A DNA stretch of 64,000 nt, filler included, from Conidiobolus incongruus B7586 (lineage: Eukaryota), in NCBI GenBank assembly GCA_000697335.1. It is 14 parts of 14 records of this genome, joined end to end, with 100 filler letters (N's around TTAATTAATTAA, not from the genome) between each part and the next. Parts side by side here need not be neighbours in the genome. Positions count along the whole stretch, not along the records: positions 10,539 to 24,209 come from JNEM01006437.1; 13 more parts are not named here. One strand, written 5' to 3'. This document shows, in pieces, positions 1 through 64,000 of this stretch (within the stretch, counting starts at the first letter, position 1; every line of letters begins with the position of its first letter). The notes beneath the pieces are model-generated. The model saw only the letters and a program-made list of their open reading frames with translations. It was not told the origin of the DNA and made no database searches. The position numbers and the translations under genes are program-made.

Positions 1-1102
1 AAATATAATAACTTATTAAAATTAACTTTCTAATAAAAAATATATATTATAAAATTAATAAAAAAATTTAATATTAAAATTTCAAAAATCAATTTTAATT
101 ACCAATAAAAAATAAAAACAAATTAAATAATATTTTTTATTTTAATTAAATATTTATCAAAATATTTTGATATTAATTATATAAGCATATTATATATATA
201 TATTCAAGTTTAAATTTAAATTATTTAATAATAATATAAATAAATAGCCTAAAATATAATTAAATCTTAAAAAACTTAAAATAGCTATAATTAAATAAAG
301 CTTACCAAGGAATAACTAATAATTACAGGTTTTATAAAAATTATTCTAAATAAAAAATTATGAATCTTTTTATATAATTTTTATTAGAGCATAAATTAAA
401 ATATTAACTTAAGATAAATTTTTAAATAAATTTATTTAATGAAATATTTATTTATAAGCAAATTTTGGTTATAATATTAGATCAAAAAAACATATATTAT
501 TTTTATTCAATTTTTATAAATATATCAATTAATAATAAGTTTAATAATATATATTAAATAAAACTATTTTTAATTAATATTTTTAATATAATTTAAAGAC
601 AATAATTATTTTTATATAATAATTAGAAACTATAAAGTTAGAGTTATAAAAATTATTTAATTAAAAATATTTTACAAAAGTTATTACATTTAATACATTT
701 ATTAGATCAAAACTTATATAATTATGGTTATTTTAAGCAATTAATAAATTAACCTATACTAAAATTTCTATAAATATATATAATTAGTTTGTGAAATATT
801 CAATCTTAGTCTTTAATAAAAAGAACTATTTTTCAGTGTTAGAAGATTATTAAAAATATAGCATAAAGTCATTAATAATAAGAAAGAGTATCTATTTTAT
901 ATTATATATTTATTCTTGTCCACCATATATTGAAATGTATATTTATTTTCAATCTCAAAAAAGCCTCATTACTTAAAATCCAGAGTAATACTTGAAATAT
1001 ATTGATAAAAGAATATAAAAAAATTTACAGAATTATATAGCATTTTACAATATGAAGAAAAAATTCAATATTGAATTGAAATTGTTAAACAAATAATTCA
1101 AA

Positions 1103-1350
1103 TTAAAATGAGAACTGTTGCGGTTGATCGCGGCAATTAGCTCTTTGAGTGTCATCTAGGACACTGACACAGCCATTGTGTAGGCCAGATTGTGAGGCAT
1201 AGCACTTACCAACTTGGGTAAACTATAGATTATTATTTCTCTAACCATCCAGCCATGATCGCTTGTAAACGGGGCGTTGAAAAGAGCGATTAGACCAGTA
1301 GCAACAGTGGTGGTGTGAGGATCCAGCGTACTTAGAGAATTGTATTACCA
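1103..1350 (-). pseudogene. Possible relic of a small Cys-rich protein gene (no start codon found)
   Basis: GC-richer island. The minus strand reads SKYAGSSHHHCCYWSNRSFQRPVYKRSWLD, then a 33-nt GT-AG intron (1213-1245), then VGKCYASQSGLHNGCVSVLDDTQRANCRDQPQQFSF* (stop at 1103-1105). The upstream frame is closed by TGA, and the intron is shorter than the 50-58 nt introns seen elsewhere. Confidence 0.35.
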
Positions 1351-2572
1351 AATATCAATAAGAACAAGTATAGAGTGAATAATGGTAGTTAAATCAATTT
1401 GAGCTACAGGCAGCTACTTGAGTATATTAAAAGAGTGGTTTTTGGAAGTAGAAAAAAGGTTTATTTGTATAAAGGAGAGGAGAGTAAACAAGTGGGGGAA
1501 AAGGAAGAGTCCTTCCTATAATTAAATGAAATATATTGGAATAAGTATTCAACAAGTGTTGGGTCAATGAAATAGTATCATTTTCTCTAATACTAAATAG
1601 ATATTGAGTAATTTCTAACTTCCTGCATAATTGTCAAGTTATATTAGTCAAAGTCCAACGATCGGTATAATCATATTTATAGATTGTCGATTTCAATTAA
1701 ATCAAGAATTAATTGATAATCAATTATTATTTTCAATATCATCGAAAAAGTTCATTGTTATAATTTAATATGAATTTTATATTGATTAATTTAGGATTGT
1801 ATATTTTCTTTACCATTTTACTATATTATTAAGATAATTCAAATTATTTTATATATTTAATATAAACTTAATATTATCAAAGCATTTTAGTTAATTTTCC
1901 ATTTATATTAATTAAATTTCGAATTGGTAATATATATTGTATATCTATTCACTTACAAAGGTTTAACCCTCTCACACTAAACATGCTCATATATTATTAA
2001 AATTAATTAACATTAATATTATCCATGTGACATTTTTCATCTTTTTCGCCAAAAAACGGTAAATTAAAATAAGCCTTTTTATTTAAATGAATTTTAGTTA
2101 GGTTTCTTATTAAACCCTGAATAATTACATTCTTCCGCACTATTCATAATACATCTAATATGACCAATTACTGAATGTGCCCATTATTTTTAAATTCTCG
2201 ACTCAATAAATTATTGTTAAACTTTTCAACAAACAAACTATAAGCAAAATTCACTCAAAATTTACCGGCATTTCAAACAATCTTATTGATTTTTTAAGCT
2301 GAATTGGTAATGTTTGAGTCATATCATATTTTGAAAAGTGAATAATCTAATTAAAGATTAAGAAATTGGATCCACAAAACCAAGTCTCGAGATTATAAAA
2401 TCTTTTGCTGAAAAGAGAATAGATTAACCAAATATTTATTACTAAACTGGCAATTATTAAATCAAATCTGGTAATTCAATTCTCCTTGTCTTGAAGAATT
2501 TTAGTCAATTATAAATACGTCATTGATTCACTCTGAATACATCAATTTGATTCTTTTTTATACATTTACTAA

Positions 2573-5209
2573 ATGCCAAAGGATATTTTTGAAATTCCCT
2601 CTCGATTCATTAATTATAAGGAGAATAACTTACCTAAACCCAATATCTTGGGTAAGGAGGCTTATGAAAAGTTGTATAAAGAAAGTATTACCAACCCAAC
2701 CAAGTTTTGGAATGAAGTAATTCATATTAAATAAAAATATTTTTGTCTACTTTACTAAGTTCCCACTTTAGAAAGCTCAAGAACTTGTCAATTGGTTTAA
2801 ACCTTATGACAAAGTACTCTCAGGGTGACTTATTTTATAATTCTTAGTCGATATCATTTAATAATTTTATTTGATAGATCCCTTAAAGAAGGGAACGTCA
2901 AATGGTTTGAAGGTGGTAGCCTAAATGCCAGTTACAACTGTGTCGATCGTCACGCAGCTACCAAACCCAACTCTGTATGTTTCTCTAAAATATATCTACC
3001 AAATATAGTTAACTTATATAAAATCTTAGATTGCAATTAACTATGAGGGTGACGAACCCAACTCGGGTTACAAATTGACCTATCGAGAATTAAAAGACAA
3101 GGTATCACAATTTGCCAACTTGTTGAAGAGTAAAGGTATCAACAAGGGTGATACTGTGGCTGTTTATATGCCCATGATTCCCGAAGCAGTCATTAGTTTA
3201 CTTGCTTGTGCTAGACTTGGAGCTATTCACTCGTAATTTTCTCAAATAATTACTCTGAATTTTAAACTCAGTCAGATTTTTAGAGTTGTTTTTGCTGGAT
3301 TTTCATCAAATTCTCTAGCTCAAAGAATTCAACAATGTAAAGCCAAAGTATTGTTGGTCGCCAATGAAGGTAAAAGAGGTGGAAAATCTATTCCCTTAAA
3401 GAAAATTGCTGATGAAGCATTGGAAACCTGTTCTTCAGTCCAGGTATATTTTCATAATATTATTCATGAAAAATTTAAATAATATATAATATGATAGACT
3501 GTCATTGTATTTGATCGCACAAACACTAAGGTTAATATGAAACCTGGAAGAGATATTAAATGGACTGAATCAGTATGATTAGTTAATTATCAAATACAAT
3601 ATCAATAATCTAATTTGATGGTTTTATTAGAATAATCAATCTAAGGACTGTCCACCAGTGCCTGTATCATCTGAACATCCACTTTTCATTTTGTATACTT
3701 CAGGAAGGTTAGAAATATTAAAAATTTACAATATTAAAATATAGTAATTTGAATTAGTACTGGAGCTCCTAAGGGTTTAGTTCATACCACTGGTGGTTAC
3801 TTGGTTGGTGCAGCTTTAACTACTAAATACATTTTTGATGCCCATCCTGGTGATGTGTTTGGATGTACCGCTGACGTCGGGTATGTTAAATAATTTAATC
3901 AATTATAATTATCATTTTAACACTTTATAAAGTTGGATTACAGGACATACCTATGTTACTTATGGTCCTCTCATGCTTGGATTAGAAACTGTTCTCCTTG
4001 AAAGTATTCCCACCTTTCCGCAACCAGATCGTTACTGGTAAGTCAATTTTTTATAGTAATTGGAATCTCTATTTAACTTTGAAATTTCAGGAAAATGGTT
4101 GAAGATCATAAAATTACCCAATTTTACACTTCGCCCACTGCTTTAAGATCATTACGTAAATTGGGCAATAAATGGGTTCAACCATATAAAATGGAATCAT
4201 TAAGAGTTTTGGGAACAGTAGGAGAACCAATTGACCCAGAGGTAACATTAGCACTCATATACATTTGCTAACTTTATTTAATTCATTTCATCTAGACTTG
4301 GAAATGGTATCATAGCCAAGTTGGTAAAGGAAGATGTACTATTGTCGATACTTACTGGCAAACTGAAACTGGTTCAATTATTGTTTCTCCTCTTCCAGCT
4401 GCATCCAAAACTAAGCCAGGATCTGCAGTTCAACCTTTCTTTGGAATCGATCTTGTACTTTTGGATCCTCAAAATGGAAAGGTTTTAGAAGGAAATAATG
4501 TTCAAGGATTGGTTGCTATTCGTCAACCATGGCCTTCTATGGCTAGAACTGTTTATGGTGCTCATGACCGCTATATGAAAGGTTATTTTACACCTTACCC
4601 TGGATTCTATTTTACTGGAGATGGTGGACGTAGAGATGAAGATGGGTTTGTCTGGATCACTGGTCGTGTTGATGGTAAAAGAATTGATCAATTTCTCTGA
4701 ATGTATTCTTACTATTTCTATTTTAGATGTGATTAATGTATCTGGACATCGTCTCAGCACCTCAGAATTGGAATCTACTATTAATTCAGATTCTAGAGTT
4801 GCCGAATCTGCTGCGGTTGCCATTCCTGATGAGATTACAGGTCAAGCAATCTGCTGCTTTATTACATTGAAGCCCGAATTCCAAGACCAAATCAAGGACC
4901 ACCAGAAAATAACTGATTCAATTGTCAATCTTATTCGCGCTAAAATCGGTGGATTTGCTTCTCCTAAAAAGACTGTATTAGTCACCGATCTTCCTAAGAC
5001 TAGATCTGGAAAGATTGTCAGAAGAGTGTTAAGAAAAGCAATTGTTGGGGACCATGATTTCGGAGATTTAAGCTCTGTTGCTGATCCTAGGTAAATCTTT
5101 TTATCAATACAACCTTTCTTCATTAACTAAAGATTATAATAGTGTCGTTCAGGCCATTATCAAACAAATTCAAGCTCAATTAGGAACTCCCATCACTCCT
5201 AAGCTCTAA
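2573..5209 (+). CDS. acs: Acetyl-CoA synthetase (AMP-forming), 13 exons
   Basis: Manual splicing gives a continuous ORF from MPKDIFEIP to GTPITPKL*. The 12 GT-AG introns are 2717-2771, 2825-2877, 2975-3029, 3233-3283, 3444-3497, 3573-3630, 3708-3757, 3881-3932, 4038-4090, 4242-4295, 4675-4726 and 5091-5142. Motifs: [23 protein letters not shown] (AMP-binding), [51 protein letters not shown]. Confidence 0.96.
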
Positions 5210-6835
5210 ACGGCTTTCGAGTCATTCATATTTTCATTATTTTGTTTGAGATATATTACTATATGAAATCATTATTAACACATTGATATAATAAAATATC
5301 TTTATATTTTAAATTTTTTATTTACATAACAAAATACCATTGAGTCTTTCATTATAATTAAAAAATCTATTAATAATTGATTAATATACTATAATTACAA
5401 TGAAATTCAATTTTAATTCATAAGATATTTAAAATTATATATTTATTGATATTTTTTCAAAAAATTCTGATAAAATCATATTAATTATCTAATACACATA
5501 TTGTATTGATATATATTATAATACTTATATTATTAATTTAACTTGATACTAATGTTTTTTATCAACTCCATATTTTATTGAATAAATTTTAATTAATATT
5601 TTTCATTTTAGTAAAATTTAAATTTGTATAGATAATAATAATAAATTTATTATTAAATTTAGATTGAATTTGAATGATAATAATAATAATAATGATAATA
5701 GCATTGTACCAGTTTTAGATAACTGATTCATATATTATATATTATCTCAATTAATAGAATATCACTCTATATTCTTACATATCATTCACTCTTTATTGAT
5801 ATGATTGATTATATGATCTTATATATATTATTCCAAATTTATTTTATTTTAATAAAATAAAGAATTTATTAAATTTTTCAAAAGATTTTGAGTATATATC
5901 AAAATCAGTAATTCTTGCCAGATTATAAGTTTGAAATAATAATCCTTAAATAATCTAAAAGTGAAATATATAATTTTTATAATATATATATTAATTTATA
6001 TTAAGTATTTATTATAATTAATATATTTATCTTAAGGTTATTATTTGATTATTTAAATATCCTCCATTTTTTATTTTTAAAGAGAATTTATAAATTAAAT
6101 ATATTTGGATTATATCCGACTAATATATTAAAATAAATATATCATTTAAATATCTATTCAATAAATATTTCCTTCTAATAAAATAAAGTATAATAATGTT
6201 TTATATTAGAAAAAATTAATAAACATTATTTTATATATTTCCAATAGTTTATATTGATTACAAATATTTAAAGATCCTTTAATAACCAATTTATTTTTGG
6301 TGATATTGCTAATAAAACAGTTTATTACAATTTAGAAACTAAATTTCTTAGTCCCATAAATATTGAGTTAAATTACCTTGTAATCAAAAATTAATGATGA
6401 ATAAAAAGGACCTCCTTATTTTGTTTAAAAAACCAATAATAATAATAATAATAATACTATATATATAATATACTCAAAATGGTTTTTTTTAATTATTTAT
6501 ATATTTATAATATGACCTTGTTATTAAAAAATATATAGCCATATTTATTACTATATTCTTAATAATATAAAAAAAAATAATTAAATAATATATTCAAATA
6601 AATATCAATTAAAAACCAAATATTAAAACTTAAAAAATCCTTAATTTAAATATTATTATAAGATTATAAATAAAAAATAATTTATTTTTATTATTTTTGC
6701 ATGAATGTCTAAGTTATATATAGAATTTTATTTTGNNNNNNNNNNNNNNNNNNNNNNNNNNNNNNNNNNNNNNNNNNNNTTAATTAATTAANNNNNNNNN
6801 NNNNNNNNNNNNNNNNNNNNNNNNNNNNNNNNNNN

Positions 6836-9800
6836 TATCTATAGTTTAATTAATTATAAATTATATGATTAATTTATACTTTTATAATTAAATTAATTTT
6901 ATAAATAAATTATAATTATTCAATAAACAAAGTTTTTTTCCTTTCAAAAACCTTATTATTTATTATTTTTTATTTTATTCTTAAGATTAAGAATATATTT
7001 TCTTAATATTATAATATATTAGCATTATTTAATATAAATCTTAATATATCAGTGATTTATTTTAATACAAGGCTTAATTAAATTTTGTTTATTTTTCTAT
7101 ATTATATTAATATTTTCTATATTACACTATTATTATATTAAGTTTTCTTTTATATTATTTTAATTATTTTATTATTATTATAAGCTAGATAATTTTTTTT
7201 CTTTATAATATGCTTATTTCAACTAAATATAAAAGTTATTCCCTTTTTATATAACCAATTATTTTAATTTTACCCTTTAATCAGCTAATAATACAATTCT
7301 CCAAAAAACTCCAAAAACTTTCACTCTATATACTATATATAGAACCCAGAAAACAAAGCTATTTTGTATAAAAGAAGTTTAATCTGGGTTCTCCCAATTA
7401 TTTAGCTTAAACCAATAAACCCCCTATTTTTTTAATTTTTACCTAAAATTCCTTAGATCTGTTTTTTTGCTTATATTATTCTAGACATAGTTTTCCAAAG
7501 ATATATTACTATTATTCTTATATTAATGTTTTTAAACTTATAAGTAAACTATCTTTTAAATATAATATTATATATAAAATTAAACTTTTTATTAATATTA
7601 AATTATACTTAAAACTTACTTATCATTTATTATATAAAAAATATCAAACTTTAAAAAAAGAAATTTAAATATCACTTAAAAATAAATATATTATACTTTT
7701 TTATCTTAATAAAAAGATTTTTAATTCTTTTTGTCTAAAAAGTTGATGATAGTTAAAAATTATATATTAATAGTTATATTTTAAATTTTAAATTTATTAA
7801 AAATAGAATTATTTTATTAAACCAATATAATATTTAAAATGAATTATTTAAATCAATTATACTCAGCAAATTATATATTAAACATAAATATTATAATATT
7901 AAAATTGAAGAAAATTCTATTTTTTTAATTATTTTTAATATTTTTTAAGCTATGATAAATTTTCTATAATATATTTGAACTATATAATATCTTTATAATA
8001 TTTACTTAATTTGTTAATTTTATTATCAATTTTGAATAGGTTTATTATAATATATTTAAATAATATTTTAATTTATTCAATAAATAAAAAGAATATTTTT
8101 AATATTTTAACTATTTTTATCAATTATTCAAAAATATAAATTATTTTTAAAACCTTCAAAATATATTTTTAATTTGATTTATATTATTTTCTATAGTTAT
8201 ATTGTTTTTTCTTAAGAAATTAAAATTAATCTAATTAAACTCAATAGTGTAAAAGCTTTTGTTATATTTATAAACAAAATTACCTAATATTTACATTTAA
8301 ATCATTAAATTATTTTAAAGATTTTATAGATTCTTTTATTAAACTTATTATCTTTTTAATTAATTTCTTAAAAAATAACTTTGTTTCAATAAACACTATT
8401 ATATATTTCTTCTATAATTGCTTTGATTTTCTATATTTCTAATATTTTTATTTTATTTNNNNNNNNNNNNNNNNNNNNNNNNNNNNNNNNNNNNNNNNNN
8501 NNTTAATTAATTAANNNNNNNNNNNNNNNNNNNNNNNNNNNNNNNNNNNNNNNNNNNNTATATCTTTAATATTCTTAAGATTTAAAAAATAATATTTAAT
8601 AAATATCATAATTTATTTATTAAAGGATTTTAAAATTAATTAAAGATTATTAAGAGAATCAAAGCAAAAGATTACTAGTTTTTCTTAATTAAATGAATTT
8701 AGAGATATAATAATATTTATAATATATATTTAAAGAATAAATATAACTTTTAATTGAAATATAATAAACTTATTCTTATATAGATCCTTAATAAAAATTA
8801 ATAACAAATTAAACTTATTTTATAAAAACCTTTAAATTATCAAATAATTTTTATTACTTATTAATTGTAATTAATTTATTTTTTAAATATTTTTATTAAT
8901 TTTTTGGTTAAAAATTTTTATAATTAAAGATATTATAAATTATTTTTTTTATATTTTTACCTATTATAAAATTTTATAAACTATTATATTAAATAAAAAT
9001 ATATAATTTTATTCTTGATTTTAGAAGTTATTATTTTTTCTCTTAAGATTATACTAATTAATTTATTACTAATTATCACCAAATTAATAAACTTATTAAA
9101 AAAATTATTAAAACCTTAAAGCAAATAATTAAAACTTAAATTAATATCAATCAATTAAATTAAAATACCAATATCTATTAACTTTAATATTTATATAATA
9201 TTATTATTAATTAATCAACAAATTTTAACCTTTATTTTATTAATTATAATAAATATCTTAATTTAATCATTGTTTTAAGACTTTAACCTAACCTATCTTT
9301 AAATGTTATGAAATTTCAATCTAATATTATATATATTAATCTATTTGTTAAATTTAATCTAAAAGAAAATTAAAGGATTATAAAATATTAATAATCAAAG
9401 TTATCTAAACAAACTTTTAAATATAAAACTATTGTATTTGTTTATTTAAGATAATTAATCTTTAAACTTATTTATTTAAATTTACTTGAATATAAAATAC
9501 CTATTATTATATTATAATTTTTATAAAATATAATTTATTGATTTATATTTTGAAAATATTAATTTAGAATTATTTTTAATTATGAAGATTAATTTTATCT
9601 TTATTATATATAAAATCAAACTTTATTTTAAAAATTTTAATATTACTATAGAATTGAAGAAATGGGAAATTTTTTAATTTCTGATTTTTCAAACATATTA
9701 TTAGTTTCAAATAAGCAAATATATACAAAACAAATAGGAAAATAGATAGTTTTGAATTATATATATATATATATAATAATTTTTTTGATTAAAAATGAAT

Positions 9801-11442
9801 TTTTTAAAATTAGTTGTTTAATTTAATCATGCTTAAACCAAATAGTGACCATCAAATTCTTTTATTTTAGTATCAGTAAAACTTAACCACAAACCCTCTA
9901 AAATCATTCAAAATTTACAAACAGCTTTTGGTAATAAAGCATTATCTAAATCAACAATTTATTGCTGGGTAAATTACTTTAAGGCTGGGAGAGAAACTAC
10001 CCAAAACTTGCCAAAATCTAGAAGACTAATTTCAACTGTCACTCTTCCAATTATTAATAAAGTAAAAAATTATATTGAAAAGCACCCTTTTATTTCAGCT
10101 AGAGAATTATCAAGACACTTTAATATTAGTCACATAAGTATTTTATATATATTAAAGTTTAAATTAAAATTAATTAATAAAAATGCAAAATGGGTACCTT
10201 ATAATTTAACTAAAGCTCAAAAAAAAGCTAGAGTAGCTATTGCTAAACAAAACTTACTAAGGTATAACTAGAAACCAAGGCTTTTACAGTGAATTATTGC
10301 AATTGATGAATCTTAGATTCCTTTGTACAATCCTTTGCCAAAACATAAATCAAGGTGTTGGATTAAACTAAATCAACCCCCTCCACAAATTCCTTTAAAT
10401 AAGCACTTTATTGATAAGTGAATGTTAATTGTAGCAATNNNNNNNNNNNNNNNNNNNNNNNNNNNNNNNNNNNNNNNNNNNNTTAATTAATTAANNNNNN
10501 NNNNNNNNNNNNNNNNNNNNNNNNNNNNNNNNNNNNNNTGTGATTATAATTGTTTTGGGCAATTAAAAAACCAGCTTGCAGGAAAGAAAATTTCTGCAGG
10601 AAAATTTAATTGGTTTGTGAAATATCAAATTTCAGTCCTTAATAAAAAGAACTGTTTTTTAGGTGTTAGATCTTTGCTAAAAGTATGGCAAAAAGTTATT
10701 AGAAATAAAGGAAATTATTAATTTTATATTATATATTTATTTTTACTTTGTATATATTAAAATGTTTATTTTTTTTCAATCACAAAAAATTCCCATTATT
10801 TAAATTACAAAGTAATATTATTTTAATTAAAACTTTAAAACCAAAATTAATTATTAATAAAAATAAAGAGAAAATAGTATATTTTTTATATAATAAAATT
10901 TAAATCTATTAAAATAAGCTTTATTCTGTTATAAAATAAATAGGCTATTTTATTAAAATAATTATTTGAGAATTATTATAAAATATTAGGAATATTTTAA
11001 CTTATTATATTTATTTATAGAAATCTAGGGACTATATTTCCTTTATTAAACTTATTAAAAAAATATTAAAAAACTATTTTTTTAAATTCTTATATATATT
11101 TTTATAAAATCTAATTATTTATTAATTATATAATTAATTTATACTTTTATAGTTAAATTAAATATATAAATTATTTTAAATAATTTAATAAGCCAGGTTT
11201 TTTTTAAAATATTATTTAATATTTTTTATATTATTCCTAAGGTTAAAACTATAATTTATTAATATAATAATATATTAATATTATTTAATATAAATCTTAA
11301 TATATTAGTGACTTATTTAAGTTCAAAGCTTAATTAAACTTTGTTTTTATTTTTATATTATATTATCATATTCCATGCCACATTATTTGATATCAAGTTA
11401 TCCTTTGTATTATATTGGTATTTTATTATTATATTTATAACA
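6836..11442 (+). mobile_element. Degenerate Ty3/Gypsy (chromovirus-type) LTR retrotransposon containing a nested mariner; spans two assembly gaps
   Basis: LTR-family copies lie at about 6836-7190 and 11064-11442; the latter ends TAACA and follows a purine run. 9060-9260 translates NYHQINKLIKKIIKTLKQ...LN*N...LYN...STNFNLYFINYNKY, a transition-eroded form of the gypsy integrase pattern HQTDGLVERxxKTLKQ...W...YN...TGFSPxxxxYGR. 10920-10990 translates K*IGYFIKIII*ELL*NIR, an eroded chromodomain (KWxGY...TWEP). Confidence 0.72.
9643..10815 (+). mobile_element. Mariner (DD34D) transposon copy A, defective, with an internal assembly gap
   Basis: TA-flanked imperfect TIRs (TTACTATAGAATTGAAGAAATGGGAA / TTCCCATTATTTAAATTACAAAGTAA). 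The transposase starts at ATG 9829, with an HTH region (AFGNKALSKSTIYCWVNYFKAG), WVPYNLT (the mariner WVPHEL motif) and IIAIDES. It carries a frameshift and in-frame stops. Confidence 0.9.
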
Positions 11443-12407
11443 AATTTGCTAAAATTATGGTAAAAGGATAGTTATAGTAAAATAATATATTAATTTTATA
11501 TTTGGTATTAGTTTAAATAATTTTATATTGATTTTTTTATCTAGATTTAATTTTAAAATCTTACCTTTATTAAATCTATATTTTAATATTAAAATTCTAT
11601 CTATATATATTTAATATATTATATATTTTAATTAATTATAATTATTTAAAGATTCATTTTTATTGAATAATGTTAACTGTAAATATAAAATAAATTTCTT
11701 TATTTCTATATATTATATAGTAAAAAGTTAGTTTTGATATATTTTTCAATTAAATAATAATTTTTAAATTAAAATTTTTCATAATATTATAAAATTTATA
11801 TTAAATATATCTATAATTATTTTTTTTAAATTTAAAAAATATCAAAATTTTTAAACTAAAATAATAATATAAATTATTAATATAGTTTCATTCACAAAAT
11901 ATAATATCAAAATAATATAATTTTTCCAATATAAAATATATAATATAAAGAGTTAATAATTATAAGAAATGATAATATAGTGTATAAAAATTTTATGATT
12001 ATAATATAAAGGTTAAATGAAATTTTTACTATAATTTCAAAAATAAAAAATATTATTAAATGTTTCATAAAAAATTCAAAAATTATATATATTTGATATT
12101 TTATTGTATAAATGCTTAAAGTGATATTAATTTGAAATTAATATTTAACAAATTTTTATTCCTTTATGAAAGAAAAGATTTAAAATAATTAATCAAAAAA
12201 GAATATAAATTATAATTCAATAAAAATATAAATTTAATTAGAATATTAATTGAAATGATTAAAAATTAGTCAAGTTCTCGATCAAGAACCACTAAAAAAT
12301 ATCTAACCTTGGTACCACAAAGTATTAGTTATATTATGCTAAGGCTTAGAATTTGCTAATATTGAAATATTTTTATTAATTGAGCGTGATTTTTAATAAA
12401 TAAAAAT

Positions 12408-13040
12408 ATTAAAAATATAATACAATTCATTGCAAGGTTTTTAATAGTTTCAGGTGTCTTTAGTGGTAATTGTTAACCTGAATTTTTAGATCAAGTTGGT
12501 TATAATGCTGATAAATATACTTGTTCTTGTGATTGTCGCGAAAGAAAGTTCTAAGGTGAATACTATGGCGAAATTAAGGACTATAAAGCGGTATATTTCA
12601 ACATGTTGAAACCCACCATATTCGTATTTTTATAGACTGTATTCCATGTATTATTATTAGTCAAAATATTAATAAGGTATTGGTGAATAATTGCGAACTT
12701 AGATATCACGTTCTATTCTTAGGCGCAGTTGCTTTAAACTGTAAATTTTACGACTATTGGTGTACCTGCAATAACCTTAAAGATGAATTCTATCCAGTGC
12801 CTTGTACTCTAACATTTTTTATTATCACAAGATTTTTCTTAATAGTTGTGAAATATAATTTACTTGATTGAGATTTTTATATTCGAAGTATACAATCACA
12901 TATAATCTGTTCAATATTTTTATCTCATCTAACGATTGGTTTATATGTTCAAGGATTCGAGCATTTACTGCAACGAATTGAGAAGGTAAGAGTTATTATG
13001 CTTTTGATTAGTTTATCATTGGTATGTATCATTCTAAATA
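12408..13040 (+). pseudogene. Pseudogene copy of the membrane-protein family at 21746-22468
   Basis: Aligns by eye to the intact copy (e.g. gcaaggtttttaatagtttcaggtgtc, caaggattcgagcatttact). The ATG has become ATT, there is a 5-nt deletion, an in-frame TAA (ttc taa ggt) and further indels. Confidence 0.9.
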
Positions 13041-14959
13041 TTTTTTTATATTCGTTAGGCTATTTTCACTATAATTTGAATTCCTATTTATTGAAACATT
13101 TAATAATAAATTCACCATTTACATTTTTACTGATAATTTCTTATATCATTATCAATACCTATTAGTTTCATTAAAATATTTCACACAATTATAGGTTTAC
13201 TATAAACTTTTACAAAGATTAATTTCTTTTTAATTGTGCTCAATTTGAATTAAATACTGAAAAGCTTTATCACCATGTAATAAATTAAATATAAAAATTT
13301 TTAATTTTTTACAATCAAATAAAGAATAAAAATGGTTTTAGGATGATTAGTCAGTGCAAAATGGTATAATAAAATGTAATAGAATAACTATATTACTTGC
13401 TATAATAATAATATTAAATTTGTGAAATTAATAGATAATTTAAAAATATTTAATAGTAATGACATTCATAATTTGATGAAATTTTTAAGAGCGTTTTTAT
13501 GATTAAATAAAAAGAATCAATGTTATTAAATTTATTAGTCTATTTCCAAATAGCAGAAATAAAAATATTCAAAGCTAAATTACAATATATTAATTGATAT
13601 AAAAATAGAATTTGATACAAAGTTTAATAGTAGAATATTTTAATTGGTCAATTTGTAATGAATGAACTTATAAAAACATTTGAAAATATATTAAATAGTT
13701 TAAAATCATTAAATTAGTAAGAATGAATTAATTGTTCCTTAATTTTATAATTAAAATAAAAATAAATCGTATTTAATATTTATTTAATAATCAGTATTAT
13801 TTGCTTATTTATGATATAATTTATAATCTTATACATTATTATGTAATTTGGAATATTGGTTATTATTAATGTGACCTCACAAAGAGGATAATTAAAATTT
13901 GTTACCAAGTTTGTTTTTAAAAGTTATGAAAATTAATTAGAAAAAAAGTTAATACTATAATTTTGACAAATTCGGAAATTATTAACTAATATTTATTTAG
14001 AAACAAACAATAGATTCTATAATTTTGAGGAATATATACTAATAAAATTGAATTAGCTTCTCAGAATTAATTAAATTATTAATTATATTGCTAAGAGGTA
14101 TTTTTGATGTATTTATGATATTATCAAGTTGTTATTTATGTAATAAAGCAATCTATACAAGGGTTATCAGCAATGATACGAATATTCAAATATCTTGATA
14201 AAAATTGATTGATATATTTTTCAATTCATAAAGCTTATTTTTAACCTAATAAATATGGCGGTTTGATATAAAATATTAATACATAAACTGACTCTACATC
14301 CAAATATCATTCCCTTTATACATTATCTTTTTAATGAGTTGATCAAAAATCAAATAGCATGGAAGAATCATGATTTAAAATTATAATGAATAAAAAAAAT
14401 CCAAATATGGCTAAAATCATGCTTTTTAATAATTAACAATAGCAATAGAAAGACATAGGTAACTATATATATAACTCATATATTTACTATTACTTAAATT
14501 ATCGATCTTATAAAAACTTGAAATTACACTATTAATTTAAATACATTGCCATTAATTGTGGTGTTAAATGATATAAACAAGTCCACAATCATATATTGTA
14601 AAAGGTCAAATCTTAGTTCATGTATTTACTCTTGGCACTTTGATAATTGATGATAATCAAAAATTATTTGAAAATATAAATATAATTATAATTATTAATT
14701 ATTAAAAACAAGTTAAATTTGCATGACACCTTAAGAATATTTTTTGATTCTTGATTAATAGTATATAAAATAAAATACCTATTAAAATTATTTTTCAAAA
14801 ATTTCCATTTCCTAATATACTAATTTATCATTGGTCAGATGTTGCTAAACTTTGAAAAAAAATTTATTAAATTTGAAATTATTTCTTGTTTTTAAACTAT
14901 TTCATAAAGTTATATAGATTCAATTTAATAATTTTATCACGACTCTTTCAAAAAAAATT

Positions 14960-15460
14960 AAACCCCTGTCCGGGTTGTCGGCTGTGGCAGCACATTGGAT
15001 CACTCCAAACTGACTAGAATCACTCATCAAAACCGGCTGCCAGGGTGGATTGTGAACCATGCATTCCATAGGACCAATATTGTGAGTCCCATGAAGATAG
15101 ATGTATCTGTGGGCCCATGGGTTCCGATAAAATGGCATACGCTGTCACCAGTGCTAAAAAAGTTAGTTGGGCCCTCAACCAAGGCAAGGTTCCTAAGCTG
15201 TGGCGTAAAACTAAAAATTCAATAAAATTATTATTGGCTAATTTATTTTGAGTTAATTTATTTATTTCATTTTCCAAACCTAGTTAAAATGAATTCAGTC
15301 CAATTTTTACTGTTGACTCTCCTATGATGACGTATTCTCCAAGCTTGCGCACTATGCTAGCTATGTATGCGCCTTGGATCGTCCGGCTCCCTTTGAACGT
15401 ACTCTATGCCCCCGAGATTAGTGAGCTAAACATTTTTACCCTGGCCAATATTACTTAGCA
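14960..15460 (+). pseudogene. Coding-like GC island, probably fragments of a decayed gene; product unknown
   Basis: GC content is far above the flanks. One + frame reads ...RVDCEPCIP*DQYCESHEDRCICGPMGSDKMAYAVTSAKKVSWALNQGKVPKLWRK. A second piece reads MNSVQFLLLTLL*, followed by YDDVFSKLAHYASYVC. In-frame stops are present. Confidence 0.3.
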
Positions 15461-17406
15461 TGTGACCGATATTTCCATACATTAAATTGAATTATTAAAT
15501 TTCATATAGTATGTTGAATTATGGTGGTAATGAAATTTAAGGATATTACAAGAAAAAGAAGGTATACATTAGATAAAAAATTAATAATAAACTGATAGAG
15601 TAATAATCAAGTAGTGACTCTTTTTTTACAATTAATGTTTTCAAGGTTTTACAGTTTTAATATCAAAATTATTTTATCTTTTTTTGTAATATTTGTAATA
15701 ATAAAATGATTATAGATAGTAAGTATATCTCTTGTTACAATATTAGATCATGTAAAAATGAACAAAAGTCAATGCAATTCAATATTTAAATTAAAAGCAA
15801 AGATCCTTGGCTAAAATTTCATTTCTTGTACAAAATAGAACATACTCAAATATTTTAAAATTTGTTGAATGCCTGTTATAATAAGGCTCAGTGATATCCT
15901 ATAATTTAAAGCTGGATTAATAGGTTTAATCAAGAGAAAAAGATTATTGAATATTGACCCAAATCTTGCCACCCAATTACTAACACCAGTTTTAAAATGG
16001 AAAATGCATTTTGACAATTTACTGAAGAGAACCTCAATTTTTCAATTTGATATTTAACTGAAAAACTTCTAATCAGTCATCAATTAGTTTGTACAAAGCT
16101 AATTTCGGCTAATCAAAAAAGATAGTAAAAAGGGCACCTTTAATAATAACTCATAAACTAAAAACTGAAATGATTTCTATTGCAAAACAAAAAATAAGGA
16201 ATATTAAAGAGCATTCTAGACTAAATAAAATATATATTTGGTATAATAAAATTATATATTGCTTTTTACAATCTATTATTTAATAATAACTTAAAAATTA
16301 TAATTAAAAAAATAATTATTTTATAAAATAATGGTAGATATCATAAGTTAAAGTTAGTAACCAATATATTCTCTCAAAAGCACCAATCAATTTTATCCCA
16401 ACCACTATATTTCCCTGATAATAATCTTTTGATTACAATATTTTTGGTTCTTGAAATAAAGGGATTGGTGATTTAATTTCTGGGAATTTTATACTGAAAT
16501 CATAATTTCCAAGTTAATTTCTACAGAGAGTAAAAGCGTATTGTTTATAGTAAGAAAATTTCTTCAAATTTTAAAAATTTTAATATACAATCATATTGAT
16601 TGTTGATTTGATATAATATATTAATATTTTGAATTTCAAGAATATGATAAGAATTTTACTGTACAATAAATTATCATTCAAATTTAATTAAAATCTTTTA
16701 TATAATAGGATGGAATATTATTAAAATATTAATATTAGACTTCGATCATTATCTCTAATAAATTCTTGTGATTTAATACGTCATATCTACAAAAAGGTAT
16801 AAATAAATCATTTTATATAATGTAGAACAAATATAATCGGATCTTCACTAATTCATATAAGAATATCAAATATAAATATAAATATAAACCTATTTGAAAT
16901 GAACAATTTAATAATACAAAATGATTAAAATAGATTAAAATTTTTTAATTATAAAATTATTTTTATAATATATTTAATTTTTATTGGATAATTAAGATCA
17001 AATTTCATATTATTATTATTAATTTCTAAATCATTAAGTAAAAATTTAATATTCTACCTTTAATTATTAAATTAATAAATTATCAAACTATTTTTAGAAT
17101 ATTTTACTATATTTAACTAAAAAATCACATAATTGTTAATATATATTCATAAATTTTATGATGATCACAATGTATTGAAATTAAATATTCTAAACAGAAA
17201 TAAAAGATATATAATGTTAAAATACTATTTGATACTAATCAAAATTATGACTTATATCTGAATTTGAACTGCTAAATTATTAAGTGATAAACAACTATTC
17301 AAATTTTAAAAATGCTTTAATTTATGAAGAAACAAAATATTAGTATATAACCAAATTATAATCTTATTTTTCATCTTATCAATTTTAAAGAAAAAACATT
17401 CAAGTA

Positions 17407-19432
17407 ATGAAAAATATAATAAAATTTATTGCAAGATTTTTAATATTACTTTGCATTTTTAATAATGGGAATTTTTTGCAATTGAAAATAAATAAATATT
17501 TTAATATATAATATATAAAAATAAATATATAATATAAATTTAATAGTTTTTTTTATTATTAATAACTTTTTGCTATACTTTTAGCAAAGATCTAACACCT
17601 AAAAAATAGTTTTTTTTATTAAAGACTGAAATTTAATGTTTTACAAATCAATTAAATTTTCTTGCAAAAATTTTCTTTCTTACAAGCTGGTTTTTTAATT
17701 ACCTAAAGCAATTATAATTATATAGGTTATAATTTAAAGAATATACTAGATGTGGTAGTTTTTTCTAGTTATTTTTAATTAGAAAGTTTTTTACAGTTTT
17801 AGATTTATGAATTTTACAATTATCATGTAAAATAATAAGTTTTCTCAAATTATATTGAGAACACTAATTAGAAATACTTTTATTTAAAAAAAATATAAAG
17901 TTTATTATTAATTGATTTTCCTTTAAAAACTAAATAAAAGTAGCATATACTATTATAATCTATTATAATAATTAACATTTGTTTATTAACAAAATATTTA
18001 TTTAAAGGGATTTGTAAAAGAAGTTAATTTAACTTAATCTAGCATTTTGATTTGTGTTTTAGTAAAGGATTATATAAAAGGATTTAAGATTCATTAATTA
18101 TAATTATTTACTGTAAAAGTTTAAGCTTCTTATAATATTTTAATAGGTTTTATTTAACAATAGCTACTCTAGCTTTTTTTTAAACTTTAGTTAAATTATA
18201 AGGTATTTATTTTATATTTTTATTTATTAATTTGAGTTTAAACTTTAATATATATAAAATACTTGTAAAACTTATATTAAAGTACTTAGATAATTCTTTA
18301 ACTAAAATAAAAAGGTACTTTTCAATATATTTTTTTACTCTATTAACAATTAAAAAAATAATAGTTAAAGTTAGTTTTTTAAATTTTAACAGGTTTTAGA
18401 TAATTTTTCTTTTAATTTTAAAGTAATTTACCTAGTGATAAATTGTTAATTTAGATAATACTTTATTATTAAAAGCTACTTGTAAATTTTAATTAGTTTT
18501 AAAAGGTTTATGGTTAAGTTTTACTAATATTAAAATAAAAAACTTTTGATGATCACTATTTGGTTTAAGCATAATTAAATTAAACAACCAATTTTAAAAA
18601 GTTAATTTTTTAATCAAAAAAATTATTATATATATATATATATATAATGTCCTATTAACTTTATATATATTTATTTATTTCAAACTAATAATATGTTTGA
18701 AAAATTAGAAATTAAAAAATTTCCCATTTCTTCAAATTCAAGGTAATAGTTTCAGGTGTCTTTATTTTAGTGGTAATTGTTAATACTGTATTTTTGGATC
18801 AAGTTGATTATAGTGTTGATAAATATACTTGTTTTTGTGATTGCTGGGATAGAAAATTCAAAAGTGAATACTATGGCAAAACTAAGGACTATAAAGCAGT
18901 ATATTTCAATATGTCGAAACCAACCATATTCGTATTTTTATGGACTGTATTCCATATATTATTGCTAGATAAAGCCATTAATAAGATATTGGTCAATATC
19001 CATAACCTTAGATATCACGTTCTACTCTTAAGTCCAGTCGCGTTATTTGGTAACTTTTATAACTGGTGGTCTACATGGAACTATCTTAATGATGAATTCT
19101 ATCCAATGCTTCATACTCAAATGTTCTTTAATATTACAGGATTATTCCCAATTGCTGTGATATATAATTTACTACTCAAGGGTTCTTATGTTGACAGCCT
19201 ATATACACACATTAGCATCTCAATCTCACTTTCACATATAGTTTTTGCTTTGTATGATCAAGGATTCGAGCATTTACTCCATCAAATTGGCAAAAAGGAG
19301 CGAGATCTGATGTTTTTGATCAGTGATACAGTATCACTATTTTTAGTTCTTTATTATTCTAGACGTATTTCTTTACACCACTTGGCTTTTTTAACTGTTT
19401 GTTGGACATATATTTATTGGTTTATTCAATAA
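17407..19432 (+). pseudogene. Membrane-protein paralog interrupted at codon 13 by a mariner insertion
   Basis: ATG AAA AAT ATA ATA AAA TTT ATT GCA AGA TTT TTA ATA at 17407-17445 matches the start of the 21746 gene. The frame resumes after the duplicated TA (18747-18748) with GTT TCA GGT GTC and stays open to TAA at 19432. Confidence 0.92.
17446..18746 (-). mobile_element. Full-length mariner copy B (1301 bp), heavily C->T/G->A mutated
   Basis: TIRs TTACTTTGCATTTTTAATAATGGGAA ... TTCCCATTTCTTCAAATTCAAGGTAA. The TA target duplication (17444-45 / 18747-48) is confirmed by the empty site in the 21746 paralog. Colinear with copies A and D. Confidence 0.95.
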
Positions 19433-21745
19433 TCCCAGATATTTTAATCATCTAATCATTTCATTAATTATATATTTTTAAATTTTTTTCATACTCTATC
19501 AGGTACATTATTATTATTATTTAAATAATTTAATATTTTGATTTATTTTAATTATAAAGTTTATCCTATTATAAATTTCGATTTATATTTAAAACTCTTA
19601 AATTAATATTATACAAGTTATTAAGAAATATCAATTGAGCAATTATCTTTATTTAATTTTAATATTTATATATTCAAATTAATATATAATTCTCATTTTG
19701 TTAATTTGAAAAGTATAAGGTCTTAAAATCAAATATTTTATTATATGAAATATATTTAGTTAATTTGAATTAAAGTAAATCCAAGTTTCAATAGATCAAT
19801 ATGCTTTGAATATATAAAATAAACAATGTTCATATACAGGTTGATTATATATATCTGATAAAAATATCGCTAATTGAAATACTTTATAGTATTATCTAAA
19901 AAACCAATATTTTGTTTTGAATGTTATTTAGATATACTAGTTGATATTTATAAAATTAACAACATTGAAATATTTACTAAGATATATTTAAATTATATTA
20001 AATATTGAGTCATAGTGATATTTCTAATTTAATTAATATAGTTTAATATAATTATTTGAAAAAATAATTTGAAATTATGATATAATTTTTTTAATTAATA
20101 AAAAAAATTAATAGTTCAGAATATATTATTTAAATATCAAACATAATAAATATCAAGACTAAATAAAATTTATTTCCTTTTTTCATCTTTATCATATTAA
20201 AAAATTGAGTTTATATTAACAAATAATACTTACAAATTCACTCAACTGTCAACATTTGATTTATTTTGTTATAAAAATGAATATATCATTTTGAAAAAAG
20301 GTGTATTGAGTATACAGTAATATCTAATTATAATCCAATAACTAAGTTCAGTATAAATTTAAACATATATTCTGAATATTTTAGTATAGATTGTAATATT
20401 TATATTTTATATCTACATAAAATTAATTTTTTTTACTTTACTAGATTGATTTATTCAAATATTAATTATAATTTGTAACGTGAGTGAAAGATATATTCTT
20501 TCTCATTAAAATAAATATTTTGATTCATTTAGTTTTTATTTTATATTGTACATGAAATATTGGTAGAATATATTTGATTAATATTAATACAAATAAACTC
20601 ATCAACGATTCGAATTCAATTTTTATGATTGGGGTATTACCAATTGACCATGTAGTTTCATTTAATTGAGTGCGCAGACTTATGTCTCAGGCAATATATA
20701 AATCTTCATGCTATTCATATAACTTTGGCAAAATATGCTAATTGCAATATTTATAAATTCATCCAATATTTACGTATTATATTTTTTGTTAAATTGAAAA
20801 TTGTTGGAAATTTAATAGATTAAGAAAAATATTTTAATATATATATAGTTCACTTGAATTAAAATGATTTTAGGAGAAAATAATTAATTCATATATTTAA
20901 ATTATTTCTATTGATTTGGAAAATCCAAAAAAGTATAAATATAATATATTAACAGTAGAGAAATCTATGAAACATATTTCAAAGTAGTAATATTTATAAC
21001 AATTTTTAGTTACTAAATCATAATTGATAAATAATTGAAATTTGATAAATATTTGGTTTATTTTTAGAAAATAATATGAATAATATTAAAAATTTATATT
21101 AATCAATTAAATTTATAACTTATTTTATTATTTACAATTGTAATTTATAAATGATTAGACGATTAAAGCGTGGAAATGAGATTAATTGAAATAATAATTT
21201 CATTTTAAATTTGAATAAACATTTGATTCGGATTTTAAAATGAATTAATTGAGTGATTTAAAAATGAACACAAAGCCTCATATTAAATATCATTAGTTAA
21301 TGTAAATAATTAATATTGCCATGGCATGTTTCCTTGAAATATTTTTGATTTTGATAATTATTTATAACAATTTATAAAGTAATAATATATAAAAACAATC
21401 AATATTTAATATCTATATTCATTTTGTTTAAAAATAATTTATCATAAATTATAAACTGATAAACCAGAGTTTAATATTGCCAATTAAACTCTTAAATTTA
21501 ATCTTTCTAATTAGAAAGTTTTATATTACAAAGAAATATTATTGTATTACCAAGATATTAGGCATAGTTCCGAAATAAAACCACATAATTAAATATATAT
21601 ATTAATACCATATTTAGAATTTAGGTGAAAATTTTTTCTCATTAATTAGTCTTTAAAAATTTGAAATATGATAAAATTTATATATAAGGAATAGTATAAC
21701 CTTGACAAGTAGCTTTATAGATATTAAAATAATTTAATTAAAACA

Positions 21746-22468
21746 ATGAAAAATATAATAGAATTCATTGCAAGATTTTTAATAGTTTCAGGTGTCTTTA
21801 TTTTAGTAGTAATTGTTAATACTGCATTTTTGGATAAAGTTGATTATAGTGTTGATAAATATACTTGTTCTTGTGATTGCTGGGATAGAAAATTCAAAGG
21901 TGAATACTATGGCAAAACTAAGGACTATAAAGCAGTATATTTCAATATGTCGAAACCAACCATATTCGTATTTTTATGGACTGTATTCCATGTATTATTA
22001 CTAGATAAAGCCATTAATAAGGTATTGGTCAATATCCGTAATCTTAGATATCACGTTCTACTCTTAAGCGCGGTTGCTTTACTCGGTAACTTTTACAACT
22101 GGTGGTGTACTTGGAACTATCTTAATGATGAATTCTATCCAATGCTTCATACTCAAATGTTCTTTAATATTACAGGATTATTCCCAATTGCTGTGATATA
22201 TAATTTACTACTCAAGGGTTCTTATGTTGACAGCCTATATACACACATTAGCATCTCAATCTCACTTTCACATATAGTTTTTGCTTTGTATGATCAAGGA
22301 TTCGAGCATTTACTCCATCAAATTGGCAAAAAGGAGCGAGATCTGATGTTTTTGATCAGTGATACAGTATCACTATTTTTAGTTCTTTATTATTCTAGAC
22401 GTATTTCTTTACACCACTTGGCTTTTTTAACTGTATGTTGGACATATATTTATTGGTTTATTCAATAA
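21746..22468 (+). CDS. Intronless 240-aa multi-pass membrane protein of unknown function
   Basis: Intact ORF with about 6-7 hydrophobic segments, a loop motif [12 protein letters not shown] and the segment [12 protein letters not shown]. Two local paralogs support it as a real gene. Confidence 0.88.
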
Positions 22469-22807
22469 TTTCAAAATTATTATTCATTTACAAGTTTAAT
22501 ATAAAAATTTTATTATTTCGAAAACTTAAATCTAAAAATTAATAATTATTAAAAGGTAATTACTTGATATATCGCTCAAATGTTAAATGGATAATATTAT
22601 TAATAATTTTTCATTTTACAAATTCTAATTATATATTGTATATAATGATTTAATGTGCAATTTTTAAACATATATATTTTCACATTGTTATTTGTTTTAA
22701 ATTTCAAGTTTTATTTGGGTTAATTTTTGGATAAATATTATAACCTTGAGTAATTTCAAAGGTGGAAATTTCTCTTAAATTTTTTAACAATCATTTGTGA
22801 TACTATT

Positions 22808-23870
22808 GCAGGTCTTCTAGCAAGTAGACTTGAAATAAAGATCACGTAGATTCAACAAAATGGGCCAAGGGCGACTAACGAGATACTTTAAAGGGTTTTA
22901 TAAAAATATTAAGGTGTAGGGCTTGGCCCTGATCAAGATGATCCTTGAGTGAATAGTTGCCTAGTGACTATTTTATAGTGTGGTTAGTTCTTTGCCAATG
23001 TGCTCAAACTCCAATTACTGTTATAATCTGGATTTTTCCATTGTGCAAGCATTGTACCTGGTATTTGTGAGTGGATTATATTCGTAATCATGACGGGCGG
23101 TGATAGTTGAATGGCGAGCGGCCCTCCCGATCAATGTCAATATTTATGTTATTATATAATATTGAAACACTATGTTGATTTAATTCTCAATATTAGAATT
23201 TTTCTTATATCAAATTGAAAATAACAAATTATGGCGTTTTAATGATATTAAAATTGATATTTAATAATATGTTTTGTATAATTCACCGAATAATGGAAGT
23301 TGATTTTATAAATAGATAGCATATTTTTTATCCATTTACATTAACTCAGAATGGTTTTATATAAATATCAAACATATTTTCTAATAGATGGATAAAATGG
23401 TATTTCAATAAGCGATATTATTTTATTTTCAATTGAATGAATCATTTTTCTAAATCTTCAATTCAAAAATTATTACTCCAAATTTCATATAATGAGAATT
23501 TTTTGAGATTTAAAATAAATAAAGGTTTTAATATATAATGCAAGGCTTCTGGAAAGTAGTCTTGTGATAAAGATCACGTGATTCCAATGATACGATCCAA
23601 AGACAACTAACAAGATACTTTAGAGGAGTTTTATTAAAATATCAAGCTATAAGGCTTGGCCTTGATCAAAGTGATCATCTAGAATATATCTGTCCAGTGA
23701 CTATTTTATAGTGAGGCTGATCCTTGGCCAATGTGTTGAAGCTCTAACTTCTGTTATAGTCTGAAATTTTCCATAATGCAAGGATTGTTAATGATATTTG
23801 TAAATGGATTATATTCAGAATCTTGACAAACAATTAAAATTGAAAAATGAGTAGACCTCCTGATTTGTAA
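22808..23870 (-). repeat. Diverged tandem duplication (about 330 bp: 22808-23140 and 23539-23870) of a coding-like relic
   Basis: Shared blocks include ataaagatcacgt, ggcttggcc.tgatcaa, agtgactattttatagtg and tggattatattc. The minus strand gives related peptides DYEYNPLTN / DSEYNPFTN and HYKIVT, both with stops and frameshifts. Confidence 0.75.
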
Positions 23871-24209
23871 TAATAAGTTGCAAAAATAAAAATATATTAT
23901 AAAATCAATATCTTTATTTATTATTAATAACACTTTCCTATACTTTTGGAAAGTTTTTAACACCAAAAAAGCTGTTTATTTATAAAAGGCTAAAATTTAA
24001 TATTTTACAAACTAATTAAATTTTTTATATAAATTTTCTTTCTTGTAAATTAGTTTTTTAATTACTCAAAGTAATTTTAATTATATATGTTATAATCTAT
24101 TATATGAATTAAAATTAATAGATTTTATTGATAATTTTTAATTAAAAATTATTTTATAGTTTATAAAATTTATAGTTTTTTATAAATTATTAAATAGTTT
24201 TATAAAAAT
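23870..24209 (-). mobile_element. Degenerate 3' fragment of a diverged mariner
   Basis: Matches the transposase C-terminal region of copies B, C and D (ttattaataacactttcctatacttttggaaag...tattttacaaactaattaaa). Confidence 0.7.
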
Positions 24210-25225
24210 NNNNNNNNNNNNNNNNNNNNNNNNNNNNNNNNNNNNNNNNNNNNTTAATTAATTAANNNNNNNNNNNNNNNNNNNNNNNNNNNNNNNNNNN
24301 NNNNNNNNNCTTGGGCCATTCTTTATTGCTTCGTTTCCTTCATATACCTATCTATTTGGATCCTTGAGCTCCGTTTTCTCGATTATATGAATACTTTCAC
24401 ATCAAACATATATATCTTTCTCTTTTGAATTTGAGACTTGTGCATTGGTCTGTTTTGAGTTGAGTAGATATTTAATTTGGAGAGGATTTGAGTGACAGGT
24501 GAATTTTGTCAGCCAGATTTGAGTGCCTTCTCCGGTCGTCAGCAGTCATTGCACCCAGTATTTGCTCATTTATTTTAAAAATAGTAATTATTTAAAATAT
24601 ATTTTTAATATTTTTCACTTTTTTATACTAACAAATTTATATTATTTTAGATTTCCCCTCCCCCCCTTTTTTGCATTGTTCAATCTCTTTCGCTGATTTG
24701 CAATCATTCTTCTATATACTTTTGTCCTCACTCTAAAATATGGATCTTCTCTGATGTTGATTTTCACTCTGGCTTAGTGATTTTGTATATTATCATTAAT
24801 TAATAAATAAATATAATATAAATATATACATTCTAATTTTTATTTAGATTTTAACTTATTTTCTAATGTTAAATTTATATCATGTTTTTATCTATTAACT
24901 CAATTTTTTTATTAATATTTATTTTTTAATATATTTCAAGTTATTTGTGAAAAATTAAGCTAATCAGTTATTTTACTAATTTATTATTAAGGATTTGCTT
25001 ATTTAATATTATTTGGGGAATCCTCAGAATTTGATGTTAATATAATGAGAGATTTCATATTTCTCTAAAGATATATATTGAATTTGCTTATCATTTAATA
25101 AAGAAGATATATATTTTGTTACTAATCCTAATAGTTTTGTCTGATCAATTTATTTTGAAATTAATAAAATCTAACTTTATTTTAACTATAAAATATAAAG
25201 AATCAGGGTAACTCAAAGATTAATA

Positions 25226-26543
25226 TTAGTGCAGAAATTAAGTAATGGCATAATTTTAAAATTAAAATTAAACAAACAAATTAATAAATAATATATAAAA
25301 ATTAATGAATAATATAAAATTAATAGCCTCCTTTATTATTAATAACTCTTTTCTATACCTTTGGTAAACTTCTAATACCTAAAAAACAGTTCTTTTTATT
25401 AAGGACTGAAATTTGATATTTTACAAACCAATTTAATTTGTTTATAGGAATTTTTTTTCCTGTAAGCTGTTTTTTTTAATTGTCTAAAACAATTATAATC
25501 ATATAAGTTATAATCAAGTGAATATACTAGATGTGGTAACTTCCTCTAATTTTTTTTATATAAAAAATCTTTTACAGCTTTAACTTTATATATTTTACAA
25601 TTATTATGTAAAATAATAAATGTCTTTAATTTATATTGAAAACACCATTTAGAAATTGTTTTATTTAAAAAAATAATATATAACTTACTATTAATTGATT
25701 TTCTTTGAGATATTAAATAAAAATACCATATACCATTATAATCTATTACAACAATTAACATTCACTTATATTTAAAGTACTTATTCATTAGAATTTATAA
25801 AAGGGATTGATTTAGCTTAACCTAACATTTTGTTTTATTTTTAGGTAAAGGATTATATAAAAGAATCTAAAATTCATCAATTATAAGTATTTGCTATAAA
25901 AACCTTTGTTTTTAGCTATATCTTAATAAGTTTAATTTAGTTATAGCTACTTTAGTTTTTTTAGGCTTCTGTTAAACTATAAGGTATCTATTTTGCATTT
26001 TTATTAATTAATCTAAGTTTAAACTTAAGTGAATATAACATGCTTATATAATTAACATTAAATTGCTTTGATAATTCTCTAGCAATAATAAGAAGATATT
26101 TTTTAATATATTTTTTTACTCTATTAATAAGTGAAAGAATGATAGAAAAAATTAATCTTTTAGATTTTGGTAAATTTTAAATAATGTTCCTTCTTGTTTT
26201 AAAATCATAAATCTAGTGATATATAGTAGTTTTAGATAAAGCACAATCTTTATAAACTGTTTACAAGTTTTAAATGATTTTAGAGGGTTTATGATTAAGA
26301 TTTAAAGATACAAAAATAAAAGCCTTTTGATAATCACAATTTAGTTTAAATATAATTAAATTTAAGTATAAATTTTAAAATCAAATATTTTAATAAAAAA
26401 AATAATAAAAATTGATAATATATATATAGTTTCAAAATATTTATTTTCCTATATATTTTATATATATATAATCTTTCAAAATATATAATATGTTTGAAAG
26501 ATCAGAAATTAAAAAATTTGCCATTTTTTAATTTCTATACTAA
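25226..26543 (-). mobile_element. Full-length mariner copy C, second subfamily, hypermutated
   Basis: TA-flanked ends TTAGTGCAGAAATTAAGTAATGGCA ... TTGCCATTTTTTAATTTCTATACTAA. The ORF remnant at 25546-25761 (MLIVVIDYNGIWYFYL...IILHNNCKIYK) has the catalytic HDN changed to HNN. Confidence 0.9.
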
Positions 26544-27916
26544 TAATATACATAATCCCCTCTAGCTAGGACTCAACTTAAAAAATTAATAATATTCATT
26601 ATATTAATGTTTTTATGTTAATAATTATTAGAGTAATAATAAAGTTTTATAATTAAATTGAGATAAATATTGAATTCATTCCATATTACTTAAAAAAAAG
26701 ATATAATAATAGATAGTAATTTTTGATATAAGATTGAATCAAAATTTTTTTGGAAATTATTGAACTATTTTAAAAAGTTTGTAGTTTAGATTTACTATAA
26801 TTTAATAAGATACTAACCACTATTATAAACCAGAAAATGATTATATTTCTATTAAAAAGTAACTCTAAATAAAATTATATTATTTAAAATCATTGATTAC
26901 GGTATTTATTTTGTATTTAATATCCTATTTAATAATAATTAAATATTTAATTAATAAAGAATAAAAATTTCATTATTTAAATTTATAAATAATTAATATA
27001 AATTTTTTATTTTAAAATATTTTATTATAATTTTTCAAAATTTTATTCAATATTATAGAGAGAAATCTTTAAACATATTAAGTAGATCATAATAGTTTAT
27101 AAATAATATATTTTAAAATCAAGAAATTAATTTTTTTAATCAAATTTAATCACCTATTTGTAATATAATTTTATTTTGGATATAGTAAACAAAATAGATA
27201 CTTTATTAATTTAATATAAAATCTAAATTATATTCTGACTATCATAAATAATAAATATAATATTTTGTAGGTAACATTTTATATGATAATATATCTATAA
27301 TCAAAATAAATTATTTATAATTTTAATTAAAATCAAATAACTATAATTTTGCATTCAATATTATTTCATAGTATATAATGGTTCAAAAAAAATAATTTAT
27401 TTAATATTTCTATATTTTATATAAAATAATAAAGTTAAAGTAAATATAACATGTTTAATATATCAATAATTTTCTTGTTTTCGAATAAAAATTTTCATAC
27501 TAATGGTGTTTAGTTAATTTAACTATATAGGTTTTTATATTTTAATTTTAAAAATAAAATTTTAAAATATAAGGTTGAAATATTATAATTCTCTTTCCTT
27601 GAATTTAATTTTTTGACTTATCAAAACAACTCTAATCATAAGAGCATATATCTGGTAAATATAATGGATATGGTAACAAAGATTAATTTCTTAATAAATA
27701 AATCAGAAATATATATATTTAATGATTTTAATATAAAGAGTTTAAATTAATTGAATTTTTTATATTAATTTATATTATTTGTTTTTAAATATTTAATTTT
27801 ATTTTATCATTATATATTTTCTAAGTAATAATTAATAGAATAATAGAACTTTATTATTAATACTTATGATTATTATTTATATTTTTGAAATAATTGTTAT
27901 TTTGATATTTATGATA

Positions 27917-28754
27917 TTACTTTGTAATTTAAATAATGGGAATTTTTTGCGATTGAAAAAAAATAAACATTTTAATATATACAAAGTAAAAATAAATATA
28001 TAATATAAAATTAATAATTTCCTTTATTTCTAATAACTTTTTGCCATACTTTTGGCAAAGATCTAACACCTAAAAAACAGTTCTTTTTATTAAGGACTGA
28101 AATTTGATGTTTCACAAACCAATTAAATTTTCCTGCAGAAATTTTCTTTCCTGCAAGCTGGTTTTTTAATTGCCCAAAACAATTATAATCACATGGGTTA
28201 TAATCTGGGGAATATACTGGATGTGGTAGTTCTTTCCAGTTATTTTTAATTAGAAAGTTTTTTACAACTTTAGATTTATGTATTTTGCAATTATCATGCA
28301 AAATAATAGGTCTTCTCAAATTATATTGAGAATACCAATTAGAAATAGTTTTATTTAAAAAAGAAATATAAAGTTTANNNNNNNNNNNNNNNNNNNNNNN
28401 NNNNNNNNNNNNNNNNNNNNNTTAATTAATTAANNNNNNNNNNNNNNNNNNNNNNNNNNNNNNNNNNNNNNNNNNNNAATTTTGAATGATTTTAGAGGGT
28501 TTGTGGTTAAGTTTTACTGATACTAAAATAAAAGACTTTTGATGGTCACTATTTGGTTTAAGCATGATTAAATTAAACAACTAATTTTAAAAAATTCATT
28601 TTTTAATCAAAAAAATTATTATATATATATATATATATAATTCAAAACTATTTATTTTCCTATTTGTTTTGTATATATTTGCTTATTTGAAACTAATAAT
28701 ATGTTTGAAAAATTGGAAATTAAAAAATTTCCCATTTCTTCAATTCCATGGTAA
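27917..28754 (-). mobile_element. Mariner copy D, least mutated, with an internal assembly gap
   Basis: TA-flanked TIRs. ORF 28011-28319 has ILHDN...HPVYSPDYNPCDY with 34 residues between the second and third Asp (DD34D). The N-terminus reads MLKPNSDHQKSFILV at about 28565. Confidence 0.95.
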
Positions 28755-28807
28755 TATTAGCTTAAATTTTTCAACTTGAGTATTTTTTTTCATGATAATA
28801 AATAATA

Positions 28808-30109
28808 TACTAACCTACAAAAATAAGTTATAAAATCAAAAACACTTATATTTTTACTAATAACTTGATTAATATTTAATAAAATAAACCTAAATTAAAT
28901 AATTAAAATCTATTATATTTATTAATAATATATATCATTAAATGATGATATTTAGCTATTAATTGGTTAAAATATAAACCTTTAAATTTTACCTAGGGTG
29001 AGTTATAAATTTGTGGGTTTTTGGTGATAAAAAAAATTAAAACTTAATGTATCTACCTTAAGCTTTTCTAACTTCTTTAAGTTTGTGGGGTATAGAATCA
29101 ACTAACTTTTTATACTAAGAAAATTCAATCTTGTTTTATGCTTCTTAAACATATTTTTAAAGTTGATCTAAATTTTTTACTAGAAAGACAACTTTAATAG
29201 CTTTTTTTAACTAATCCTAAAAATATTTAATTAGATTAAAGTTAAAAGATTGAAAAAGCTACTTTATAACTATTATCTTGTTATTTTTAAGCTATTTGTT
29301 AATAGAAGTTATAATATAACAAAAGGTATTATTTTACTAGAAAATAACATTAGATTTATTTAACCTATATTATTCAATGGTTTTTTTAATTTATTGTTTA
29401 GAATACTTTAATATATTTTAATATTAATTCCCCTATTAATTTTACAAAGATATTTTATATTTAAAGATAATATATATCCCTAAACAATAATTAACCTACC
29501 ATTGTACTTTTAAGTAAAATTAATATAATAATCATAAAGTAGTTTTATATCTTTTCTAAAGCATCTAGCTTTTTTATTAAATTTATTAAAATATATTTTT
29601 GTTTCATTAGATTAAATAACTTTACTCTAATTAGTTTTAGTTTAATATTAGTAGCAATATTTAAACTCCCACCTAACTTTATAATAAGATTTCTTTAGTT
29701 GGGGGTGTTTTTTCTTAAAGTGTAAATGGTATCTATATTAACATAAAACACATATAATAATATTAGTGTTAACTAATATTCTTATATAGTTTTATAATTC
29801 TTATTGTATTTTTACAATAATACTATATTTACTTATATTAACTAATCTACAAATATACTTCTTATTATATTCATCTATAATTTTAACATATTTAGGTTTA
29901 GGTTTAAATATTTCTTTATTGCTATTCTTAACAACTTTAACTATAGTAAACTAACTAACACTAGTAATTCTAACAATATTATAAGTTGATTTATTTTCTT
30001 TATAAAGTTAATTAATATACAAGTAGATTTTTTTAGAGAGGGATTTAGGTATAATAATATTAATAAAAAAATTTAGTATATTTATAAAATATTATATAAA
30101 ATAATAACA
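28808..30109 (-). mobile_element. Hypermutated Tc1-like transposon (3' terminus plus transposase, runs into a gap)
   Basis: The minus strand reads VIF**NNTFCY...K*LKNNKIIVIK*LFQSFNFNLIKYF*D*LKK, an eroded form of FQQDNAPCH...WPxQSPDLNPIExxW. The terminus is TA|TACTAACCTACAAA. Confidence 0.8.
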
Positions 30110-30501
30110 NNNNNNNNNNNNNNNNNNNNNNNNNNNNNNNNNNNNNNNNNNNNTTAATTAATTAANNNNNNNNNNNNNNNNNNNNNNNNNNNNNNNNNNN
30201 NNNNNNNNNATATATTTATTTATTATTAAATAATATACTTTAATTATATATTATAGTTTCAAGTAATTTAATATATATAATTGTTTTAGTTATTAATTAA
30301 AATATATATATTTTTGATTTTATAATTCATTTTTGCAAGTTAGTGTATATAGTATTTTATGATTTAATTAATAATATTTTAATATATAATCTAATAGTTT
30401 TATAATAGAATTTTTTAATTATAAATATATTAATATTTTTAAACAATAATTATTAATTAAAATATCTCTAAATTTTACCTTTATTTTTTTAATTAGTAAT
30501 T

Positions 30502-30903
30502 TGTTAAAAGATTAATTCTTTAAATTCTTATATATATTTCTCTATATTTCAATTAACAATGAATTTTATGATTAATTTATACTTTTATAATTAAATTAAT
30601 TATAAAAATAGCATTGAATCATTTAATAAACAAAGTTCCTCTTTTTTCCTTCAATCCTTATTATTTATTATCTTTTATACTATTTTATAAAATTGAAACT
30701 ATATTTTGTTAATATTATAATATATTGATATTACCTAATATAAATTTCAATATATTGGTGAATTATCCTAGTTTAAAGCTTAATTAAACTTTGTTTAATT
30801 TTTATATTATATTATCATATCTTATGCCATATTATTTCTATATAAAGATTTCCTTTATATTATATTGGTTTATTACTATTATGCTTATATAATCAATATA
30901 ACA
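30502..30903 (+). mobile_element. Solo LTR (402 bp) of the gypsy family
   Basis: Begins TGTTA and ends TAACA, with a perfect 5-bp target duplication TAATT (30497-30501 / 30904-30908). Homologous to the LTR copies at 6836, 11064 and 47057. Confidence 0.88.
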
Positions 30904-31817
30904 TAATTTAAATAAAATAAGCTTTTGTCATATTCTTATCAAATTATTATATATATAATGATTTTATTTTAAATCATTATAATTAGCCTTTTATATTATT
31001 TGTTAATATATCATTTTATATCCCAATATTAACGATAATCCATTTTTATATGTAAACAGAATTAAATCAAAATATTTATAATAAATAAATAGTAAAAGTT
31101 CCATATAAATTATATTCTAATCTTTTGAATTATTAATACTCAACTTTAATAAAACTATCCCAATTTTCAATCCTAGGATAATATATCTTATCGAATCAAA
31201 TTTTTTGATAATAAGTTATTTATAATAATTCATAATATTCTATCTAAAAGCTTTTATCATAAGTTATTTCTTGAAAACTTTATTGGTAATAGATATCATG
31301 AATTTTATATATTATAATATTCAATTAACTATTTTGTATATAATTCAAAAATATTTCAAATTTTATTATTTTCGACTAGGTTACTTTTGATTCAAATTCC
31401 CCTAATAGATAATAATAGTATAATATATCTATTAGATTTTTAGAACATTGATTATAAAATAAAATTTTATCAAAATTAGAGTGAAAAAAAACTATAAAAA
31501 AATTAATTAATTTGAATATAGGATATTATATTCTGATTCAAAAAATAATATTTATAAAAAATTATATATTTTTTAATTTTTGATTTTTAAATATATTATT
31601 TATTTATAAATAATAATATTAATTAAAATATATATATATATATATATCATTGATTTTTAATTATATTTATATATATAATTGAGTTCTTATTAAATAAAGA
31701 ATTTATATTTAGAAATTNNNNNNNNNNNNNNNNNNNNNNNNNNNNNNNNNNNNNNNNNNNNTTAATTAATTAANNNNNNNNNNNNNNNNNNNNNNNNNNN
31801 NNNNNNNNNNNNNNNNN

Positions 31818-31852
<35 letters not shown>

Positions 31853-31963
31853 AAAAATATATAATTTCCTATTTATTTTGTATATATTTCTTTATTTAAA
31901 ACCAATAATATGTTTAAAAAATCAAAAATTAAAAAATTTCCCATTATTTTAAATTCAAGGTAA
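31818..31963 (-). mobile_element. Mariner 5' terminal fragment at a contig end
   Basis: (TA)n followed by the 5' UTR and the TIR aaaaaatttcccattattttaaattcaaggtaa|TA. Confidence 0.85.
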
Positions 31964-34900
31964 TAAAATTAAAAACCTTTTTAATTTAATTATTGTTATA
32001 TTAAATTTTTGAAATTAGAATTTTTATAAAATTATGAAATTTATTTTAATTTGAATAATTATAATTCTAAAGAAAGAAATAAATCTTTGATTTATAAATT
32101 AAAAGAGTGTAAACTCCAAAATTGGTAGTTTTGTTCTTTTAATAATATGCACTATATAAATTGAATATGAACATAGTTGTCAATTGTTCTGAATTGGTAA
32201 TTTTAATAAACTGGAAATGAATGGTATTGGATTTGAGCTGTAAATAGATTCTGGGCTGATTGATTCCAGAGAAATATAAAGTTTATAATAATAACATGTT
32301 TATAGGGAGAAACGGAAAAACTAAATTTCTAAAAATGCATTTATATTGAGCATATATCTATAATCGAATGATTTTAAAATTGTAAACTTGTCCAATTATA
32401 ATATTTAACTAAAATCTCCCATTGAGTGATTAGAGCATTATACAAAATAATCTCAGAGCCAATGGCAATATTCGAATATTATCATATTTTAATTTATTAA
32501 CATGGCCTAATAATTATATTTTAAAACCTTATACGAATTAAATATTAATTATAGTATATAATATAGAATTAGATGTATTTAGCTTTTTAAATTTTTTTAT
32601 AATGAGTACTATGATATAATTTCTAATTCAATCTTAAAACTATTGAATAAATTTATTATTTACAAAATATTAATTTTAACCAATCTGGAATGATAATAGA
32701 TATATTCAAATTTATATATCATTATAATTTTTAATTATTAATATACTTTTTCAATTACTTAAAATCAAATGATTAAATGAGCATAAATTATTTACTTATT
32801 TAATCAATTAAATCTTGCTATTATGCTATATTCAAAGAAAGATTATGTAATATTTATTAAATAATTTAGAAATTTTAGTTAAGAAATTTAAAAAAATTAA
32901 TAATTAAAATAATTTAAAATTTATAGGTTAATTATCCATATAATCTTTAAATAATCAAATTAAAATAAATGAAAAATATTGTGACATTATTATTTGCCAA
33001 TTTTTAATAAATTAATTAAATTTTAAAAATAATAATGTAAGAATAAAGATTGTAAAAAAATAATTAAAAATACTTCCAATTATAGCATTATGAAAAGTAA
33101 GTATATTATCAACATTAGGTTATTTAATATAATTCAAATTTTTCCAATTATGAATTTGGAATTATAAGTAATAATAAATTAATATATGAAATTTATACTC
33201 CAAAATCAATTAATGTACACATTTAAATAATTTTAAAACCGGGAAAATAATTTTATTTTAGATGAGTAAACAAATATAAAAGTGACGAAAAAATGATTAA
33301 ATTTGGTAAGATAATTCAAATAATAAGGATTTGAATTAATTTTCAATTAACTTATTATTGAGAATGCTACTTTCCGCTTTATCATAATATTCATTTTAGC
33401 CTAAATACAGGCAAAATTTCCATGTTTTAAGTAATAGATTCATTATAATTTGAGGAAGAGTAATTGAATGATTTTCAATAGACAAAGTGAAAGCATAAAA
33501 ATGAATTAAATTATTCAATAATAATATGTTAACAGGGTGGTACTAATTAAAATATTTTTATACTCAACTTGATTATTGAGTAATGAAATAATCACTATAT
33601 TAAAATAATCTTTTATTACTTTAGAATTATCAAATGGAATATGCTACCAAATACACTAGCATTATCAACAATTAAGAGGATTATCTGATCCCAATGATAC
33701 AATTCATTAGCATTAAATCCTATGAAACAACGCCCAACAACCAAATCTTAACCAGTTCTTCCACAAACGATTATATAGAATCAACAAGTTGAGCAACCCA
33801 ATCCGATGATCACTGCTCCAAGCACATATCACATATCACATTATTCCAACCAAATTTTACCTCAATTGCCGATTAGTTGGGACTAAGGTCCGAATCATGA
33901 AGCATAATTTTTACCCCAATTATGCTCTTCCTGAAATTACCAAATTTGAAACTAGAGATTCGGGATTCCAAGTTATTCCCCACTATTAAATCAAATCTCC
34001 AGTTTATAAAAAATATGTAATAGATAAAATTGCATAATTTTATATTTATTTTTATTTAAAAATATATAAAAATTTTAATTAATTATAAAACTAGTAATAT
34101 TGAAAATATTGTTAAATTTATAATTTAACAATTTATAACTTGAATTTTATATCATTATAATTATAGTGTTCATATTTATTATAATTAATAATTAAATGGC
34201 ATATAATTAAGTGTTAATAATATATATTGATTATCTTTAAATTAATAATTCGAAATTTAATTATTATTGCAATAAAGTGTATTGCTTAAAATATCGGTGG
34301 TATTATTTTTATAGCATAATTAAAACATAAATCAATGATTTGAATGTATTATAATTTTAATGTCATAAATTTATACCATTAGACCAAACAATTATATATT
34401 AAATTATGGTCAAACTTTTAGTGTCGGAAATATTTTAACATTTTATCATCCGATCAATAGAATTAAAAAAATTCAACAAAATAAAATTTAATTAAAAAAT
34501 TTGAAAATTTTATTCAATTATGATATATATATATATATATATATATCAATTCATATAACTCACCAATTTATTAAGTTTTAAAATTTAAATTAAAAAAGAA
34601 TAAAAAACTTCTCATAAAATTCTAAATATATAAATTATTTTAAACAAAAAAATTTTTTATTTAAAATCATTGCATATTTAGCCTAATTTTAGGTGGAGCT
34701 GAGATCAGATGAGTTGAGACAAGGTCTTGATAGGTATTTTCCTAAAGTTAGCATTATGCAAATTGCATGAATTAGGTTAGTATGATAATCGTGTTAATCT
34801 ATAAATATAAGCATTGATATGCTAAATATTTAATATCTTATAAATTTTTATTATATTAATTTAATCTAAGTAATATAATTTATTCATTAGTTTTTAAATT

Positions 34901-35187
34901 TATTTCTTTAATTAATATTTAAATATTAAATAATAATAATAATAATAATAATAATATAAAAAAAATTTCTTTTTATAAATTTATAAAGTGCATAAAATTT
35001 AAGTAAAAATTTAAATAACCTAACTGAAACAGAGAAGGGTTATTTTTCAGTTATTAATTTTGATCATAATCAATTTTCCAAATGATATTAATGATAAAAT
35101 ATAATTAATATTAAACCGTTTGGTATAAGGAATTTGACTTAAATTATTGTTTTTATTAAATATCAATTTTCTATTGGTACATTGGAA

Positions 35188-35868
35188 TTAGGCAGGTTGG
35201 TAAAAACTGGTGGGTGTTGATACACGATGATGGTGACTATCTGCATTGCTTATTTTGTAGATGCTAGGACTGCTAATTGCTCTGTCAATGCCCTTGGCAC
35301 TCAACATCTTGAGCGGGGGGAGAGTAAGTGAGTTTGCAATGCTTGGTAATCTGATTTGGGTATTACTAGAGGGCAAAGGTGGTGAACTTTGAATTGGGGG
35401 TAATTTAGGAAGTTCAAAATCCGCCTTAGAGAGTTGCGAAGCTTTGGCAAGTGTATCAAAAATAGAAGGCTGGCCATCATTGGATGGAGGGTAGCTACTT
35501 CTTCTGGACTCACCATTGTAGCGAGATTCGGTGCGAATAGTTGGAAGATATGAGGGATATGGATAAACATTAGTCGATTTTTCAGCACTGTGGTCAGAAT
35601 GGGAATAGGAACCTGAATGATTTTGGTTAAATCTCTTTGGCTTGGGACCTCTTTTACATACTCTAGTGGTAAAGGTGCAAGGATCGTTGCGTTTAACACA
35701 TTGACTGCATCTAGGTTTTAAATTATCGCACTTGGTCTTACGTAATTGACAATGGTCACAAGCCCTAGTAATTCTAGTTCGTGTAGGGTTGGGATTTTGG
35801 TGATTAACGGGAGGTAAAGCTTCGTTGATATATCTATTTAAAGGATGCATTCCATTGTTCGAACCCAT
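35188..35868 (-). CDS. Zn(II)2Cys6 (Gal4-type) transcription factor, 226 aa, intronless
   Basis: RITRACDHCQLRKTKCDNLKPRCSQCVKRNDPCTF matches the C-x2-C-x6-C-x6-C-x2-C-x6-C cluster. It is followed by KRGPKP and a low-complexity S/P-rich tail. Confidence 0.95.
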   Translation of the reverse strand: MGSNNGMHPLNRYINEALPPVNHQNPNPTRTRITRACDHCQLRKTKCDNLKPRCSQCVKRNDPCTFTTRVCKRGPKPKRFNQNHSGSYSHSDHSAEKSTNVYPYPSYLPTIRTESRYNGESRRSSYPPSNDGQPSIFDTLAKASQLSKADFELPKLPPIQSSPPLPSSNTQIRLPSIANSLTLPPLKMLSAKGIDRAISSPSIYKISNADSHHHRVSTPTSFYQPA

Positions 35869-38800
35869 TTTGATAATTAAAAATACAATTAAAGTAAAAG
35901 AAAGATGATATAAAATACTAATTAATTAAAACACTGAAATCAAAAAGAATTTCAGATATAAAAATATAACTACAGAAATTGACTGAAGATATTTAGAGTT
36001 CCAAGTGCCCTTTTTATACTCCATTTCTAAATAAATTAATTGATTCCCCTATTATAAATTGAAAATCAATCAACATAATAAATTTTATGGGCATAATTAA
36101 TCAATTTTAGTTAATTAATCAATCTATAACCAAGATGGGTGGTAATCTAATTGGACAATACTGAAATTTGAATTATTTATATCAAAAGATATTTTACAAT
36201 TGAAAATTAATACCTTATAATATTGATGTTATTCTTTTTTTTTGAAATTTAATCCATTACAAAACTTATTAAATGTAGCATTAATATATATATAAATATA
36301 TTTATATATTTATATATTTATATTTATATAATTTTGAAATTTCAATTTAAATTTCAATCTAAATAAAATTCTAATTGTAGATTATGAAATCATCTCGTTC
36401 AAGCCTTTCGCGATTTCCATATTAAGTTACGCATAAAAGTTGTATGCAATATAGGAATTTTTCCTCTTAACCGTATATTGATCAAAATCTTTAAAGATTC
36501 CTTAGAGCTAAATTGGCAACTTTATAAGATATATGACAATTTATTAATTTAACAGATTTAGATAACTAAAGCATACCTTACAAGTTGTTACCCAATTCCA
36601 ATAAGTAGGCGTTATAGGGTACTCACAATGGCAATTCTATTATGATGGTATGAAATTGCCACTTGGTCAAGTTATCGCCCAGTAGCACCAATTTTTAAAA
36701 CCATTTTTTGACGCCTTCTAGTAAACCAAAATAGGAAATTCACAATGAGGGTGATGAATTTTACCGAGGACAATTATTTCCCAAATTAGCCAACTTTAAT
36801 CTATTAACTCATTCAACCAATTAACAACCTTTGTCATTATAACTAAATTAACTGTAGATGATTGAATTGTATTGAAAATTATGCCATCACCTAAAAATTT
36901 AATGCTATAAACTATTCTCATTCCTCAGAATTCTTTTGCTAAAATTAATCTTTAAATTCAATTTTAAGGTTATTTTTATTTGATAAATTTAAGTTTCATA
37001 ATCAAGCCCCAAGTTCTCAGAACGGAATTCATTATTTATAGGGACGTTATCGGTTATAATTAAATAGTAAAAACTAATATATACCAATTCTCTCTAGTTT
37101 TCATGATATCAATAGGAATTAAATTTATCCTTAAATTATCATCAAATTTTGATTAATAGTTATTACTAATTTTGTGATTATTAAAAATTAATCCCAATTT
37201 TGTGAATTTTAAAAACTTGATTCTAAGGATATTAAACTATATATTGATGGTATATCAGATATTCAATATAATAAAATTTTCACATTAATAATATTAAAAT
37301 GAATTAGAATATTTTGATTAATTATCAACTTTATAAGCTATATTTGTTTAAATCTTATTTATAATAGAGTTATGGGCGAATTAATTATTTAATTTGAAAA
37401 TTAAAAAGAATTAGGAATAAATTTCAATAATGATAAATTTATTATATATTGTTTTATCTAATTATATTATAATATAATTAAACAATACTAAATTACAATA
37501 TCATTGTTTAATATATATAAATTATACAAATAGCTTTTCAATTTTTGATTTATTAATTATGGTTTTGTGTAATTATTCATTAATTATTCCGTTATGATAG
37601 AGGTTAAATCTCTAGCCCCCCAAAAATAATAAAATTATCCCTAATTTAAGTGCCAAATTTGAAACTTCCAATTATAGTAATATCAATTTGATTGAATCAA
37701 ATTATTTAATTAATCATTAAAATTTTACTTTTATATGTTAATAGTAAATTTATAGTGAGAATTAGTGGGATTAGAGTTAAGTATTGTGGTTCAGGTATAT
37801 GTATATTATTATTATTATTATTAATATTATTATTATTATTATTATTAATTCTATTATTCAAAGATTTTCAATTAATTATTATTTATATTAAATTGAATAT
37901 AATTTTTATTTACAAAATTATATTAATTAAAGTGTAAAATATTTTCAAATAACAAATTCTTTGATATTTTTTTTAAAAATCTTATATATTTTATCAAATA
38001 ATTTGAATATAAAAATTTAAGTTTAATATGTAACTAAATTTGGAATAATCAAATAAAATTTTTTAAGATTTTTCTATGATCAAAAAAAAAATAAAATCCG
38101 AGTCTTGAATTAAAAATTAATAATGAGGCGAAAAAAGAAAAATCCGAATTTATAATTTTAATATGCTATTCATTCACATAGATATTAAATATATATATAT
38201 ATATATATATATATACAAATTTGTAAAAGAATTCTAATGTTGATCAATATGGTAATAAAATATTATAAAGTCTAAAAATTCTAAAACTAGCCTCAATTAT
38301 GATGAGAGAATTTTTTATAAATGAGGACTATAAAACATTGCATAATAATGGTTACCATTAAACCATATAATTCCAATAAACATTTTAATATCTCCGGTGT
38401 AACCAAGTAAGTTTAATTTCCATATATTAAAATTTTTTCTTTTTGTGATCATTTCACCTAATCTTGATATAAATTTTCAATAAAAAAAATTTTAATTTTT
38501 AAGTGACTCAAAATTTTGTAGAATCTATTCATAGTATGAATTGTTTACTAATACTAATTTATGAACCTGAATCATATTTTCATATTCATATAATTAATAA
38601 TTGAATTATTTAAACTGTTCAACATTTGTTTATATCAATTTTATAATCCAATATTTGCCAGGAATGACTGTTTAATAGATTGATTATAATGGTGCTAACT
38701 GTTCCTCATTTTCATTAACTATCGTGGCTTTTTTCTTAATGATTTTCTGTTATCCATATAAACCATGATAAAAAATAGTTTTTTGATTATATTAAATACC

Positions 38801-41800
38801 TCAATAAGCAGTAATTAAATTAGCCAAAATATATGATTAGATTAATAGAAATAATTGTATTTTAATTACTTAATTACTTTATATTACACCAGTTTTTTTG
38901 TTAATTACTTTGTACTACCTTCTTTGAATTAAATATGTAATATCAAATTAGTTATTTTAAATCCCAAATTTTATCACATAATATCTTTAAGATATTTAAA
39001 AATTTTAATAAAATATTAAAAAATTGTATTATAAATTAATATATTTATTATATAACAGTATAACTTAAATAATAATGAAATTTATTAAAATTATTATTTT
39101 CTATTCAAATATATTTCTTTGTATTTGGATAATATTTGTCGAATATATTCAAATACAATATAATTTAAGGTAATGAACTTAAGAAGTATTCTAATAATAA
39201 GTACCAGAGTAACATAGATCACTATATCTTGATATGACATCAAATATGATCCTTTAATATCTTAAAATTTTTTATATGACTTCAAATTAATAAATTTATA
39301 AAAATAGAAATGAAATGAATTGCCAAAATTGGATAGATCGGACACTTTGTGTAGAATAATAGTAATATAAAATATTAAAAAATTGAATTAAAAAGTACAC
39401 TCTGAATTAAAATATATATTAAGAAAATATTTTTTTAATTTATCCAATCATAAACTGGTTTAAAATTTTATTTTTAATAAAATGAATATAAATTGCAATT
39501 TTTTAATGTTAAGATATAAATAATTACGGAACCAAAAATCAGTTGATTTATTATATCAACTTGATAATATCCTTTTAAATCTATTTATTTTCTCCTATAA
39601 CTATTTGAAACTAGTAAGGAAATGCAAAAAATAATTCTTAAGCAAGTTATAAATCTGGCTTTTAAAGGTTGATAATATTGATATTAAAAAACATTTTGAT
39701 TAGATTAAATGTAAGTATATGCCACTATAATATTACTAATTAGTGTGCTTATTAAGTCATAATCAGTATCATAAGGTATATTGATATAAAATTCATTAGA
39801 TTTGATATGTACTTTAATGTTCAAAAATTTATATTCATGAACTATATAATATCATTAAAGAAATTATTATAAGAGTTAAGATAATTATCGAATCTAAAAA
39901 AAAATAAAATTATTAGTATTATTAATAACATTACTAATAATAATGAATATCATGAAACTATAAAAATAACAGATTCCCTTGAAACATATATACACACACT
40001 CTATTAAGTATGATGAAATATGATTTTTTTGATATTTTGAAATTGATTAGTATTTATTAGTCATTTTAATAGATTAAATTAAAATTTGCCAAATATTTAA
40101 ATTAATTATAAAAAAAATAAAAAATTTTTATGAATTAAAATTTCTCGGACTAAGATATTATTAATATTTAATTGATATTATCAAACTATTCTATTATAAT
40201 AATTATTTATTTTTCTACTATATTTTATAGGCGTATTTCAACATTATATATTAAAATTCACAGTATGATTGCATATTATTAATCTATTATAATACTTTGG
40301 CGAATAATTTATAATAAATTAAATATCAAATATTGGAAATAATTCAGAATTTTTAATTATTACATTGAATTGATAACATATTAATACTTTTATTAAATTT
40401 AATCATAATTCTGAATATTTATTATTATTAATGAATAAAGTTTAATTATTGTATAATTTCTAATCGACATATTTGAATGCGAATCAATTAACATAAAAAT
40501 ACAAATATATTAACCAATGCCTTAGTAATATAATAATATCATTATTATATGATTAAAAGAAAGGTAGTTTAAAAGAATACTGGCTTTTTAAATTACCTGA
40601 AAAATTCATACAATGTATTACTCTAACTTTATGCCATCTATTTTAATTTGCATCTCTCTTGGCTATTCAAATTCACATAATCTCAACTCCCAATTTTATG
40701 CATTTTAATTTCAATTAAATTTTCATCAACTTAAAAAATATTATTTTTAACAAATTTGGATATTTTATATTATTATAGTAATTAATTATTTATAATTAAA
40801 ATAATGTTATCATTCATGGTATATTATATTAAATTTTTTTTATTATAAAGTATAATAATTTTAAATATTCTTTAACAAGTTATTAAATTAATTAAGGTAT
40901 ATTTAATTATTTAGCTCAAGAATTTACGAACGGGGAAATTAAATTATATTAATATGTAGTTCAAAAACTTGTAATTTACCTTTTTAAGTAATACGAAAAT
41001 ATTGATACTGAAGTTTTTAATATTTTAATCGGATTATTGCTAGTAAAGGATAAAAAATTTGTTTTTAGTAATTACTCAATTTGTGGAACTCATTGTAAAT
41101 ATTAAGACAAAATATAATTATTAGTAATCTACCAATTTCTATATCATTGTAAAATTCATTTTAATTTAGTTAATTTTCTATATTATATAAATTTTTTGTG
41201 TAAAAATCGGTGAATTAATAATACTTTTTTTAAGTAAATATTGATAATAATACTTAAGATTTACTTTGAATTGCAGAAGTGGAAAGTTATTTTCTTGGCT
41301 TACTTATTGTTACCAAATTCATTTTATTTTAATAATCACTTATTATCAAGTTCATATTTTAAAAACTGGAAAATTTTAATTGACATGATCAATAGGTTTG
41401 AGATGTTGGAGTATTAACCTCATTTTTAGATTTTAATTCCAGAGCTTTGCAAAACAATAAGTGTATATTATTTTTTATAATATAATCTACCTGTTACCTA
41501 AAATGGTATATTATGTTTATCCTGGGTATCTGACCCATATTTAATATGATAATTTCTGTTTCATATTTGAAACCTTAATAATTGTATTAATATATGGATC
41601 TCTAAAATATTCAATTAAAAAATAAACAGATTAATGAAAATTTGATTAATAATGACTCATTATTTATTGAAAAATTTTATCTGGTTAAAAATTAATATAT
41701 TGGTTTAAGGGTTATTAAGCTGCTTTTTAATATCAGATATCAAGCATTAATATTTTATATAAAAAGGAATATATTTTGTCAATATTTTGTTACTTAAAAT

Positions 41801-42190
41801 TATGAGGTTTCATGAAATTTAATATTGATTATAAATAAAATTTTTAACTTGATTAAATCAATCATATATTAATAATATATAGCTCAATTATATTATGATT
41901 ATTAATTTAAATATCTTAAAATTCTTTTTATCATCAAAATTTTAAGTACTATCGATTTATTTATTTTTTTCAATATATATTGTTAATTTTATTCATTTAA
42001 ATGATATATCCTTTATTAACATTTATATACTATTATGAAATTTATTAATTTAATAAAGTCATATAATATCTAATTTAAAATATTATTAATNNNNNNNNNN
42101 NNNNNNNNNNNNNNNNNNNNNNNNNNNNNNNNNNTTAATTAATTAANNNNNNNNNNNNNNNNNNNNNNNNNNNNNNNNNNNNNNNNNNNN

Positions 42191-42389
42191 GTGAAACATT
42201 AAATTTCAGTCCTTAATAAAAAGAATTGTTTTTTAGGTGTTAGAAGTTTGCCAAAAGTATAGCAAAAAGTTATTAATAATAAAAGAAACTATTAAATTTA
42301 TATTATATATTTATTTTTATATATCATATATTCAAATGTTTATTTATTTTTAATCGCAAAAAATTCCCATTATTAAAAATGCAGAGTAA
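42191..42389 (+). mobile_element. Mariner 3' terminal fragment at a contig start
   Basis: Transposase C-terminus (LNKKNCFLGVRSLPKV*QKVI) followed by the TIR aaattcccattattaaaaatgcagagtaa|TA. Confidence 0.88.
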
Positions 42390-42959
42390 TATTATCAATC
42401 ATGGTATTTCATCATTATCTTTGTATATTCAAATGGATACATTTTATTATTTAAATAATTAATAAAATTTAATTCAACTTACAAAATCCAAATAAATCTT
42501 TAAATTAATATAATAATAGTTTATGAAAAAATCTATCAATTTAAACAATTCTATTAAGCATATTATAGATTTGAACAAAATAAGGGACAAATGTCATGGT
42601 AATTTAATCCATCCAAAAATTTTGGAAACATGATATTTAAACTGAATCAATTATACAATTAAAATACAATAAAGTGGAAGTAATGCATCAATTTTGAGCA
42701 GTTCTTAAGGCATTCAATATGAAAAATGTAATAATTAAGAATATGGGTTGATTAAAGCACTGAAAAATATTGAAAATTGAGTAATTGTTAGACAAAAATT
42801 AGATATACCAAAATTAATATAAAAAAATTATAAAAATTTTTAATAGTATTATTAGTATTATTTCAATAACAAATTATTTCAAAAATATTTATTTGAAATT
42901 TAATCTTAAATTGATTTTAAAATGCATTCAAACCTTAGATTAAAAAACTTTTTATTAGT

Positions 42960-44230
42960 AAATTTTGAACTTCTAAACCTATATTATATCAATTAATTCT
43001 CACCAATGACCAATCCAAATTGTCATCCCATCTCAACATCTAATTTTTATTTTTTATCAATTTCTAACTTAATCGGCTCAAAATCTAACTGATGATGGTT
43101 GAAGCCTAATTTGATAAAAATGTGAACCAATCTCCCACGTGAAAAGTAGATTATTATCTAAATAACAGTTAAAGCATGATGATAACAGAATTAAACGACC
43201 TTAAGGTTTAATATGTCAGCATAAATAGCCTTAGTAAAGATATTATAAATATTTTTGAGTAATAAAATTTTACTGTAATTCAAAACTTCTCAGTGAAGAT
43301 CTCTACGGCCGAAACTACTGCAGCTGCAGATAAAGACATTGTCATTATCTAATAATTATTAGTAAATGAAATAATTGTGATGTAGTAGAATAATCACGTG
43401 TCAATAATAAACTAAAATTACCATCAGTCTTTAAATCTTTTACCGTGTGACGCAACTGGAACTTCAAGGGTTCTAAAATGCGATCAATATTTCGACCATG
43501 ACAAGCTTGACGGTATTCAAAATTACCGAAACTATACTAATTATCCTGATCTGATTCTCAATAAGCATCGACTCTTAGTGGTTGAATGATCATTTACCCC
43601 TGAGAATTAATGTACAGTACTGCCAAACTATAAACTTTACCATTTTTTTATTGTAGGAAATTGGAACCTTAGAGAATTTAGAAACTTTTGAAGTGTGGTT
43701 GGGACCTAATCCGAGCTGACCGCTGGATCTCCATCCGCTTGTGAAGATATCCCCATCATCTAACTTCCAAACTATCTGCAAATTGCTACATTTATAATGA
43801 ACTATTACCTGAAAACACTATAGTATGATCCAAACTACGCTTGACATCTTTCACTTTAAACTCTGTCTTCACCTCATCAACCTTGTTGACAAACTCAAAA
43901 TGATTTGCAGCATTTGGGTCCTTATAATAATTCTTAGAAATCCCAAAACCCAATTAACCTAATATTATATACCCAGTTGAAATAGGTGATTTTTCCATCA
44001 TGGACTTCAATCAATGTAAAAAAAATTCACGACCACTTGATAATGTCCAGAGTTTTGAAATTGGTAAGTAATTAACGTGACCGGAGTGATAGTCTTCGCC
44101 AATTGAATTGAGGCCCAATTGACTGATAGTGTTCGATTTAAAATTGTAGAGTCTATGGCCTTCTGGAGCTAAATAACCAATTTGAGCATGTTAAGATCCC
44201 AAACTTATGTGGGTGAATTGCGCCTAACAT
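42960..44230 (-). pseudogene. RCC1-repeat (RCC1-like) gene, apparently disrupted
   Basis: Minus-strand pieces read SNTISQLGLN, G*LGFG, VKDVKRSLDHTIVFS, DDGDIFTSGWRSSGQLGLG and GNFEYRQACHGRNIDRILEP, all RCC1 blade-like. In-frame stops and frame changes are not fully explained by introns. Confidence 0.65.
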
Positions 44231-44704
44231 TTATTAATTTTTCAATGTTGAAAATTTAGAAATATTTACAATATCTTGAGTTTCAATAAATAGTTAAATA
44301 GATTTTGAAATATTACCTATCAATGATTTTAAATCAGTTAGATTTGATAAGTACCCACCAAAACCAAATAATTTATTGGGTTTTGATGATATATTTTTGA
44401 TGGTTAAAACATTGATTTCAGAGTTCGTGATAAAAGCATTAAAAAAGTTTTCGAAGATTTATAAAATGTTAAGGGACCATTGAAATCACAACTCAATTAT
44501 AACCTTTAGTATTTTTCTTACTAAATATTTTGACCAATATTCAATAATGTGATTTATAATTAGAATATAATCCTTTTAAAATTATTCACCGAATAATAAA
44601 TGTTCTAAACTGGGTTTAATAGCTTATTTAATATTGTTAAACATTGAATATATATATATATATATATATCAATTTTTTTGATTCCGTTAAAAAGTAATTT
44701 CAGT

Positions 44705-45044
44705 TTATAAATTTCTGCCATTCTTCAATTCCCAACGCTTAGGCTCTTGTCTAAAACAACGATGAATGTTAAATGAATTGATAAAATGTTATTAGAATTT
44801 ACCCTTCTTCTGACCTGACACATTCCAACCACACTTTCAAAGGACCGAAAAATTCTCTAGGAGGATGATAAATACCTTGGATAACATCCTCCAAATGGTC
44901 ATTACATCTGTGAGGTTTGGGCATCTTTCTGGGCAAGTGTCTTCCTGGGTGATCCGCTCCTACCTTATAGTCAAATAGGGGTTTGCCTTCAGCGGGAGTG
45001 GGATCGATAGGAGCTTGATTTTTGTCTTCCTTAGAGTTACCCAT
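44705..45044 (-). CDS. Small two-exon hypothetical protein (about 95 aa)
   Basis: ATG at 45044. A 52-nt GT-AG intron (44751-44802) joins ...CVRSEEG to QEPKRWELKNGRNL*. GC content is coding-like. Confidence 0.72.
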
Positions 45045-45440
45045 TTTATCTTAAATTTGTTACTGTTAATTAGTGTTTTGTTTAGGTTTAAGGGTGAGGT
45101 AAATTTGTAGTGGTATAGAATTAATTGAAATTATGGGACAAAGATTTCAATTCAAAGCTACTTAAATCAATTTAATTAATCCTATTAAAAACATAAATAA
45201 ACCAAAATATTAATAGTCATATTCATTTAAAACAAATAAAATAATAGAATGTTAAATTATTTTTTTAAATGTGGCTAATTTTTTATTTATATATTTATTA
45301 TAATACTATAAAAATTTATTAGATTCTCCTATATTGGATAAAAATGATTAAAAAACAATGGCTCAGTTCAAAATTTTAAGTTATATAAAAACCGAAATAA
45401 ACTCAATCCTTAACCTAATCATTCTTTTTAATTTACAAAC

Positions 45441-45878
45441 ATGACTAAAAAATTTTCTCAAAAAAATAAAAATACTTCCAAGTCATCACAATCATCATTA
45501 TCAAACTCCAACTATATCATAAAATACCTAATCCCTCTTTTTATACCTATATTAATATCTATGATTTGTCAATCCCAACCCGATATCGAACCCCAATCAC
45601 AATCAGAATCCAAATCCCAGAAAAATTCCGACTGTTCCAAACTCATCAGTTTAAGAGCCTATTACGACGGTGAGTCGGCATGGTGCAGCAATAATAACGG
45701 CAAATCAAAATGTTACGCAAAGCTCAAAGGTCCCACTGAGGATTGTGTAGTGTCGGAACGCTACTCCACCGAGGAAAGTAAAACGGTTTACTATGACTGT
45801 AAGGATAAGCAACATTTCAGGAAGTGGTATCGTGATTTGGAAAATAAGGGGTGGTATTGTCACAAGTTTAATTATTAA
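45441..45878 (+). CDS. Small secreted or membrane-anchored Cys-rich protein (145 aa)
   Basis: Hydrophobic stretch YIIKYLIPLFIPILISMIC, a Q/S/E-rich spacer, then a domain with six Cys. A TATA-like ttatataaaa lies about 50-60 bp upstream. Confidence 0.8.
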   Translation: MTKKFSQKNKNTSKSSQSSLSNSNYIIKYLIPLFIPILISMICQSQPDIEPQSQSESKSQKNSDCSKLISLRAYYDGESAWCSNNNGKSKCYAKLKGPTEDCVVSERYSTEESKTVYYDCKDKQHFRKWYRDLENKGWYCHKFNY

Positions 45879-46222
45879 ATTTTAATTAAATTTTAAAAAT
45901 TAATAAAACATATTTCAATTATATCATTTAAATAATATATCAATTTACACACTATATATATATATATTATTAAATTAATGTATAATAATGTAATTGATAA
46001 TATAATTATAAATTTCAAAAAATGATTATTAAATATTCTAATTTAAACGGAATATCTATGGTAAATATATAGTTTCAAAAATTTTAGCATACAATCAATT
46101 AAATAATAAATAATCAACAAATATATTGATTAAACATTAATATTTGTCAAATAATAGTTATAATTTATTATTATTTAAATTAAAAATATAAATTAATTAA
46201 GATTGTGTATTGAAAAAGAGTA

Positions 46223-46296
46223 TGATCTTGCTCAGATTCAAACTAAGGACCATCCATGTGTTAGACAGTTATGATAACCAAGTATAGCAAGAAATC
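46223..46296 (-). pseudogene. Pseudo-tRNA-Val(AAC)
   Basis: The reverse complement GATTTCTTGCTATACTTGGTTATCATAACTGTCTAACACATGGATGGTCCTTAGTTTGAATCTGAGCAAGATCA resembles fungal tRNA-Val. It has a D-loop TGGTTAT, anticodon loop CT-AAC-AC, a T-loop GTTCGA changed to GTTTGA, and a downstream T5 terminator. The stems are broken. Confidence 0.72.
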
Positions 46297-47056
46297 TAAT
46301 TGACAACTGTAAATATGGGAGGAAGTAGTCTTTTAGAGCTTAAACAGGGAATCACCAGTGGTAAATGATAGATTATCACAAAGTTAAGGGAAATTAAGGG
46401 GGTTCACCAAATTAGATGAAAATAGATTATTGCAAATCAAGTTTTTTGAATAGTAAATATTTTACATTTGTTATAACTTAATATTTTTGGGAGTATTACA
46501 AGAAAAATTTAGAGACTGGATACTTTTGAAAATAAAAATAGACAGGATATGTTAATTAATTGGTTTGAGATATTCTGATATTAATTTCAATTATTGAGTT
46601 TGGGTAGCTATAAATAATTTCAGACAGAAAATGATAAGTTGAACTATTTCATATAATAAGGTACTTTTAATATGACTTTTTGCATTAATACAATAGTCAG
46701 AGTTTTTTGAGTTATGGACAAGATTATTCCCAATCATAATAAATAAAATAATTTTCATTTTGAATTATGTTATTAAATATCTCTTGAATCATTATTTTTA
46801 TTTTCTTATTTATATAACCCAAAAATAATATAATAAGTATAATAATTATATTATTTCTATCTTATTTTAAATTATTATCAATATTATAATATATTTTTTA
46901 ATTTATTATTGTTATTATTTTTAAATTTATTATTATAATAATTATAATAATAATTTNNNNNNNNNNNNNNNNNNNNNNNNNNNNNNNNNNNNNNNNNNNN
47001 TTAATTAATTAANNNNNNNNNNNNNNNNNNNNNNNNNNNNNNNNNNNNNNNNNNNN

Positions 47057-47463
47057 CTGCTACCATGTAAGCATAGTGGTAGTTAAACCAATATAGTGTA
47101 GAGGAAGACTTAATATAAAAGTAGTGTGGCACAGAATGTGGTAATATAATGTGGCTGTAGTGTGCAAGTGTAAACAAAGTTTAATTAAGCTTCGAACTAG
47201 GATGAGTCACCAATATATTAAGATTTATATTAGGTAGTGCCAATATCCTACAATATTAACAGAATATAGTCTCAATCTTAGAAATAGTGTAAAGGTAAAA
47301 ATAGTAAGAATTGAGAGGAAAAAGAGGAACCTAGTTTATTAGATAATTTAATACTATTTATACAATTAATTTAACTATATAAGTATAAATTAATCATATA
47401 ATTTATAGTTAATTGGATTATATAAAAGTGTATATAAGAATTTAAAGAACTAGTCTCTTAACA
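47057..47463 (-). mobile_element. LTR of the same gypsy family, least mutated copy
   Basis: Reverse complement of the 30502-30903 LTR; its TGTTA end is at 47463. It retains many more G/C bases (aagcttcgaactaggatgagtcacc). Confidence 0.82.
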
Positions 47464-47499
47464 AGTGGTTTTAAATAAAACATTATAAGTTTTTTATAA

Positions 47500-47751
47500 A
47501 TATTAAATAATTTTATATTATTTATAATTGAGTTTTAATAATACTAAAAAAACTTTTGATTATCATTTTCTAATTTAAGAAAAATTCAATTCAAAAATAA
47601 ATTTTTTAAATTAAAATATACTAATAAAAGAATAATTATCAATGAATATATATATATATATATACTCTATATTTAATTTAATTTTATAACTAATAATATA
47701 TTTGAAAAATAAAGAAATAAAAAATTTTCCATTTTTTTCTTTCCAAACTAA
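47500..47751 (-). mobile_element. Degenerate mariner 5' fragment
   Basis: Matches the mariner 5' UTR and TIR (taataatatatttgaaaaat...aaaaattttccattt...actaa|ta) and includes the internal (TA)n. Confidence 0.6.
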
Positions 47752-50700
47752 TAAAATATGCTTTAAAAATGAATACAGATTTTGTTGAATATCTCTTTAA
47801 AATATATTAAAACCTTATTATTATGCTATATAATATAATAAAATAATAAAATAAGAGTTTAAAAAATTTTTATTTAAATATTAGAACAACAATTATATCT
47901 ATTTAATATTGTATAAGATAGAACTATAATATAAATAGTTAATTATAAGGGAACTAATCAACTTATGAAGTATTAAACCAAATCATCTTATATATTTCAA
48001 GATTTAAGTCATGGGTAAACTATATTATTTTAAAGAAATATTTAAAAATAATCCACTAAATAATTTTATTTAACTAAATTTTAAACTCAAATCTCAAATT
48101 GAAATTATGATCGTTGATTTTAAAATTTGATCTACATTAAAATTAAATAGATTTAGTAAATCAAAGTGGATGTTTTTTTGAACTCAAAATATCAATTGAT
48201 TATTTGAAAGTAAATTAAAGGATATGATCCCATTTTAATCAGTTTATTATATGATAAATATTATTAGATTTGGAAATCATTTAATCCGAATATTCTATTT
48301 ATTTATATTATAATAAAAAAATCTTTAAATATAGTTATTCATTTGTTTATAAAATCTTTTAAATTATTATTATTATTATTATCATTATTATTATTTGAGT
48401 ATTTAAATTAATTTCAAATTTTTCTAATTCTCAAATAATATTCAAAAGTCAAGTGATACCAAATTGACTAATAATTTGTGATAATAAAATTATTTTTATG
48501 AATAATTTTTAAATTCTTATTTAGAATTCTTTTTATAAAAAGAAAAATTTCAAATTTGTGACAATTCAAGAGATAATAAATATAAATGTATATTTTAAAT
48601 AAATATAACCTTATATCAAACAAAATAATTAAGCACATAAAATTATAATATATAGAATATTTTCAATATATTACATATATAAAGTAAATATTTAAATTAA
48701 TTCATTAATTTTGAGAGTTAAGGTATAGAAATATATTATTTTATTTACTTACTAATCATATTTTGCAACTATATTGCATATTAATCGGATATGGTGGTTA
48801 ATTATATGGAGTTAAGCATAAACTGATAATAAGTGGCTTTGGTTATTGATCATATTTTAATAGAGAGAAAATTAATAGTTAACGTGAATAAAGGAGTTGA
48901 TTGATTGGTTAGATTTTGACTAAATTAGTTGGAGAATCAGATACATATCATGAGAAAAGTCGATTGTTAAAGCAAGTATTAATTCTGTCTAATATAATTA
49001 TTAAGGCTATAAATCTTAACAATTGTTAAATAAAAATATGCTAAAATATATATTGAAATTGAAATAGTATAGATTTAGAAATATTATATAACTATTTTCA
49101 AGCTAAAAATTTGATTCAAATTTAAATTTAATTCTAAACATAATAATAAAATATCAGCGATAGAAACTAATCATTTGATCAGTCTGATCACATGAAAAAA
49201 TACGTCACTCAATCAATCTTTTTAATCGATCAGGCAAAAGTAAAATTTTTAGTACTTTTTAATATTGATATAATCCATTGATTATATCATATTAACATAA
49301 TAATTTATCATAATTGATGGTTTTTATGGTTTAGTTAAAGAATTAAAAGTTTATAAAAGTACCAGCAAATATTATAAGCTAAATTTAATCCATTAAAAAG
49401 AACTTAGACTTTTCACGAATATCAAGATATTTGTAACGTTTTAGTTGAATTTTTAGCACTAGGTCTGATCGTATCATTCTCATAAGGTTAGAGATATGAC
49501 TTTGAATGACTTGTTCATGATATCATTCGAACTTTAATAATCTAACTTACCCCTTTTAAAATTTTGAATTTAATTTCAAAAAATATAAATCGAGTTGAAA
49601 TTAAAACTTATTTCCTAATAATAAAAAGCAGGTATTAATTATATTAAAAATTCCCAATTATTAACTAAAAAAAGTAGATTTTTAATATTTAAAAAAAAGA
49701 TTTATAATAAATTTAAAATGAAAAAATAATTTTTTTCCAGACTGATTTCATATTACTTAAAATTTAATTTTAGCAATCTTAATTTTAAAATTTGATCACT
49801 ATTTCAAAGAATGAAATACTTATTTTTTCAATAAAAAAAGTTTTAATATAACTTAATTAAGTAACAAAATCGCTTAAATATTTGATTTGATGATAAATTT
49901 AATTTTATTATAAATAAAAAGTTTATTAATATTAATATTTAAGTAAAAATTAATTATTATTATTTGATTATTTTAAATTTATCGATCTTTTTCATTGAAT
50001 TTGATCTACATCATAATTCTTTTTTTTCTGTTAATTTTATAATATAATAATTTTAATAATTTAAAAAAAATTTTGCAATAATTTGAATATCAACTAAAAT
50101 GACACTAATATGAGGTAATTCTAGTAATTTATTATAAAAATTAATGAATTAACTATAAATTAATAGATGATAAAATTAATAATTAATTATATAAATTTAA
50201 AATTTTATCAAAGCAAAAAAAATTCTGAAACTATTTATTAAAATATAAAATTATTTTACTTAATATAATAGGTTATCTATTTAGAAAATTTTATTAATTA
50301 GAAAAATTATTCAATACAAGAAAAATTATTTCCTTTAAAAATAATGGTTATACTACTAACTATTTTAATTATTTCAAATTATATAGAGATAATATTGGTG
50401 GTGACAATGATATTAATCACTATATAAGTTTGAGACTATACTTAAATAATATTTCATAAACAATTAATTGTATTATGTAGATTATAAATATAATTTTGAA
50501 TTTAATTTTATTAATGCACAATATTTCAATGATTAAATATATTTAGCTTTACAAAAAAAGAGCCAAGAATTGAATTCTTTTTTAAAATTAAATATTTATA
50601 TTGTTATTGATAAATTTAGCATTATGATTCTAAAATGATATAATAATATAATAATATTAATACTGACAATTGCGAAATAAACAGATATATAATATATTAT

Positions 50701-52691
50701 ATATATATATATATATATTTTAGGCTATCTATTACTCTAGTGATTTTTGAAAGTTTACTAAATTTGGTAATGCCGGAATCGCTCAAGTTTTTTTTACTAA
50801 TTTTAAATTGATAATAATTGGTAGATAGTACAGTTAACTAAATTAATTTTATTCGTTTGATGAAAATCTTTTAAAATATTAAGATCATTCTATTTGTTAA
50901 AACTATCGATTTTTTATATACATTTTTATTTTAAAAAAGAAATCTTGTATTTGATAATTGTTAAAAGCAATTGAGAACTATTTTAATTATTATTCATCTT
51001 TTAATCCAATATTAAATAATGATAGTATGTCCTCTCATATTATAAATAATAAATGCTTTTAATTTAGCATATAGATAAATTGGTTTTATTTATCCAACTC
51101 TCGTTATTTCCATTTTTAACCATTAAAATTTTTAATCAAAGTCTAAAAATAATCTCGCTAATATATATTTCAAATAATATATTGACTTAAATTTTATATT
51201 TTAAAAATTCAATTAACAAGTATTTAAGCATACATTCAATATTTAATACTCATTTCATATTTCAATAATCATTCGCTAATTTAAAATCAACAATAGAGTA
51301 ATAAGATATAAAATTCTATAATAATACAAAATTTAAATTTAATATTTATAAAGAATTTTGAATAAGAGTAATTTGATCATTTTATTATTATTATTATTAA
51401 AAGATTAAATTTGAATTTTAAGGGATTAATAGCGATTTTTTTATATTAAATTACTATCATTTAATCTTCTTAATTATAGTCAATATGTAATAATGATTCA
51501 ATTTTGATTATCATCGAATTATTATATTTGAAATTGTGGAGTATCGGTAATGGTTAAATTATTAAATCCTCAGAAATAACACTTGTTTAATATAATAGTA
51601 TTGATATTAAGATGAATGACTAACTCTGTGTCGATGCAGTTTTAAAAATTTATATAATCAAGCTTCAAATCTTATATATGATATTTATTCTTATATTATC
51701 AAACACCATAATTTGTATTAAAAATGTTATCGGATCATAATATTGTTATCAATTTGTTTGAGTTTTTTTGCTATAATTCAATTATTTATCTTAATAAAGT
51801 AATAATCATCTGAATTTCTTGAAACAAATTAGTATTAAACAAAGATCAAAGTACCAGGAACATATTGAAGTTACAAAATGATTGATTAAAATTATATTTG
51901 AAATTATATTTGATGATTTCATTATTTAGTCATTATTCAAATCCATTTCAAATATTGTTTAATTAATTATGGATAATTGAAATAATTAGTGTTTTATTAA
52001 GTAATTATTTTCAATCTTGGTGATTATATTTGAATAAAATAATAGTATATATTTTTGATACTCGTATATTAACATTTTGTAAAAAAATAAATAGGTAAAA
52101 TTGGATATTGAAATCTTGATTAAACTAAGATATGTATTCACTATTAAACTGTTTTAAAAAAATATTCTACGAATTCATGCAATTATTCGTAATATAAATA
52201 AAGATGAGTGAATTGAAATGAATAGTATGAATATTAACTGAATTAGGGTTAATTGTTAATTTGTTTTAAGTTTCACCTAAATTCAACAAACTAAAAAATG
52301 GGTTAGTTGTTTAGGGAGTTCGGACAAATGACGACTAAAACTGAAATGGACAAATATAGAATACACAGTTCAAACTTGATTGTGGCAAACCCCTTTCCCT
52401 TTATTTCAACGTTTCAAAACAATTATTTGTGTCAATAGTAGAAGATTTGGAATTAGCTTCCAAATATTATTAAATATACATGGCGTCCTTTCTCAATCCA
52501 GTATTTCCATATTTACCATTCAAATATTCTCAATTAAGTAATATGAATTTCAAATTTTAACCATATATTTGTATTTGAACTAATTTGGATGGATTAATAA
52601 AGGGGAATTGTGATTAGTCTATGGGTATATAAACCTTACTATCGTGTATTCTTTCTCCTCAGAAATTTGTTCCAATTTCAACTTTGTCCAC

Positions 52692-53183
52692 ATGTTATCC
52701 AGCTCATATTCCACAGGCCCAAAGTTCATCTGCTCTTCTTCGCTTACCCTCCCTTTCCCCAAGATTAAGTCCAAATATGATCTTCTACTTCAAAACCCTT
52801 GCCATAATCAAGAAGTTAACCAGCTACCGACCTTTGAAGAAATGTTTGGAGATCTAATTCTTGAAAATCCCATTCATCATTCTCCATCGCAAGATTCCTC
52901 ATCTCAAGTTTCTTCCTCCTATTCAGACCTCACATGGGCTAGCGATAATAATATTGCATCACCCTCTGAAATGAGGTCACCATCAGAAAAAAAAGCCAAG
53001 AGACCTAGAAGGAAATTCCACGAAGTCCAAAGATTTTACTCATGCAATTATCCAGGATGTGACAAGGCTTTTGGTGCACTGAACCATCTCAATGCCCATG
53101 TTAAATTCAAAAACCACGGACCTAGAAGATCCCCTAGAGAGTTCTCATGGGTTAGAAGATCTTTATTCCCTTCATACTCTTAA
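52692..53183 (+). CDS. Con7-like single C2H2 zinc-finger transcription factor
   Basis: The first ATG is at 52692; the ORF track starts earlier at a GTG. KRPRRKFHEVQRFYSCNYPGCDKAFGALNHLNAHVKFKNHGPRRSPREF matches the fungal Con7 signature KRPRRxxxExxRxYxC...C.KAYGTLNHLNAHV...HG. Confidence 0.9.
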   Translation: MLSSSYSTGPKFICSSSLTLPFPKIKSKYDLLLQNPCHNQEVNQLPTFEEMFGDLILENPIHHSPSQDSSSQVSSSYSDLTWASDNNIASPSEMRSPSEKKAKRPRRKFHEVQRFYSCNYPGCDKAFGALNHLNAHVKFKNHGPRRSPREFSWVRRSLFPSYS

Positions 53184-53280
53184 TTCAAAAACTTCAATTA
53201 TTTTCACCCCTAATTTCATTCATATGGAGTTTTTGGATGGATAAGGAGTTATCAAAAATTATATAGAAATGACACTAATG

Positions 53281-53311
<31 letters not shown>

Positions 53312-56300
53312 GGTATATGGCCTAACCATGTAAATTATGTTAAACTTGGAGTCTTGATATCAATTGACTTGAAATTCAAGCAAGATGACATATATTAATG
53401 TATGTATAATATGTTACCAAGTTTGAATCAAAATTTAGTAAATGGAAGAGACTTTATATCTTAAGAATTTTTATAATTGAAATTTTATATATACAAAAAT
53501 TTCAACTAAAAAAATTATATTACAATTTAATTTAATAATTAATCAAAAAAAAAATTTTTTTTATCTACTAATTAATAAAAAAATTTTTTATTTTCTCTTT
53601 TAACTAATATAATAATTATTATATAAAGTTATTTTCATTGTTTTATTATTTATTATATTAATAATAAAAATAAAATAAATTAACCTTTTAAATTTAATGA
53701 TAATATTAATAACATTTTTAAAGATTCTATTTTCTTTAATATCTCATTTTAATTAGAAATAAAAATAATTTACCTAATTAAATTTTACGATTCGGTTTTT
53801 CAATCCATATTAAGTAAGTGTATTGAATCTTAATCAAAGTATTCGATATTATATATATATATATATTTTCGATTTGATAGTCTATTATGATTATATTTTT
53901 AACTTAAATTACACATTTAATTTAGTTAATATTGGAGTTTTAATTTAATTTATTTAAATTTTTAAATTTTATTAATAAAAATATTTTTTTAAGGGATGAT
54001 TCTTTAAATTTAAATCCATATAGTTCATATTGGATATAATTTTATCATTAAATTACTTGATATTCTTTATCTATGGGTATATCACTGTATAAATATTATG
54101 AATATATAATCTATAATATGACTATATTAATTTTAGAATAAATGATGATTCAATCAACGATAATTCTATCTAATTTTGAACTAATAAGAATACTTTAATA
54201 TGAATATCAAACCATTTTCTTTCTTAGCTGACAACTTACATTTGAAAGTTAGTATGAAACGATTAGTTAAAGATTTATATTTTAACTTTAAAACTTATTT
54301 TAAAAATAAAAATAATAACCAAAAATATTATAATGAATATTATGTTAAAGGAATTTAATATTTGAAACTAAAGTAGATAATTGTAATAAATATAATTATC
54401 AAACTTGATTAAATTGAATATTATTTAATTAAATAAAGATTATATATCATATTAGTAGTATTAGTAACTATAATGAGTCTTAACAAAATCACATTTACAT
54501 TTTATGTATTATCATTTTTAAAAAATTTTAACGATCGATCTAACTTAAAATATCAACATCAATTACTATACTATAGCTTGATACACATTATTATCTAATT
54601 TAACTAATATAAGCTAAAGGTCAAATCGTATATTATTTAATTTCTAAATTAAGTATCACCAAATTCTGACCTAAAATTTGTCGGAATTAGGTAATAATAT
54701 TAATATAATTATCAAATATGACTATTATTAATCTATTATAATATTAATTTAATCATCAAAAATTTTTTTAGTTTAAAATAATATATAATTTTGAAGTTTT
54801 ATACATTTATTAATTAATTATTATCAATCTATTGTAAGTAATTAATATATGAAAGTACCACTTGAAGTATAATTCAAAAAGTTTTACTTTTTACAATATG
54901 AAAGAATTTAAACTATATAACCAAAGAATGATGCGAATAATTGGGTTTAATTATCAAAAATTTATTCACCAATGTTGAATTTTAATTCTTTATAATATTA
55001 TAAATATAGTCATTTCATTAACACAATTGAATTCTATTTGTATAATATTACCTTTCATATGTTATTATTAATTTATATTTTAATGAAATTATGATTAGAT
55101 AATTTAATTACTCTATACTATATAATTTTTCTAAATGAGATTTAAATCATCATCAAAACTCTATATATCTACCAAAAACCAATAACTAAAATAAAATTAA
55201 TAACGATATTGAAATTATGATTAATGAATCATAATTCAATAATTAATATAATCAATTTCAAATTAATTAACTACAACCTGTTCAATTATATTAAAATATT
55301 AATTTTATATTTTACTAAATTTTAGATTTTTATGTAAAATTATTAATATTATAATAATTACTTAATGATTTAATATAATATGATTTAGATACGTTATCCA
55401 ATTATTACTTGGCATCTAAATATCAGATATATATATTTAAAGATAGCTAAATTTTAATATGCATTTGGGGTACATCAAATATTAATTTAATTGATTGTAG
55501 TATACTTAATATAATTATATATGGTTAACTACTATGATAATATAATTATAATAAGATAATCTATATCCTATCTATCCATTTATCAATATTTTAAGCTATC
55601 AAATACATACTTTAACAGGAATATGTATAATTAATATTAACTAACCAATATATTAATTCAAAAGAAAATTAAATATAAATTTTAAATTAGTTTTAACCCT
55701 GATAAATTTGAATTAAAATTATCTAGTATTTTAATAATAATAATAAAAATTAATTATATTTTAGAGGGCTTAGAAATTAAAGTCTCCAGATTCGAGTTAA
55801 CTGAAAAAAGTTTCAATTTCATCTAAATGAAGTTAATTGACATATATTTACCTTCTCCACAAACATTATACTTGACATTAGTTTAACATTATGATATTAT
55901 ATTATTAATTTTATTTTCTTAAATCATCTTATAATTTTCATTAAAAATTCTTTAATATTTTACATTAGTAAAAATTTAATTATAATTTAATTAATAATAT
56001 TAATATTTCTTTTTATTTTGTTTTTACTTTTTATATTTTTAGAAATTATAATTTAAAATTATTTATATTATTAAAAATTATTAATTTTAAAATTATCTTT
56101 TTATCCCACTCATTTTTCAAAGAATAAATATAATCCATTATAACTTACACTTGCATAATATAATAGAACTATATAACCAATATAATACGTTTAACTATTA
56201 TAATATTACTCTAAAATTTATAATCAATATTGAATATTTTACTTAGTCAGTGTCTATTTAAATTAAGCTCTAGTTTAATTAGCTCTAATTCAGATTTTAT

Positions 56301-56931
56301 TATAGAGGTTAAAATTTAAGGCTTCGATAAGGTTAAATATAGTATTGGTCACCATTATAATGTAGAATATTTCAGATATTTCCGTTTGATAACATAAAAA
56401 TTAGAAGTTAAATTAAATAAAATATATTAATAAATAGATTAGCAATATCATTTTATTTCTTTATTTTTTCAATTAATTCCATTATATCAATTTCTTTCTA
56501 ATTTATAATTGATCACTTTTAATTCAAAAATAATATAAAAGATATTTGATTTTTAATAAGTTTAATAAAAATTCGATGTATTAACTATTCAATATTGAAT
56601 GATATATTAAATAAGTTTTAAATTTATAAATTTATTTTATATGAATAAAAGAGATTAGTGGTTTAATTGATATACTTTGAATTATGAATCATAAACCAGA
56701 TCTTTTATAATCATTTATAGTTTAAAATTTTTCTCTAACTTTGCCAAACTATAATTAGGTATTATAATATAATGATATTTTAATATTATCATACTTTAAT
56801 AAAGTAAAATTTAATAATATAATACTTTTGATCAATCCAAATCATTTCATTTATAATAATTTCAAAATTGATAATTCTATTATTGAACTTGATTCAAAAG
56901 TCATTTCACTTTTAACTAGAATTTATTATAT

Positions 56932-57270
56932 TGTTGTTACTTATATAGTAACCCGCCAGTGCATCTTTGCCTCGCCATCTATTTCCTTATGAAGGTATTG
57001 CCCTGGAAGGCACATCGCTCTACTCTAAATGTCTCTTTCTCTAGAACATCTATCTCGCCTGTAAATACTATCTTTAGCTGACAATTGGGCTATAAAAGAA
57101 TTTATATCATAAGTCTAATTTTTGGAGTTCAACAAATCTCTTACAAGATAATAATATCCGTATATCTTTTTAATAAAGCCTTTGATCTAATATTATCATC
57201 TACTTACAACTACTTACCTACCTCAAGTACTTATTTTATACATATTTAGCAACCTGAATATTACTAATAT
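56932..57270 (+). mobile_element. Possible solo LTR of a second family
   Basis: GC-richer island that starts TGTTGTTAC, with TATAAAA at about 57091 and AATAAA at about 57172. No clean CA end or target duplication was found. Confidence 0.35.
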
Positions 57271-58494
57271 AGGAACTCATTTAAATTATATTATAAATAT
57301 GTATTATTAAATTATAAAATATTATCATATTTCAATATATATATATATATATATATATCAACATAAATTTGATAATAAATATATAATAAAAATTNNNNNN
57401 NNNNNNNNNNNNNNNNNNNNNNNNNNNNNNNNNNNNNNTTAATTAATTAANNNNNNNNNNNNNNNNNNNNNNNNNNNNNNNNNNNNNNNNNNNNGTTTAA
57501 TAATTTTTATTCATTTTAATATTGGTGATATCATTTAAGTTTATAATTTGTTTATATAATTAATTTATTGAAAAACCTTATTATATTAATTAATAATATA
57601 AATTAATATTTTTTTAAATTAAAGACTATTTATTGCTTTAATGAATATTAAGCCTTAAAGCCATATTTTGTATTTACAAAATTAAAATATTTTATAAATA
57701 TATATACTATCACTATTGTTATAATAAATAATTCAATTCTTATATATCGTTTATATTATCATGAAATCGATAATACCTTTTAATATATCCAATATAAATT
57801 TTTAATATTAATGAACTAAGTTATATATTTATTTATTATTAAGCTTAGTAATAACATATTTTCAAAACAATATCATTATAATTTGAATTTTAAATAAATA
57901 TATGAAGAAATACTCCTTTATTTACAAAATAGAAGACACAAACCATTTTATCAATTATTAATTAGAAATATTGTAAAAATCACTAAGGTTGATAGATGAT
58001 AATAATTAAATATAATATTATTAATTATGAAAATGATTAATATATTAAGTAACGAATTAAAGATTTAATTGACGAATTTATAAAATATTATATTTTTTAC
58101 GGTTTATAATAATTATTTAAAAAAAACTTTTTGCTTTAAAATTATATTACTAAATATTGACTCATTATTTAAGATAATAATTGAAAAATATATTCTTTAA
58201 TATTAAATTGAAATAATCAATTTATTTTGCTTGTTTTTATTTTTGTAAAAATTTTTCTTTTATTCAAATTAATCTATTTCAATTTAAAAAATAATCGATA
58301 ATAATATATACTATTATATTTGCAGATATTATTCCATTTTATGTAAAAGTTTTATTGACGTTAATAATAATCTAAATATAAACTATATTATTAAATCTTA
58401 TATATTAAAACCATTATATATAATGAATTTATAGTTGAATTAATAATTGATTTTATTATTATTATCATTATAAATAAATTTTTTAATATAATAT

Positions 58495-59702
58495 AATATA
58501 TATATATATATATTCAATTTTAATTATTTTTTTATTAAAATATTTTGATTTTAAAATTTATATTTAAATTTAATTATATTTAAACTAAATTGTGATTATC
58601 AAGAGGCTTTTATTTTTGTATCTTTAAAACTTAACCATAAACCCTTTAAAATCATCTAAAACTTACAAACAGCTTATAGAGATGGTGTTTTATCTAAAAC
58701 TACCATATATCACTAGATTTGTGATTTTAAAGCTAGAAGGGATATTATTTAAAATTTACTAAAATCTAAAAGACTAATTTCTACTGTTATTTTTTCACTT
58801 ATCAATAAAATAAAAAATATATTAAGAAATACCTTTTTATTTTTGTTAGAGAACTATCAAAGTGATTTAATATTAATTATACAAGCATGTTATATTTACT
58901 TAAGTTTAAACTTAGATTAATTAATAAAAATATAAAATAGATATCTTATAATTTAACAAAAATTTAAAAAAAAACTAGAGTAGTTATAGCTAAATTAAAT
59001 TTATTAAGGTATAACTAAAAATAAAGGTTTTTATAGTTAATACTTATAATTAATAAATTTTAAATTCCTATATATAATTTTTTACTTTAAAATAAAATAA
59101 GTTGTTAGGTTAAGTTAAATTAATCCCCTCTACAAATTCTAATAAATAAGTATTTTAAATATAAGTGAATGTTAATTGTTATAATAAATTATAATGTTAT
59201 ATGGTTTTTTTATTTAATACCTTAAGGAAAATCAATTATTAGTAAATTATATATTGTTTTATTAAATAAAAAAAATTTTAAATGATATTTTTAATATAAA
59301 TTAAAAACACCTATTATTTTATATAATAATTATAAAATATATAAAATTAAAGTTATAAAAGATTTCTTATATAAAAAAAATAAAGGGAGTTACTATATCT
59401 AGTATATTCACTTAATTATAACCTATATAATTATAATTGTTTTAAACAATTAAAAAAACAGCTTATTGGAAAAAAAATTCTTGCAAACAAATTAAATTGG
59501 TTTGTAAAATATTAAATTTGAGTTTTTAATAAAAAGAACTATTTTTTAGATATTAGAAACTTACTAAAAATATAGAAAAAAGTTATTAATAATAAAAAAG
59601 GCTATTAATTCTATATTATTCATTAATTTTTATATATTATTTATTAATTTATTTGTTTAATTTTAATTTCAAAATTATGCTATTATTTAATTTTTGCACT
59701 AA
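58495..59702 (+). mobile_element. Mariner copy I, second subfamily, hypermutated, 5' TIR missing
   Basis: Reverse-complement match to copy C along its length. The 3' end is tttttgcactaa|TA, and similarity begins at the (TA)n tract. Confidence 0.88.
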
Positions 59703-60102
59703 TAATTTATTTNNNNNNNNNNNNNNNNNNNNNNNNNNNNNNNNNNNNNNNNNNNNTTAATTAATTAANNNNNNNNNNNNNNNNNNNNNNNNNNNNNNNN
59801 NNNNNNNNNNNNTAAATTTAATATATTATTAAAAATTAAATCAATGATTTTCAAACAATATAAATATATTATATTATAAGATTTTTATTATTAAACCTAT
59901 TTATATATAAATATGAATCATTAATCTTAAATTTCAATTAAGTTAAAATTTAAAAAAATATCAACTTAATTTATAAAAATAGTATAAAACTATATATGGG
60001 TTAAAAATTTTATAATATTTATTAATAATAAAATGATATTTTAAATAAATAGGAAAAGCAAATTAAATTAAATTAATTGGTTGATTATTTTTAATAACTA
60101 TA

Positions 60103-61390
60103 TACTAACCTACAAAAGTGAGTCATAAAATCAAAATTATTTATATATTTACCTATATTTCAAAAGACTTTTAATTAAATAAATTTAAATTGAAATATAT
60201 AATTTACCTATATTAATTATTATAACTAGCTATATTTGATTATATTTTATTAATTATTGATTAATATATTAAAACCTAGAATTTAATCAACATGAGTTAT
60301 AAATTTATGGGTTTATAAGTTAAAAAGGTATAAATAGCAAAACTTATATATATTTTTTTTTCTTTTGTTATATTATATATATTATATAACTATTAAGCTA
60401 ATATTTTAAAATTAATATTATAATGCTTAAATCTTTCTTTAAAAATATTTACTTATATATTAATCAACTTTATAATAAAAATAAATCAACTTATAAGATT
60501 ATTAGAAATATTAATATAACTTACTCTAATATAGTTTAGGTTATTAAAAAAATATTAAAAAAAATACTTAAATTAAAATTTAAATATATCAAAGCTATAA
60601 ATAAATATAATGAAAGGTATATTTATAGATTAATTAATACAAATAAGTAAAAAAAAATTATAAGATTATATAAAAATATCAGTTAGTATTAATACTATTA
60701 TATATATTTTATATTAGAATAGATATCACTTATATTATAAAAAAACACCTTTAATTAAAGAAGTTTTATTATAAGATTAAGTAAGAGTTTAAATATCAAT
60801 ATTAAATTTAAATTAAAATTAATTAAAGTTATTTCATTTAATAAAACAAAGATATATTTTAATAAATCTAATAAAAAAGCTAGATATTTCAAAAAAGATA
60901 AAAAATTATTATATAGCTATTATATTATTATAACCAAAAAATATATTAGTAGGTTAATTATAATTTAAGGATATATGTTATCTTTAGGTGTAAGATATTT
61001 TTATAAGGTTAATAAGGGAATTGATATCAAAATATATTAAAGTATTTGAAACAATAAATTAAAAAACTATTGAGTAATAAAAATTAAATAAATCAAATAT
61101 TATTTCTTAACAAAATAATACCATTTGTTATACTATAGATTTTGTTATTAAATAGCTTAAAAATAACAAAATAATTATTATAAAATAACCTCTTTAATTA
61201 TTTAATCTTAACCTAATTAAATAACTTTATGATTAACTAAAAAAATTAATTAAAACTTTCCCTTTAATAAAAAATTTAAATTAACTTTAAAAGTATATTT
61301 AAAAAACTTAAAATAATATTATTGTTATTTAATTTAAAAACTAATTAACTTTATATTTTATAAATTTAAAGAAGTTAAAAAAGTTAAAGA
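60103..61390 (+). mobile_element. Hypermutated Tc1-like transposon (5' terminus plus transposase, runs into a gap)
   Basis: Terminus TA|TACTAACCTACAAAAGTGAGTCATAAA. It translates KVISFNKTKI...SNKKAR...TKKYISRLIII*GYM...*QNNTICYT...K*PL*LFNLNLIK, an eroded form of the Tc1 motifs SDExK, KxGGGSxMxWGC, QQDNAxCHT and WPPQSPDLNPIE. Confidence 0.8.
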
Positions 61391-61490
61391 NNNNNNNNNN
61401 NNNNNNNNNNNNNNNNNNNNNNNNNNNNNNNNNNTTAATTAATTAANNNNNNNNNNNNNNNNNNNNNNNNNNNNNNNNNNNNNNNNNNNN

Positions 61491-61761
61491 CATTTATTAT
61501 AAGGAGGTTTGAAATCCAAACTCATTAAATGTCCTCGAATAGATGTCATAGTAAATGAGCAGCTTCTATTTTGAAACTGGTATGGAAAATCCCAGTTAGA
61601 ACAATATGTATCGATTCCAGCTCTCTAATATAACATTATTAGAAAACAATTTTATGTAGCCATAATTTTTTACAAAATACTCTGACAGCACTTCCTTGAG
61701 ATAGTATTTTTGCTAACTCATTAGCCATAGAGGGTTTCTCGGCAACACATAATACTTTCAT
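61491..61761 (-). CDS. top3: DNA topoisomerase III, 5' part (Toprim domain), truncated by an assembly gap
   Basis: MKVLCVAEKPSMANELAKILSQGSAVR, then a 56-nt intron (61625-61680), then RAGIDTYCSNWDFPYQFQNRSCSFTMTSIRGHLMSLDFKPPYNKW. These are the type IA/Top3 motifs VAEK and MTSxxGHL. The ORF track missed this gene. Confidence 0.9.
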
Positions 61762-62628
61762 TGTTATATATTATTTGCTTTGTATTTTATCAAATACGTA
61801 ATATTTATTAAATATAATATAAATAAGAATATAAAATGGTATTATGTAGATTTGGTATAGCGTTATAATAAAAAGGAACTATGGTGATAGAAAATTGACG
61901 AATACCTTCATTAATTTGAAAATACACGGATCACAATTCAATATAATTTGTTAATTAATTATATATTTTTATGGGATGAACCAAATCAAATTTTGGTTAA
62001 TATTATCTAATTATAAAATGACTATATTTGTATGAGTTCATTGTCAAATTTGATTTTAAATAATATACAATTATAATTTATATTATCAATGAAGATTTTT
62101 CCTATCATGTTTTAAAATTTTTTAGGGTAATTAGTTTAATATATTAAGAGAAATAAAATCATTAAAAAACTTTTACAGTAGGAATTTATTAAATTAGTAA
62201 AATGACTATTAGGCAAGAGTTAAAAATTTGTTTGTATTGCTATTATATATTGAAATTTAGCAATTCCTATTGGCTAGTGCTTTACAATTGCTTTTTTGGC
62301 CCAAAAATCTATAGTGATGATATTCTTGAAAATCATTTTAAAATCAATATATTATATTCAGATTCTATAAATATATATATATGTAATTATTTTAAAGAAT
62401 TTGAATAATCTATATCTTTCCAATATTGAAAATTGTTATTATTTATTTATAATTATAATTATTGGTATCTAATAGTAAAAAAATCATAGGAATTTAATTT
62501 AAAGTATATATAATATTACAACTTAACTATATTTCTTATTAAGGGTAAACTAGATAGCTTTACCATTATTTTAAACTTGTTAACTATCAATTTATCAAAT
62601 TATCTTATAATTCACTCAATATTATATA

Positions 62629-62749
62629 TTATCTTAAATTTAAAATAATGGGAAATTTTTTAATTTCTGATTTTTCATATATATTATTAGTTTAGAATTA
62701 ATAAATATATACAAAGCTAATAGGAAATTATATATTTTTAATATATATA
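62629..62749 (+). mobile_element. Mariner 5' terminal fragment at a contig end
   Basis: TA|ttatcttaaatttaaaataatgggaaattttttaatttctgattttt followed by the 5' UTR up to the (TA)n. Confidence 0.85.
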
Positions 62750-62849
62750 NNNNNNNNNNNNNNNNNNNNNNNNNNNNNNNNNNNNNNNNNNNNTTAATTA
62801 ATTAANNNNNNNNNNNNNNNNNNNNNNNNNNNNNNNNNNNNNNNNNNNN

Positions 62850-63007
62850 TAATTAATAACTAAATATCATCATTTAATGATATATATAACTAATAAATAT
62901 AATAGATTTTAATTATTTAATTTAGGTTTATTTCATTAAATATTAATCAAGTTATTAGTAAAAATATAGGTGTTTTTGATTTTATAACTCACCTTTGCAG
63001 GTTAGTG
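62850..63007 (+). mobile_element. Tc1-like 3' terminus, apparently inserted into a gypsy integrase relic
   Basis: Near-identical reverse complement of 28808-28965, ending ...ctcacctttgcaggttagtg. Confidence 0.8.
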
Positions 63008-63950
63008 AATTAAAGAACTAAATATAATACCTAATTAAAATATAATTAACTTTTCTTTAATAAGTCTTTAATAAAATATTATAGCAAATCTAAATTAATT
63101 TTATTAAAATTCTAAAGTTAACAAATAATTATAGTTATTTATTAATTACTTTGAAATTATTTTTTAAATATATTTATTTTATTCTATATTTTAAAACTTT
63201 TATAATTAAAGATATTATATAATTATTAATCTTTAATATTTTTATTTATAATAAGGTTTTACAAATTATTATATTCAATAAAAATATATAATTTAATCAT
63301 TAATTTTAAAATTTATTATCTTTTTTCCTTAAGATTAACCTAGTTATATTTATTATTAATTATTATTAAACTAATAAACTTATTGAAATAACTATTAAAA
63401 TCTTAAAGCAAATAATTAAAGCTTATATTAACATTAATTAATTAAATTAAGATATTTATATCTATTAATTTTAATATTTATTTAACATCTTTATTAATAA
63501 ATCAATAAGTTTTAACTTTTATTTTATTAATTATAGTAAATATCTAAACTTAATAATTACTTTAAAACTTTAAATTAATTTATCTTTAAATATAATTAAA
63601 TTCTAGTTTAATATTAAATATATTAATTCCTTTATCAAATTTAACTTAAAAAAATTAAAAGATTATAAATAACAATATTTAAAGCTTTTTAAAAAACCAC
63701 TTAAATATAAATCTAATATATTTGTTTATTTAGAATAATTTACCTTAAAACTTAACTTATTTAAATCTAGCCAAAATCTAAAATATTTATTTATTTATTA
63801 TAATCCCTATATAATTAAATCTATTAATTGAAATTTTAAGAAAATTATTTTAGAATTATATTTAACTTTCAGGATTAACCTTATCCTTTATATATCTAAA
63901 ATTTAACCTTATTTTGAAGATTTTAATATATTTCTTAATTAATTAATAAC
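63008..63950 (+). mobile_element. Second hypermutated gypsy integrase relic
   Basis: Colinear with about 8730-9640 (e.g. aataaacttatt.aaa.aa.tattaaaa.cttaaagcaaataattaaa). Confidence 0.75.
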
Positions 63951-64000
63951 TTTAAAAATGAATTTAATTATTAATTCAGAAAAAAAACATTATTATATTA

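What the first reader, a model, noticed from the sequence alone, without database searches (positions are those of the whole stretch)
17446..18746. RIP-like, transposon-focused C->T/G->A hypermutation on both strands
Seen: aligning copy B (17549-17780) with copy D (28021-28250) by eye gives about 26 C->T or G->A changes in B over about 230 bp, against about 3 other differences (e.g. tctgggg->tttaaag, tgccc->tacct, tcac->ttat). CpA/TpG is the most frequent context, but CpT and CpC are also hit. CpG is nearly absent from the mariner copies, with likely CGA->TGA changes in copy A. The Tc1, gypsy and LTR copies are eroded the same way, and the load differs strongly between copies. Known: RIP, dependent on RID/Masc1-type methyltransferases, is characterised mainly in Dikarya. 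Inference: if this organism is an early-diverging fungus, this is an uncharacterised repeat-mutating defence system with relaxed context.
Basis: partly seen in the sequence, partly recalled or inferred. Interest (0 to 1): 0.85.

Follow-up and report, generated by a model that had tools for sequence, protein, structure and literature searches.

The report
CpG-free, C-to-T-eroded mariner transposons
A dead mariner transposon in a very AT-rich, probably early-diverging fungus differs from its best-preserved sister copies almost only by C-to-T changes, and the transposon copies around it lack CpG while neighbouring genes keep it; this likely reflects slow, transposon-restricted cytosine decay rather than the classical RIP defence.

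Summary
Over 1063 aligned bases against copy E the counts are 120, 29 and 30. B (17446-18746) is a mariner with TA target duplication. It sits inside the coding sequence of a paralogous gene.

The signature marks repeats. In-window repeats hold 3 CpG against 75.6 expected. RIP indices are positive in 22 of 29 repeat windows but in only 7 of 43 equally AT-rich unique windows. An ACS tree places the organism outside Dikarya.

Classical RIP fits poorly:
- A 711-bp, 96%-identical gene duplicate 3 kb away keeps its CpGs.
- Near-identical mariner copies abound.
- Load rises with age.
- Context preference is weak (CpA 0.58, CpT 0.45, CpC 0.38).
- Many B-versus-E differences are shared genome-wide.

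Introns and fourfold sites are also very AT-rich, so a genome-wide AT bias supplies much of the erosion.

My best reading is AT-biased neutral decay plus a transposon-restricted, probably methylation-linked, cytosine-deamination component. The whole genome is not held here, so this stays unproven.

The parts
17446..18746 (-). Copy B: dead 1301-bp mariner. The transposase frame is on the minus strand. GC 15.5%, no CpG, composite RIP index +0.46.
   Evidence: for alignment and spectra. for indices; 6 premature stops in the 140 codons homologous to E's open frame, all CAA>TAA or TGG>TAG/TAA. The sister copies carry the Mos1 HTH and DDE_3 domains.
17444..17445 (.). Left TA target-site duplication of B.
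   Evidence: P1 reads ...TTTTTAA-TA-[element]-TA-GTTTCAGG, while P2 and P0 read ...TTTTTAATAGTTTCAGG.
18747..18748 (.). Right TA target-site duplication of B.
17446..17485 (+). Left terminal inverted repeat of B.
   Evidence: 28 of 40 bases match the reverse complement of 18707-18746.
18707..18746 (-). Right terminal inverted repeat of B.
18749..19432 (+). P1: paralogue of a conserved membrane-protein gene of early-diverging fungi, split by B. Its first 13 codons lie at 17409-17445. It keeps 8 CpGs.
   Evidence: The P1 lineage has 15 changes, 9 of them C:G>T:A, over 220 G/C sites. Ten of the P1/P2 differences change the amino acid (translations).
21746..22468 (+). P2: intact paralogue with the empty insertion site (TA at 21783-21784). 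It holds 10 CpGs.
   Evidence: Homologues: 75% identity to an unnamed JGI protein, 47-51% to Umbelopsis, 40% to Paraphysoderma and Catenaria.
12397..13165 (+). P0: older pseudogene copy of the same family with an empty site. GC 27.5%, 14 CpGs.
   Evidence: The start codon is lost and the frame is interrupted.
9638..10832 (+). Copy E: the least-decayed mariner (GC 22.8%, no CpG). It spans a scaffold gap at 10439-10538. A 140-codon open transposase frame lies at 9849-10268.
27889..28759 (-). Copy D: 98.4% identical to E over 553 bp (GC 20.5%, 1 CpG). It spans a scaffold gap at 28378-28477. A DDE_3 frame lies at 28014-28376.
25221..26545 (-). Copy C: full-length mariner of a second subfamily. GC 17.6%, no CpG.
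58469..59704 (+). Copy F: second subfamily. GC 13.8%, no CpG.
93..1009 (+). Copy A: the oldest long mariner copy. GC 12.3%, no CpG.
42191..42403 (+). Copy G: a 213-bp end fragment and the closest in-window relative of B (91.5% identical).
   Evidence: 10 of G's 36 C/G sites are T/A in B, and 2 of B's 27 are T/A in G.
23865..24209 (-). Copy H: a mariner fragment at a contig end. GC 13.1%, no CpG.
29057..30107 (.). Unclassified repeat, partner of 60365-61389. No CpG in either copy. 158 transitions against 60 transversions.
   Evidence: CpA 33/45, CpT 61/105, CpC 11/27.
60365..61389 (.). Partner copy of 29057-30107, with lower GC (12%).
8730..9643 (.). Unclassified repeat, partner of 63010-63929. 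No CpG. 104 transitions against 73 transversions.
63010..63929 (.). Partner copy of 8730-9643.

Best explanation
The element at 17446-18746 is a dead mariner copy whose differences from its least-decayed sister copies are almost all C:G-to-T:A transitions; this erosion is likely the slow, cumulative result of a strongly AT-biased mutation regime plus a transposon-restricted cytosine-deamination component, probably through cytosine methylation, and not of bursts of classical RIP.

Shown:
- the spectrum;
- the absence of CpG from repeats while genes and unique AT-rich DNA keep CpG;
- a weak CpA > CpT > CpC preference that is absent from a non-transposon gene family;
- the sparing of a duplicated gene;
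- the abundance of young copies;
- the AT-richness of introns and fourfold sites.

Inferred:
- Transposons, but not gene duplicates, are marked (for example by 5-methylcytosine in heterochromatin), and marked cytosines deaminate faster. CpG would be lost first and completely, already in the active lineages, and other contexts more slowly.
- Copy B inherited part of its T/A states from an already eroded, trans-mobilised subfamily and added more after insertion.
For: 1. Spectrum. B vs E shows 120 C:G>T:A-type differences against 4 transversions at E's 251 C/G sites. Genome-wide, contigs of four runs of one sample laid on E (9638-10438) vary at 45 C>T and 41 G>A places, against 15 A>G, 15 T>C, 13 A<->T and 6 other places (run X1).

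2. Restriction to repeats.
- CpG is 3 observed against 75.6 expected in repeats. It is 17/42 in unique tiles below 15% GC and 38/63.6 in the P gene family.
- In 500-bp windows the composite RIP index is above 0 in 22 of 29 repeat windows and 7 of 43 unique windows below 16% GC (Fisher P = 5e-7). CpG is 0/82.3 against 71/102.1.
- All ten CpG-free blocks of 900 bp or more hold in-window repeat copies.

3. Context. Pooled over four independent repeat pairs, CpA is 147/254, CpT 163/364 and CpC 44/117 (CpA vs CpT P = 0.0014). The P family shows no CpA preference: 28/160 against 27/136.

4. Not duplication-triggered. P1/P2 (711 bp, 95.9% identical, 3 kb apart) keep 8 and 10 CpGs.

5. Slow and cumulative.
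- The index rises from the least-decayed copies (D -0.56, G -0.67, E -0.27) to intermediate ones (B +0.46, F +0.39, H +0.36).
- Transition:transversion ratios of the younger pairs are 3-8, never extreme.
- Of 7810 contig pieces laid in run X1, 643 are at least 99% and 1704 are 95-99% like E.

6. B against its own flank. 10 of 36 C/G sites are lost in B relative to G, and 120 of 251 relative to E. The P1 pseudogene it interrupts lost 9 of 220 (P = 3e-5 and 9e-30).

7. Background bias. Intron cores are 17.8% GC. Fourfold sites are 20% (ACS) and 17% (P2).

8. Literature.
- 5mC marks repeats in the early-diverging fungus Phycomyces, and DIM-2 promotes C>T in methylated repeats (passages of PMC13297926).
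- Species-specific CpA/CpT/CpG signatures at C>T sites in fungal transposons track Dnmt1 subfamilies (abstract of PMC4352252).
Against: - No methyltransferase gene, deaminase gene or methylation data could be examined, because no genome is held.
- The least-decayed copies already lack CpG, so CpG loss was not observed happening in any copy. It could be an old trait of these lineages.
- CpG deamination alone would raise CpA/TpG. The observed CpA/TpG deficit needs a second, non-CpG component whose targeting I only infer.
- The rate excess over the non-transposon P family is modest: 8-12.5 against about 5 at matched A<->T divergence, with partly overlapping intervals. It is absent for the young P1-P2 pair at 19.8 (interval 6-52), which rests on only 2 A<->T events.
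- Unique AT-rich DNA may keep its CpGs by selection and not for lack of the process.
- P1/P2 show signs of gene conversion (the last roughly 330 bp are identical). This weakens the comparison of B with its flank.
- D and E lie at contig ends across scaffold gaps and may be collapsed consensus sequences. That would exaggerate the contrast with B.
- The repeat class in the window is dominated by one mariner family.
Confidence: 0.5

Rival explanations
1. A genuine RIP-like genome defence. A dedicated enzyme, triggered by repetitiveness, deaminates or methylates cytosines of repeated DNA on both strands with a relaxed CpA > CpT > CpC preference, in a fungus outside Dikarya.
For: - Near-exclusive C:G>T:A changes fall on both strands.
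- Both classical RIP indices pass their usual thresholds in repeats only: TpA/ApT is 1.09 and (CpA+TpG)/(ApC+GpT) is 0.91, against 0.95 and 1.39 in unique AT-rich tiles. In windows this is 22/29 against 7/43.
- CpA is preferred.
- Nearly every codon that one C>T step can turn into a stop is a stop in the older copies: 6/7, 6/7, 5/7 and 3/3 in B, C, F and A.
- The organism lies outside Dikarya.
- RIP-index signals were reported, with caveats, in Entomophthorales, for example 24.2% of the Zoophthora radicans genome (passages of PMC11105155).
Against: - The linked P1/P2 duplicate is spared.
- Of 7810 contig pieces, 2347 are at least 95% like E, and D/E are 98.4% identical.
- No young pair shows a transition burst.
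- Same-strand runs are no commoner than a site-aware null predicts in 6 of 7 comparisons. The exception is E>C at P = 0.007.
- The context preference is only 1.3-1.5-fold.
- A kingdom-wide screen found repeat-enriched RIP-like signatures almost only in ascomycetes (abstract and passages of PMC12543289).
Confidence: 0.2
2. There is no transposon targeting at all. A genome-wide mutation bias dominated by C>T transitions erodes any neutral DNA. Repeats look special only because they are the main neutral, once GC-richer DNA, while the G/C and CpG left in unique AT-rich DNA are held by selection.
For: - Intron cores are 17.8% GC. Fourfold sites are 17-20% in ACS and P2.
- The oldest copies (A 12.3% GC, K 9.8%) reach or fall below the GC of the most AT-rich unique tiles (10.8%), and their index drifts back to negative values (A -0.10, K -0.35).
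- The P1 pseudogene lineage is also C>T-dominated, with 9 of 15 changes.
- The young P1-P2 pair has the same transition/A<->T ratio as young transposon pairs.
- Load tracks A<->T divergence.
Against: - A uniform process with CpG and CpA preference should leave unique AT-rich DNA depleted too. Yet its CpG observed/expected is 0.40-0.70 against 0.00-0.04 in repeats, and its CpA/TpG is not depleted.
- P0, a pseudogene 21-23% diverged, keeps 27.5% GC and 14 CpGs.
- There is no CpA preference in the P family.
- B lost far more C/G than the pseudogene it interrupts.
Confidence: 0.2
3. B's load relative to D/E is mostly not damage to this copy. B belongs to a large, older, already stop-laden non-autonomous subfamily that was amplified in trans, so the B-D comparison measures subfamily divergence.
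For: - B carries the common alternative letter at 34 of the 40 best-supported variable places listed for E. Thirteen of these are not C>T type, and they are held by 38-80% of copy depth.
- B, C and F share stops at codons 20, 39, 51, 114 and 123.
- Loss of E's C/G sites is correlated between B and C (odds ratio 2.0) and between B and F (odds ratio 2.7).
- With C, F, A and H as outgroups, simple parsimony assigns only 22 of 133 sites to the B lineage: 51 go to D/E, 56 are mixed and 4 fit neither.
Against: - Direction is still C>T. There are 46 sites where E alone holds C/G while B, C and F all hold T/A, against 5 of the opposite kind.
- B has also lost 10 of 36 C/G sites relative to its closest relative G.
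- Shared C>T states can be recurrent hits at favoured CpA sites.
- This reading explains the pairwise count but not why repeats as a class lack CpG.
Confidence: 0.1

Closest known systems
Repeat-induced point mutation (RIP) of Neurospora crassa and other Pezizomycotina (RID-dependent, premeiotic)
   Same: C:G>T:A transitions on both strands of repeated DNA. CpA is the preferred non-CpG context. TpA/ApT is raised and (CpA+TpG)/(ApC+GpT) lowered in repeats only. Many stop codons are created.
   Different: - The organism is outside Dikarya.
- A linked 96%-identical gene duplicate is spared.
- Near-identical copies are abundant.
- The context preference is only 1.3-1.5-fold.
- No burst-like load appears.
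- RID could not be sought.

The Neurospora length and identity thresholds, the premeiotic timing and the strength of the CpA preference are recalled. The requirement for RID is also stated in passages of PMC11105155.
RIP-like hypermutation at TpCpG in transposons of Pucciniomycotina (Horns et al. 2012, PMC3318451; abstract read)
   Same: Transposon-focused C>T hypermutation outside the Pezizomycotina, with CpG involved.
   Different: Here CpG is already gone from every copy. The changes that can be scored are all non-CpG (CpA, CpT, CpC), with no clear 5' T preference: in E>B, ApC 0.38, CpC 0.59, GpC 0.46, TpC 0.52.
C>T bias with species-specific CpA/CpT/CpG signatures in fungal transposons, linked to Dnmt1 subfamilies (Amselem et al. 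2015, PMC4352252; abstract read), and 5mC-deamination decay of methylated repeats (PMC13297926; passages read)
   Same: CpG loss confined to transposons, genes spared, and slow cumulative C>T decay that coexists with large transposon loads.
   Different: Methylation and methyltransferases are untested here. The CpA/TpG deficit needs more than CpG methylation. Those surveys covered Ascomycota and Basidiomycota.
RIP-index signals in Entomophthorales (eLife 2024, PMC11105155; passages read)
   Same: Composite RIP index positive in part of the genome of Zoopagomycota fungi. The window's ACS groups with Conidiobolus coronatus.
   Different: That work used window indices only. Here the direction, context and repeat restriction are shown on aligned copies with an empty-site control. 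The species identity is unknown.
Tc1/mariner DNA transposons (Mos1-type)
   Same: TA target duplication, terminal inverted repeats, about 1.3 kb, Mos1-type HTH and DDE_3 domains in the sister copies.
   Different: Copy B is dead, with 6 stops in 140 codons. The family is very abundant: 7810-9869 contig pieces per run match 801 bp of it.

Membership tests
Classical RIP (Neurospora type) | C:G>T:A transitions dominate the differences among repeat copies, on both strands. | tested here: met
   B vs E: 120 such differences against 4 transversions at C/G sites, split 56 C>T and 64 G>A.
Classical RIP (Neurospora type) | Dinucleotide bias: CpA preferred; TpA/ApT high and (CpA+TpG)/(ApC+GpT) low in repeats but not in unique DNA. 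| tested here: met
   Repeats give 1.09 and 0.91; unique tiles below 15% GC give 0.95 and 1.39. CpA 0.58, CpT 0.45, CpC 0.38. The preference is weak.
Classical RIP (Neurospora type) | Acts on any sufficiently long and similar duplication, including linked gene duplicates. | tested here: not met
   P1/P2 are 711 bp, 95.9% identical and 3 kb apart. They keep 8 and 10 CpGs and differ by only 19 transitions. Caveat: possible gene conversion.
Classical RIP (Neurospora type) | Near-identical repeats do not persist; load appears in bursts. | tested here: not met
   D/E are 98.4% identical over 553 bp. In run X1, 643 of 7810 contig pieces are at least 99% like E and 1704 are 95-99%. Transition:transversion ratios of younger pairs are 3-8.
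Classical RIP (Neurospora type) | RID/Masc1-type methyltransferase present; premeiotic timing. | not testable with these tools
   No whole genome is held, and no crosses are available.
Classical RIP (Neurospora type) | Host within Dikarya, the established range. | tested here: not met
   In the ACS tree the window groups with Conidiobolus coronatus (100/97), outside the Dikarya clade (89/89), on a long branch of 1.01. The named homologues of the P family are all in early-diverging fungi.
5mC-deamination decay of methylated transposons | CpG depletion confined to transposons, with genes and unique DNA much less depleted. | tested here: met
   CpG is 3/75.6 in repeats, 38/63.6 in the P family and 180/336.4 in unique tiles of 25% GC or more. 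In 500-bp windows it is 0/82.3 against 71/102.1.
5mC-deamination decay of methylated transposons | Excess of the products TpG/CpA where CpG was lost. | tested here: inconclusive
   The least-decayed copies D, E and G have (CpA+TpG)/(ApC+GpT) of 1.45, 1.28 and 1.54. Unique DNA has 1.3-1.4 as well.
5mC-deamination decay of methylated transposons | 5-methylcytosine on the elements; DNMT1, DNMT5 or Dim-2-type genes in the genome. | not testable with these tools
   No genome and no methylation data.
Tc1/mariner transposon (copy B) | TA target-site duplication with an empty site in a paralogue. | tested here: met
Tc1/mariner transposon (copy B) | Terminal inverted repeats. | tested here: met
   28 of 40 terminal bases match.
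Tc1/mariner transposon (copy B) | Transposase with HTH and DDE/D domains. | tested here: met
   The domains are in the sister copies: HTH_48 at E = 1.6e-5 in E, and DDE_3 at E = 2.2e-7 in D. B's own frame is broken by 6 stops in 140 codons.

The most novel reading that the evidence does not exclude
A fungus outside Dikarya, near the Entomophthorales or other zygomycete lineages, runs an uncharacterised genome defence. It recognises transposons but not gene duplicates, and converts their cytosines to thymines on both strands in the order CpG >> CpA > CpT > CpC. This would be a homology-independent, RID-independent counterpart of RIP, such as a heterochromatin- or small-RNA-guided methyltransferase or deaminase.
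Probability: 0.2. Interest if true: 0.8.

Novelty: new member of a known kind. Interest (0 to 1): 0.4.

Why it matters
RIP and RIP-like mutation are established only in Dikarya. A 2025 kingdom-wide screen found repeat-enriched signatures almost only in ascomycetes (PMC12543289). An entomophthoralean study reported index-based hints, with caveats (PMC11105155).

This window gives alignment-level evidence in a probable non-Dikarya fungus. The evidence has direction and context, an empty-site control and a spared gene duplicate. It shows that transposons carry a cytosine-loss signature which equally AT-rich unique DNA lacks. It also shows that the RIP indices alone would overstate the case.

If the transposon-restricted component proves enzymatic, it would extend mutational genome defence to early-diverging fungi. 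It would also separate transposon targeting from duplication sensing. If it is only methylation-linked decay on an AT-biased background, it is an ordinary though clean example, and a caution for RIP-index scans in very AT-rich genomes.

Tried and rejected
- Whole genome: none is held. DNMT, RID and deaminase searches and genome-wide controls were therefore impossible.
Whether B's T/A states are private therefore remains open.
- Sequencing runs: no RNA holder is listed.
- Same-strand clustering of mutations, which would suggest a processive enzyme. A simple shuffle suggested clustering in E>B (P = 0.003). A null that respects the order of C and G sites removed it (P = 0.07). Only 1 of 7 comparisons stayed below 0.01.
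- Outgroup parsimony to polarise the B versus D/E differences: unreliable because of saturation and parallel hits, giving 22 B-derived, 51 D/E-derived, 56 mixed and 4 neither.
- Classifying the other repeats: 54 ORFs of 55 aa or more gave no transposon domain in Pfam.
- Relatives elsewhere: two scans of metagenome contigs, one with the mariner N-terminus and one with P2, found none.
- tRNA and Rfam scans: nothing.
- Earlier notes on this genome, by place and by sequence: none.
- B versus its P1 flank as a clean age-matched control: weakened by apparent gene conversion between P1 and P2 and by B's inherited subfamily differences.
- Supplements of the cited papers were not opened.
Full report
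**Setting.** The window is not one natural molecule. It consists of 14 contigs of 1.2-13.7 kb joined by 13 identical linkers (44 N, TTAATTAATTAA, 44 N). At two junctions (10438/10539 and 28377/28478) the two sides are consecutive parts of one mariner copy in the same orientation. Those two linkers therefore stand for scaffold gaps inside repeats. Overall GC is 19.6%. No whole genome is held.

**Organism.**
- A fungal Zn(2)-Cys(6) domain lies at 35191-35925 on the minus strand.
- The acetyl-CoA synthetase gene at about 2570-5094 is split by short introns, seven of which (50-55 bp) are well defined. Its best named hit is Conidiobolus coronatus at 70% over one exon, followed by Mucorales, Mortierella and Basidiobolus.
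- A tree of a partial, 485-residue ACS model with 21 named sequences joins it to C. coronatus (100/97), outside a Dikarya clade (89/89). Its branch is long (1.01), so the exact place is unsure.
- A second gene, P2, has named homologues only in Umbelopsis (47-51%) and in Paraphysoderma and Catenaria (40%), plus an unnamed JGI protein at 75%.
- I read this as a non-Dikarya fungus, on limited evidence.

**The element.**
- Positions 17446-18746 are one mariner copy (B). It is flanked by a TA duplication (17444-17445 and 18747-18748), and 28 of its 40 terminal bases form inverted repeats.
- It is inserted after codon 13 of a gene, P1. The paralogue P2 (21746-22468) and the older pseudogene P0 (12397-13165) have the empty site.
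- The sister copies carry the Mos1-type HTH (in E) and DDE_3 (in D) domains.
- Other copies are C, D, E, F, A, G and H, plus end fragments.

**The observation.**
- Over the whole element, B vs E gives 120, 29 and 30 of 1063 aligned bases. B vs D gives 52, 9 and 20 of 724.
- At E's 251 C/G sites aligned to B there are 120 transitions and 4 transversions.
- Both strands are hit alike, with 56 C>T and 64 G>A.
- Direction is clear without relying on parsimony. There are 46 sites where E alone holds C/G and B, C and F all hold T/A, against 5 of the opposite kind.
- Four runs of one sample, laid on 801 bp of E at 80% likeness or more, gave 7810-9869 contig pieces each. In run X1 the places varying in at least 5% of depth were 45 C>T, 41 G>A, 15 A>G, 15 T>C, 13 A<->T and 6 others.
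- The spectrum is therefore a property of a very large family, not of one pair.

**Context.**
- E has no CpG at all, so every scorable change is non-CpG.
- For E>B the counts are CpA 60/103, CpT 42/99 and CpC 18/49.
- Pooled over four independent pairs from three families, they are CpA 147/254, CpT 163/364 and CpC 44/117. CpA vs CpT gives P = 0.0014.
- The 5' neighbour matters little.
The preference is only 1.3-1.5-fold.

**Is it focused on transposons? The composition says yes.**
- Repeats found within the window (12.4 kb, P family excluded) hold 3 CpG against 75.6 expected. GpC is not depleted (1.65).
- Their TpA/ApT is 1.09 and their (CpA+TpG)/(ApC+GpT) is 0.91.
- Unique 100-bp tiles below 15% GC give CpG 17/42 and indices of 0.95 and 1.39. 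The P gene family gives CpG 38/63.6 and indices of 0.91 and 1.24.
- In 500-bp windows the composite index is positive in 22 of 29 repeat windows and in 7 of 43 unique windows below 16% GC (Mann-Whitney P = 3e-9). CpG is 0/82.3 against 71/102.1.
- Several 'unique' positives (60251-61250) are the partner of a repeat that my filter missed.
- All ten CpG-free blocks of 900 bp or more hold in-window repeat copies.
- Six of the eight short contigs have no CpG.

**The rate comparison is much weaker.**
- I used A<->T changes per A/T site as a clock. Transitions per G/C site, corrected for saturation, are 7.6-26 times that clock in 14 transposon pairs.
- The same ratio is 5.1 and 5.5 in P0-P2 and P0-P1, and 5.1 in another GC-rich repeat pair (22804/23536).
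- It is 19.8 (interval 6-52) in the young P1-P2 pair, which rests on only 2 A<->T events.
- At matched clock values (about 0.09) the transposon excess is roughly 1.5-2.4-fold, and the intervals partly overlap.
- The P family shows no CpA preference (28/160 against 27/136). In the P1 lineage, however, CpG is lost faster than the rest: 4/20 against 9/200, P = 0.02.

**Background bias.** Seven well-defined ACS introns are 20% GC, or 17.8% without their splice ends. Fourfold sites are 20% GC in ACS and 17% in P2, but 35-47% in three other frames. A strong genome-wide AT bias exists and must supply much of the erosion of any neutral copy.

**Arguments against classical RIP.**
- P1 and P2 are 711 bp long, 95.9% identical and 3 kb apart. 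They keep 8 and 10 CpGs and differ by 19 transitions and 10 transversions.
- P0 is 21-23% diverged and keeps 27.5% GC and 14 CpGs.
- D and E differ at 9 of 553 sites.
- In run X1, 2347 of 7810 contig pieces are at least 95% like E.
- No young pair shows transitions without transversions. The ratios are 8:1, 9:2, 12:3, 61:20, 149:30 and 120:37.
- The index rises from the least-decayed copies (D, G, E: -0.56, -0.67, -0.27) to intermediate ones (B, F, H: +0.46, +0.39, +0.36). This pattern suits gradual decay.
- Same-strand runs do not exceed a site-aware null in 6 of 7 comparisons.

**How much of B's load is its own?**
- B carries the common alternative letter at 34 of the 40 best-supported variable places that the tool listed for E. 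A further 114 places were not shown.
- Thirteen of those 34 are not of C>T type, and they are held by 38-80% of the depth.
- B therefore belongs to a large subfamily, and part of the B-E difference is inherited.
- B, C and F share stops at codons 20, 39, 51, 114 and 123 of E's frame, all at CpA sites. Shared descent and recurrent hits cannot be told apart here.
- Against its closest in-window relative, G, B has still lost 10 of 36 C/G sites, and G has lost 2 of 27.
- The P1 pseudogene that B interrupts lost 9 of 220; the difference has P = 3e-5.
- This control is weakened because the last roughly 330 bp of P1 and P2 are identical, which suggests gene conversion.
- D and E sit at contig ends and may be collapsed consensus sequences.

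**Reading.** The best-supported account has two layers.
1. A genome-wide, transition-dominated AT bias erodes all neutral DNA.
2. A component restricted to transposons removed every CpG, already in the active lineages, and preferentially removes CpA.

The second layer spares gene duplicates. Its target therefore looks like 'transposon' (chromatin or RNA-guided marking) and not like 'duplication'.

I infer cytosine methylation followed by deamination as the most likely chemistry. Repeat-restricted 5mC is reported in the early-diverging fungus Phycomyces, and methylation-linked C>T decay of repeats is reported in other fungi (passages of PMC13297926; abstract of PMC4352252). This is untested here.

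A true RIP-like defence and a purely uniform bias both remain possible, at about 0.2 each.

**Comparison with the literature.**
- A kingdom-wide screen found repeat-enriched RIP-like signatures almost only in ascomycetes (abstract and passages of PMC12543289).
- Index-based hints exist for Entomophthorales, with explicit caveats (passages of PMC11105155).
- TpCpG hypermutation is described in Pucciniomycotina (abstract of PMC3318451).
- My three full-text searches turned up no alignment-level description of such a signature in Zoopagomycota or Mucoromycota. This covers only the held library.
- Earlier unchecked notes of this scan report similar CpG-plus-CpA signatures in a Dimargaritales fungus and two Endogonales fungi. 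They are leads, not support.

**Verdict.** This is a new member of a known kind: transposon-restricted C>T decay with a species-specific context. It is of moderate interest until the genome and methylation data are examined.

Noticed in passing
window 6736-6835 and 12 further places: Thirteen identical linkers (44 N, TTAATTAATTAA, 44 N) join 14 contigs, so the window is a pseudomolecule. At 10438/10539 and 28377/28478 the two sides continue one mariner copy. At least those two junctions are real scaffold gaps. Adjacency across the other linkers is unverified.
   Followed up: partly
window 12397-13165, 17409-17445 + 18749-19432, 21746-22468: A three-copy family (P0, P1, P2) of a roughly 240-aa protein with hydrophobic stretches (transmembrane prediction not run) and no Pfam domain. 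Named homologues occur only in early-diverging fungi: Umbelopsis, Paraphysoderma and Catenaria. P1 is split by the mariner. The last roughly 330 bp of P1 and P2 are identical while the first roughly 400 bp differ at 29 sites, which suggests gene conversion.
   Followed up: partly
P0121 and P0122: The closest relatives of P2 (75% and 74% identical, unnamed JGI proteins) are listed with the same longest-contig length (39,404 bp), so they may lie on one contig. If so, a tandem arrangement of this gene may be shared with a relative.
   Followed up: no
window 9849-10268 and the homologous parts of B, C, F and A: Almost every codon of the mariner N-terminus that one C>T step can turn into a stop (five CAA, two TGG) is a stop in the older copies: 6/7, 6/7, 5/7 and 3/3. 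Genome-wide, 52-85% of copy depth carries the four of these changes that the tool listed (9909, 9967, 10192, 10218).
   Followed up: partly
window 9638-10438: This mariner family is extremely abundant. 7810-9869 contig pieces per run, out of about 0.48-1.5 million records, match 801 bp of it at 80% or more. About 30% of the pieces are at least 95% like copy E, which implies a recent large expansion.
   Followed up: partly
window 2570-5094: The acetyl-CoA synthetase gene is interrupted by many very short introns. Seven are well defined, at 50-55 bp, GT...AG, some with CTAAC-like branch motifs.
   Followed up: partly
window 18625-18650 and the homologous places in copies C, D, E, I and J: A (TA)n microsatellite of variable length lies inside the 3' part of the mariner.
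   Followed up: no
window 22804-23094 and 23536-23827: A 290-bp direct repeat, 77% identical and 34-37% GC, that keeps CpGs (4 and 2). Its transition/A<->T ratio (5.1) is like that of the P family, unlike the transposons. It may be an internal repeat of a gene.
   Followed up: no
P0041: An ACS-annotated protein model of Lobulomyces angularis also carries a topoisomerase domain (PF01131). I did not find it: the ORFs at 1159-1633 gave no Pfam hit.
   Followed up: no
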